Assembly (NCBI GenBank): GCA_010405405.1
Contig: MU004230.1
Coordinates: 3,506,627-3,570,626 of the forward strand
Direction of reading: 5' to 3'
From: Microthyrium microscopicum
Taxonomy: Eukaryota
Length of the DNA: 64,000 nucleotides
The position numbers and the translations under genes were made by a program. Shown here piece by piece: positions 1-64,000 of this stretch. Positions within the stretch are counted from its first letter, which is position 1; every line of letters begins with the position of its first letter. The notes beneath the pieces were generated by a model. It was not told where the DNA came from. It searched no databases and was given only the letters and a program-made list of their open reading frames with translations.

Positions 1-1292
1 TAGGTGTGTTGATACACAACAGGCTTCCAGATGTTGTTGCTGGAGGGGTTCAACAAGCAAAGCAGCAGCAACAGTAGGGGTGTGACGCGACAGCAACGGT
101 AACCATTATTAGAAGCGGAATATAACGAGGCCTAGGGACCCATGAAGAAAAGAAGAGAAGAAGAAGAAAGGATGAGCAGGCCGTGTGAAAGAGAGACCGG
201 GGGTAAGAAAAACAATCAACAGGATAGAGTAGTACCTTGGTAGTTGGTGGGAGGGTAGAAAGATGGAGGAGTTGGAGGTTGAGCAATTGATTATTGACGG
301 AGGGAGACTTGGAGAGAGACCAAGGCCAAATTGAGGCAAGAGCGAGGGAGCGAAGCAAGGGTCGTGGAACTGACGTGTCAATGCCTTCTGTGATTGGCTT
401 GCTGCACCAAACCACGCTTACTTTTCCTTAGAGCTCTCACAAAGTAAACAAACAAAAGTATTGCTGCATAATAATAAATAAATATTATCCGTCTTTAATT
501 CCGCCAAAGTGCCTCCTTGCTACCTACATAGAATGATGTATTAGATTGCTCAGCCTTTTCGCTTTTATGCATATTTCCCCTGGATTCCACGTTGTAGCCA
601 TGCGCTGTACTTGTTTGTACTGGACCTGACTTTCCAAAAGCACTCAAGCATTTCATCTTACCAGCAACCTAGCGTGCTTACCAACACTCTTCAGCTTTCC
701 AAGAACTCAAGATATGTTTCCATTTTCAAGCGTAATCAGGTTTACGATTTTGTGAGTACAGTAAAAATGCTCCGAAAAACATACATTCGTCGCACGGTGA
801 ATCGATAAAACAAATGATAGAGGCCTCCGAATATGATAAGCTCTATGACATGTGAATATGTACGCATTCTCTAGTAGTCATCGCAAGAGATACATAAGTA
901 CGCCCATTTCGTCAAGTCGCAAGTGGTTGAACATTGTATCAAGATCTTGATCTCAACAGAACTTATTCAGATATATACATCGCGATCTTATCTTATCTAC
1001 AGGGTGCAAATAGTAACAACCCCTGAGGTACAGACCGGGGATAATATGCAAAGATGATGATAAAGTGAAGCTGCAGGGATGGTGGTTTAGAAATAACAAT
1101 TCGACAGATGGCATCTATTCAACTTTGGACCTTTGGTTACCAACACCACTCAAAGGCCCTGACCACTTTTCCATTCCTTACCACACCTTCAATCTAATTT
1201 CTTTTCTTTCTGACCACCTCACATCCAACATCTCAGGCCAACCCGCACTTCCTATCTTGATACACCTTATCGTTACTTGGTAAACCGCGGCC

Positions 1293-2111
1293 ATGGTCAA
1301 CTGGATAGGCTTGGCCTTTCCATTCCTCTATCTAGGACTACTCGTCGGCGCCCTCTCCACATTCTCCTCTCTATATAGAAAGCGCAAAGCATGTGCGTAC
1401 ATCCCCTCTACCTCTTTAGATATCATGAACAACGACTAACATCTTATAGCACGAGCACAATCTCTCGCGCCTTGGTTCGAGTCGCATCATCCCCGAGATG
1501 TCTACCTATCCCTGATACACCTCGACGAAGACGATTCCGAAAAGCCCGAAGTTCCTGATACTGTCCTGAAAGCCGCGCTTCTCCGCCGTGCACAAGAAGA
1601 TGTCCAGCGAGTCCTACAAATGCGAAACTCAAAGCAAGCGCTCGCAACATTACTCCAACGAGGCAGCATAGGCGACGATCTATGGCAACGGTTTCTACGA
1701 GCAGAGCAAGAATGTGAAGAGGAAGTGCGAGACGTAGTTCAAGAAGTGAGCAACCCATAATTGGCCCAATATCCTTCCAAAAAGCTAATAATGTGCTAGG
1801 CAAATGCATTCGCAGACAACTGGGGTAGCTTCATATTCCAATCCGCCCATGAAATGGCCCAAAACCAACAAACGCGCAAACGCATGGCCGAGATCCAAGC
1901 AGAGACTGAAGCAGAGAAGGAATGGTGGGAGAAGAAGCGATCAACTGTGCAAGCCGAGTTCATGAAAGAGCTAGATGATGAAGCAGCTGCTGGCACTACT
2001 ACACGCAAACTATCCTCGAAAGGTAGCGACGACGAGGCTGTTCTTGTAGAAGCACCGGCAGGAGCATCACAGCAAGGTGGTGGGAAGAAAAAGAAGAAGG
2101 GAAAGAACTAG
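1293..2111 (+). CDS. SEC66: ER translocation protein Sec66/Sec71 (3 exons)
   Basis: Manual splicing (introns ~1393-1449 and ~1746-1799, GT..CTAAC/CTAAT..AG) gives MVNWIGLAFPFLYLGLLVGALSTFSSLYRKRKA..LAPWF..VYLSL..VLKAALLRRA..LLQRGSIGDDLWQRF..VVQEANAFADNWG..IFQSA, the recognisable fungal Sec66 sequence; the last exon overlaps ORF 1854..2111. Confidence 0.93.
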
Positions 2112-2363
2112 AAGCGCTCCCGTGTCTGATTAAGATTTCCACAAATCACCTCTTTGTACCATTATCTGCAAGGCTAGCATTTTCTGTGCGTTTGGCGTTG
2201 GAACACTATTTACACGGGCGTTTGAAAGGCTGGAAGAGCTGCGGGTTTGATTTCATGATTTGTATTAATCGCCTGTGGAATGATAGGATAAGGTTTCTAA
2301 AATATATCATGCTTCCGGATTTAACGCCCGGTATATCGCTCATATAACAGCCTCGTCTTTCCT

Positions 2364-3611
2364 CTATTTTGCCCGTGGTCCTGATACACCTGCTCCGATG
2401 ACACTAGGCAGTTCTTCGGAACCCATCGAATACAGTAGGCCAATTCCCAAGGTCACGACTGAGACTAACATGACCGAAGTACCAGCCAAAAGCCAGAACG
2501 GGGCAGCAACATCCTTCTTTTGACAGGCTGTGCCGCCGAAATATGTTGTTTTCTTGCCTCCATCTTTAAACTCCCGGACCTCTGGCTTGTTGCAAACACA
2601 AGAGAAATACTGGATATCTCTATCATCTTCCTTTTCGGTAGCAACGACCTTGCATTCACCATGACCGGTGCAATTTGAAGTAGTCCGTTCGCAGCCTTGT
2701 TGTGAGGTATATCGAGCGGGAATTGACGATTTAGCTGCCGTAAGTTGGTTTGTCGCCGGGCTGAATGACTCTGCCTTTGCATTTGACTTGGTATCGGGAT
2801 GTAGTGGAACTTCTGATCTGGCTTTGAGTTGAACGGCGCGGCGTTGAGATCCACCGTAGCTTTTGGCTGCTCCAGCTCGCTTCCCGCAGTGTGCCTCTGG
2901 TGGCATAAACGCGATTGTAACGGTGGTGAAGTCATCGTGTGCGTGGAGTTCATCAATCAGATGCTGTACTTTGATGACTTCATCTTTGTATTGGTGGCTG
3001 GATAGGCCATAGGTTTGTGATAAGCGCTATCAATATCAGTACTAAGCAATACACCCTCTACTAGATGCACTCACTGTTAGGCTAGATAAGTGCAGTATTA
3101 TCTTATCCCCATGAATTTGTAGATCGTTTCCGACGTGCTCTGAGAGGTCGTTTAATGCTCGGAGATTGGAATGGTAGTTGCTAGCCTTAGACGAATCGTG
3201 GTCCGCAAACTCTGACAAGAGCTCTCTTGTATCCTCCGGGTGAGGTGCGGGAATAATCTCGAAGCTAGTCGTGCTTTGAGAATGCTGAAAGATGTCTTCA
3301 GACTTCTCTACACCATCCACAACTATCAAGACTCTGGAGCCTTTTGGTGGCGCGCCGGCCATAGGGTGTTGTTGAGGGCCGCCATATCGGTCTACTTGCT
3401 GTATCTCAGCAGGCTCGAAGCCTGATATCGAAAAGTCGTCTGATAGCCCGAGTCTTTGTGCGAAAATCAGTCGTGCAATCTTTGGGGAAACGGTATCGGC
3501 GGAGGTGGTAGCTGGCTGGTGAGGGGATTCGAGGAGTAGGACTTGGCCGGACGAGCTGGCAGAGACAAGAGCTGCAGCTCCGAAAAGCCACGATATCAAT
3601 TCAAGCTTCAT
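2364..3611 (-). CDS. DUF3844 (Vps3844-type) single-pass membrane protein with signal peptide and EGF-like Cys domain
   Basis: ORF 3042..3611 starts with a signal peptide and ARLIFAQRLG. ORF 2364..2906 carries CERTTSNCTGHGEC..FSCVC..FGGTACQKKD, a TM helix and LLYSMGSEELPSVIGAGV. The internal intron boundaries were not fully resolved. Confidence 0.8.
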
Positions 3612-4012
3612 TGTCTTGGCCTCATGAGTGTTGTTGGGTGCTGAGTAGCTATCTTGTAGGCCTTGAGTAGAGCTTCAAGCGTTGTTGCGATGGCCAAGAT
3701 CGGCTTGCCGACTCGCCACCAACCACGTGGAGAGGGCGACAATATCGGCCCGACGCTCCGACTTCAGATGTACTTCTCTGGGTGACAGGTTGGAACGACA
3801 TACAACTTTGACTGACAATTTCTTCATTTTGTCGAACGTTGCGCTTAACCTCGAACCATACGCTCTCAGCTCTCCCGACTTCCAGGTCCTTTTCCCTGCG
3901 CGTGGGTTTGATTCCCGCTTCCGGTCGTACTACACTTCCCAAACACTACAAAACCGTAGTCTCCAGGCGGCGATGCAAATATAGTAACAATAAGAGAGGG
4001 AGAGCTCCCAAA

Positions 4013-5339
4013 ATGCTGAGACCAGTTGCGAGAAGAACTTTTGCAACATTTCCCCCGAACGGGTTTCTCAGTCGGTTTCGGGGCAAGTCCAATCCTCAAA
4101 GGATAGAATACAAAGTCCAGTTACATCGCCCTCCGTTCTTCACATTCGGGCATGTATTTCTACAGCTTACGCCATGATTGATCAACTGACAGGTGATAGC
4201 AACCTTGGACGACGAGCATTACGTATACTCCCTTTATTCGCGGCCACCTATTACTTTTCCCCCATAAGCGTATCGTTTGAGGACGAGAAGGAAGCTATCT
4301 CTGAAGACGGGTCCGATATTGAAGATGGCATTGTAGACGAGGAAGACGAAGATGATGCGAATATCCTACTCTTTCTACCTGTCTCATGGCCCAAGTTGGG
4401 GGAGAGAACATATTATCGCGGATCAGATCCAGAGTGGCAAGAATACATCAAAATAAGCAAAGACAAGGAGAAACAAAAAAGGGTATTTGGTGAGGCCTGC
4501 AACTACACGATAAATGAACATTGTTGACCTTCATAGCTGCTCTTGTCCGCTACATCAGAGAAAGCATGACAGAAGACCCGAAAATTGCCCACTTAATGGG
4601 GAAAGTCGATCTCGACAAAGGTAGACACTGGTTGGACGTGATATTCCCTCCAGGGCCTCCTCGGCATTACGAGCAGACAGGGTATGGACCAAGATTGTCG
4701 CTTCTATAATCTAGCTTACAATGACATAGCATCGCGATTTCCGACCAATATATCGCACTCTCTGTAAGAGAAGTTTCCGAAGCGGAATATCATTCGATAT
4801 CCAGCCTCTTCAATCCAACGGCGGCCGCGAAATCAGTTTGGTCAGCAATGAATCAAATTGTCGGTCCTCCTGCAGACAAAATCAAAGCTTTGTTCGGTGG
4901 AGAATCATACACTCCACCCAATAACAAACCCTTTGGTCCTCCCAACCAAAGTGGAACACCCGGCCCTCCAATGGGACCAGTGGGCTTGTTCCCGCCTGTT
5001 GCGGCGCCTGGAAACGCGCCCGTACCGCCTACTCCTGGAGCTGGTCTCATAGGCGACTCTCAAGAGGAAGCCCTCAGTGCTGAAGCTGCCAAGCAGATAG
5101 CCGCTAAGCAGGCTGAGATGCGTAAATCCTTTATGCGGATATTCGCCAGTCCGCGAACTGTTGACCCCCCTAGGGGCTGTATTATACTGTCTGGATTAGT
5201 CGAATGTGTTGGAAGCCGCGCGAATGCCACGATGGATGTTGTGGCTGCGTTCGATCTCTTCCATGACCATATTGTTGTGGCAGTCCGAAATATACGGCGA
5301 TTGGCACCGCATCAGCAACGGCCTCGGGGCGGACGTTGA
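4013..5339 (+). CDS. Conserved fungal hypothetical protein with mitochondrial-presequence-like N-terminus (4 exons)
   Basis: ATG 4013 gives MLRPVARRTFATF... (Arg-rich, no acidic residues). ORF pieces 4174-4527, 4521-4709 and 4848-5339 join through short introns. Motifs: FLPVSWPK, YYRGSDPEWQEY, PPRGCIILSGLVE. Confidence 0.7.
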
Positions 5340-6191
5340 ATGTTATGTTTGTGTCCTACCTGTTAGAACTGCACCGTAGTTCAGTGGCGGAAAAGCCTTT
5401 TGTATAGCTAGGTACTTCTTTACTCTGTTAGCCCATATGATACCCCTTGTTTCTGTCCAGAACCACGAATTCTTCTCTTAAAGGAATACTGGGTATTCAT
5501 CTCAGGTTCTCTATCTCTGTGATAAGTGTCTAGCTCCATCTGGTTTATTACCTCGATTGCCCGTTCAATTGCTAAATTGATTGCTAATCCAACCTCATAG
5601 TCGACCTAGGTTTTAGTGTACATGTTATTTCCACTGTCCACCAGTAACCTTTTTTGGATCTCCCTTCCGATTTACTGTCAATAGTCACATATTGAATAAG
5701 CTACATTCTAGGAGCTGAGGTGGCGATTCTGTACCTGTTTGAAAGTTGATCATGCATATCAAGTCGCTTGAACCCGTATCGAAGCTGCTCCTTCCCCAGT
5801 TCCTCTCTGAGCTCAGGTATCAAACGGCATTAGCGTATAACCTAGCTGAACTACCTTGTTGAGATAGTCACCAATCACTTGACCTCTTCACCTGAAGGCT
5901 GTAGAATACGCAGGTATCAACTTCTATCTTAGGAACTTTAGCACCTCATGTTCCTCTAGGCATTGACCAAAGTCAACCTTCACCTGATGAGGTGACTGCT
6001 AGTGAACTTTGCGCTTTCACTCCACGCTCTATTCGAGTACTATAAAACATCTTCAACTATCCAACATCCTTCCAAATTCTTCATCATCGTCCTCCACTCC
6101 AGCATCCAACACAATCTACCCTCTACAACCTTCAATAACAAAAATCCTCTACAACAATCAACAACATCCAAAACACCTTACAAAACTCAAG

Positions 6192-6753
6192 ATGCGTTTC
6201 TCCACCATCATTGCTGCCTCCGTTGGCGCTATGGGACTTGCTACCGCTGTAGCTCTTCCACACTCCGAACACGCCATTGGTAAGAACCCATTGACCTGTC
6301 GCTTTTGAACGCCCATAACGTGAACCGATTCTAACAAACCCCCCAGAGCGTCGCAATGCTACCGCAGCCCTCGCCCTCTACGGCACTCGCTGCAACAACA
6401 ACAACCTCAATGCTGCGGACTTTGGCAAATGCCTTGAGCGCTTCGCTAGCGTCCAAAACAACCAATGTCTAGTGCCGCCTCTAGGCAGCGGACACTTCTG
6501 CCAGCAGGGCAACGTGTACTTCAGCGGAGTCAAGTGGTCTGATGAAGGAGATCTTGGTCTTCTAAGCGCTCCTTGCAGCACCGTAAGTCATCGAAGCATC
6601 TGGCTCTGAAAGTGTATATCTAATGAATTTCAGGTTCTCGCTGGTGTCAAGCGCATCTTGGGCCAGTGCGGTTATGCGGGCGGTTCTACCGGTGTTTGGG
6701 GGTCTGACGGCGAGGACTTGATTGTCCACGTTACTGACCATAACGTCGGTTAA
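6192..6753 (+). CDS. Small secreted cysteine-rich protein (147 aa, 6 Cys), effector/toxin-like
   Basis: Exons 6192-6279, 6347-6582, 6634-6753 with canonical introns. Signal peptide MRFSTIIAASVGAMGLATAVA, then a short propeptide ending ERR. Mature part contains RCNN..KCLERF..QCLVP..FCQQG..PCSTV..QCGY..DLIVHV. Confidence 0.8.
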
Positions 6754-8003
6754 GTGCGACAAGGTCATGGCTTCAGGGCAGGGAGGTTGTACTTGCTGCT
6801 TCAAAGAGCCTTCTCGGGTGGGTGGTTGATGACAGCGGTCCTGATGACAAGTCTGATGGATTGGTTATTTGAGGCAGGAGTCTATATCAGTCGATGTAGA
6901 CTGGCATAGCTGAAATTACAATTGATTACAAACTCTAAAAGCTATCTCTACAACTTGTGTCTTGAATCGTCTATATCTTTTTGTATTACGCAGTAAAATG
7001 ATATCTCACACCATGGAAGAGACGACTGACATCATTTGATCCACGCTGCTGGCTGCCATTGCCCTCAGTCCTTCTCCAGTGCATACAGGGCTGGACTGTC
7101 TCAGCGTAAGGGAAAGAAGCATTAGGCAACATACGGAGGCCTGCTCAAAGGGGCGCGAGCGAGTATACAAGCGTAGGTTGACCTACTCGAGCAGCGAACA
7201 TTGGCCTTCACTATATCTTGGACTGACACTTCATAGATTCTAATAGGGGCTGCACTTGATTTGAATTTCGATGCTATGGGTGTGGCTAGGAATATCCAAA
7301 AGTCAGCCAAGGCTGGTATGACAAGAGAATTACTTCCAATGTGTTTATCGCTGAGTTGCTCTAGGCAATGCACATATCTCACGGCAGCCATGCCTGCGAA
7401 ATTAGGCATATTGGCTGAAGACCAGCCAAGCCAGTCAATAACAGAGCCTCAACGAAATAGCCATGAAGCTCGCATGGTGAGCATTCTAATTTTGATTCTT
7501 CTGCTTGTGGCACCTTCAACATTCACTGCCCGCATCTTTTCATTTCCCAGCCGTATGGTCCTGGCGGGCCACTCTTTGAGGTGTTTTGGGCGGTTTCCTT
7601 GCCAGTAATAGCGCTCGTAGGTTTCCTAGTAATGATTTGGTTGTTTGGGAATCAACACTAACGTGGAGTATGGCGAGATTTCCATTCGAAGTTGTCCTCC
7701 ATTTGCCCCAAAAAAGGTAGCAGCTTGGCCAGCTGATGTCGAGTTGGGTTTAAGTCCATATAACAGATAGTAAGGGAGGACGCATATCTCATGTTCATAA
7801 GAATGTTTAGCCAAACTCGGAGGAATGTGAGCCTACAGTGGTTGGAAACAGCTATCGCTCAAGGTGCCTAGGCTTGTTAGAGTTCTTAGATCAAGTCTAT
7901 GCCCAAAAGTGGTCTATGACATACCGATGAAATTCTACTTTCTTGCAACAATATGATGCCAAGCAATTGCTGTTAATTAATGAAAGCCGTTGTCATAATC
8001 ATC

Positions 8004-8931
8004 TCAGCGCTCGTTCTCTGCACTAAGTTCCGCCATGAGACCACCGGCATCTCGTTTCTTTGCATCGTCGTCTAGTGCGGCCTTAATGAGTTCAGAGAGA
8101 GTCTGAACTTGCGGAAGGGCCATGTTGGACCAGTTGACGATTGAGTAGGCGTCAACTGCTGCACCACCATACTTGGCTATTTGACACAATTCTCCATGCC
8201 GGTTCATTGTGATGATGACTTGACCATCTCGAACTTGCTCTTCGGCCTGCGTCGCATCCACAAGGACAGTCTTGCCCTCATTGTAGTGTGAGAAGGTTAC
8301 GCAGAGCGGATGATGAATGAGAGACAGGGCTACTGGTTCTCGTTCCCGAATATCGTGGACAGTGACGCTATCACCATCTACAGTGACATCAGGACGCCGA
8401 AAGTGCTGGAGCGCTGTCATAAGAGCGATACATGCTGCATCGATTAGGTTTCCATCATGGTCCAGAACGTGTATATCAGCTCGAAGCGCGAAGCATTTGG
8501 AGCCAGCGACTATACAGAGCGACTCCGTGTCCAGAGCCGAGCTGCGACGAATGGCCTTCTCCAGGATTCGAGAAAGCAGGATTTCGTCTAGATTTGGTCT
8601 ATAACATATATCAGTCTGGCTCATCACTCGAACAAGAACAAACTGACCGGCCTATTTCGAATTCTGGTGATGCCATGGGGGAAAACTCGCAACTGATGAT
8701 GAAAATTCCATCGAACTTGCGCTCCGGATAGGGAGCAGTTACTTCACAAGAAAGTCGGACTGCAATTTGCGTTTTTCCTAGTGCAATATCGACAGAGCCA
8801 TAGTCTTCGCCGAATTTGATGTCAAGCTTGCGGTACTGGTCAACTGGGCGCGCATCGATGCGCTGATTCTCTTGCAATGCTTGCAGAATGAATGACCGCT
8901 CATTATTCGACAACTCAGCCTCTCGTGGCAT
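8004..8931 (-). CDS. RRP45: Exosome complex RNase PH-like subunit Rrp45
   Basis: MPREAELSNNERSFILQALQENQRIDAR..PYPERKFDG..EFSPMASPEFE joined through one intron (~8600-8648) to LSRILEKAIRRSSALDTESLCIVAG..DHDGNLIDAACIALMTALQHFRRPDV. Confidence 0.95.
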
Positions 8932-9131
8932 TTTCAACAGCTTTGCTTTTCAAGAGTGTGGTGTCTGGAAAACTAAAACAATGTTGTTGCTTTGAATGTT
9001 TTTCCTGGTGGTAGCGGCGACACTCGGCTCTGATTGGCTGCGCTGCTACAGGGGGAATCTTGGGGTTTCTTGAAAAAAGTTCAATGACCTTGATGCTTCA
9101 CTTCCAGTCGCGAACTTCTAATACTTCATCA

Positions 9132-10290
9132 ATGGCTGCGCGAAGGAATCCTTCATCTATCACATCGTTTGGATCTGGTGAGTTTTCAGCGTTCTTACAT
9201 AGCTTTGAGACACAGAGCAGTCAGGGTGTTTCCTGAGGCGTAGACTCGATCGCTAACTTACAAAGCTCAAACAGTCCATCAATCAATATGTAGATCCTGT
9301 TCACACACAATACGGCGGCGATATGCATCTACGGCCGCAGCTGTTGCAGAACAGCCAACCTCCGAAGCACCTGCACCACAAGAAGCCCATCAACTCCTCG
9401 CTGGCGTAATCCTCTCCCGTCCTCCCCAAATCACACGCGACCTCCATCCATTCGAGAAAGCTTTCTTCCTCTATCAAAAGCGTCTCAATGAGCGACTCGC
9501 GCTGCCGTTCACGAGATACTTATATTATAAAAAGAAAACGCCGAATCTGCTCGACTTTCGGAAAAAGCTTGACCAGCGCAAGACCCCAGCCCGAGACATT
9601 GGAAACTACAGCGCGTATTCAGAACATGCATGGCATGACGAGCCCATGGTGGGTGCAGTAGAAGGCGAGATTGAAGATGTCAAGGAGAAGCTACTCACGG
9701 ACGAGCAACCGTTCCCAGAAGATGAGGATCTAGACCAAGTGGTGGCGATGGAAGAAAAGGTCATACCGGATGCGCCCATGCCCAGAACCACGGAGGCGGA
9801 TAAAGCTGGAGATGAGAAGAGTCTCAACAGGCTACTGCAGCGTACGCTGTATTTGCTTGTGAAGGATGGCAAGGGCAACTGGCGATTTCCCTCTGCTCCA
9901 TGGGACGGAGTGAAGAAAGAGACGCTTCGAGAAGTAAGGCATATATCCATACAGTCAAGCAAGCATCAACTAATTCGAGAACAGTCCGCTGAGCGCATAA
10001 TTCGACAATCTGCTGGCATCAACATGCACACATGGATCGTCAGCAACCACCCTGTTGGTCACTTCGAGCGGCCATACGGGCAAAATTATATCACAACAAA
10101 CGAGGCTGGGGCTACTGTCAAGGGTGAAGTCACATTCTTCATGAAAGGACGGATAATGATGGGGCAAGCCGATATCAAAGAGAGTGAACTGGGGGTCAGT
10201 GATTTCAAATGGCTTCCTAAGGAAAGTATCAAGGAGCATGTACATCCCAAGTACTGGGCTTCAGTTGATGATATTCTGCCGTCCCGGTAG
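9132..10290 (+). CDS. MRPL17: Mitochondrial large-subunit ribosomal protein mL46 (yeast Mrpl17)
   Basis: ATG 9132; introns ~9178-9265 and ~9934-9983. Motifs LAGVILSRPPQITRDLHPFEKAFFLYQKRLNERL, PRTTEADK..KSLNRLLQRTLYLLVK..WRFP, GINMHTWIVSNHP. Confidence 0.9.
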
Positions 10291-11266
10291 TATGGAGTTT
10301 GCATCACTAATCGGGATCAGCAAATGTTTGTCGAGAAGTTGTATGCATAGTGAATCTTAGCGCTTGTACATAACTTTGTAAGATAGGAATATATCATCGA
10401 CGCTCTACTCAAGCGTTGCGCATTTTGGTTTTGGCTATGTTTATGCTCTTCAGCAAGATTGTATCTTCGCCCAATATCCCAACTCCAAGTAGGACTCCAC
10501 ATGTCCGTAAAAGGAAGAACGAAATTACTGGATGCGGAAGGTATTGATGTGTAACAGCGAATTAACGGGCAGAGCCGCTGCGTGAAACAGGGACCAGGCC
10601 AAATGGTGCACCATAAGTGGTCGGTCCCTTTTTGCCGTAGTATCTATAATATGTCGAGTGTTATATGGTTTTGCGAATTGTATAGTCAATGGGCGTGCTG
10701 GAGAAGACTTGAGAATCCCTTTGTAGGCTTCTCCAGTACTATACCTATCAATTACCATAAAGTTGGGGAAATGAAAACGTTGTAGTTATTTTAACCTGCG
10801 ATTTGGCAGATGCTCATCATGCTGTGCTTTTGCTGATGTCCTGCCAGCCCACAGAGCCTGCCTCTCCAACACCATCCCGGCCACTCAAGGCTCAAGCAAC
10901 TGCCCAGACCCCAGATGCGCTATCCTCATTGCGCTGATCCAGTTGCACATCCAAACCCAGTCGTCAGCATCTCTGCTCAGCCGCCTTTCCATATCCAACA
11001 AACTCCGCTTCTACCAAATCAACTCCCTTCAATCATCCTTCGCTTCCGCTCGCTTGCGCTCAAACACCCGATTCAAACTACGCGAAGTCCCCGCTGCGAG
11101 TAGCAACCTTCCAAGTTACGTCTGACAGCCCCCCAATCCTTCAAACACATCCGCCGCATAGGCCCGCTGCCTTCCACCATGAATCTCCGGCTAGTGTAGG
11201 CATACATCGCAATATACCTACTGTACTCCCACTACACTTGGAGGTTTTAGCCTTTACTCAATCGCC

Positions 11267-14200
11267 ATGGCTGGCAAAGGCCCTCATGGACCACGGTCTC
11301 CAGACGACCTACTCCTGGATCTGGATGATTCGAGGCCTATGTACAACTCTGGATCCCGACCTCCCGCAAATGATGACCAGCTTCTACAACGGTACAACAT
11401 TGATGACTCTGAAGAGTTTCAGGCGCGGCCATCGGTGTCCTATGACCAATTTGTTGGAGGTCCTACACAATCAAGCAGATCTCAACCTACACCCGGCGCA
11501 TCCCTACAAACCGGCCCTTACCTCACTACAGACCGAGCACGAGCATTCTCACAAACTTCCGGTCTTCAGAACTATTCAAGATATCAAGATGGCTTGGAAT
11601 CCGACGATGACAGGTCGCAAGCTGGGGGTTACTATGCGACGGGAGGAATTGACGACCCAGCCTTGTCATCACCTGGTGTAAGGGATGCAAGAAGTCGGAA
11701 TAGTATTTTGGCAATGGGTGGAGGTTTCATGGGAAAGGCTAGAAATATGCTTGGGATGGGCCCCAAATACTCGGAGATGGATCTACCTTTGACAGAAACT
11801 GGACAACGGAGAGCAGCAACCGACAGCTCTGAGCAACCATCCAAACCCAAGAGCTCAGGGGGCTTCAAATTTGGCTTCAGAAAACAGAAACCAGACCCGT
11901 CTACTTTGGGACCCCGTATAATATACCTGAACAATCCTCCATCCAATGCCGCCAACAAATATGTCGACAATCACATTTCGACTGCAAAATATAACGCTTT
12001 CACCTTTCTTCCAAAATTCCTATACGAGCAGTTCTCGAAATACGCCAACATCTTCTTCTTGTTCACGGCCATTCTCCAGCAAATACCCAACATCTCTCCT
12101 ACAAATCCATATACGACTATCATTCCCCTCATAATCGTCCTCATCATTTCCGCAATCAAAGAAGTAGTGGAAGACCTTCGCCGAAAGTCTTCTGATAATA
12201 TATTGAATAATTCCCGGGCACAAGTTTTGAAGGGAAGTACCTTCGAGGACACGAAATGGATAAATGTTGCTGTCGGCGACATTATTCGTGTTGAATCCGA
12301 GCAACCATTTCCCGCTGATTTAGCTCTCCTGGCAAGCTCGGAACCAGAAGGACTGTGTTATATCGAGACGGCGAATCTGGACGGTGAGACCAACTTGAAA
12401 ATAAAACAAGCCATCCCAGAGACCGCGCATCTGGTTAGTCAGGCTGAGCTTAGTAGGCTCGGTGGGCGTATTAGATCGGAACAGCCCAACAGCAGCCTTT
12501 ACACCTATGAAGGCACATTGACCATGCAAGCTGGAGGAGGAGAGAAAGAACTTGCTCTCACGCCCGAACAACTACTTCTTCGCGGAGCTACTCTTCGAAA
12601 TACGCCTTGGATTCATGGCGTGGTTATCTTTACTGGCCATGAAACAAAACTGATGCGCAATGCCACTGCTACACCAATCAAGAAAACCGCAGTGGAAAAG
12701 ATGATCAACAAACAGATCTTGATTCTTGGACTTATTCTTATTACTCTGAGTATCATTAGTTCCGTTGGTGATCTAATCTACAAATCTACTCAAGGCCATC
12801 AGATGTGGTATGTGAGTCAAGGAGCGTTGAGCCCAGTCAAGCAGTTTTTCTCTGACTTTTTGACATATTGGGTGCTTTATTCCAATTTGGTGCCAATATC
12901 CCTTTTCGTTACAGTGGAAATCGTCAAATACTCTCAGGCGTTCCTCATCAACTCAGATCTGGACATATACTATGATAAGACGGATACTCCTGCAAATTGT
13001 AGGACCTCTTCTCTTGTAGAAGAACTCGGCCAAGTCGAGTACATATTTTCTGACAAGACCGGAACTCTCACTTGCAACATGATGGAATTCCGCCAAAGCA
13101 CAATTGGAGGATTACAATATGCTGATGAAATCCCTGAGGATCGCAGAGCTACGGTAGAGGATGGCATCGAAACCGGCATTCACGACTTTAAGCAACTCGA
13201 GGCAAATCGGAAGAATCATCGAACCAGTGAAGAGATCAACCAGTTCCTGACTCTGCTCGCAACCTGTCATACAGTCATTCCTGAACAGGGCGCGGATAAG
13301 TCTGGACCGATCAAATATCAAGCAGCTTCGCCAGATGAAGGAGCACTTGTGGAAGGGGCAGCGCTTCTAGGATACAAATTCATCGCTCGCAAGCCTCGCT
13401 CTGTCACGATATTAGTGGACGGACAAGAGCAAGAGTATGAATTGCTAGCAGTCTGCGAATTCAACTCGACCAGGAAACGAATGTCGACAATCTTCAGATG
13501 CCCAGACGGCAGAGTCCGAGTGTACTGCAAAGGTGCTGACACCGTCATACTCGAACGTCTTGGCCAGAACAACGAAGTCGTCGAAACTACGTTACGGCAT
13601 CTAGAGGAGTATGCTGCAGAAGGCTTACGAACTCTCTGCTTGTCAATGCGCGAGGTTTCAGAGCAAGAATTTCAAGAATGGTATCAAGTTTACAATACAG
13701 CCATGACTACTGTTGGTGGTAATCGTGCTGAAGAGCTGGACAAGGCTGCTGAACTTATAGAGCACGACTTGACTCTTCTCGGTGCAACGGCTATTGAGGA
13801 TAAGCTTCAAGATGGTGTTCCCGAGACAATTCATACTCTACAAGAAGCCGGTATCAAGATCTGGGTCTTGACTGGAGATCGTCAAGAAACGGCAATCAAC
13901 ATTGGCATGTCATGCAAGCTCATTAGTGAGGATATGACATTGTTGATTGTGAATGAAGACAGCAAGCACGCAACCCGCGATAATCTAGAAAAGAAGTTGG
14001 CGGCTGTCCAAGGTCAGGCAGTATCACAGGCCGAACTCGAAAGTCTTGCATTGGTTATAGATGGAAAATCGCTGACCTTTGCGCTTGAACGAGACTTGGA
14101 AAAGCTTCTCCTGGATCTTGCTATCAAGTGCAAGGCCGTGATATGCTGTCGGGTGTCGCCTTTACAGAAAGCACTGGTCGTCAAGCTCGTTAAGCGACAT

Positions 14201-15430
14201 CTCAAAGCTATTCTACTTGCCATTGGAGATGGTGCCAACGATGTCTCCATGATTCAGGCCGCACATATCGGAATCGGCATTAGTGGTGTCGAAGGCCTGC
14301 AAGCAGCGCGAAGTGCTGATGTTGCAATTGCACAGTTCCGATTTCTACGTAAATTGTTGCTTGTCCATGGTGCTTGGGGCTATCATCGAGTGTCTAGAGT
14401 CATTTTGTACTCTTTCTACAAGAACGTGGCGCTTTTCATGACCCAGTTCTGGTATTCTTTCATGAACGCATCCACTGGTCAAAGTATCTACGAATCCTGG
14501 ACGTTGAGTTTCTTCAACGTCATCTTCACAGTCGCACCACCATTCGTCATTGGAGTCTTCGACCAGTTCATCTCAGCAAGATTACTCGATCGTTACCCGC
14601 AGCTATACCAACTCAGTCAGAAAGGTGTCTTCTTCAGAATGCACTCATTCTTCTCCTGGATCGCCAACGGATTCTATCACTCTCTCATCCTCTTCGTTGC
14701 ATCAGTATTCTTCTTCTACGACGATCTCCCTCAAAGCGACGGCAGAATAGCCGGCCATTGGGTTTGGGGCACAGCATTGTACACTGCGGCGCTGGTAACA
14801 GTTTTACTCAAAGCCGCGTTGATCGTCAACATCTGGAACAAATGGACTGTCCTCGCAATCCCTGGCAGTTTTGCTCTTTGGGGATTGCTTCTACCGCTCT
14901 ACGCGTGGATTGCACCCATGGTCCACGTCTCTCCCGAATTCTACGGCATCAACGAACGTCTCTGGCCATCGCTAGTCTTCTGGGCTATGGCACTTGTCTT
15001 GCCGCCCCTCTGCCTAAGTCGTGACATTGCATACAAATAGTAAGTTCATCTCAATATCTCGCATGAAGAAGACTATCGCTAACTCTCTTTCCCAGTGCCA
15101 AGCGGATGTATTTTCCTCAGCAATATCACTATGTGCAAGAAATTCAAAAATACAACATCCAGGACTATAGACCTAGGTACATATCACCATGGAGTTTTAG
15201 CCGCGTCATACTAACATCGTTTCTCTAGGATGGAGCAGTTCCAGAAAGCTATCCGTAAGGTCCGTCAAGTCCAGCGTATGCGAAAGCAACGCGGATATGC
15301 GTTTTCGCAGACCGACGAGTCACAGGCGCGTGTACTGCAGGCGTACGACACGACGAAATCGCGGGGTCGGTATGGTGAGATGGTTAGTTCGAGAAAGCCG
15401 GGCGAAGGTGGTGTGGGTATGGCGCGGTGA
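11267..15430 (+). CDS. DRS2: P4-type phospholipid-transporting ATPase (flippase) Drs2
   Basis: DGETN, PISLFVT, FSDKTGTLT, TGDRQETA and GDGANDVSM motifs. Two 3' introns (donors at 15040 and ~15177) lead to the YHYVQEIQKYNIQDYRPRMEQFQKAIRKVRQVQRMRKQRGYAFSQ tail typical of Drs2. Confidence 0.96.
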
Positions 15431-15593
15431 GATTTGGAGCGAATGGTTTAGTTGTTGTTATTATGAGATATGAGCTGTTGTGGTCTCATTGACTGTTTCT
15501 TTTTGAGAAGATTGATCTACCCAGCTGTGGGGGTCTTTTTGGCATGGAGTTTTGGTGGTCTACTTCACTGGACTGAGTGGGTTTGTTGTTCTT

Positions 15594-15688
<95 letters not shown>

Positions 15689-15698
15689 NNNNNNNNNN

Positions 15699-15793
<95 letters not shown>
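15594..15793. repeat. (TAC)n/(GTA)n microsatellite spanning an assembly gap
   Basis: Perfect TAC repeats on both sides of 10 Ns (15689-15698), just downstream of the DRS2 stop. Confidence 0.97.
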
Positions 15794-17009
15794 TCTCTGC
15801 GGAATAGTAGGCTTTTTGGTTCTGTGCATAGTATGTTGTTTGTTTAGTGTACTTTCTTGGACTTTGTCGAGATTGTATATCAAATTTATCAATGAAGGGC
15901 CGAATGGATGCCCCTGCCTTTTGAATATATTCAATGCTTATTCTATAATTTCGATATATCCTAGATATCATCGACTAGATTAGTGGATCAAATTATGGCA
16001 GCAAAAGGACCGAATCGATCGCGTTCTACGCTTTTGAACTACCATACACGTGGAAGAGCTTGTTACGGAACAATAGATGCCGTGGAAGGCACGGATTGAT
16101 ATGGATTCGAATTTAATGGTAGGCTTGAGCCGGGTCTGATATGGCTTGCGCTGTGTTTGGTTGGCAAAAAACCCCCGAAGCTTGAACTGGTTCCGCAAAC
16201 AAGACTAATATGCAGGCCACGCAATTGGTGAATCATACAACGTGCTTCCACCCAGGTACGAACCAAAATAAAGATCGCTATGATCTTCGACAGGCATAAA
16301 ATGCTATTGATCTGGTAGTGATCGTGTCCAAAGGTAGACAAAACCGAGTGGACTTCAGCAGCAGAGTCCAAGGCTTGAAGCGTTTCAACGTAGACAGCGC
16401 CAAACCACCACCAAGCCCAGATTGTGGAGTTGGCAAAGGTGAAGAATCTTCAAAAGAAGGGGAATTGGCTGGCTTTTTATTCTCCTTGTTGGCTAAGGCT
16501 GAAACGGGCAAAGTGGTGGATGAAGAAGGCTTTCTAGAGCGTACGCCAGACAGTTGCCAGTCGCCAGCCACGAGTTATTCAAACGAATCAAACCAAAGAA
16601 AGCTCACGCCAAAAGAGACGATTTAGTAAATTTCTGGTAAAGTTCTGGTTCCCAGCGAACGACATTCGATCATACATTCAGCTTAGACTCCACTTGTTGA
16701 CCCTCCACTGTCTGCACTGTCCTCCTCCAGTCCTTCACACTAACACCGATACATCCTCACCAAAAAGTCATCAGCTCCGCCCCAGACTAACTCTACACTC
16801 CAATTGCCAATCCTCCTGTTTTTCCCATCTTCCGTCTGCATCTTACTTTGCGAAAGAAACATCTCCAAACCATCTCGCTGCATCATATCGATACTATCGC
16901 TGTCATGCGCCCTATCCGCTGTTTGTCTATCATCCCTCAGCCGCGCTCACGTTGATGATCCACCCACGTTCCACCTGTTGGTAGCCGGCCCGCGCCTGGC
17001 CACAGCAGA

Positions 17010-20000
17010 ATGTTTAGAAATCGCAAGAAAGACAAGTTGCAACCTCCGCCGACCCACTCCTCCAAGCAATCTATAACTTCGGTGGCATCTTTGACATCGG
17101 TTGGATCTGCTGGTCGCAATGCATCCTCGCCGCATCTTCCCTCCAAATCCCCCAGTCTCTTGAATCTTCCCTCTGCCACCGAACCGTCTTCCGCAGCGTC
17201 CGACTACGAACACGGCACCTATCCTTTTCTCGACCATCCGTCCTCCATTCCGCCGTACCAATCGTACCAATCGTACACATCCTCTCCAATCTCGTCGCTG
17301 CCCCCAACGTTGCCGGATATAACTCGAGTGTCGAGCATTAGAAGTGTCTTGGGACGACAAGGCCAGCAGACAGGCGAAGCTGGCACTAATATACTTGCGC
17401 GCAATGGATCTGGGGAATCGTGGCTGCGGTCTTTTGGCTCGTCCGCTAAAGATGAAGCTTCATGGGACGAGTCGAAGCAAGCGAGCGTAGGCGAGGGGAG
17501 GCCTGCACCGACAAAAACAAAACTGACATTACCTGGAGACATTGAGGCGCCCCGTCCACCACCCAAGGAAAGAGAAGAATCACGATCTCGCCCAACAACT
17601 GCTGGAAGTAGGTCGGATCAACTCTCCCGCCCGCGTACAGCTCCACGCGACGATTCAAGGGAGGCCATACCATCTATTGTAACACATGGAGCAACACCTC
17701 GACAGAACCATAGATTCGACCTTGACGGAAACAAATCTCCTCCTGTTTCTCGTCCTCTTACGGCCGCCTCCTCGCTACTCAGTTATACGCAACACTCTGA
17801 TAAAAGCAGCGCCACAGGATCTTCGATTCGGTCGTCGTCTACCTTTAGTCATCCCATGATGATGGGACAGTTCAATGATCCTGTTCAGACGTCACTTTCT
17901 GTGTCGCCGTCTAAGTTTCCTACAGAAAGTCATCGGCCACCTCCAAAACCCCCTTCCTATGCTCCGCCTCCAGTGCCACAGACTCAGATTCACGCACCAG
18001 CAAAAGTTATGGATCTAAACCCACCAATACCTAAACATGCACCTCCTCCACCTCCACCTCCAAAGGTGACCAAACATAAACTTAATCTACGGAATCCAAT
18101 GTCTCTGCTTTTAAAACGACGCTCGGCGCAGAACATCCCACAACTGTCAGATGACTCTCTAGTCTCACGCAAAACTCCGAGATCATACGGCTCATCGGCA
18201 CAAACAAAAGACCCAAGTATAAGGGGCACCATCGTCCATGACTTTAGTGCGCCCAAAGAAAGACGGAATAATAATGGCTTTGACGATTCGATGGCTTCGA
18301 TACAAGAAGAGCCTTGGCCTGATAAACCCCATACACCTATCTTCAAGGAACACTTTGATGATGGGCAAAGCAACGAGGCTGCTATTCGTGCAGAAGCCAT
18401 GGCGAATCGCGATTTTATAGCTCGAAACCTTCCACCTCCAATGCCTTCTGCTCCTCCGCCACTGCCACCACCTCCTCCATTTGGACGACCGGCGGCTGCT
18501 CAATATATGCCTGATTACCATGCTGCTCACCATGTAGAAACTGCCTTGTCAGCACCTTTGCAACCTCCACCTCTAGCTGCACTTCCTGAGATACCGCTTC
18601 AGATAGATACTACTGTGGCATCGGGACCTCAAGCTGGTGGAACACTTTCCCCATTGATCGAGGATCCTGGTACATCGCCGGTAGGGCCAAAAAATCCATC
18701 GGGAAATATTAGACGCAACACCATAAGCAGCAGACGACGGAACACGAGATTCAGCACTGCTTCAAGAGGATCAATGTCCAGTATCGCTTCCGATGGCAGT
18801 AATCGCTCTTCTGGCATACCGGCTCACATGTCGTCTCAATCGTCGCGATTTAGTTTCCAGTATGCGGGACAAGATTCGATCTTGCAGGAGAAGATGCTGG
18901 AAGAAAAGCATAAACAGAGGGCGGCAGCGAAGGCGCTTGCTGAGAAGGCCAATCCGACTGAGGAACCGGAGCCTGAAGAAGAGGACGATTATGACTATGA
19001 GGACGAGATGGACGATATGGAAGAGGAGGTTCCTATGATAGGCGATGATTGGGGTTATGGTGGTGGAGGACTGGGAGACATGTCTTTGGGGACCGGCCTG
19101 GGCAATTTGACACTCGAGGACGTATTGAATACATCAGCAATGAATGTTGCTCTCATGGGGAATCCACTCGACAATTCATCATTGACAGCCCAGTCACCCT
19201 CGGTACATGGACTTGGAATATTGTCTGGCCCACAGCAGCAGGAACATCAAGTTGAAACTCGCCAATCTTCAAAGCCTTCAGTCTATCAGCCAAGTGGAAT
19301 TCCAACCCAAAACTCAGTGCATCTCAACTTTGATGAAGGGGCGATGGATGACGATCTCTACTTTGACGATGGCATGATCGATGAAGTCAACTTTGATGAT
19401 ACGCAACACTTTGACGAGACGGTGCTTGACGATCCCTCGCATCCTCTTTACGAACGGAAACGATTGTCTGCCCCAATGACAGAGCCGTTGTCTGCTCTGT
19501 CAGACGATGGTGATGATAAGCCAGCCCACTCAAATATGTTGGCACCGATGAATAGTGTTCATAACAGCACTCAGGTGTTCAATTTTGCGCAGTATCCAAG
19601 CGTCAACGCATCACCTGAACAAGTTTCTGAATATCACAGCATCCTTGCCATGGCCGCAACCAAGGCGGCCGAGTCTGGACGTTTTGAGCGAAGCGATAGT
19701 GTGAGCAATCTGAAAGATGCCGCTCAAACTGGATTGCATGAAGCTGAATCACAACCGGGTCTTGTTCCTGACGACTCGCGATCAAGTCAAGCAACCACCA
19801 TGTCACCGCCACCTGCTGATACGGTCACGGAACTAGACACTCAGGAGCTCTCTCGACAAGAATCGCAAAAGCAGGTCATGTTCACATTAGGCGGTCAAGG
19901 ACACTACGATAATGACTTCATGGCCTTTAACTCAGACATGTCGGACTATGACTCGGCGTACGAAGATGACCAAATCATCGCAGCTGCCAATGCCGACGCA

Positions 20001-21068
20001 CTTGCTAATGACGACGACTGTATCTACGGAACGGAGTTTGGTTTCTACGCACGACCTGGTCCCAATGGCGGTGACGACGGCGAAGAGGCTATTAACGGTG
20101 GCTATTTTGGACCAAAAGAATGGAGCCAGATTGAACGCCAAAAGTCTACTCGCGAGCCAAATCTTACACCGATCACCGAGCGAAGCGAATACTCGACGCG
20201 CAACTCGTTTGTGTCGGTGCCAACGCTCGATAAGGGAGCACACTCCAGTCCCGGTCTTGCTCAGCTGGCGCGCATGAGTCCAAGTTGGAACAACAGCGAA
20301 ATGAATCTTGAGGCATTGATGCGCCTCCGCAAAGGCACATTCGGCGGCAGCCAGGCCAGTTTAAAGAGCACTGGAAGCAATGGAAACCAACCGAGTAGTC
20401 CTCTCGCCTCGAGCCCCATCATAGCCATGCAAGATTCTCGCAGTGCTTTTGCTCACCCAGAACTCAAGTCCAACTCTGCCCTCCAACACGCCATCAACGC
20501 GCCATACCGAACCACTGATGATGTAGAGGACGAAGACGAGGCCTGGGAAGACACAACCACCGCCTCTACCGATGAGGAAGAATCCGACTACACCGATACC
20601 GAAGAACTAGAAGACGACGAAGAAGGTGAAAGCCCAACCATCACCGCAACAACCTACTCCTGCACCGCCGGCTCAACCACTTTACCCGCCCAAAAATCCT
20701 TCCCTCGCCCCTTCAACCTCGTCATCCAGCCCGCGACTTCTCCGCACGCCAACCTACCAGCATTCCACTTCCCCTCCAGCGCCTCACCCATCTCGCCCAC
20801 GGACGTTGGCCTCGCGCCCCTTCTTTCCCAGCAAGCTGGCGCCGCGCGCGGAAAAGCCGCCTCCGGCACATTCTACTCGCCCGCCTCATCCGTCGCTTCC
20901 CCCGTAAAAATCAGCCACTCGCGCACCGGCTCCGACAGCGTCGCCTACGTCGAAGAATGCGACGAGGAAGGCGGGCAGCCACATTGGGTGCTGGAACGTC
21001 GACGAACAGGCGAGAATGGCGTGGAAGAATTGATTGGTAGGACTAGAATTGAGCATGGGTCGATTTAG
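17010..21068 (+). CDS. Large Pro/Ser/acidic-rich, probably disordered hypothetical protein (1352 aa, intronless)
   Basis: Uninterrupted 4-kb ORF with motif-like islands (LNLRNPMSLLLKRRS, IRGTIVHDFSAP, HTPIFKEHF, SSRFSF, YGTEFGFYA, REPNLTPITERSEYSTRNSF, HSRTGSDSVAY, WVLERRRT). Confidence 0.85.
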   Translation: MFRNRKKDKLQPPPTHSSKQSITSVASLTSVGSAGRNASSPHLPSKSPSLLNLPSATEPSSAASDYEHGTYPFLDHPSSIPPYQSYQSYTSSPISSLPPTLPDITRVSSIRSVLGRQGQQTGEAGTNILARNGSGESWLRSFGSSAKDEASWDESKQASVGEGRPAPTKTKLTLPGDIEAPRPPPKEREESRSRPTTAGSRSDQLSRPRTAPRDDSREAIPSIVTHGATPRQNHRFDLDGNKSPPVSRPLTAASSLLSYTQHSDKSSATGSSIRSSSTFSHPMMMGQFNDPVQTSLSVSPSKFPTESHRPPPKPPSYAPPPVPQTQIHAPAKVMDLNPPIPKHAPPPPPPPKVTKHKLNLRNPMSLLLKRRSAQNIPQLSDDSLVSRKTPRSYGSSAQTKDPSIRGTIVHDFSAPKERRNNNGFDDSMASIQEEPWPDKPHTPIFKEHFDDGQSNEAAIRAEAMANRDFIARNLPPPMPSAPPPLPPPPPFGRPAAAQYMPDYHAAHHVETALSAPLQPPPLAALPEIPLQIDTTVASGPQAGGTLSPLIEDPGTSPVGPKNPSGNIRRNTISSRRRNTRFSTASRGSMSSIASDGSNRSSGIPAHMSSQSSRFSFQYAGQDSILQEKMLEEKHKQRAAAKALAEKANPTEEPEPEEEDDYDYEDEMDDMEEEVPMIGDDWGYGGGGLGDMSLGTGLGNLTLEDVLNTSAMNVALMGNPLDNSSLTAQSPSVHGLGILSGPQQQEHQVETRQSSKPSVYQPSGIPTQNSVHLNFDEGAMDDDLYFDDGMIDEVNFDDTQHFDETVLDDPSHPLYERKRLSAPMTEPLSALSDDGDDKPAHSNMLAPMNSVHNSTQVFNFAQYPSVNASPEQVSEYHSILAMAATKAAESGRFERSDSVSNLKDAAQTGLHEAESQPGLVPDDSRSSQATTMSPPPADTVTELDTQELSRQESQKQVMFTLGGQGHYDNDFMAFNSDMSDYDSAYEDDQIIAAANADALANDDDCIYGTEFGFYARPGPNGGDDGEEAINGGYFGPKEWSQIERQKSTREPNLTPITERSEYSTRNSFVSVPTLDKGAHSSPGLAQLARMSPSWNNSEMNLEALMRLRKGTFGGSQASLKSTGSNGNQPSSPLASSPIIAMQDSRSAFAHPELKSNSALQHAINAPYRTTDDVEDEDEAWEDTTTASTDEEESDYTDTEELEDDEEGESPTITATTYSCTAGSTTLPAQKSFPRPFNLVIQPATSPHANLPAFHFPSSASPISPTDVGLAPLLSQQAGAARGKAASGTFYSPASSVASPVKISHSRTGSDSVAYVEECDEEGGQPHWVLERRRTGENGVEELIGRTRIEHGSI

Positions 21069-22325
21069 GAGAGACTTTGTGCCGATCGTGTCCGCAATCA
21101 TGTCCGGTAGGGTTGGAAGGTGATGATGCTGGTGATTGTATATAGTGGACTATTCGGATGGGGATGGGGATGGAGCTTTGACTGGTGGATGGATTGGGGG
21201 AGAAAGAGAAGAAGATTGTTATTGTATATACCCGCATGGATTGTTGTTTTTGCACTGTGCATAGCGATGGGAGCGGTTCATGTTTTAGACTTTTAGGGAT
21301 TGGGATATACCACTGCGGTCGTTTAGGGGATTTTTGTTATTAATTTTAGCGCCGAGAGCGGTATATTTTTTCTCACTTCAATCAATCGCTCAGTGAAAGT
21401 GATTAGGCGGATGATAAATCGATCTTTGCTTCTTGGTATCGCCCTCGTCTACATTCGATGGCTGATGGCTGGGGGTAGTGGAGCCCAGGAAGTCTTGTCG
21501 CTGTCATGATATTACTATTTTAGCTTCAAAGATCTGCCGCTTTGGGTGCAAATTCAGTGGAACGCGAGAACAAAGATCTCTTATATTCACTAATCCTGTA
21601 AACATGATCCCGGCTCTGAAATGTCCCTTGAAGACAGTTCTGGTACCAGGTTAACCAAAAAGAAGTCATAGGAGAAAAGTGTGGCTGGCATGAGAGACAG
21701 CTGGATTGTTGTGGTACCGAAGAATAATAGGATTGAATGATGATTTCTATCAAGGAGAGAAGTGTATACCGGTGTTACAAAAGTCGAAGGATCACTGTAT
21801 CAACTGGTCACGTTCTTCCATGCCATCACAAGCTCCTTGTGCTATAAACATAGAGGGCAAGCCATAGAATGTACCGCTGGTTTCGTCAAAAACGGGCTGG
21901 AGCTATATCGCTTCCAGTCACTGCGATCATAAATTGCATCCACAGCTCCAAACAGTCGACTAAGGGGCACGCTCAAATGTTCCTTGATTTGAGAAAGCAT
22001 CTATACTGTTTTGGGAAGTGTAGTTACAAGTTTGTAGAGCGTTGATAGTCCTACTTTTGGCGACAAAGAGCAAGGCGAGAAGCAATCAATCATGCCTTAC
22101 CCAGACAGTCGTAGTACATCATGAACAGGATTAAATCTTTGTTGAATTGGCATAAGCAAAGTTAGCGTCACGCTTACGATTGCCTTGGACATATCTTCTG
22201 CCCGTTCCGTTTCGGTATATATTCTCAAGTGCTGCTGGGCTTTGAATTTAGGAGTAGTCATTCTACTATCTTGTCTACCTACTAATTCAGCAAGTGTAGT
22301 TCTTTGCGAACTTTTCCACACCATC

Positions 22326-23790
22326 ATGAGTTCCTTCTTTCTTCTAGCCGCTACAACTGGCACTGCAATCGCACAAGTTAATACGCTGCCAGCTTGTAGC
22401 CTTGCGACCTTCTCACCATTTCCTGATGGGACGAGCAAGATATACTTCTCGCCAACAGATACCGGAACTCTGGTGGCTACAACTATGGCGAGGACAGGGG
22501 GTATTTATACTGTCTTCCTAATTCTGAAATGACATGACTTACGTTTGAAAAGCACAAGGGTGTTCTCCAGGTTCTGTCGGCACTGTGTCTCTGATTTTCC
22601 CAACTGGGGTGACTATAAATGGAGCAACCAGTCTAGACTGTGGCACATTTGGTTTGGATGGAACTGTTCAAACAATCAATTGGTGAATATTATGCTGACC
22701 TGAGGATTGAACATCATTGCTAACTTGTTCCAGGCCTATTGTTGTTGGCACATTGGTCCCAGGTATGGTCTAATTGTTTGGATCGAGTTCTTCCAGTCCT
22801 ATCCCTGTCGTTACCAGAAGACGCTTAGAACATCCTATGTCTTGATAAAGCTTTACTAACAGGTCATAGGAGTGTATGGCTATGCCATAAACCTGAACTT
22901 TATCAACGGCACGCTTCCAGTATACTACACAAATCAGCAAACCACCATCACCGCAGATCCTGCAACAGTAACTGACACTAGTACTCCAAGTAAGCTTATA
23001 GCTTTGAATTGGAGGGGAACTGTGCTAATATGTTTCGTGCCAACCAGTTGTAACCACTACCGAGACAGACTTCACAACCATCACAGAAACGGAGACTTCT
23101 GCTCAAGTGACAATTACTTCTCCTACCCCAGGTTCATATACCGTAACCATACTCCGCGTAGAAGCACTGTATTGTCTACTTCAACATTACCAGTACGAAG
23201 AAAGATGTATCAGACACATGGGTCATAAAGACAGCGACAGAGACCGCACCATGCACAAGAACACCTACCGGTCATCCGTGGCATTTCGGCCCAGCTCCCA
23301 AAGTTCGTCGAGGTGTGAAAAAAGTAAGGCGAAAAACATATACAAGTCACGTAGAATCGTAAAACGGGACACATCTCCTGTACTCGGAGATGGGCCAGCT
23401 TCGGTCACGACCACACCTGACCCGATTATCACTACAGTCACTGCCTCAGATTCGACTGTTACTGCTACTACCACCAGTGGAATCGATGTTACAACCACAG
23501 TGTGAGTTTTTCCGACGGATATATACCGGTGGAAGTACGTGTTCATGCTGATGTTTGTTCAGACCAGCCGATCCTGCCACCACCACAGTTTTCATCGGCA
23601 TTGCAGTCCAAACTACAACTCTGCATGCTCAAAATTAAACCCGTTTTAGATCCACTGTTACCACTACTACTGTTCACTCGACTAGTACTCATACGTAAGT
23701 AATTCTAATCTCATTCGTCCTTGGTTCTAAGCATTCTCCAGATATACCAAACCAGCACCGTTACTCAGCGATGCTCGGGGAGAAGGTAAA
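22326..23790 (+). pseudogene. Multi-exon secreted Thr-rich (cell-wall/adhesin-like) protein gene, apparently frameshifted
   Basis: Signal-like start MSSFFLLAATTGTAIAQ and about 6 canonical introns. The Thr-rich text switches among three frames at ~23150-23350, and an in-frame TAA (~23636) lies inside Thr-rich text. Confidence 0.6.
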
Positions 23791-25046
23791 GAAGGTTGAG
23801 TAGACCCAAATTGGGTCCCAAATGTATCAAAAAACCATAGAGTAAAGTCGTCGTTAGGCGTCGTAACGTTGGAAATGTATTGTGCGATTGGTTTGGATCA
23901 GTGCTCTGATCAACAAGCTTTCGCGATCCTGTATCTAGTCTGCATGCTTGATAGCTTAGGAAGGCAGGAAACGACACAGCGGTGATAAGAGAAATCTTCT
24001 CTCAGTGAGGACGTAAGACAGGTATCCGCATCGTCGTTAAAGTGGTATATTGCGGGAACCAAGCATCGCCTATAAGGCTGCAACAAGGCTGAAGATGTGC
24101 AAACGATCTTTAAGCCTAAAGCAGGAAACCTTGCAGTCTATTAAGTGATTACCAGACCCCTGTAACTATTAATATTCGACTTGAGCTCTAATCTTTCTCT
24201 TTAAACTCTAATATATATCCGTAGGCGTATCTAATGCAAGAACAGGAAACGGGCCGAAATTCCTCCTCTAGCTTCGCTTACTCGTTCATGAGCGACTCAT
24301 TAGTCGCAGTAATTGTAGACACTTGGTGGCTTCCGGTGGAACTGTTTGGGCTTCTTTTTCCGAATAAAATATTGTGAAGGAATGAGAATTGATAGATATT
24401 CATCACGGACGGAACAATATATGCACTACCCGTGCAAAACCTCTACGGCACAAACAAAGCAATCATCTCGTTTTGGGAACCTAAAATCGACTTTGTTCCT
24501 GCAGTAGATTTCCCCAGATTCTTTCTCAGTATACGTTAGGCCCGCCTGATAGGTGCGCGCTGAAGAAGCAATATATTCTCTGTCTTTGGTATCACTCTCG
24601 AATGGGGCTAATTTCCCGAACTACCCTAAAGCATCCTACTGAACGGTTCATAGTATCAGTTACGACTCCATGAATGTGTACTAGTCCGTTTCAAGTCCTA
24701 CTTTAAGCTAGGAGGTATGTTTCTTGCTCACTTCGCAACTATTGCAGTAATAACCAAAAGAAGTAGTAGTAGTGCGCTAGATAATTGCGATTTGTTTCGC
24801 AAAGCTGTTTCTAAGATCTGCATCGGTGTTAACAGTAGCCGTTATGAACCGGGGAGCTAACGTATATGGATTATCCGACAGCTTACTTCTTCTTTGTACA
24901 CTTTGATCATTATAATAGTTAGCTTTATCTTTTTCAACAATCGCACAAGTGTATTGCGCCGTTACCCGTATTGGAGCTCTTTTTGTCCTACTTATTTTCT
25001 TGCAACAATACCTAGCGACACAGAGTGTAGATTTCTCTCGAGGAAG

Positions 25047-26634
25047 ATGGCACACCCTAGGACTACCCGTACTACAGGGCCCCGCGTCGATTTCTCCGAA
25101 AGCTACGATCCTAGCGTTCTCAAAGGCCGTTCTGCTCTGGTTACTGGCGGATCGTTGGGGATTGGGCATGGCTGTGTGGAGAGTTTAGCTGAGAATGGGT
25201 AAGGGTCTCTCATTTTCTATATCTTATCATGTCTCTGCGCTGGCAAAACCTCCTTGGCAACACGGCGTAGGCTGTTGGAGGTCTATATGTATGGGCCCGC
25301 GCATGCCAGCATCAACGCAATCTCGACCTCAGTGACAAGTCTTCAGACTGGCGGTCTCGATTTCAAAATGGGCAAATTCGGCGCGATCACAGGAAGAGCA
25401 CGGCAAGGGAGGTTGCATCAGGGGTGCATTAAAATCGACGGGAGTCTGGACGCGTACAAGGCATACATGGAACATGAACACAATGGCTGATACATTCATT
25501 TTCGCAGAGTCTACGTCACGTTTGCAGACGTCAACGCTGAAGCAGGACAAGCAGCTGAGAAAGAACTCAAAGACAAGGGATTGAAGTAAGCATTATCATT
25601 TCATTCGTCGTAGGGAAGCTATTATACTACACAATTACCATTGGTCGGCATAAAAATACAACATAGGTGGTATAGAGCAAGAAAAACATCGCTAATAATG
25701 CACCCAATCGCAGTGTACAATTCGTACAGACGGACGTATCATCATGGGAAGCCTTGGTGGCTGTTTTCAAGGCCGCCGTCGCCTTCTCTCCATCAAACAC
25801 CGTCGATATTGTCATTCCCAATGCTGGGGTAGGTGGCGTCAGCGTTGCCCACTGGCTTTCAAATACCCCAGTGAATTCTGTAACGAATGACCCGCTACCA
25901 CCACCAACACGATGTGCAGACATCAACTACATGGCAGTCCGCAACACCATCTATGCGGCCATGTACTACTTCAGGAACTTTCCTGGCAAGGAGGACGCCA
26001 CGCATTCGAAACAGATTATATTCGTCGCTTCCATGGCAGGATATTCGCCCATGGCTTCTGTTATTGACTACAACAGCTCGAAGTGGGGTGTGAGAGGAAT
26101 GTTCTGGGCATTGCGAAATGTTCCCCATATTCTTGGTGAAGGCAAACCGTTATTCCGAGTTAACTTGATAGCTCCAACATGGGTCAAGACGAATTTGACA
26201 GCACGATTCCAACAACTCATAGAGGGTGGGAACTCCACAGTCAAGATGGCGGAAGTCAGTGACTGTACTGACGTTGTGTTGAGAATGGCGTCGGACGAGA
26301 AGGTCGTGGGTATGTTGAAACTGAGACAAAGTATCGGAAGTTTTCAGATATACTGACGGGTGATCCAGGTCGGGCCGCTGCAATTGCCGCGGACAAGAAG
26401 AGCTTTGACGTGTGTGACGAATCCGAGGGTCCTGGAGCAGCTCAAGTATTGAATGATCCCGAGTATCTCAAGTTCTTTGGCTATGGGCCAGCAGTTGAGG
26501 TGTCCAAAAAGCCTTCCGAAGCAGACTCAGCAAAGTTCCTCGATTCAGCTGCTTCAGAAAAGGTTCCGAACCCAACAGTTTTGTCTGTGGAAGATTCGCT
26601 GAAGGCAGCTGTGCCAGTACCCAACGCAGCATAG
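25047..26634 (+). CDS. Short-chain dehydrogenase/reductase (classical SDR)
   Basis: ALVTGGSLGIG, VQTDVSSW, VIPNAG, VASMAG, YNSSK (YxxxK), VNLIAPTWVKT. Introns at 25199-25507, ~25586-25713 and ~26310-26369. Confidence 0.92.
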
Positions 26635-26907
26635 ATAGTGGAGTCGTACGTGGCGGGATAGAAACCATCAACCGGGTTGGCGACGTGCTGCGATACGCAG
26701 GCGAAGATATCTTTCATGTAACACAGCACGGCGAAAAGAAAAGATTGAGCCAGGGGTATGAAAGCTGTTTTCGTGACTAGCGCCGCTGTGTAACACAATT
26801 TTGACGCAAAAGTCTCCGTAAGAGGCTTGGTGAACCCATAAGCTGAAAATCCAAAAGGTCTTGATTCGAGATTTGCGCATGCATGGAATCTGCATTAGAC
26901 CGCCTGC

Positions 26908-28016
26908 TCATTTGGTGGCCGTGGAGTGAGAACCATTCGACACTGTCTCTTCTTGGCCTGGCCACCTTTCCAGCTGGCTTTCCAAGTCGACCTCTGGAAT
27001 TATGGGCGAGCGCTTTTCACGTATTCGTTCATCCCTAGTGATACCTCTGCTTTCGTTCCACGGCGCATACTCTGTAGGACGCCTAGTATTCCGGTCGAGT
27101 TCGCTTATGGCACTGGTGCTACCGCCGACGAATTGTCCAAGTTTGTAGGCTTTGAGTTTGTCCAACGCTGTCTTAAAGTCGTCCAGAATTATGGTGTCAG
27201 TCAGACATTTGAAGACAAAAGCCAGTTTCCAGAAAGGGTTCAAGCCATCAGGGAGAGCATGAGAGATGATGCTGGTGACTGAAAGGCAGTCCAGGATAAT
27301 AAAGCAGATTGACAAGAACATGCTGAACAGCAGCACGCCGAACCGTGGAGACACTTTTATTAGCTCCACAAGGCCGAATTCGTAGCGACGTTTGATGTTC
27401 CAGAACAAGTTCACAACCGTAAAAATCCACCATGGATCCCTGAGGCACAGATTAGTTAACTTCACCTTTGCTGTCACGTTGCTATCACATACCGGAATAT
27501 GGCTTCATATGGTCTAGTTGACTCAAACAAGTTATTGATGTTGTTGAAGAATGTGAAATTCGCGTAGATTTCCAGAACCCAGTAAGGTTGGGCAAGGATC
27601 ACAGTGCCAATATATATAAGGCTGACTTTCCTGGAAAGGAAGGGTTTGTTTTTTATCCAGGCGATAACATTGTGCAAACTCCAGCTCATGTTCAGGAAAA
27701 TAGCTGTGACTGATAGGTACCAACCGTATGCGGGAGGATTTGGAAACATGAAAGTCCCATGTGGCATGCCCATGATTAACTCGAGAAGAATGAGCTTATG
27801 TAGCAGCACGCCCCGGCGCATGTTGGCGATTGTTATTCCTGTCATCAATAATTAGATCTCCCAGACAGACCATGGATCGAAGCACGACGACGTACCTGCC
27901 ATGACTACCATGGCTCCAACCATGAAGCCTTGAGACCATGATTCCAAAGTGACCGAGGCCACTGCTGATGGTTTTTGAGTTTCATGATTCACCACAGTCC
28001 CGTTGCCAGTTGACAT
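26908..28016 (-). CDS. Conserved fungal polytopic integral membrane protein (3 exons)
   Basis: Spliced ORFs give several hydrophobic helices with LESWSQGFMVG, NMRRGVLLHKLILLEL, HNVIAWIKNKPFL, FRDPWWIFT, GLNPFWKLAFVFKCLTDTIILDDFK. Confidence 0.8.
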
Positions 28017-29998
28017 GATGCTCCGAGGTTCAATCACAGTGGCATAAAGGGCGGAGGAGGCAACGCGTGAGGTGGGAAGGATGACAAGGGAAGCGTAAAG
28101 CAAACGGAGAGAGAAAGGATGATGACGATGTGGGAATAATGAGAAAATACACAATTTGCTGATCACTTGAGGTTCGGGCCGCGATGGGATGCAGAGAGGA
28201 GTAGACCTAGGTTTAATAGGGACGAGTTAGGTACAATAACAACCAACCTTCACGATGAGTGGGCGAGGCTGACTATCCCAGTCTTGAAAGACTACTGACG
28301 TTTCCCAAAGGACGACTTGCACGACACAAAGCAGGAGCTGTCCTGTTGCAGCACCACACAGACAAGACACACTTGCCGACTACGAGAAAGCCTCGCAGTG
28401 GAACTGTACTCCAACACCGACTACTTTCGGATGGGCCTGTGACCAGGCCTCGGGAACCTTGCTTTCAGGTGGAGGTACACACCGTCTTTCGATGATAAAA
28501 AGGCTCTCGCCTACGAGGTATCGTCAAAAGGCATCAAAGAGCCAAACCTCTTTGTTGGCGGCTGCTTCCGCCCTTGAATGCGGGGAAACAAACGAGTTGA
28601 AGGAAGGACCCACATCGCGTCGGGAGGGATCGAGGGAACATTTTACTCCATAATACTGATAATTATGGGCAAATCACCGTACAAACCAGGAGGGTAACGG
28701 GGACTATTTCCACAAGCTTGCAGGTCACGAGAAACCGGGGGCCGACTTGGAGCTCACCAATTGAAGAAAAGGATTGACCAACGCCACCATGCAAACCGCC
28801 ATCACTACTCCACAGTATCAGCCAAGCAAACGTGTCAACTATTCGCAACTTCGCAAGTCTGTTTTTCAGTCTGCCTCTAAACGGACGCGATGAAGGGGAC
28901 CAACTTCCGAATCTCATATCAAACCATTGGTTGTCTATGGAGCACGACAGGACCCTCTTTCGTATATCAGTACTTGGAGCTGTGGATCCCATGCACCTTA
29001 TTTCGTTTGGGCCAGACCGTCTAAGATCAAATCCGTTTCCTGTCAAATGATCATCGTTGCGGAGTGGCGTGGTAACACAAAATGCTGAACTTCCGACTGA
29101 AGTCTCCACCCTTTCAGCATTCACAACGGCGGCACACGCGGCTAGATCGAGTCTCGCTTAACTGCCGATATCAAGTTCTTTGTATTGATGAAGCATAAAG
29201 CGACAGCTCTTCAATGAGATTCAGCACAAAGAAAACATGGAGTCGGGAAGAATGCGCTTCCTATAGGAGAGCCTCCGTGGGCGGATGCTGCACCGTATCA
29301 TTGATGACAACCTTTCGTACCGGTCATTCTGAATTTATTCTTGTATGATGTTCATATCATTGACAGGCTTGATTTGCCTTGCCTGATTGATTGATCATTG
29401 GTCAAGAATCCGCAGGCGTAGTGCCATGCCATACCAAGTCCATTAGATCCACAGTACTCTACTCCGTACTATCAAGATCGTGACAGCCAAGCTCCTTGGA
29501 AGAGATAAATGTCAAGACATTGCAGCCTTGGTTCTGTTGGAGTCACTTGATTCAGTTCTTCGGAGCGTTTTCTTTTGTTACAAGATATTGACGAACCCAG
29601 GCCCAGGACTACTTAGATGCCGATTAACTAACACGCTAACCTGATTGACCTGATATACAAAGCTGTCCAGTATCATATCAATCAGGGCAATTCCAAAAGT
29701 GGCCCAGGGTTGTGGAAGACCCTGCATTTAATTTCATGCTATAGGAAGTGACGAAGAGGAAGTGTAATCTCTCATCCATCTGCGACGAGATGTATACGAG
29801 CTCTTGGCCGCCTTGTAGCAAGTCACCCGCTTCGCTGCTGGAATCATGATCGCCATATTCGAGAGATGTGGTAGCTGCAGTCTTTCAAGGTAAGTGGTAT
29901 CTCAATATGCTCCAGTATGCACCAAGCTAGTAGTAATACAAGATGGTTATGTGCCTCATGCTCAGGAGCAGCAATTATTTTTAACAGTGTTTATGCAA

Positions 29999-31574
29999 TC
30001 ATCGACGAGTTCCATTTCTTGACTGCCAGTAGTCGTAGTCGAAAGCAACCAACGTTCCAGCAATTGCCATCACTTCGTCGAGCTCTCCTTTGGCATTCTT
30101 CATGCTATCACCGAGTCAGAATTGTTACTATCGTAGGTTCAAGGAAAACTTACCCGGCATGAGCTCTAAAGTCATAGTTGCATTTGATATACATTGAATC
30201 TCCGGATTTGAGAGGAACGGGCTTGTCGAATGCGCAATGCGTTTGATGGGCAATGTGCTCGCCACCCATACCATGACCTGCGGCCGGAGGTCCCATTTGT
30301 CGCTTTGAGTGTGAGTGACCACCAGGCATTTCGCTGCTTGGGCTCGCCATTGATCCGCCTGGGCTGGACATTCCTGCTGGTGCGTCTTTGCTATAAGATG
30401 CTTGCGATGTGCATACCGCTTTATTGTCCAGATACACCTGAGTTTCAACGCCACCTATGAAAGATTAGCCAGTGATGCGAGGCATCATCTCTGGGATCTA
30501 CCTACCATCGTGTAGATGCGAGTTTGCTCCAAGGAGGAAACCATCCTTGGGTGTCTTCCAGGGCATCGAATATTCTTCGAATACATCTCTCATAGGCTGT
30601 TGGGTGGCGGTCAGGTTGGTAGGACCAAATGGATTATTGGTGTCCTTTCCAGTGCAGCGGTCTGGTCCAACACTTATCCATACGATTTTGCCTTCCTTCC
30701 ACTCTGGGTCGAATCCGTCAATGTAGTTGTAGTCAAGAGTGACCCAGACCCACTTCTCCTTATCTTCCATGTTCATAAGCTCAGTGTTTAGAGCAAATGA
30801 ATCAGATTTGCGAACATGATATGCTGATTTCATGCCTGATTCTGGCGAATAGAACTTGAGATCTGAACGCTCGTTGCCAGACTCAAAAATGTGTTCCGAG
30901 TCCTTGTCGCAAGTTGCATCTCGAACTTCTTTACCCATATTGACGAGAACGACATGATGTAGCCACGCTCCAGTGACGTTGTTTGGCACCGCTTTGCCAT
31001 CTTCGTACTCCATGCCAGCTTTGATATCGAGGATCATGCAATTGTCTTGACCACATGGCTTCCTTGCACCGAACTGGAGAGTGTTGGTCATTCCAGTCGC
31101 TTGGAGCATATAATATTCGACATTCTTTTCGGAAGTGGGAGGGATGCGGTATGGCCCATATCGTATCTTCTTATGTTGAGCTTTGAATTCTGCTGGGTAT
31201 CGTTTTGAAGGCTCAGCAAAAACTTCTGCCACTGAGGCCACGGGCTTCTTCTTTCCCAGGCTGGTGATTACATTCCAGAACGATCCGAGATAAGCTGCGG
31301 CCTCGCTGCTTTGGCGTTTTCGAAGATTTAGATTTGATGGGAGGTTCTTTGTGACTGCTTCTAACATTATCCGCGCTACATAACATGGTCAGAACGATAC
31401 TAAACAGTTTTATCCGCTTCACTAACCATTCTTAGGCAGAGTATATGGATTTTCTCTGAAATACTGCAACGCCTCCGCTTCAGAGAATGGCTGTTTCTGG
31501 ACATCAGTTTGTATCACAGCCGCACTCCCAGCCTGAACCCCTAGAACGATTGAGACTGCCGTTGAAATCTTCAT
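29999..31574 (-). CDS. Secreted PHM/dopamine-beta-monooxygenase-like copper protein (4 exons)
   Basis: Signal peptide MKISTAVSIVLGVQAGSA and RKR processing site. Motifs IRYGPY, WLHHVV, SGNERS, ELMN, SHLHDGG, NYDF..HAG. The last exon, absent from the ORF track, reads MKNAKGELDEVMAI..GTRR* with the stop at 29999-30001. Confidence 0.7.
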
Positions 31575-32294
31575 TTCTGCAAATTTTGAGCTGAACGAGG
31601 TTGCCGATTCCACCGAAGATCATCTGTGCAAACTGGAAACTAAGTGATATATACCTAAAGCCGCAACCTCGCATATTTCAGACCATAGTTCACCGCGAGG
31701 GGGTTTGGTAATAAAAATTGGCCAATAGCACCATTTGCCCCTTAACAAATCCTGTACATTTGTCCGGTTATTACTATTCAATGGTTATCTCACTTGGGCG
31801 AAAGCGTAGAACAGGCCAGACTGCAGTCCAAGAACGCAAGGGCAACAGCCAATGGGCTTGTCGACTTCTTCTTGTGCAATCTAGGTTCTGTGCGTAATAT
31901 AGCATATGGGGGAGTCTTCCTAGTCTTAAGATGCAAAGCATAGATGAGATATTGATGAAGCGCAGAAATCAGTTGTTCGTTTACTGCTAACATCTAGATA
32001 CTTTCAGGCATCACGCCGTCTTACGCGCACGGATAGCCGAGCCAGGACTGAGAAGACCGATGTATGGCACGTTGCCGATTGTGGAGAGCTCCAGACTTTC
32101 TGAAACGAATCTCTAGCCATGGGAACTTGTAATACTACTTTCACTTGGAAGATATAAGAGTACTCAGTCTCACGATCATCAAATCATGGCTCGATGTATC
32201 TTCGAGTGTGAAATTGACTACCAAGGCCCATCTCTTTTAACGGATTCTAGAAGATCCCTCTGACTTGCACAAGCTAAATGCCTTGGTCTTTCAT

Positions 32295-32334
32295 TGTGGA
32301 AGCAAGATGAATAGTGTGGAAGCAAGATGAATAG
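32295..32334. repeat. Perfect 20-bp tandem duplication
   Basis: TGTGGAAGCAAGATGAATAG occurs twice back to back in intergenic DNA. Confidence 0.9.
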
Positions 32335-33343
32335 CTTCATATTGAGATCTACCAACACGACATGGGCTTCTTCTTTTGCGTCGTCAACACAGTAAATTTC
32401 GCCCCGAGAATCTTCAATCTATAGATGAAAAGCCTCTCACTTGCGTCAATTACTGAAACCGAAGCACTTGGCAAAGATCACTGAAATTTTAAGCTATGAG
32501 AGGCAATTTCGGCAAGTCTCCGTTGAGATTCACCCCGGTGTACGGATATATATAGAGACTCTGAAGAACTGTTCGAGATTTTCCGATTTTAGCCAGGAAA
32601 CAACGCTTGTCTTTTGTCGACCCTTGGTAAGGTTTCTCCGGGCTAGATAAAGTTTCAACTATCCGAGTCTTGGGGACAGATAATCCTTCAAGCAGTGGCC
32701 AGGCCCTCGAGACAATGGGCAGGGCAGCGGCGACAATAAATTGCCGTTGTGCACCAAAATTATCAAAGTCAATGCGATTTGTCTAGTTCAGGGTCTTTCA
32801 AGCATGTTCAACCACTAAGAAGCCACTATTAAACATGTCTCTTTCTTTGTCCGCAGTTATATTGTTTACATGGATCACACCATACCAGCCTATAATCGTT
32901 GATTGTTAAGGGCTGTCAGCGATTGACTTTGACACGCCTCTGCCCACTAAGACTTACCCTTTATTTGCAAGGATAGTAGCTTCTTAGCGGTGAGGTAAGT
33001 TCGACAGCGGTAAAGCACCCTTATACATGCTCGACCTCAGAATAATGGTGGCGTAGATGCACGCAGCATGGGGATATAATGGATAATCCCTTTACGTTTC
33101 TGCTGTAGACCAAATTGGAATTCCAAGATTTCGCCAATTTACAAAAGGGTAGATAAACTTATCAAATTATATGACTGTGCTCTTTAGAGGTCTTTTAGGT
33201 TTATTAATCTAAAGGGTTCCTAAATGGTAACTGACACTGTGGCGAGGAACAGTACCTGTTAGAACCAAGCATGGTCTACCTATTATAAGAAATTCTTGCT
33301 GTTGCAAATCGTTTTGTGAGAGTTGCTCAGTTCCTGTCCGGCA

Positions 33344-35452
33344 ATGATGTACACTCCTTTGCGATTGTGGTTGCTTCTTGCGACCATTGAAAGTGTCGCA
33401 TTATGTGCCCCTTCACCACAGCAAGAACCAAGTCCGCTAGACCTGCCACCATCAAAACCATATCAAAGTGTCTTGCCATCGCTAAAATCCCATCCTCCTA
33501 AAGTATCGAATGGCACATCTTCTGGTCACTCCGCGCCTGCTGCGCCGCCGAAATCCAGCAGTGTTTCCTCGGCCAAAACCTCGCCAACGGGCTCCAGCGC
33601 CGCGATTCCTTACCGCAACACGACTTCGACGGGCATAATATCTTCTGCGACAGCTAGCCCGAAAGCTTCTATGGCGCCACCTTTCAAAGTGCCAGACAAT
33701 TTCCCTGGAAACGATGAGTGGTACCGGCCGCCAGCGGGCTTCGGAAAGGAAAAGACAGGGGCATTGTTGAAATATAGAAAGACCCCAAAAGCAATATCTT
33801 TGGACAACAAAAGTGCTTTGAAGATGAAGGAAGCATGGCAATTGATGTACAGGACCCAAAACACAGTTGGGGAGCCCGAATCATCTGTTGTGACGGTTTT
33901 GGTCCCGTACAATGCTACGAGGAGCAACGTCTTTGCATACCACTGGTTCTCTGTAAGTGATGGAATATGGAATCAAAGATCGAGAAGTAGCTAACATTAC
34001 CAGGATTCTACTTACCAAGAGTACGACACAATCTCAACTATTTTCTATCAATTGCTAACTTCATTTTAGCTGCAGTCCATCTCTAGGAATGCAGGTTGGA
34101 ACTCGGACTGACAATACTTATACCCAGAAGCAAACTGGTATTCTAGTTTCCGCTCTGGCTCAAGGTTGGCATGTGGTCGTACCAGATGATGGCGGACCAC
34201 ACGCCATTTTCGGTGAGCTTCAATTAGAAAGTGCACGATAAGCATCACTAACTAAGACCAAGGTAACTCGAAGTATCTGGGCTATTCTATTCTCGACAGC
34301 TTGAAGGTAGTCGTCAATTCAACAGAGATTGTAGGCTTAGATCCAGATCCCATTGTCACAACATATGGATATTCAGGCGGAGCGATGTCCGGAACCTTTG
34401 TATGTCCTGAATCGCATAAATTGTTGAGATCGTATCCTAACATGAGTAGGCCATGGAAATGCAGCCTACTTATGCGCCAGATCTTAAAATCGCCGGAGCA
34501 GCACTTGGTGGATTGCTTCCAAACATGACTTTCGTAATGAGTATGTGTCACGATTTTATTCATGATTTAGGCTTACCATTCACAGCGCATATGCATTATG
34601 TGGCAAATCGATCTGCCTATGGACCTCCATTGATAGCTGGATTCGCAAAAGAATACGCCAACTTGACCAACTGGCTTGACGAGAACTTGGCACCAGAACA
34701 CGCAGAAGAGTTCCGTAAGGTGTATACGCAATGCTACGATGCAAACTGGGATCTGTTCAGCAAACGTCCTACAACTGAATACTTGAAGCGAGGAATAGAT
34801 TCATTAGAAGATGCCATTCCAGTTAGCGTGTTTAACAACTCTGGTAAGCCTATACGACAACTTGATGATGTGCCAATGGTCTAACTCTTTCCAGGAAACT
34901 TGGGACAAAATGGAAGCCCAAAAGTCCCTCTGTATATATATGAGGTGTGTATCATCTGTCTTGCGCCAAATCAGAATTTCACTAATAGTCTACAGACTGT
35001 TGGAGACGATGCCTCTCCTGTGAACTTCACAGATGCTATTATCACGAAATATTGCAAGGAAGGAGCAAACATTGAAGTGAGTTCGTCGTGACAATTCGTA
35101 TAGATTTACTGATGAACTGGTAGTACGAACGAAATCCGATTCGTATAACCCACAGCGAAGAAATGGTCGCCGGTATGTTCTTGCAATTTTTATTCTTTAG
35201 CATGATCCTCGTATCATACACCTGATACTGACTTCCGCAGGCTTACCTGGAGCAATGAGATGGTTACAGGATCGACATGAAGGCAAAGATATAGTCACTG
35301 GTTGCCGGAACTCAACCGAGACTACATTCTCGAAAGATGCCAAAAAGCAAGGTCATTTGGTCACTGGTATTCTAGGTACGCTTTTCGCCTACTTTGGATT
35401 CACCATCGGACCAGATTATTGGATAGCGCCTTTCACAATGTTCTGGCCTTAA
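33344..35452 (+). CDS. Secretory lipase (Candida LIP / CAL-A-like family), about 10 exons
   Basis: Signal peptide and Ser/Pro-rich linker, then DEWYRPP, AWQLMYRT, SVVTVLVP, DSTYQDCSPS, GWHVVVPDDGGP, nucleophile GYSGG, MQPTYAPDL..GAALGG, VGDD and TH. Nine GT-AG introns identified by eye. Confidence 0.9.
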
Positions 35453-36534
35453 TAGAGCTGCGTCACTCGTAAATCTTCTTTGGAGTAAGGCCCAAGGGAG
35501 ATGTTTAATATTTAAGCTATCAAAAATGTTACATATTTTGCTCCAATATCCTTCTTCGCTGGTCGGTAGAAGAACATACTGTCCTCAGTCATGAAAATAA
35601 GAAAGATGAGATGCTAATCGTCTTTGTTCAAACTGAACATTAGGTCCGCGGCATTGTCAGGTGCTTTGATTTGGAGAAATAGCCATAGATACACGGGGAC
35701 AAGATGCCCTCACACATTGTCCATTTGTGTTTTGAGACGTGAGTTACGCTGCAGCAAAGCTTTAGCCAGATGGCTTCTGGACAAGATTTTTGCGTTGCGA
35801 AACCAGACCATGTCAAAGGAGCCTCTTCTTTTCAATCCAATGGAGGTGTATTGTCGGCGCTCAAGGTGACGGGAGCTTAGCCTTCGCGACCGAGCTGGCG
35901 GAAGCTTATCATGGCAGCTCATAATCAGGCGTAACTAGTTCTAAGTGTTACGCGCTCTCCCAAGTTTCCTTAGAGAACATGTATTGAGGCTTTTGAGCTA
36001 GTTCGGGGAACTAGTCTTAAGGTAGACGATTGCGATCGAATGAATTCAAGGCCAAGATCTCGAGGGATGGAGGCTGTTGAGGGTGGGGATTTCGTGCCTT
36101 TCTTTCTGTTTTATGTTCGTTAGAAGTGACTTGATGTCTAGGAAACCCGGTTTGGTTGCCGGAGCAGCCTCCTGTTACATGTGTAATTACCGTGCGTCGA
36201 GGTTAACTACATGTGCGCAGTAAAAGTAAGGGTAAATTATCACTCAACAAGGAAATTACAAGATGGGGGGTCTTCGCTCACAGAACGAGCAGGTTGTACC
36301 CATGTGTTGTTCACGATAGTAGGAATTTCTTAGCTTAGGATTTCCACCGTGCCTTGGTGTCCATGAGGTGCCATTTTACGCGTTTCTCGTGGGTTGGTTC
36401 CATTGGCTCCTTGCAGTACCTCCAATCTCAACTAGTACAGAAAATATTGTAGTATATATATGAATTTGCAGCGTTCGTCGAGCAACGACATAAGGCGCTT
36501 TGGCGGTGTGGTTAACGCGATGCCCTGCTACCAC

Positions 36535-37935
36535 GTTAGTAGCGTAACTCACGGCGCAGGGACCAGGTAGCCCCTTTTTAGCTATCACCAACAATAATTA
36601 TATTCTCTTCAAACCATAATTACTTAACCAAAATAGGTCGTAATAATCCTAAAAGACAAGAATATAATACTCCTCAAAAAGCTTGTTTTATTAAAGCTTT
36701 AAAAAATAAAGAAAACTTCCCTTCTTTTAATATTCTTTACAAATCTAAAGGAATTAATATCTCTATAGTAATAGGTCGCTATTAGGCCTTAGAATTCAAA
36801 GAATAAGGAGATATTACCTATTAAAAGATAAGGAAATAATCTACAAAGCTAGAAGTATCTAAACAAGTCTATAATAAAGAGCTACAAGCTATTCTAAATC
36901 CCTTATACCCCCTTTATTAAATACTGTTTAAATCTATGCCTTTTAGCCTTTTAAAAAGATAACTTTAGAAGCGATTTTAAGCAATTAGAGCCTATAGGTA
37001 TAAATAACGAACTACAAAGAAGATCTCTAAGAAGAATAAGCTTCTTCGTATTACTTATAGTAAACAACATAAAGGCAAAACGATAACTAGCTTCTAGAAG
37101 AACATTTACTTTATAGATAAAGTATATTTTAACTCTCTTAACTTAGCAAACTATTAGGATTATAAGATATTAAAGCTAAGCTATCCTAAGGATTAATTAC
37201 TACCTTAAGAACTTAACTAATCCTCTTTAAATATAACTCTTTACGTTATAAAGGGGATATTCTATAGAAGGAAGGGATTTTTTAGCTTTTATAATAATTC
37301 TACTAAATTAACTACCCTAAAGCCTTAAGTACTACTAAAACTATAATAAAGGAAGGTAGAAATAAAAGAATAGTTTAAATAACGATATTTAGATTACAAA
37401 GTAAGGAAACTACCTAAAGTTAAGGTAAAGCTAAAGGATAATTTAATAATATAGAAATTCTATATTAATAAGATCCTACTAAAGTATATTAAAGAAATAA
37501 AGGCCCTTAAAAAGAAGTATAACTATAAAATCTAGTTTTAAAAGGATAATAATCTAAGTTATAAAATAAGATCTAAAAAGAATATAGTAATTACTTATAA
37601 AATATAGGTAGAATTCTAGATTATTACTTATCCTACTTAATTACTAGATTTCAATCCTATAGAAGTAGTTTAGAATATTATAAAGGATAGATTACGTAGT
37701 AGAAGCTTCTTAAACGTAGAGGAATTTAAAATAGCAATTAAGGCTAAATAGCAACGAGTAACTATTATAGAAATTTAGCGACGAATTACTAAGATGCCTC
37801 AAAGGTACATTAATATAATAGAACAACACAGAGAACGTTTAAAGTCTTCGTTGTGGTGATAATCGATTTTATGTAGAATATAATATATTGATTTTTGATG
37901 TTGTGGCCCCTGCGCCGTCAATTACGACACCTACT
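36535..37935 (+). mobile_element. RIP-inactivated Tc1/IS630-family DNA transposon (~1.4 kb)
   Basis: Imperfect TIRs: CGTAACTCACGGCGCAGGGACCA (36543-) versus TGGCCCCTGCGCCGTCAATTACG (-37926). The AT-rich, TpA-rich interior keeps transposase relics YFIDK (FTDE), F*KDNNLSY (FQEDNDPSH) and LDFNPIEVV*NIIK (SPDFNPIE..W). Ends uncertain by about 5 bp. Confidence 0.88.
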
Positions 37936-37966
37936 ATGCTACTTTAAGCTAGGCATTTCCTTCGGG

Positions 37967-38013
37967 GTATGTTTGGATACATTAATGATGTGTGGTCGAT
38001 CTAACTTTAATAG
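37967..38013 (+). other. 47-nt spliceosomal-type intron inside the tRNA variable arm
   Basis: GTATGT donor at 37967, CTAAC branch motif at 38001-38005, TAG acceptor at 38011-38013. Exact removal restores the tRNA variable arm. Confidence 0.8.
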
Positions 38014-38057
38014 AGCGCAGGTTCGAATCCTGCAGGCGTCGGAAATAAATATTAAGG

Positions 38058-38066
38058 TTTTTTTTT
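38058..38066 (+). terminator. RNA polymerase III terminator (T9)
   Basis: Run of nine T, 17 nt after the tRNA 3' end. Confidence 0.75.
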
Positions 38067-38660
38067 AAATCTCTTTTTTCTTCTCCTCTCTTTCCCCATC
38101 GTTCTAACCTTTGCAACTCGTCTAATTAAGAGAGATAGCTCTAGGGATGGTCTAAATTCAGCTCGTTTTCGTTGCGTGATAGACGTTTTATCTTGTCCTC
38201 GCTGTCACCAGTCACAGCGCCACAGCGATGGCCGAGTCTTTTATCATCCAGCGTAGCAAATTTCTCCACGTCGTAGTCATAAAAGATTGACCTGCAGCTC
38301 TTCTACTCGCAAGAGCAATGGGGCGTCCTCTGTCACTGTCGTTCGAGCCGGTCAGCAAACGCTCTGATGAGCCGCGGTCGCCGACACCGTCGACACGCGT
38401 CGAGCTGGCTTGCTGCGGATGGGCAAGATATGATACTCAACATTTCTCGGTTAGCTCGGACTTCATCTCCATTTGCTGGACCTATCAACTAATCCTTTAG
38501 TTATCAATATGCCACTATCCGAAGGTGAAAGCTCCTATGTATCCCCAACCTCACACCGACTTCACTTGGATTTGATCTGACTATAAATGGGAAATGTTAT
38601 TTCTATTGCTTCAGGCTCTTTGTCCTAATAATTCTCATGTATGGGTACGAGTCCGTCGGC

Positions 38661-39779
38661 CTAATTTTTCTTATTATACGTTTTAGCTCTTAAGTTCCAC
38701 AGCTTTTGACTTACTGAGTTTGGTTGAGTATGACGTTGACTTGTAGATGGTCCTGACCGACTTGGAGGTAATCCTGACCAAACATTGAGAACATCACTAA
38801 TCTCTACAAAAACTTCTCGCCTGACAAATTCAATATGCTTGCTGCTGGTGGCTCTGCCGTTAGAATCGTCATTGGCTTCTGATATATGCGCCTCGCCAAC
38901 TGTGCGAGCCGCTCTTGCAGCCTTGCCATCGTCACTGACATCGTACAGGCTGTCAAAGTCATCAGGACCATTATCTCTTTTTTGAACAGAGATAGCGTTT
39001 GTCTTTACTTCAAGCTGCCCTAAATTGACAGCGTTGAGCTGCTTCGAAGTTTTTGTCTTCGCCTGCTCTACCTTAGCGGTATGATATTCCATCAACGCTA
39101 CTCGTCGGCCTTCCAAGAACTGTATTACACGCTCTAGTATGCTCCAATTGGGCACTTCCTTGTCTACTGCTCTGAAATAGGCCAGTATCGGATCCCAATT
39201 CTTCATCAAATAGACGTGCCAGCGTACAGCAGCGATAAACTTGAGAGTATCATAAACAGAGCCACAAGTATCAATAGTTTCCTGAACTCTACGCTGGACG
39301 CCCCGTATAAACTTTTTATCCTTATCGTTAGGACAAAAGTCTTGGAGCATTTGCCCGAGATGTTTGCTAATGGTTGGGAGAGGATCGTTCGCAAGCCAGA
39401 GTAAGGTGAAAGCATCAAGCGCTAAATCCAGCTGCCTGATCTCGGCATGTATGTCCTCCAGGTAGGTCGGAGTTGTTGTTTCTGGCATGAGAGGAAGAGG
39501 ACTATCTGCTGTCGAGCCCATGGTCATGTTTACAGCGGCACGCCATATTCCACATGAGAGATTCATGTTCTCTTTAAGGATGTCAAATGCTTCTTGATCT
39601 AAGCCATTGAAGCCTTCATACGACTGATAGATCTTGCCGATCACCCATCCCTCAGTGTGTCTGTCCCTGGAACGGCGCTCTCCTGGCAATTTGTAGGCCA
39701 TTGTCAAAGGTTTTGAATCCGCCTTGCGGAAGTAAGCCTTTATTGCATTGCTCATAGCAGCGCCACCTTGGCTGCCCAT
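38661..39779 (-). CDS. Hypothetical protein (372 aa, intronless), no recognised family
   Basis: 1.1-kb open frame starting at ATG, with a helical-looking core and a low-complexity tail. Confidence 0.6.
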   Translation of the reverse strand: MGSQGGAAMSNAIKAYFRKADSKPLTMAYKLPGERRSRDRHTEGWVIGKIYQSYEGFNGLDQEAFDILKENMNLSCGIWRAAVNMTMGSTADSPLPLMPETTTPTYLEDIHAEIRQLDLALDAFTLLWLANDPLPTISKHLGQMLQDFCPNDKDKKFIRGVQRRVQETIDTCGSVYDTLKFIAAVRWHVYLMKNWDPILAYFRAVDKEVPNWSILERVIQFLEGRRVALMEYHTAKVEQAKTKTSKQLNAVNLGQLEVKTNAISVQKRDNGPDDFDSLYDVSDDGKAARAARTVGEAHISEANDDSNGRATSSKHIEFVRREVFVEISDVLNVWSGLPPSRSGPSTSQRHTQPNSVSQKLWNLRAKTYNKKN

Positions 39780-40532
39780 ATGAACAGTTGTCGTAGTTAC
39801 TGTTTTTCTTTTATTGGCTGAGGGTTTACCACAAATCAGTGGATTTTTGGAAACTTTGGGTTAAATGCTACATGATTATATGTAGGATGGATTCGCGCGG
39901 TCCTACAATGCCTTTAATGGTAAGACGCAAAATAATCTTATTGTTCTTTTCGAGGAACCACAAAGAAAGTCTTTCGTATAATCAACAAAGAGTTTCTTTG
40001 ATCCTACATATCATTGTTATCATCTACAAAGCACAAGGATCAAGATCAAATTGCTAAAAAGATGGTATTCACCCAATTGAATCGAAGAATCGTGCAGTGA
40101 GGCGGAAGGTTTACTAACAGGTTCTTGCTGTCTGGGTGTGGTTACAGTGCTTGTTGGCCTAGTTACCTTCAAAGAGAGGAATGGACATGCATTATACCAG
40201 CAGTTTGTAAGGCAGAGAACTAGAGTAGGCGCAACGCTGTGCCAACATGACACGGATGTTAAACCAAGGTAAAGAATAGGTTGTAAAGATTGCATTTTGC
40301 TATGCTCCTCGCATGCCATGTCCAAAGAAATTAGAGAATAGTTTATATATCGACCAGACGTATACACACAAGTAAAACCCTTTAAAGATGAGAGTTTACA
40401 TAACCTTAATGCATCATCGCCTCCCAATGCAGCTCTGTGCAGTCACAAAAGAAAATTCAAACTCGTTCCTTGGACCTCCTGGCCTTGGCCTTCAAATGCA
40501 ACAGTTATTTGTCCAAGAGGAGGAAAATGGGC

Positions 40533-43500
40533 TCAGGCCCATTGATTTCTCGGAGGCACATATGTCGCGTCGTTGTTGTTCGCTGGTGGTGAGATTTGAC
40601 CAGCCGACTGTCCTCTGAATGCCGAGACTGGCGCCATACGCTCCATGGCATGCACATGTGATGGGCCGTACATTCGAAGATCGCGCTTCTTCATGGCCTC
40701 TACAGTCTGCATGGGTAGCATTTGACCGCCATACATAGAACTGCCCGTTTGATCGATAGGAGATAGGCCCTCAGAAATAGGGGGACTGGCTAGGGGTAAT
40801 CCCTGCGGATTTTGGTTGACGATAGGTCCGTATGGGCCCATACCGCCATGCTGTGGTGGACGTGGTTGGCCAAGGGGAAGTTGCTGAGGTCCGGGACCAA
40901 AGTTTTGAGGTGGCGGTCCACCATATTGTCCGCCTGGAGGAAGCACAGGTGGTGAGACTGGGTTTGCATTAATTGTATTAGGATACCCGCCTTGGCCTTG
41001 GTGGATTGGAGGTGGAGGAGGACCCATTTGCCCATGTGGTAGCAATTGAGGAGCATACGGTCCACCAAGGTTGCTACCATAAGCGGGCTCCATTCTTTTG
41101 GATGGAGACCCTTGCCTTAATGGCGATCCGCTACGAATTTCGCTGTGGATCGAGTTTGCTGTACTCGGACGCGAACCTTCGAGTGGTGGCCCAGCTGCAG
41201 CTCCAATAGGCATTCTCGATATGTTAGACGAACTGCCGGTAGGAGGTGGCATTACTGGTCGCAGAGCTGCCCCCTCTGGAATTGATGCTTGCGTTTGCTG
41301 GAAGTAGGACGACGGAGTGGTTGCGCTTCCTGGACTAGCCGCTTGGTCGATAAAAGGTGAGGCTGGGATGGTAGCAAGGCGTGGAGGTGGATATCTACTC
41401 TTCTGTTGAGGAGAAGATGAATATTGATTCTGCATCATAACCCGTGATTGACCATCATCTTGACTGCCCCAGCTTGATCTCTGATTGGGATATTGCCCAT
41501 GTTGCCCTTGCTGGCCTTGCTGTTGCAGTGGCGGTCCAAATCGATTCGGCGACTGGTGCCTTGGCTGCTGTCTTCCAGAGGAAATGTCTTCCAATTGCGA
41601 CAAGGTAGCTTGATCCAAATTCGCTTGACCTGGGCGAAGATTCTGACGCTGTGATGGCCTCTCGCCTGGCCCATGGGCCATTGCTGGTGGCGCGGCGACG
41701 GGTTGTGGAGGTGGTGATCTTTGAGTTAGTGCTTGCACCTCTGGGGGAATATTTCTCTCAGGTGTTCTTTCTCCTGACTCTTTACTACTATCAGAAGCAG
41801 TTTCGAATTTATCAAGCCCGTCTGGAGCACCCATTCCAGGGACGAAATTAGCCTGTTGATGTAGAGGTGGAGCGGGTGGCGACTCTACTTCTTCATAACC
41901 TGGAGTAAATCTTCCTTGCTGATTAGGGGCATTGCGATTATATCCAAGCGCCTCCGAATGTGATCTTCTATGTGACAAAGCTCCAGGTAGCGGCTTAATT
42001 GGCGACATGTTATTTCGATTGATGTTTTCTGGTCCATTCGGCGTGCTGCGTCCAGATGCTGACTCGTCAAATCGCAATCTGTTAGATCGAGTTGGTGGTA
42101 GACTGGTTCTACTGCCGTTCGCTCGTCCGTTGCTCATGATGCTATCCCGATCACCTCCTTCTGCAACCACCATCATACGTTTCGCGGTCAAATCTTTCAG
42201 CTCTTTACGCCATTCTCGTTCACCCCAATTTCCACTCCCTTCGGTATTGACAAGTCCTGCTACGTCTAGTGTCTCTAGATAGCCATAATGCCGATCCTTG
42301 GGCATTGCAAACATGAGGCCTCTAGCATCTCTAACATCTGCGATGAGCCGATTAGGCCGACCATAGATGGCAAATGTATCCCAAACAGGGAACAAAAATT
42401 TCAGCATCATTTCGAATCCAGATATTGCCGGGTGAGTCTCAGGCATGACGAATACAGATCCTTCGGTCGACGACCCGCCCGACTTGTCATGTACTGTGAT
42501 GTTACCTTCAATTTTGACTAGTGTTGACTGCTCAATGAGTGGTTTCGAAGCGGGATATATTGCGTATGCGGAATATGCATCGGTAATTGTCGCGATAGGT
42601 CGAGTCTTTTTTCCGATTTTTTTGGTTTCGTAGAATTTGAGGTCACCCCGGAGGACTGGCGCTTTTTCGTAAGGACCTCGTTTCTTCATGGACTTTTGAA
42701 GCTTTTCGTATTCCTTTTGATCCGGAGGACTGATCACGAACCAGCATTTGCGCCAAGGTGTTCCGGCTCCAAATCTGACCCTCGCCCAATCCTCATACTT
42801 GAATCTTGATCTTTCCATGATCATTCTGATGTTGTTAAGGTTCTTGCCCTTTCCAGCTATCAAAGATCCAGTATACGCTTCTTGAAGAGTGGTGTTCTCG
42901 TAAATAGCGAGCCGTATTGCCGATGCCCATTGCGTCATGGAGGCGAATGTGCTAAAGTGGAATAGGTATCGATTGTTCCCAGCCGTGGAGACACTGAGTA
43001 CGTTTTGTAGAGGTCTACCTCCGTTCTCGTTCATGGGTAAAGATTCAAGCTAGAAATGTTAGAGGAGTCCACGAGGATCAAGATCAAACCTACCATTTTG
43101 ATTGAAGCGTCGGCTATGTTTATGAAAGCTGGCTTGACTTCTCCACCATCACCCACAGCATCTAGCTCGGCAGCATCCCAGACAGACATTACAGTTCCTA
43201 CTAGTTGAGCAAAACATTCTGTCCAGTTACGATCAGAGCTTGGCCGTCCACCTGCACAAGTTAGATATGCCTTTCAGAGCGCATAGAAGCCAAGACTCAC
43301 GCGGATCCAAGTCATGTAATTTGAGAAAATAGCCTTCTTGATATAATTTGTTGGAATGGCTGTTGAGGTAGGTGAAGATGGGCAAAAGCTCGGGCAGGGT
43401 ATCTTGAGCCACATCCATCAGTGGCGGTTGGAACGTCTGGACCATTGAAGATGGGCGGGAGCCGGTCCGCGAAGAAGTTCGTCTGCGGGGTTGAGGTGAA

Positions 43501-44183
43501 TAATGGCTGCTTTCTGGCCGTTTTTCGGGGGATGCAACGATCGGAGAGGAGTCTGCGACTGGCGCTGCAGTAACATGTGGTAAGGATGACGATTTGGTGT
43601 AATCATCAGCTTCAATTGGCGGCGGTTTCGTTTCTGAGCCTGATGGGGAGCGACTGTGCGAGAGAGATGGTACTCCCCATTGGGACATGAACGACAAAAC
43701 TGGGAAAACCTTGTTGTTAGTTGCTATGGGCAGTAATGAGGCAGCAGTGTAAAATAAAATTGGATGTTTTGCGGTATGGACCTGGGTTGGAAGGGTGTTT
43801 GTTTGGCATGCAAGATGGTTGCAAGGGCCCAAAACAGCAGGTCGAAACGGCGAGGATCTTTGGCAGGAAACGTACAACAACCGACAGATTTGCAGAAGCC
43901 GAAAGGTTTATTTCAGGCAAAGAATGCTGCTGTCAGACTGTGAAACGATCTCGCTGCCATGATCCTCCAAGTCCGATGCTCCCGTCTCCGTATCCGTCTA
44001 CTCCGTCTACTGGACACACCGGCACTGGCACGGCTGCCTTGTAGGAAAATGCCCGATATTGCGATGGTTATATTGACCACTTGGCCGCAGCTAATCCGTT
44101 GACAGTGTGATTGCGGCTACTATCATAGGGCAACGGCTGATGGGGAAAGGACAGTACGACTTACCTCTGGTCGTGCGAGGCAT
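40533..44183 (-). CDS. Skg3/Caf120-like PH-domain protein with Pro/Gln-rich tail
   Basis: 19-nt first exon (ATG 44183, MPRTTR), 465-nt intron, then VLSFMSQWG..ELLPIFTYLNSHSNKLYQEGYFLKLHDLD..WTECFAQLVGTV..NVLSVSTAGNNRYLFHF..LQEAYTGSLIAGKG..EDWARVRFGAGTPWRKCW..DTFAIYGRPNRL. Confidence 0.85.
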
Positions 44184-44662
44184 CTTGAAATAAACCTGGC
44201 CAGGATGTCCTAGTTGATTCAACCTGGAAAAGTAGGTGGTAGTTCCTTTGCAAATGGCCAAAGTCAGGCTGGTGGTGTTTGTAGAAAGGATGCCCAGGCA
44301 ATGCTCATTAATTCAACAGGTTTCTTTTAACAAAGTGACAGCAAGTTCAGTCGGAAGAGTTAAAAGGGAGGTGTCTTAAAGCAGCTGATCAGCTTTGTCC
44401 CAATAGGATTTTGGTGGTCCAGATTTAGAGCCAGGCGAGCCAGGTGAGCTAGTTTTGTTGCAGCTGCGAGTGTAAAGTCTTGTTCGTTGGCAGCACAAAC
44501 GAGTGTCGTAGCCAAGCGCTGGGTATGAGTAGCAGCCAAGGGGAGCCGCGTAGTTCCTAGAGAAAAGTGAAGGGACCTTGAGAGCAATCGATGCTTGCTA
44601 GTGGGGACTGCAAGCAGATGTACTGATGTGGATTCTGTGGAAGAGAGAAAAAGTGAAGACGT

Positions 44663-44904
44663 TGATAATGTGTGAACCTCTAAACAGGCTAGCGCTTCCA
44701 CCGTGCGTTTAAACATACGTCGTGGAATCCAGAGGACAAGAGGATATGAATTAGATATAGAAGACGTACTTAATTTGGCTATATAACGTATATCTTAATG
44801 ATTAAAGTAAGTTAAGATCTTGCCTATTTCTATGCCTTTAGACGTAGTCTACGCTATTAGGTTTGTATAGTGCTAAGGACTATAGGTTAGTAATCTAGCT
44901 ATTA
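44663..44904. repeat. LTR (3' LTR of the minus-strand element)
   Basis: TGATA...TATTA (RIP form of TATCA); colinear with 60389-60630; preceded by ACGT. Confidence 0.93.
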
Positions 44905-47900
44905 ACTATCTTATAGATAATAAAGGTTAAGATATAATCTTAACCTTATATATAAATAAACCTTTTACTAATAGATTTCCTACTACTTAATTTCCTCTTT
45001 GTTAGTTATAGTAGACTTACTACCTTTAGTTTCCTTACTTTTTCCTTTAGTGCCTTTACTCTCCTCTTTATTATCCTCTAGTATATTATCTAAAAATAGT
45101 TCCTATTTAGGTTAGATAGTTAATAATAAGTTATATTCCTCTTTAGGCTATTCCTTTTTATAAAGAATCTTATATATCTTTATATATATTAAACGTAGCA
45201 TTAGGTAATAAGTACCTATATTTAGGTCTTTAACTTTATTTCGTTATAAAGTAGGTAAGGGCTATAGTAGGCTATAAGTAGTTAGTAGCGTAGTATTAGA
45301 AGATATTATTAGCTCTAAGGATAAGAAGCCTATTTAATTATATTCTTACTATATTAGATAATATATAAACTAAAGACTATAAAGCTATATGTCTTCTTAT
45401 TAAATTATATTATTATAGACCTATTATATAGATAGATTTTGCTACCTAACTTCGTTAAGTAGTTATTTAGCTTCTAAATTATTAGGGTGTCTATATTCTT
45501 TAAGATTATTATAATCCCTATATTAATTATTTATTATGACTTTCTCTATAATAAAGTTATTAATTAAAGTAGATATTTTAACTAGTGCTTTCTTAGGTAT
45601 AATATTATCCTCTTAGGGCACTATTATTAATTAAGGCATACTATTTAATAGTTTACTATAGTACTTAGTTTCTTTAGGTAGTTTATTAGTATAGAATTTA
45701 AATTAATTATTATAGTTACTATCCTTCTTGTTATTATCTATCTAGTTACTACTAGAGTTAATATTTATATAATCTTATAGCTATAGTAGATAATTACTAT
45801 TATATTACTATTTATTTTTATATTTACTTATAGGTAGAGTAAGTTAAACTAATAGGTTGTTAAGGAAGTAGTCTAGTAGTAAATAATCTAAGTGCTCTAT
45901 TATATAGTCTATAAGTTTATTACGTTATTATTAAATAGTATTATTTTCTTATAGTAAGGCCTTAACGTACTATTAAACTTACTTATTACGTTCTATTGTC
46001 TACTTTTAGACTTATTCTAGTATTAAGTTTTAATTAAACTTAGTTATAGCTACCTTATTAGCTATGCCTATTAGCTATTTCTAAGTATCTCTAAGATAGT
46101 CTAGTCTTAAGTCCTAGTATATAACTTTCTTATTTTTAATAATAAATATTATATTTTACTAATACTAAAGTAGATTATTATACATAACGTTAATAGGGTT
46201 AAAGCTTCTTAGTCTAGGGTAAGTAAATATATTCTAGACTACCTATCTTAAGAGAGTAGCTATAAATTTATTCTTAGCGTTATAGAATAGCTTTATAATC
46301 TTTCTATATTAAGTAAAGTACCTAGTATTATTTAGTAGTACTAGTAATTTACTAATAAAATCTAGATTCTTCTCCTTATATATAAGTTCTTAGATTATTC
46401 TATTACTTACATAGACCTTATAGAATTTTAGTAATAGTCTAATTAGCTCTAGGCGTCTTATATACGCCTAAAGAGGCCTACTAATTATAATTTAACTTTA
46501 TTATAAAAAATAGTAATATCCTTAATTCTTATAAACTAATTAACCTTTTGCTATCTTATAGTTATATTAAAGTTAAACTTAGGTTCTTGCCTAGGTTAGA
46601 TACTTAATAAAGATATTTAGCTTCTAAAGGCTTATCTTGCCTTTACTCTTTTTTAATATATAGTGTTATATAATTATTTTAATAGTAGCTATAATTTTTA
46701 GGAAAGGCTTTAGTTATAGAGGATATTTTATTACTAGTAGAATTCCTAAGTCTATCTTAAGATATTTAATTTCTAGATTAGGTTTATAAAGCTATATTTA
46801 TAGGATTTTACTATCTATATGATTCTATAGCTATTCTTTTAGTATATAGTACTTATCTCTATCCTAATCTAGGCTATGTACTATCTTTAGTTTTGTCTTT
46901 TTCTTTAGCTCATTTTCTAGTTATTCTTATTATATTTAGGCATCTTTAAGGGCCTATATAGTAGTATATATATTTTCTATTAAGAAGTTTAGTAATAAAC
47001 TTAGTCCTGCTTTTATATTAGATAAGCTTAGAGAGATTAGATTTTTATTAATTTGCTCTACTCTCTAATATAATAGAGAGGCTCTACTTTCTATCTTTTT
47101 CTATAAAAAAGGTTATATAAAGGATAGTAATATTAGATTATTAATCCTAATTAGTAGATTTTGGAATATAGTAATAGTTTCTAGCCTAGAAGTAACCTTA
47201 TCTTCTTTACTAGTAGCTATTAAGTTAAATTAAACTTATTTAGCTACTAGTTTGACTAGTAATCTATTTGCCTAAACTTAGACTTTTTACTTATCTATAG
47301 TAATAGAAGATTCTATAATAGTTATATAGGAATTAGCTATATCTTAATATAATTAGGGTTATTTAATCCTCCTTAAATTTGCTACTTTACTTTAGGGTAT
47401 TAAAATATCTAGCTCTTCCTTATTCTTCTTACGTACTTATACCTATAAGACGTATTCTACCTATTAGAGGGAGTTATTATTATCTTTAAACTCTAAGTTA
47501 TCTTTTGCATTAACTTATTAGTATAATAGTAGACTATACTAGGCGTTAAGCATCTTAAGTTAGTAATTAGAAGAAATTACGTCTTCTATATAAAGCTAAG
47601 TATAATAAGTAGCTTTTCTTGTGTCGTTTAAAATATATAGAAACTTACGTATATTAGCTTGCTACTAATTAAAAATAGTTTTAATATTAGTTTAATCTAT
47701 ATATTTTTATTCTTAGAGTTTAATAGAATCTAAGTTATATATAACTATATACTTTCGTACCTAACCTTAGTAGACTAGAAACGTAAATATTCTATGTTAG
47801 ATAAGAACTCTTAAACGTAGGTTAAGGCGCTCTTATACCTTATTTAATTCATCTACTAGATCTTAAGTATTCTACTTTTCCTTATCTATTGCCCTAAGAA

Positions 47901-50900
47901 TAGCTAGTCTTTACTAGATCTTTTCCTTAAGATAGTTTACTACCTTCTCTAGCTTCTACTTATTATTAAGTTTTGCTACCTACTTATTATAATTTAGCTA
48001 GTTATATTTTAGAATATTTAGTTCTTTCTCTTGCTAAGCTTAATTGCTCGCATTTATTTCTTTTACTAACTAATACTCTTCTCTATATTCTCTAATTAGA
48101 TTTAGGTAGGAGTTAGTTATTAAGAAATACTTTTTAGTCTATATATATTATACTAAATATAAATAAGTTAAGTTAGCTACCTTTTGCGCTTTATATATAG
48201 AATTATAGTAATTATTTTATAATTATTTATTATTTGTACTTAGTTTAATAAATAAGCTCTCTAGGAAGTCTCTTAAGAGATCCTTTAGCTAAAGTACTAT
48301 ATTAGTTTTTAGCGTAAGTTATTATTGCTTAGTAGTATCTACTAGATCTACTATTTTTAATAGTAATGTTAAAATCTATTAATATATCTTTATATAGTAT
48401 TTATCCTTATAATCTTAGAATATCTTATTATAAAGTATAGTATAAAGGAAATAGAGTAATTTAATTTAAAGAAGTAGGGTATGTGCTAGTAGGTAAATAA
48501 TTTATCTCTTTCTTAATTAAATATTAGTACCTACTTAGAGAGGTTACGCTTAGATCCTTAGATCTTTAAAGCTAAATATTTTGTTAACTCTTTACTAGCC
48601 TTCTTAGGAGGTAATTATAACTTTTAAAATTAGAAGCTCCTAATTACGTTTAAATACATAGAAGTAGTGACTTTATTTCCTATAGTAAGAGATCTAAAGC
48701 TAGCTCCTAGGTTATTAAATTCTTAAAGGTTTACGTTATTAAGTTAGACTTTTATTTGCTCGCTAGTATTGATTATATTCCCTTATAAGTATATTGTTAA
48801 AATCTAGCTTCCTTAATTTAGTATATTTAAATTCCTATTATATAACTCTAAAGAAAAAGCTATTATTAAATAGATAGAGGTATAGAGTATTAGAATTTTA
48901 TAGCTAAGCTATTCTATAGATAATAAAGGTTATTATTAGGTCTCTAAGATAGTATAGGGAGTTAACTTTATTCTTTAGGTTCTATAGGGTCCTATATATA
49001 TTTTGCTTAGTTAGAAATAGTATATTTAAAGGCATAGTAGCGCCTAAATTAGCTATATAGCTTTTCTTAAGAAAATATATTACTATAGCTCTTCTTAAGA
49101 ATCTTTACTGCTACGTTTAGCTAAACTATAGATATTAAATAGTATCCTAGCTAATTATAAATCTATTAATATTTGTAATATAAAGGTACTATGTTTAAAC
49201 TAATAGAAGCATAGGGTTATTTATATACTTCTTAGAATATTATATTTAGAATATCTTCCTCTACTAGGAGTATAGAGATATTTGCATACCTTTTAGAATA
49301 TTATACTTAGAATATCTTCCTCTACTATAGAAATATAATCTCCTCTACTAGGGTGTTATTAAACTAATAGTAGTACTTCTAGTTATTTTAGACGTATCTA
49401 GTCTTATAGAAGAATGCTTTATCTTAAGTTACGTTATAGAAGATCTATTAATCTTTTACTTTCTCTATAAGTCTTTATAAAGTATTTATATCATTTCATC
49501 CCTAGGTTCTATCTTTACTAGGTACTTTATAGCCCTATTATTAAATAGATAGGCGTAGTTTATTATATTTTCTAAGTACTTAGGATTTATTCTATCTTAG
49601 TATACGTTAGAGTATATTTAAACTTATAGTAAATATATATATAGCATTTTTGCGTTTCTATAAGGAGTAGTATTATAGAATAAATACTCCTTTATATAAT
49701 ACTTAGTATCGTCTTAGCTATCTATCTAGAGAGTAATATTCTAAATTATATATTATAAAAGAAAAGTATTATATTTTAGTATTTATCGTAGTGTATTTAA
49801 ACTAATAGTAGTAGTTTAACTCCCTATAGTCTAGAAATTTCTTAATAATCTATTAAAGTAGAAAACAGCTTACTAGCCTTATTATTAAATAGATAGGTGT
49901 AGGCAATTTACTAGGCTAGGATTTTCTTTTAACTAGTTTTCTAGTCTAGTTATCGTATAATTTAAATCTTTCTATAGAATAGGAGTAATAGTTTAATAAT
50001 AGATATATATTTTGCTAGTTAGCTACCCTTACTAGTAACTTACTTATTATAGTTCTTACTTAGCTTACGCCTTAGGAGCTAAATATATCTAATAGCTCAT
50101 TATATAGAAATACTAATCCCATTTTACGAACCTTCTTACTTACCCTATTTAAATTTAGCTTATAATAATACTAATATTCTAGGTTATTATCCTTCTTATT
50201 ATTTAGGCTAGATTGTTTAGATCTTTATGGCTACTCTTATCTTTATTTAGGAACTTCCTTATCTTTAAGCTCTTTAAACTCTAGTAGCTACTCTTATTTT
50301 AATACGTTCTACTAAATAGGTATATTGCTTTGTAATCCCTTTATTTATTCTTCTAGATCTTCTAGAATCTAAGGAAATTCCCCCTTTTTTAGATAGATCT
50401 TTAGATTATCTAAGTATTATCGTATATCTTTATAAGTTTAACCTAGGAAGATTCCTTTTATTATAACTATCTAGCTATTATCGTTAAGAGACTCTACTAT
50501 ATAGGGCCTAGCTTATCGTAGCTAAAAGGCTTAGCTTCTTTATTTATCTAGATAGACTTCCCTTATAAGCACTAGATTTCTTAGCTTTATATTATTATTA
50601 CTTACTAGAAGGTTTTTGCTAAAGTGTTATATTACTTTAGTAGAGCGATTTTCTATAGTGTGCTCTCTAATTTTATCTAGCTAGGCTAGCCTTATTATCT
50701 AATTTACTTAAGCTACTATATTAAGCCTTAATGAGTTAACTTCTTCTTATAAACCTAGGTCTATTACTAATTGCCTAAGTTCCTTATTAACTATAAAGTC
50801 CTATGTTCTTTAAGGTTAAAATTTGTATAATAGTATTTTAGATATATATTCTTCTACTTTTAATAGTCTGCCTACTAGTATTTTAAACTACTAGTTTACT

Positions 50901-53900
50901 ACTTTATACTAGTACTTTAGCTATTTAGGATAATTAAGGATATATTTAACTATTTCTACTTTAACTATATAGACTAGCTTTTTAATAAAACTAGTAAAAG
51001 AAGGATAATATAGTAAACTAAAGAATATCTTTATTGCGTTAAGCTTAAGCTTATTTATAAACTTTCTATTCTAGAATTAGGCACTATTATCTAAGAAAGT
51101 AGTTAGTAGATATCTAGCTTATAAAAGAACTTTTTTATAGAATACTTTTTAGATATAAATACCTTTACATCTTAGTATAGCTTTACTAGTAGGGAATTAT
51201 ATAGCATAGTTCTAAAAGACTATAACGTATCTATTCCCTTTTTTTAATATTAAGGAAATTAGACCTAGTAAGTTAAAAGAAATATAGTCTTAAGGTTATA
51301 GCTATAAAATTAAGGTTAAATTCCTAATATGCTACTTAAGTCTAGATAGTTAATAAGTAAGATATTTCTAAGTATATTACTAAATATCCTAAATTCATAA
51401 GGGCTAATAATATCTTTTAATAATAGACTAGAGAGTTTTGTTTACTACCTAATATCTATATATATTATAAGTTTTTCTAAGTACTATATAGAGCTAATTA
51501 CTAAGAATGTAATAAGCTAGCTCTCTATTTCTTTTATAGTAAGCTAAGTAAGGCTTAGGTTCCTAGATAAGTTAAAAATACTTTACTTAACGCGCTAGCT
51601 TTTATTAGACTTATTTAAGTATATTTTTACTTATTCTTAAAGTTTATTACATTTATCTAGTTAGGAGAAAGAAAACCTTCTTCTTATACTAGGGATCTAT
51701 TAGCTAGTTATCCTAAGACTTAAAATCTTTATTTATCTTCTCCTAAAGATCCTTACTTTCTAGTTCTTAAGGATATAAATATTTAGAAAGAGTTCTAGAT
51801 TTATTAGCAACTATATTAACTTTAAAGGCTTTATATATTTTAGTATTATATAGGGCTAGATTACTACTAACTTAAGATAATCTATCTATAATAGCGATAT
51901 TCTTCTTAGGGATATATATAATTTTTAGATTATACTTAAGTAGTTATTACTTTTAGGAAGCAATTTAGGCTATGCTAATTGTATCTTCTTAAATAATTTA
52001 AATAATAGTAAAGTAGTTAGTATAGGTTATTACTAGAAATTAGGTACTAATAAAGAGCTAACTTAAATATTCTACTGCTTTTAATAAGGCTAGTACCTCT
52101 CTCTTTGTAGTCTTATAGTTTCTCTTAGTATTAGAGAATTGTGCTAAATAAAATAGGACTAGGGAGTATTCTTTAATAGGAACTTTATTTTCTATAACTC
52201 TTAGAGGGTAGTTAGGAAGCTAGAATAAATATTTGCTATATCTTATCTTAAATACGTTAGTACTAAGGTAGTATTGTAGATTTAGATTCCTACTTTTCCT
52301 AGTCCTTATAGTAATTATGTCTTTTACTCTCTAGAATACTTTTTATTGCTCTACTTTCTATTTAAAAGATCTAACTTCCTTTTATATCTAATACTTTTAT
52401 ATAACTAGGTCTTAGACTCTTTTTCTAATTACTATAGTAGCTCTCTTAAGGATCTAAGTTAATTCTAATCGCTTAGGAATTCTATCTTATAAAAATAGTA
52501 GTATATAATTAAATTACTTAACTTGCTCTTAGTTTATAAATATAGGATATTTTATAATTACTTTAATTTTAATATTATCTAGTTTAATCCCTTTCTAACC
52601 TATTTACATACTTAGGACGTAGATTAAAGAGTAGGTAAAAGAATATTTATTTAGGTTAAATATAAGCTTTACCTAAGCTATATAAGGGAAGTAATGTTTA
52701 TATAAAAACTTAATTATTATATCTATGTCTTCTATACCTCCTATATCGTTATCTATAAAGTTAACTATTATAGCTTTATTATAATAGTCTAGAAGTAAAG
52801 GTTCTAGGCTAAGAGCTAGTATAGAACTAAATATAAAATCTTTTAACTTTTAATAGGTCTTATAAGTATTTATTAGCCCTTATCCTATATAAGTCTAGGC
52901 TATTTAACTATATATTATATTAAAAACTATTTTATAAATATTATCTATATAGATATCTACTAACTAGTATTTGTTAGCTATATCTATCTTAAAAAATGTT
53001 TTATAGTTAGGCTTATAAAGCTTATTAAGAATAAGCTTGCTTTACCTTATTAGATAATAGCTTTTAATAGTTGCTACGTTAACTAGTTAAAAATTATAGG
53101 TCTATCTATTTATAGACTATATAAGCTTATGCTTATATTCTTTCTTAGGTACTAATTATTCTCTTATAGCCTAATTTAAAATATAGTATATTATAATTAT
53201 TACCTCTAGTAGCTTTAGAATAACTATTATTTAGTAGGCTTTATCTTTCTCTATTAGAATCTTAAGTAGTACTACTTTTGGTATAGCTTCTAAGTAAGTT
53301 AGGATATAATATATAATAAGATTTATTATCTAGATATACTTTAATAATTTAGTAAAGAGATCTCTCTAAGTATATAGTATATAGTAAAGCTTCCCTTACT
53401 ATATACTAGTTATTAGTATACTACTAATAAAGCCTAGGCTTACTTTAATCTAGGCAAAGATCTAGGCTATAACTATGCCTTTAAGCGTACTTAATATTAG
53501 GTACTAAGAATCCTTAGGCTAATAGTTAGTAGAAAATTTTAGTACTACTTATTTATATACTTTATTATATATATATACTAGTGCTAGACTAGTAGGAAGG
53601 ATTAGTTTTACCTTATTAACTTTTAATAGAGATTTATAGAGTAGGTAAAGCTCCTTATACTAATAGCGCTTTTTTAATAGATTAAGCTACTTCTCTTTCT
53701 CTTAATATAAGATCTCCTTTAAGATTATAGTTTTGTCTTTTACTACTATATTAATAGATCTAGACTTTTTTCTACTAATTACTTCGTTAAGGTAATATTT
53801 CTATATTCTTTGTAGCATATTACTAAGATATAGAGGTTTTAGCTATTTAATTTACTATTTTGGTCCTATTCTTATTATATTCTTAGCTATAGGGTCTACT

Positions 53901-56900
53901 ACTATATCTACTAGTAGTGCTTTTACTCTTTATAATTTAGTTATATTAACTATTAACTAATATTTATCTAGTAAGGATTTTACTAGAAGTTTATTAAGTA
54001 GTTAGTATAGTAGGATCTACTTTATTATAGTAAGATCTTAAGGATTTATTCTCTCTAGTACGTAAGTTAATTTATAAATAAAAGAAGCTTCTTTCTAGCT
54101 AGGCTTTTCTTCTTCTTAGGAGTAAGTCCTATCTAGTATAAAGTTAGTTACGTATAGATCTTCTAGGTCTTAGGTAAAGTCTATTTCTAAAGCTATGTTT
54201 AAACTAATAGGCGTAGTTAGATTCTTAATTTCCTTCTTATAGTCTTCTCTTTCTTTAAGTATTTTATTAGGGTCTATAATAATAGTATAGGTTAGTATAA
54301 GTAATAGGTTCTTACGTCCTAGGGCTAATTTATTTTAATATTATTAGGAGATATATAAATTAAGTAGGTTTAAACGTATAGGAGTAGCCTTCTAGGATTT
54401 ATTCTCTTTTAATACTACTTAAGTTAATCTTTATGCTAGTATTATTCTATTTTTAAGGTTAGTATCTAGTCTAAATTTAAAACTTATCTACTTTCTAAAA
54501 TTCTATAGAAAATCTTATAAGATCTAGGTTATTATTAAAGGAATAGGTATAGTTTAGCTTTCTAGATTAGTATTCTCTTTTTTACCTAAATTACGTTATA
54601 ATAATAAGTTTTAAGAAGCCTTAATTATTAAAGATTTTAAAATCTTTATATCTCTCTAATACTTTAGATAATATATGCCTATTACCTATATATAGTCCTA
54701 TACTAGTTTTTTAAGTTCTTTAGGAAGAAACTATCCCTTCCCTTATAAGTTCTTTAAGCTAAGCTATATAGTTTAGGTAGCCTTAAGTATAAGATATTTT
54801 GTATTAAGGTTATTAGTTAACCTTAACGTCGTTAGTATAGTAGTATCTATTAGATCTTGCTAATCTAATAGGCTTAAATTATTTTTATAATTTATAATAG
54901 AAATGTTACTTTTATAGTTTTGTAATATTTCTAATTACTCTACTAAATCTATAGTAAGATTAAGTAAAGGAGCTTAAGTAATTAGATCCTTTTGCTAAGT
55001 AGATTTTTCCTTAGCTTTTAGAAATAGTATATTTAAACTAATAATAGTAGAGATTTGCCTATTTTATATATTTAACTTTTTCTTTGCTAAAGAAAAGATT
55101 AGAATTTATAACTAATCCCTTATTCTTCTTTTTCCTAATTCTTTAAGCGATAGAGAGAGTATATTTAAACTATTAGCAATAGGTTCTAAGTAATATCTAT
55201 ATAAGAATGCTTATCTAATAGATAGATACTACATATTATTTAGTCCTAGTATAAAGAGTTCCTAGTATGCTAAATTCTATAAAGGATTAGATATACTTAA
55301 ACTTATAGGCAACGCCTCTAGTAGGTCTATATAGAGCTAATCTTCTAGTATATATATAAGGTCTTAATAAGGATTTTGTAATAAGTCTTTATTTAACTCT
55401 TTTATAAGTATATCTTTTTTGGCTACGTTTAAAGGGATAAGAGCACTCTTAGGCCTAAAATTAACGCTACTAAATTCTACTTTATAAAGAGGTTCTCTAG
55501 TAACTAACTATATATAGCTTTCCTTTACTAGTTATTTATCCTAATTATAGAGGATGACTATTAGCTAGTTAATACTTAAGCTTTTTAGAAGCTTTGTAGT
55601 TAAATATATTATAGGCAACTTTTCCTATTACTTTATATGCTATGACTTTCTTTCTCCTTATCTATCTAGGTATACTCTAAGCTATACTAAAGACTTCTTT
55701 TTAGATAATAACTTACCTATATTTAAATATATTCTCTTAATTAGGCTTATTCTATTTAGTATACTTAAATATATAGATAATAAATATTATTATAATTAGG
55801 CTCCCTAGCTAAGTAAAAAGTCTAAGGAGATTTATACTAAATAACTAGGAATCTCTTATATTACTAAATTATTAGGGTAGTAAGCTTAAGTTATTATAGA
55901 GGAAGAAAATAAGTATAAGTAGTAGTTATATAAATTTATTAAATATTCTTAGTATACTACTTCTAGATAAGACTTATAATTATATATTTCTTTATAGTTA
56001 ATATTGTTAAGGTTAATATAATCTTTAGAACTAGTCTTTTGCTTAATTTCCTCTTCTCTTCTAGACTTAAGACTACTAATGCTTATATACTTTATAATTA
56101 TGCTATATATCGTACCTATAGTAAAAGTATATTTTATAAATAAAGTACATATATAAGGCCTTATATATTTAGATATACTAGTAGTCTTTAGAGTATCTAT
56201 TAGTAAAGTGCTTTTAAAGGCTATTAAATAACCTTTATTAGTATATCTTAAGTTAACTTTAGAGCGCTAATTAATAGTGCCTTTATAGCTTTATAATTCT
56301 CTTTGCCTAAGTTTTAGATTAGGACTTATTAATAAACTTTATTTATAACTCTTATTAGTTCCTTATTATCTACTAAGTAAGCGTAATATTTAGCATCTAA
56401 GGCTAGGCTAATCTATTAAACTACTAATAAAAATTATAGGAAGACTTTCTCTACTAATTTATAAATTAAGAAGACAAGTTTGTCTACCTAAGGAAGTAAA
56501 TCTCCTAAGGTAACCTATATTTTAGGCTCTTTTCTCTTTGTCTTATTATAATAATAAAAATCTAGGGTAACTTAATAATTCTTCTTATTAACTACTATAG
56601 GAAGCCTATACTTACTCTACTTTAGTATATCTATACTTTTAGACTAATAGAAACTTAAAAGAATACTATAGCGAACTATTTTTAGGATAAGATAGTATTA
56701 GACGCTATAAATAGTACTACTAATATTAAGAATAATCTTTACTCTTATATTTAGAGTAGATTAAGAGCTACTAGCAAAAGTAACGTATATTAGCTTAAAC
56801 TCTTACTTCTTAAGACCTATCTTCTTAGCTATATAAATATTAATAAGGTTTATAGTAGAGCCTTTATTTAGAAAAACTTTATATAAAATATATTCTTTTC

Positions 56901-59900
56901 TAGCTAGTGTAGTAATATGTACCTAAGTATAGAAGATATATCTTAATACGTTAGTATCTAGGACTAAATAATTATGCAAAGTATTCTTAGTAATAGCCTT
57001 TATTAATTACTTATTAGTATTTATAAAGTTTGCTCTATATACTATATTTAAAGTATCTATCTAATCTTTTTTTACTATTAGTATATAATAATTAGTATTA
57101 GCTAGGGTTACTTATAAGAAAGTTAGGCTTTAAATATACCCCTTAGTAGTAGGAATTACCTTCTTAGGCTAGGCATTATATATTACTATTTACTCCTTTA
57201 TTTAAGCTTTATTTTCTTATTAGATCTTGTCTTTATAAGACTAAGTTGTAAGAGAGATTACCTTATCTTACTATAATGCTATACCTAGCTATTAAGTAAG
57301 GTAAAGAGAGCAATTTATAATATCTCCTACTATAATGCTATCTTTTAGGCTAATAAGACGCCTAAGTAAGATCTTAGTAATATCTATAGGGCCCTTCCTC
57401 TCTATTTCTTTAAGGGGTTAAAATTTTAGAATCTTAGTACCTTTAAGGAACTTAAAATTATTATCTATATCTAGGTCTTAATTATCTAGTTAGGCCTAGG
57501 TTTTATAAGGGCGTAGATTTTTATCCTTATTATTATTAATATTATGTTAAGTACATTTAATTATATTAGCTAAAGTAGTATTTTTAAATTCTATACCTTC
57601 TAGCTATAAAGTTAACTTACTAGCTTTATCCTTACTCTAGCCTAGACTAAAAGTATTTATACTATTAACGTACTTATGCTAGGTAGGCTTTTCTTAATCT
57701 TTATTATTAATATTATAGAATCTATCTCTAATCTTAGGTCTCTAAACGCTAGGGTAATGATCTTTAATAACCTTATTTACTTCTTACTATAATACTTATA
57801 CTACTACTATTATTAGAGGATTTATAAGAGTAGGATAGTTTAGAGGAGGTTACTACTATTAGCTATTAAGTTGTTCTCCTTAATAGCAAGTTAGATAGTT
57901 ACTCCTTTTTATACCTAGTACGCTATAACTAAAGTAAGTTAATAGTTAGCGTTTACTAGTACTATAAGAATTATAATAATCTAATTAGTTTTAATTATCT
58001 AGATAGTTATAAGTATTACTAGAAGGTCTTAGCTAGCTAACTCCTTATAGCGTAGGTAAAGCTAATATTAGAGGATTTAGATCTCTCTAGTACTATTATC
58101 TATTATTAGCTAGCTATATAGGGTAGCTTCTAAGTCCTTACTAGAAATAGATTAGTTAATACTATTACTAAAGCTATATATATCTCTACTAGCCTTCTAT
58201 CTAGTTAGGCTAGCTACTTTAGTTATATAGAGGCTAAGAATTATCTATTTAGGTATTCTAGTTGTTTTAAGAACGATTTTGTTTTAGCTATAGTTATAAA
58301 GCTAAAGTTAGTGTTATTACTACTTATCTTAATAAGTTAGCTAGATCTTAAATTTATAAGTTAGTACGTAATTAGTCTTTAGCCTTAACTTTTCTAGGTA
58401 GGTAAGCCTTATTAAAGACGTAAGTAATAAACTCTATAGCTTTCTTAAAGGTAATATTATAGTACTTTACCTAGTTAGAGTAATGGTTAACTATAGTTAT
58501 CTCTTTATAGTTATAAACTATATTAGAATAAATATTTTAGTTATATAACTTCTTAATAATACAAGAGAGATTATAAAACTTATTAATATAATTATTAATA
58601 GGTATAGCTTCTTTAACTATAGTCTTAGCCTTCTCTAAGGTATTAGAGATTAGCGTTTGATTTTATTTATTTATCTTAATAGTTAAGATTTGTATAAAGT
58701 TATTATATATATAGCCTTAAGTAATATTATATACTTAGTTTTATTCCTAGATAGGTAAGGCAAGGTTAGTAACTATAAGGCCTTTAGTAACTTTGTCTTC
58801 TAAGTCTTTAATCTCTTTATTAGAACCTTAATTAAAACTATTATTATAAAGTAAGATTTTAGCTAATTAATAATAACTACTAGCATAAGTCTAAATATCT
58901 TAGTTATAGAGGCTATTAAATTTATTAATTAGGGTAGATCTAGTAAATAAATAGATTAAAGAATCTAGATTACTATACTAGCTTATAGCATAGGTGCTAC
59001 CTTAATCTCCTATAATAGAAGAAGTAGTAAGAAATTGTTTATTAAATTTGCTATCTAAAATAGATAATATAGGTAATTGTTTCCTTTTCCTAAAAGAAGA
59101 AACTAAAGGAGATCTTTTAGGAAACGCTAGTACTTTAACTTTAGCTAGTAGGCTAAAGTTCTACTTAGAATAGTATAAAGCGTACTATTAGTATTATTTA
59201 TAAAAGGTTCTAGAAGGGTAAGTAGCCTTAATTACTATAATGCTAGAAAATAAAAACTTAGATATATTTAGTAAAATAGATATATAAGGACCTTAGATTT
59301 TTATTAGTAATAATAATAGAATCTATAAAGGCCTTTTAGGCGTAGTTACTAAGAGATTAACGTCTAGTAGAGCTAATAATGCTCTCTTTTAAATAGGAGT
59401 ACTAGGTTAGAGAAGTAATAAATCTTGTTAATAGTTTTTAAACTATAGTTAATAACTTTAATCTAGGCTAAATAACTCTTCCTCTTTATTTATTCCTATA
59501 CTACTTAAAACAACGAGCTAGCTATAGTAGTAATAAGAAGTAAGAAGTTTCTTAGGGCTAACTTTAAAAAGTAAAGTAGTATAGTATTAAATTAAATTAA
59601 TAAGCGTAGGGGTAATGTGTATAAAAGTATAATAAATAGAGGTAATAAAGATTAAGAGAAGAAGAAGTCCTTAAGGCCTTCTAATCTTAGCCTAGTAGTT
59701 ATAAAGTAAAAGCATAGGCTAGTAAATAATCTAACCTAAAGAAGTCTTATTTATAAGATGCTCTTAATAAGGAAGTTATAATAGTAGGCCTAAATTATAA
59801 AATAATAGCTTAGTAATTAAACTTGCGCAAATTTAAAAATCTTGCCTACTAGTAATTTAATTATAGCGTTATCTATAAGTTTAATAGTAACTTTATTCTA

Positions 59901-60388
59901 GCTAGGAAGTTAACTATAATATTAAAAATTAGACTACTTATAATAAATAACTAGCGCATAGCTATATATCCTTACTATACGTAGAAACTATTATTTTGCG
60001 TAGTAAGAACTACTCTAAAAGTATATAGTTAAACTAATAGCAATAGAGGTACTAATATTTTACTAGCTTAGTTGCTTTTTACTTTCTTATTATATTTTAA
60101 TAGTCGCTATATTCCTTATAGATAATTACTATCTATTAATTTAAATTTAATGCTTTAGGTATACCTAATAGTTTAATAATACCTATAGCTATTTATTATT
60201 TTATATTAGCCGCTATAAGCGCGCTAAATCGTCTAGAATTACTTTTTATTAGCCTATAGCTAGTATTTGTTTTATATTAATTCGTCGTTTATCTAATAGC
60301 TTATTCGTCATTAGAGCTCATTATTTATTATCTAATTATATTACTTAATTACGTAAGGTTTAGGAAGTTTATAGTTTAGCTCCTAATT

Positions 60389-60630
60389 TGATAATATGTA
60401 AACCTCTAAATAGGCTAGCGCTTTTACTATGCGTTTAAATATATATTATAGAATCTAGAGGATAAGAGGATATAAATTAGATATAGAAGACGTACTCAAT
60501 TTAGCTATATAACGTATATCTTAATAATTAAAGTAAGTTAAGATCTTGCCTATTTTTGTGCCTTTAGACGTAGTCCGCGCCATTAGGTCCGTACAGTGCC
60601 AAGGACCATGGGTTAGTAATCTAGCTATCA
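60389..60630. repeat. LTR (5' LTR of the minus-strand element)
   Basis: TGATA...TATCA termini; colinear with 44663-44904; followed by ACGT. Confidence 0.93.
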
Positions 60631-61345
60631 ACGTCAACAGCTGTTGATGACTTGAAAGTTAAGGTGGGCAAGCTTAGACAATATGGTACTAAAGAATTAA
60701 CTAGTGCAGTCGCAACCTGCATGTCGTCGTACCTTCTTCTTCCAAGGTTTAACATTTATGGTTTGCCAACTAGAGTACTTCTTCTTCCATTGATATTCTA
60801 ACCTAATCTTGGGGTGCTACCGCGTACACTTGATACTTCTCTTTCCACATCTTGAGGCTCTGGAGCGCCTATCATTCCGACACAGTCATCATATTCCATA
60901 CTCATTCTAGAGTACAACCGAATGTCTTACTCTTCCAAGTCATCACCAGCCATGAACCTCACCAGCCACCTGCAAGCTTCCTGATTCCTATAGGATCTTG
61001 AGTATCAAATCATGCATTTTACCTACTATATCAAGCACTTGATGCCCGGTTTCATGGATACCTGCCCCTGGCCCTGCTTTGATCGTTTATTCTGACCAGA
61101 AAAAACCTGGTGCCATTCAGCCCATTCACCGCTTGGGCCTACACAGCTATCCGGACCCTCCGGCAACAATTTATTGGCATTATTATTGCTAACAACTCCG
61201 TCACCATTCCCGAAAGTCTCAGTGCACCCCAAAAAGCTTGCCTCAATCCAACTCGTATAACTTGATCCCAAGCCACCTGCAACGTTGTCTCTGTAAAAGC
61301 ACTGCGGCTCCCACCCAACGGTCCGTCTTACCCAGCTAAACTGTA

Positions 61346-61492
61346 CCGTTTTTACCCTTTCAGTTGGGCCACGGTAGCGCGGTTTTTTAGGCGAGGTTTG
61401 TCCGTGAGCGATAGCGAGTCACTGCCTAAGTTCAGAGCGCCACCAGCAAGAAAAAGCGCGCTACCGTGGCCCAACTGAAAGGGTAAAAACGG
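61346..61492. mobile_element. 147-bp MITE (Tc1/mariner superfamily type)
   Basis: Perfect 36-bp TIRs CCGTTTTTACCCTTTCAGTTGGGCCACGGTAGCGCG (61346-61381 and 61457-61492), flanked by TA on both sides. Confidence 0.92.
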
Positions 61493-62655
61493 TAGTACAT
61501 TTCCTGGTAACATGCGACTTCGGTTTTGCATCCGTTTCCGCCCTCGTCCGCCTCTGTCTTGGAAAGCGCAACAACACCCGTTACTGTCCAGGGCTAGTCG
61601 ATGCGCTCTAGCTACTATAAGTCTGGTGGCTTCGGATTGTGCGGAGGCCACTTATGCCATGTATGTCCTAGCGCTTTTCAAAATTGATGACGACAGGCCT
61701 TCCTTCCATTACCCAGTCATTGATCCAGAGGTCAAAAGGTTCAAGACCCATGGGTCGTACTCGCAAGACTTGTTCCCACGAGGCGATGTCTTTGTGCATG
61801 CATGTATTGGTGACTAGGAACTGTTTTACAGAATCTGGCAACGCGACACACAGGCGCGCGTCGCTCGTCCATCGTCAGCTGCAGAATCGTGTCACTGCCG
61901 AGGCGCTTATAACAGTACCAAGACTCAAGAGTAGCATGTCCTCAAACATGTACCTACGACTAATACCTAGCAGTAGCACGTTCTGTGACTGGGAACCGAT
62001 CACCATTTGTTTGATGCTGACTATTTAAACTCAAAACTTTGTTCTCTTATCACCAACTAGGTACATAGTACAGTAAGCAGATACCTATCATAACCCGTGG
62101 GACGCGTTTCCTGGGAGCAACCGCGGGCATGGTTCGTTCCACATACCATTTTGCTCGTGTCTCCGAAAAAATCTAGCGCCATCAGTCGTCACGCTAGATA
62201 TATATATAGCTATAAGCTCGCGAACCTCGTGCTGTTGAAGCTTGGGCCAAGGCGAGAATTTATGAGCTGGTCTCTACCAGCTTGGGTGGAGACATCTGAG
62301 ATCCATTGTGGAGAGCTAAATGGCGTACTGCTATCGTCCGTAAAGCTCGCGACAAAACATATCGAACAAGAAGGTTGAGATACCTCAGCACGATGGAAAC
62401 ATTGAATGTTATTCTTTACGCATTCAATCTGCTTATCTAGAGCACATCCATAAAAAATTGTTCATAAGTAATCATTTGCAAATACTGGTATCATATAATG
62501 TACAAGCCGCTATATAGGTCTGAACCCCCATCAATTGTTCTAGTAGCTTTTCATATGCAAGTCTCGTAGCTTCCCCGGATGCGAATTATGCGATCTCTGT
62601 AAGCCGAGCCGCATTTGCCAATACCTGTGCTCCTTGAATGCATGGATTTCATATC

Positions 62656-63834
62656 TCATTTGTTCATCAACTGAATCGCCCGCTTTGCGCGAAGACACTT
62701 TAGCTTCAGAACCTTGGCAGCTTCGACAAAGAGATCGTTACTGGTAAATTGACCCGTTGACTCGATCTTGAAGATGAAGTGATCTTGAATTCTTCCCAGA
62801 CGAACCTTGTCCGTGAACTCTGGATGCCGAAGACATTCTCTCGTCACTGGATCTTTCATGGCATCAGCCACCACCGCGTACTTTTCGCCTTCGTGTCCTG
62901 CATATGGCGAGTTCTCATCTTCGGCCTGTTCCTCCGTGACTGGTTTTAACGAGATGACTCCTTCGGGAAAGCATCTAGCGAACTTGCTCGCATCTGCGCC
63001 AATGATTGGCTTTATTATATCTATCTTTGGCATCAGCCGGTAGGAAGCAGTAGCGCAAGGAGAGAATTTGGCGTGATCAGCGCCAATGCCTTTGACAGCG
63101 TGTGTTTTGATCTTAATGACCTGGCCAGGACGTAGCTTTGCGATGAGAAGTTCGGGGTGCATTGGAAACACTGGTGATGGTATTCCCCTGTCGTTGCTCG
63201 CGTTGACGAAAGGCATTTGTCGATTGACAGGCTTAAACACAAAGTCGCGTGCGTACACTAATGTATTTCGTTAGTCGGGATAGATTTGATGAAGTACTTC
63301 TGTATTACCATGCGCATTCTTGTATAGTTTTCTCGGGTCTCGCTCTCCTGCCTTCTTGTATTTGTCTTTTCCGTCTTCGAACCACTCGCAGTTGACTTCT
63401 AGATCTAGTTGGATGGTATTGTAATCTCTCGGTTGGCCTTTGGCGGGTGCCCATTTGAGCCATTTGAACAGGTCATCATCAATCTTGAATGGTATAAGGC
63501 CCATCCGTTGTGCTAGGACTTCATCTTGGATGACGGAGGTATTGTTCGAGATGTAGACGTCTTCGATGGCAATTGTAGGGACTTCGGCGATAAGGATGCG
63601 ACGAAAGGCATTGGCGATTGGCGCACTTAGGCCTATCAAGGAGAAAGATGAAACGAAAGCTTTGGTCTCGTGAAATTCGACTTGGAATGAATCTCTAAAC
63701 TTGTCGATATTCCATGAGTGGTCTTCGCCAGGGTAGACGCCCGGGTAATCGGTGGCGCTGGTGTTTTTGATGGTCTCCGCGGTGAATTCGACAAAACGTC
63801 GTTTCGCAAGCTCGGCTTCAGAGGGTTGTGTCAT
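62656..63834 (-). CDS. RPC40: RNA polymerase I/III shared subunit AC1 (Rpc40)
   Basis: IANAFRRILIAEVPTIAIEDVYISNNTSVIQDEVLAQRMGLIP, LIAKLRPGQ, KGIGADHAKFSPCATASYRLMP, DHFIFKIESTG; one intron at ~63258-63308. Confidence 0.96.
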
Positions 63835-64000
63835 GGCGGGTTATATGGGAAGCATAATTGTTGGTGTGAGTGTTCAAGAACTTTTCTTCGAAATAATTTT
63901 TGGAGCTCTAAAAAGTACGCCCCACCATCGAAGCTAGCTTAGGGGGTGCTGTTATTATGCCGCTGAGCTTTCATGTCCCATGTTATTGTGCAGAGGTGCT

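Follow-up and report, generated by a model that had tools for sequence, protein, structure and literature searches.

A GT-AG insert at a conserved position in the variable stem of fungal tRNA-Ser(GCU) genes, probably a spliceosomal-type intron

The tRNA-Ser(GCT) locus and its transposon

The whole stretch of DNA analysed here, referred to as the window, is 64 kb long and fungal; its genes include those for a P4-ATPase, for the mitochondrial protein L46 and for a fungal protein with a PH-like domain. Named proteins that match the P4-ATPase best come from Dothideomycetes at 75-77% identity, and its best match overall stands at 79%. These matches place the organism among the filamentous ascomycetes, close to Dothideomycetes. 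The window also contains AT-rich blocks of 23-27% GC. The 15-kb block at 45000-60500, at 23-27% GC, has sharp edges against its neighbours of 43-50% GC and is probably a nest of transposons degraded by repeat-induced point mutation.

Reading the sequence, we found a tRNA-Ser(GCT) gene of three exons at 36494-38041 on the plus strand. It is interrupted by a transposon, by a short intron at the canonical position 37/38 and by a 47-nt insert in the variable stem. The features are listed below; exon 1 was placed by mapping and by alignment with two related genes, L001 and L002, which are described further on.

36494-36530, plus strand: exon 1, tRNA positions 1-37 with the anticodon GCT; 5' strand of the acceptor stem, D arm, 5' strand of the anticodon stem, and the loop up to A37
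36526-36531, no strand assigned: left copy of the target-site duplication (TSD) TGCTAC, 6 bp, identical to the right copy
36532-37936, no strand assigned: decayed AT-rich transposon with inverted repeats, 1405 bp, recognised by its terminal inverted repeats (TIRs), TSD and contig depth
37937-37942, no strand assigned: right copy of the TSD, TGCTAC, identical to the left copy
37942-37950, plus strand: canonical 9-nt intron at 37/38, reported by ARAGORN as i(38,9)
37951-37966, plus strand: exon 2, 16 nt; position 38, 3' strand of the anticodon stem, 5' strand and loop of the variable arm, and two G of its 3' strand
37967-38013, plus strand: 47-nt spliceosomal-type insert in the 3' strand of the variable stem, with GTATGT, CTAAC and TAG
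38014-38041, plus strand: exon 3, 28 nt; last base of the variable stem, T arm, 3' strand of the acceptor stem, and discriminator G
38058-38066, plus strand: run of nine T, resembling a Pol III terminator, 17 nt past the gene

When the transposon, the 9-nt intron and the insert were all removed in silico, ARAGORN called an 81-nt tRNA-Ser(gct) cloverleaf, confirming the claim of the original prediction that removal of exactly GT..AG restores a cloverleaf of this length. With the insert removed and the 9-nt intron retained, the program returned the same Ser(gct) tRNA with a 9-nt intron at 37/38; this intron is a reconstruction, obtained with a script that takes out the transposon and one copy of the TSD by coordinates. 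With the insert retained, the window gene was miscalled as Tyr or given a bogus intron, and in the raw window ARAGORN reported no tRNA and an Rfam search returned nothing relevant. The native forms of L001 and L002 were likewise miscalled, as Gln or Thr. Such a gene had been expected to be overlooked by standard tRNA finders, and this is what these searches show. Once the insert is removed, the gene in the window, L001 and L002 all display the features of a class II tRNA-Ser, i.e. the cloverleaf, a long variable arm, the anticodon GCT and G73.

The transposon landed in the anticodon loop, or canonical intron, of the gene, and it is bracketed by the perfect 6-bp direct repeat TGCTAC. The core of its TIRs (36543-36565 and 37904-37926) is 23 nt long and 87% complementary, and GC content in the transposon region is 27% over 37001-38000. 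It is a multi-copy element, as DNA contigs from the same genome give a summed depth of 3-6 times that of the flanks and contain many copies at 80-95% identity. Runs of five T within the transposon would terminate transcription by Pol III. Position 14 of the tRNA (36507) is T in the window copy and A in both L001 and L002, and A14 is near-universal in tRNAs. An A box with A14 and an unbroken Pol III unit, the marks of an intact gene, are present in both relatives and absent from the window copy. The window copy is a pseudogene, a fossil of its gene type that was killed by the transposon. The change from A14 to T is a transversion, unlike the C-to-T changes of repeat-induced point mutation, and fits decay after inactivation.

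Further observations concern the transposon family. A 76-nt fragment at 35674-35749 resembles the left end of the transposon in reversed orientation, with an exact match of 13 nt to the inverted-repeat region, and it has matches of ~90% in contigs from elsewhere in the genome. One contig joins 35749 to 38012, i.e. a similar transposon end to the 3' part of a tRNA-Ser gene preceded by AG, and this joint also occurs in X5, a contig source described below. As a joint between the transposon and a tRNA-Ser gene exists in another contig, the family may have a preference for tRNA-Ser genes. In animals, transposons of the Dada superfamily target small-RNA genes and produce duplications of 6-7 bp.

Splice signals of the 47-nt insert

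The insert (37967-38013) opens with GTATGT and closes with TAG, and the A of its CTAAC stands 9 nt from the 3' end. There are only two delimitations that restore the same tRNA product, because the base preceding the insert is identical to its last base, and one of the two is exactly GT..AG. Across the 64 kb, the strict intron pattern GTATGT-N15-45-CTAAC-N3-20-YAG was observed 3 times against 0.54 expected, and a count of 3 was reached in 1 of 100 shuffles. The occurrence of this pattern in an insert at one fixed junction is therefore not attributable to chance.

The insert was compared with candidate introns of the neighbourhood. Ten candidates that join open reading frames (two of them with a common acceptor) are 44-82 nt long, with a median of 52 nt; their donors follow GTRNGY and their branch sites CTRAY. 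A contig that is probably RNA skips one intron of 51 nt, at 38450-38500. The likeness to local mRNA introns on which the original prediction had drawn is upheld by this comparison, with 47 nt lying within the range of 44-82 nt and with a similar donor and branch site. The accompanying remark that the insert has no run of four or more T is correct, since the longest run is 3, yet it is nothing special, as such runs occur in just 1 of the 10 local introns. The argument for Pol III read-through built on it was dropped, because 9 of the 10 local mRNA introns also lack these runs; their absence is compatible with transcription by Pol III but uninformative.

Two related genes and the selection acting on them

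Metagenome contigs were scanned with a pattern consisting of a Ser-type T arm preceded by YAG, with GTRNGT 25-55 nt upstream. The scan gave two loci and no false hits, namely L001 (JAABUP010036719.1) and L002 (JAABUV010112921.1); their sources are two metagenomes of cryptoendolithic communities in Antarctic sandstone (PMC7171226). The fungi of such communities are mainly Lecanoromycetes and Dothideomycetes, going by the title of a work cited there (reference 4 in PMC7171226). The comparison thus comprises three genes in all: the window copy, L001 and L002.

Both loci are intact tRNA-Ser(GCT) genes without the transposon, with A14 present and with intact A and B box regions, and both share an unusual D arm with the window copy. 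Each has a 10-nt intron at 37/38 and a 51-nt insert at a phosphodiester bond identical to that in the window, CGGG/GT..AG/AGCGCAGG. The signals of the insert are GTGAGT..CTAAC..CAG in L001 and GTAAGT..CTGAC..CAG in L002, with the branch A 11 nt from the 3' end in both. Runs of T7 and T6, of the terminator kind, lie 6 nt past the gene in L001 and L002, respectively, and ARAGORN called an 81-nt tRNA-Ser(gct) in both once the insert had been removed in silico. The donor and acceptor were demanded by the scan pattern, and homologues with decayed signals would escape it; what the pattern did not impose is the exact 5' boundary after CGGG, the sequence of the branch site, the intactness of the tRNA body and the outcome of the selection test described below. 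As a specificity control, an exon-1 pattern and the scan pattern itself were run against prokaryote genome contigs and viral contigs, which hold scarcely any fungal DNA, and gave 0 hits.

Around the tRNA, the L001 and L002 contigs have no recognisable protein gene and no ORF of at least 80 aa resembling a host gene. Comparison of both loci with 34000-41000 of the window by blastn and tblastx aligned the tRNA exons only. In flanks that are otherwise unalignable, an ATATA-rich, TATA-like element lies ~35-45 nt upstream of the tRNA start at all three loci (invariant alignment columns at 36455-36465 in the window, ~2166-2176 on the minus strand of L001 and ~786-796 on the minus strand of L002), and could serve as a promoter element for Pol III.

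L001 and L002 align with each other by blastn over 743 nt at 79.7% and, on this comparison, are orthologous loci of two related species. While the exons are identical at 81/81 positions, the 200-nt flanks agree at 157/207 and 158/209 positions (~76%), the 37/38 intron at 7/10 and the insert at 35/54. By our own arithmetic, the probability that 81 bases stay unchanged at a neutral identity of ~76% is ~2e-10. Identity of all 81 exon positions between flanks this divergent argues that the interrupted gene is under purifying selection in these fungi, and that its insert is drifting except at the donor, branch and acceptor. The window insert agrees with the other two at 29/55 and 30/57 positions (~53%, gapped), which is the random level, and the three signals are kept. 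Covariation is seen in the acceptor stem, where pair 4-69 differs between the window copy and L001/L002 (G-C versus A-T). What the comparison shows directly is how the gene is built, that the insert keeps its position and its signals, and that selection acts on the gene so interrupted.

All three inserts have the sequence attributes of U2-type GT-AG introns, with GTRNGT at the exact 5' end, a CTRAY branch site and YAG at the exact 3' end. Their lengths of 47, 51 and 51 nt compare with 44-82 nt for the local candidates of the window's species, and their position is conserved in 3/3 genes around a free interior. A fixed position, kept signals and a free interior are together what one would expect of an intron on which the spliceosome really acts. 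The original prediction had named, as the outcome that would speak against it, an insert confined to the dead copy with unconserved signals; the opposite was found, as L001 and L002 are intact and carry the signals. The same result bears on the idea that the 47 nt are a one-off filler, or intron-derived DNA, of no meaning in an already dead gene. That the window copy is a pseudogene would suit this idea, as would the single-copy nature of the insert within the 64-kb window, where blastn-short found no second match longer than 11 nt. A meaningless insertion is contradicted by the identical position being filled in two intact, selected genes of other fungi, and we regard this idea as hardly credible.

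Another reading accepts a working gene with an insert that is not spliceosomal: the insert would stay in the tRNA as an oversized bulge of the variable stem, or be cut out by the endonuclease or some other nuclease-ligase route. It lies between the second and third pairs of the variable stem, and a cloverleaf that holds it as a large bulge is conceivable. In archaea and some algae the endonuclease does cut ectopic tRNA introns, according to the part of PMC3978253 available. Kept GTRNGT, CTRAC and YAG signals in three genes whose inserts have otherwise changed would be expected only if the signals are read, which counts against both versions. For the endonuclease version in particular, a simple complementarity test with G-U pairs allowed found no 4-bp central helix of a bulge-helix-bulge at the cuts, over 16 offsets in 3/3 genes, so that a bulge-helix-bulge intron is an unlikely identity for the insert. 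In eukaryotes, the tRNA endonuclease finds 37/38 by its distance from the mature domain. The 47-nt insert does not lie there; it interrupts the variable stem, and a separate intron of 9-10 nt fills 37/38. We consider this second reading quite improbable.

Contigs from the genome of the window provide a paralogue and a transcript. X1 and X3 are DNA, apparently from the window's own sample, and X5 is probably RNA, which is a guess. In X1 and X3, a contig matches the window up to 36521 (tRNA position 28), continues with 34 other letters and resumes at 38013. In our reading, the 34 letters make up the anticodon arm of a Ser(AGA) gene, whose 37/38 intron is 10 nt long, and lead into the same variable arm with no insert in it. 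This paralogue would then display the pre-insertion state of the variable arm in the same genome. In X5, a spliced plus-strand transcript at a contig depth of 993 runs from at least 38013 through the intron at 38450-38500, covering tRNA exon 3 at its 5' end. Contigs of both kinds, DNA and probable RNA, all stop at 38013, because the 30 nt that follow are common to paralogous tRNA genes, and this break makes the insert junction unreadable in either its spliced or its unspliced form. Gaps in the coverage of the locus by X5 and X6 carry no weight in this analysis. No joint leading from exon 1 directly to 37943, as in a transposon-free copy, is among the contig joints listed, and contigs show presence, not absence. 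Between 38013 and 38700 the only ORF of the plus-strand transcript is one of 68 codons, which begins at 38318. The transcript is convergent with a minus-strand ORF of 399 aa (38661-39860) that belongs to no Pfam family.

A Pol II-type transcript over exon 3 leaves room for a context other than tRNA. It could be that uninterrupted gene copies supply tRNA-Ser(GCU), and that the insert is spliced, if ever, in read-through or UTR transcripts of Pol II, with the exons held identical by gene conversion. The depth of 993 of the spliced transcript covering exon 3 in the window's species is in keeping with this, and the window copy is certainly no working tRNA gene. Yet conversion tracts that keep exons 2 and 3 identical would tend to erase the insert between them, and L001 and L002 show full Pol III anatomy, with A and B boxes, T6-7 terminators 6 nt downstream and no host-like ORF of 80 aa or more. 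A weaker point is that the contig joints listed, which can attest presence only, include none from 37966 to 38014, as an uninterrupted Ser(GCT) gene would give. We judge this reading as a whole to be unlikely.

Proposed explanation and its place among known introns

The explanation that we favour, and hold to be probable, is that the insert is a conserved U2-type, spliceosomal-type intron of Pol III tRNA-Ser(GCU) genes in a lineage of filamentous ascomycetes, of which the window copy is a dead member. We infer excision of the insert, the spliceosome as its agent and Pol III as the maker of the precursor. In one such lineage, tRNA-Ser(GCU) genes would contain two unlike introns: a short one at 37/38 that would be cut by the tRNA splicing endonuclease, and a GT-AG intron of ~50 nt in the variable stem that the spliceosome would remove from a Pol III transcript, as in the U6 snRNA of fission yeast. 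The latter would go back to a single gain that predates the split between the window's species and the two Antarctic rock fungi, and would since have kept its position and splice signals only. Later, a transposon in the anticodon loop would have killed the window copy, and the change from A14 to T would have followed. Two points count against the explanation: most splicing by the spliceosome goes together with Pol II transcription, and a Pol III transcript with a 3' exon of 28 nt would be an unusual substrate for it.

Spliceosomal introns are known in genes for U6, which is transcribed by Pol III, as well as U2, U5 and U1, and in rRNA genes (PMC5855946, in the part available). [quoted passage not shown] 1993, 1996, as cited in the available part of PMC5855946). 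Like these, the insert is short and GT-AG, has a branch consensus and sits in the gene of a small stable RNA, which in the case of U6 is also a Pol III product. The introns of snRNA genes are thought to have arisen by reverse splicing, followed by reverse transcription and recombination (PMC5855946, same part). Unlike its snRNA counterparts, a tRNA is not a component of the spliceosome, so that closeness to the catalytic centre is no explanation for how the intron was acquired. The tRNA-Ser(GCT) genes also differ from snRNA genes in bearing an endonuclease-type intron as well, and splicing of the insert is here a deduction.

The spliceosomal introns in rRNA of ascomycetes, found mostly in lichen-forming hosts and at many positions, are recognised by their signals and have a variable interior. 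They reside in nuclear rRNA genes (Bhattacharya et al. 2000, as cited in the available part of PMC5855946). The insert resembles them in being spliceosomal-type, in belonging to a gene that Pol II does not transcribe, in having filamentous ascomycetes as hosts, and in its conserved signals around a variable interior; the difference is that rRNA introns occupy many positions in Pol I genes, whereas the insert occupies a single conserved position in a Pol III tRNA. Ectopic tRNA introns with a bulge-helix-bulge are known from archaea, red algae and nucleomorphs, and the variable region is a possible site for them (PMC3978253 and PMC10275265, in the parts available). Ectopic and canonical tRNA introns are, like the insert, interruptions that need removal for function. 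They are cut by the endonuclease at structural motifs and have no GT..branch..AG, while the insert has these signals, showed no bulge-helix-bulge helix in the simple test above, and is accompanied by a separate intron at 37/38. Introner-like elements have been proposed as a source of new spliceosomal introns in Dothideomycetes (PMC4457414, in the part available), the class to which the window's organism is nearest. They come in many near-identical copies per genome. The insert is old and degenerate, and a search for further copies over the 64-kb window found none.

Textbooks and reviews keep tRNA splicing, by endonuclease and ligase, apart from spliceosomal splicing. In the literature searched, which left most subscription journals and supplements outside it, no report of a tRNA with a spliceosomal intron was found. 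The available part of a 2018 review on U6 names no tRNA among RNAs with spliceosomal introns (PMC5855946), and that of a 2023 review on tRNA contrasts the two splicing systems, names the spliceosome once and lists no tRNA with a spliceosomal intron (PMC10275265).

On the comparison made here, no fewer than two fungi besides the window's have the interrupted tRNA-Ser(GCU) gene type in an intact form that is under selection, and some tRNAs probably need the spliceosome to mature. As a more tentative extension, which we put forward as a possibility, the decoder of the serine codons AGC and AGU could be made only from genes that need both endonuclease and spliceosome throughout a clade of rock-inhabiting or lichen-associated ascomycetes. 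The case is an unusually clean one of intron gain, as both the structure of the tRNA and a paralogue from this genome tell what the sequence was before the insertion. A conserved GT-AG intron of this kind would show that the spliceosome can serve Pol III tRNA precursors, and that reverse splicing, or a route akin to it, brings new introns even into RNAs that have no place in the catalytic centre of the spliceosome. It would also show that tRNA genes are under-counted or mislabelled in some fungi by standard finders, here as Gln, Thr and Tyr by ARAGORN. If the extension to a whole clade is true, this would be the first tRNA known as a substrate of the spliceosome and the second class of Pol III transcript after U6, and the translation of all AGY codons would depend on spliceosome activity.
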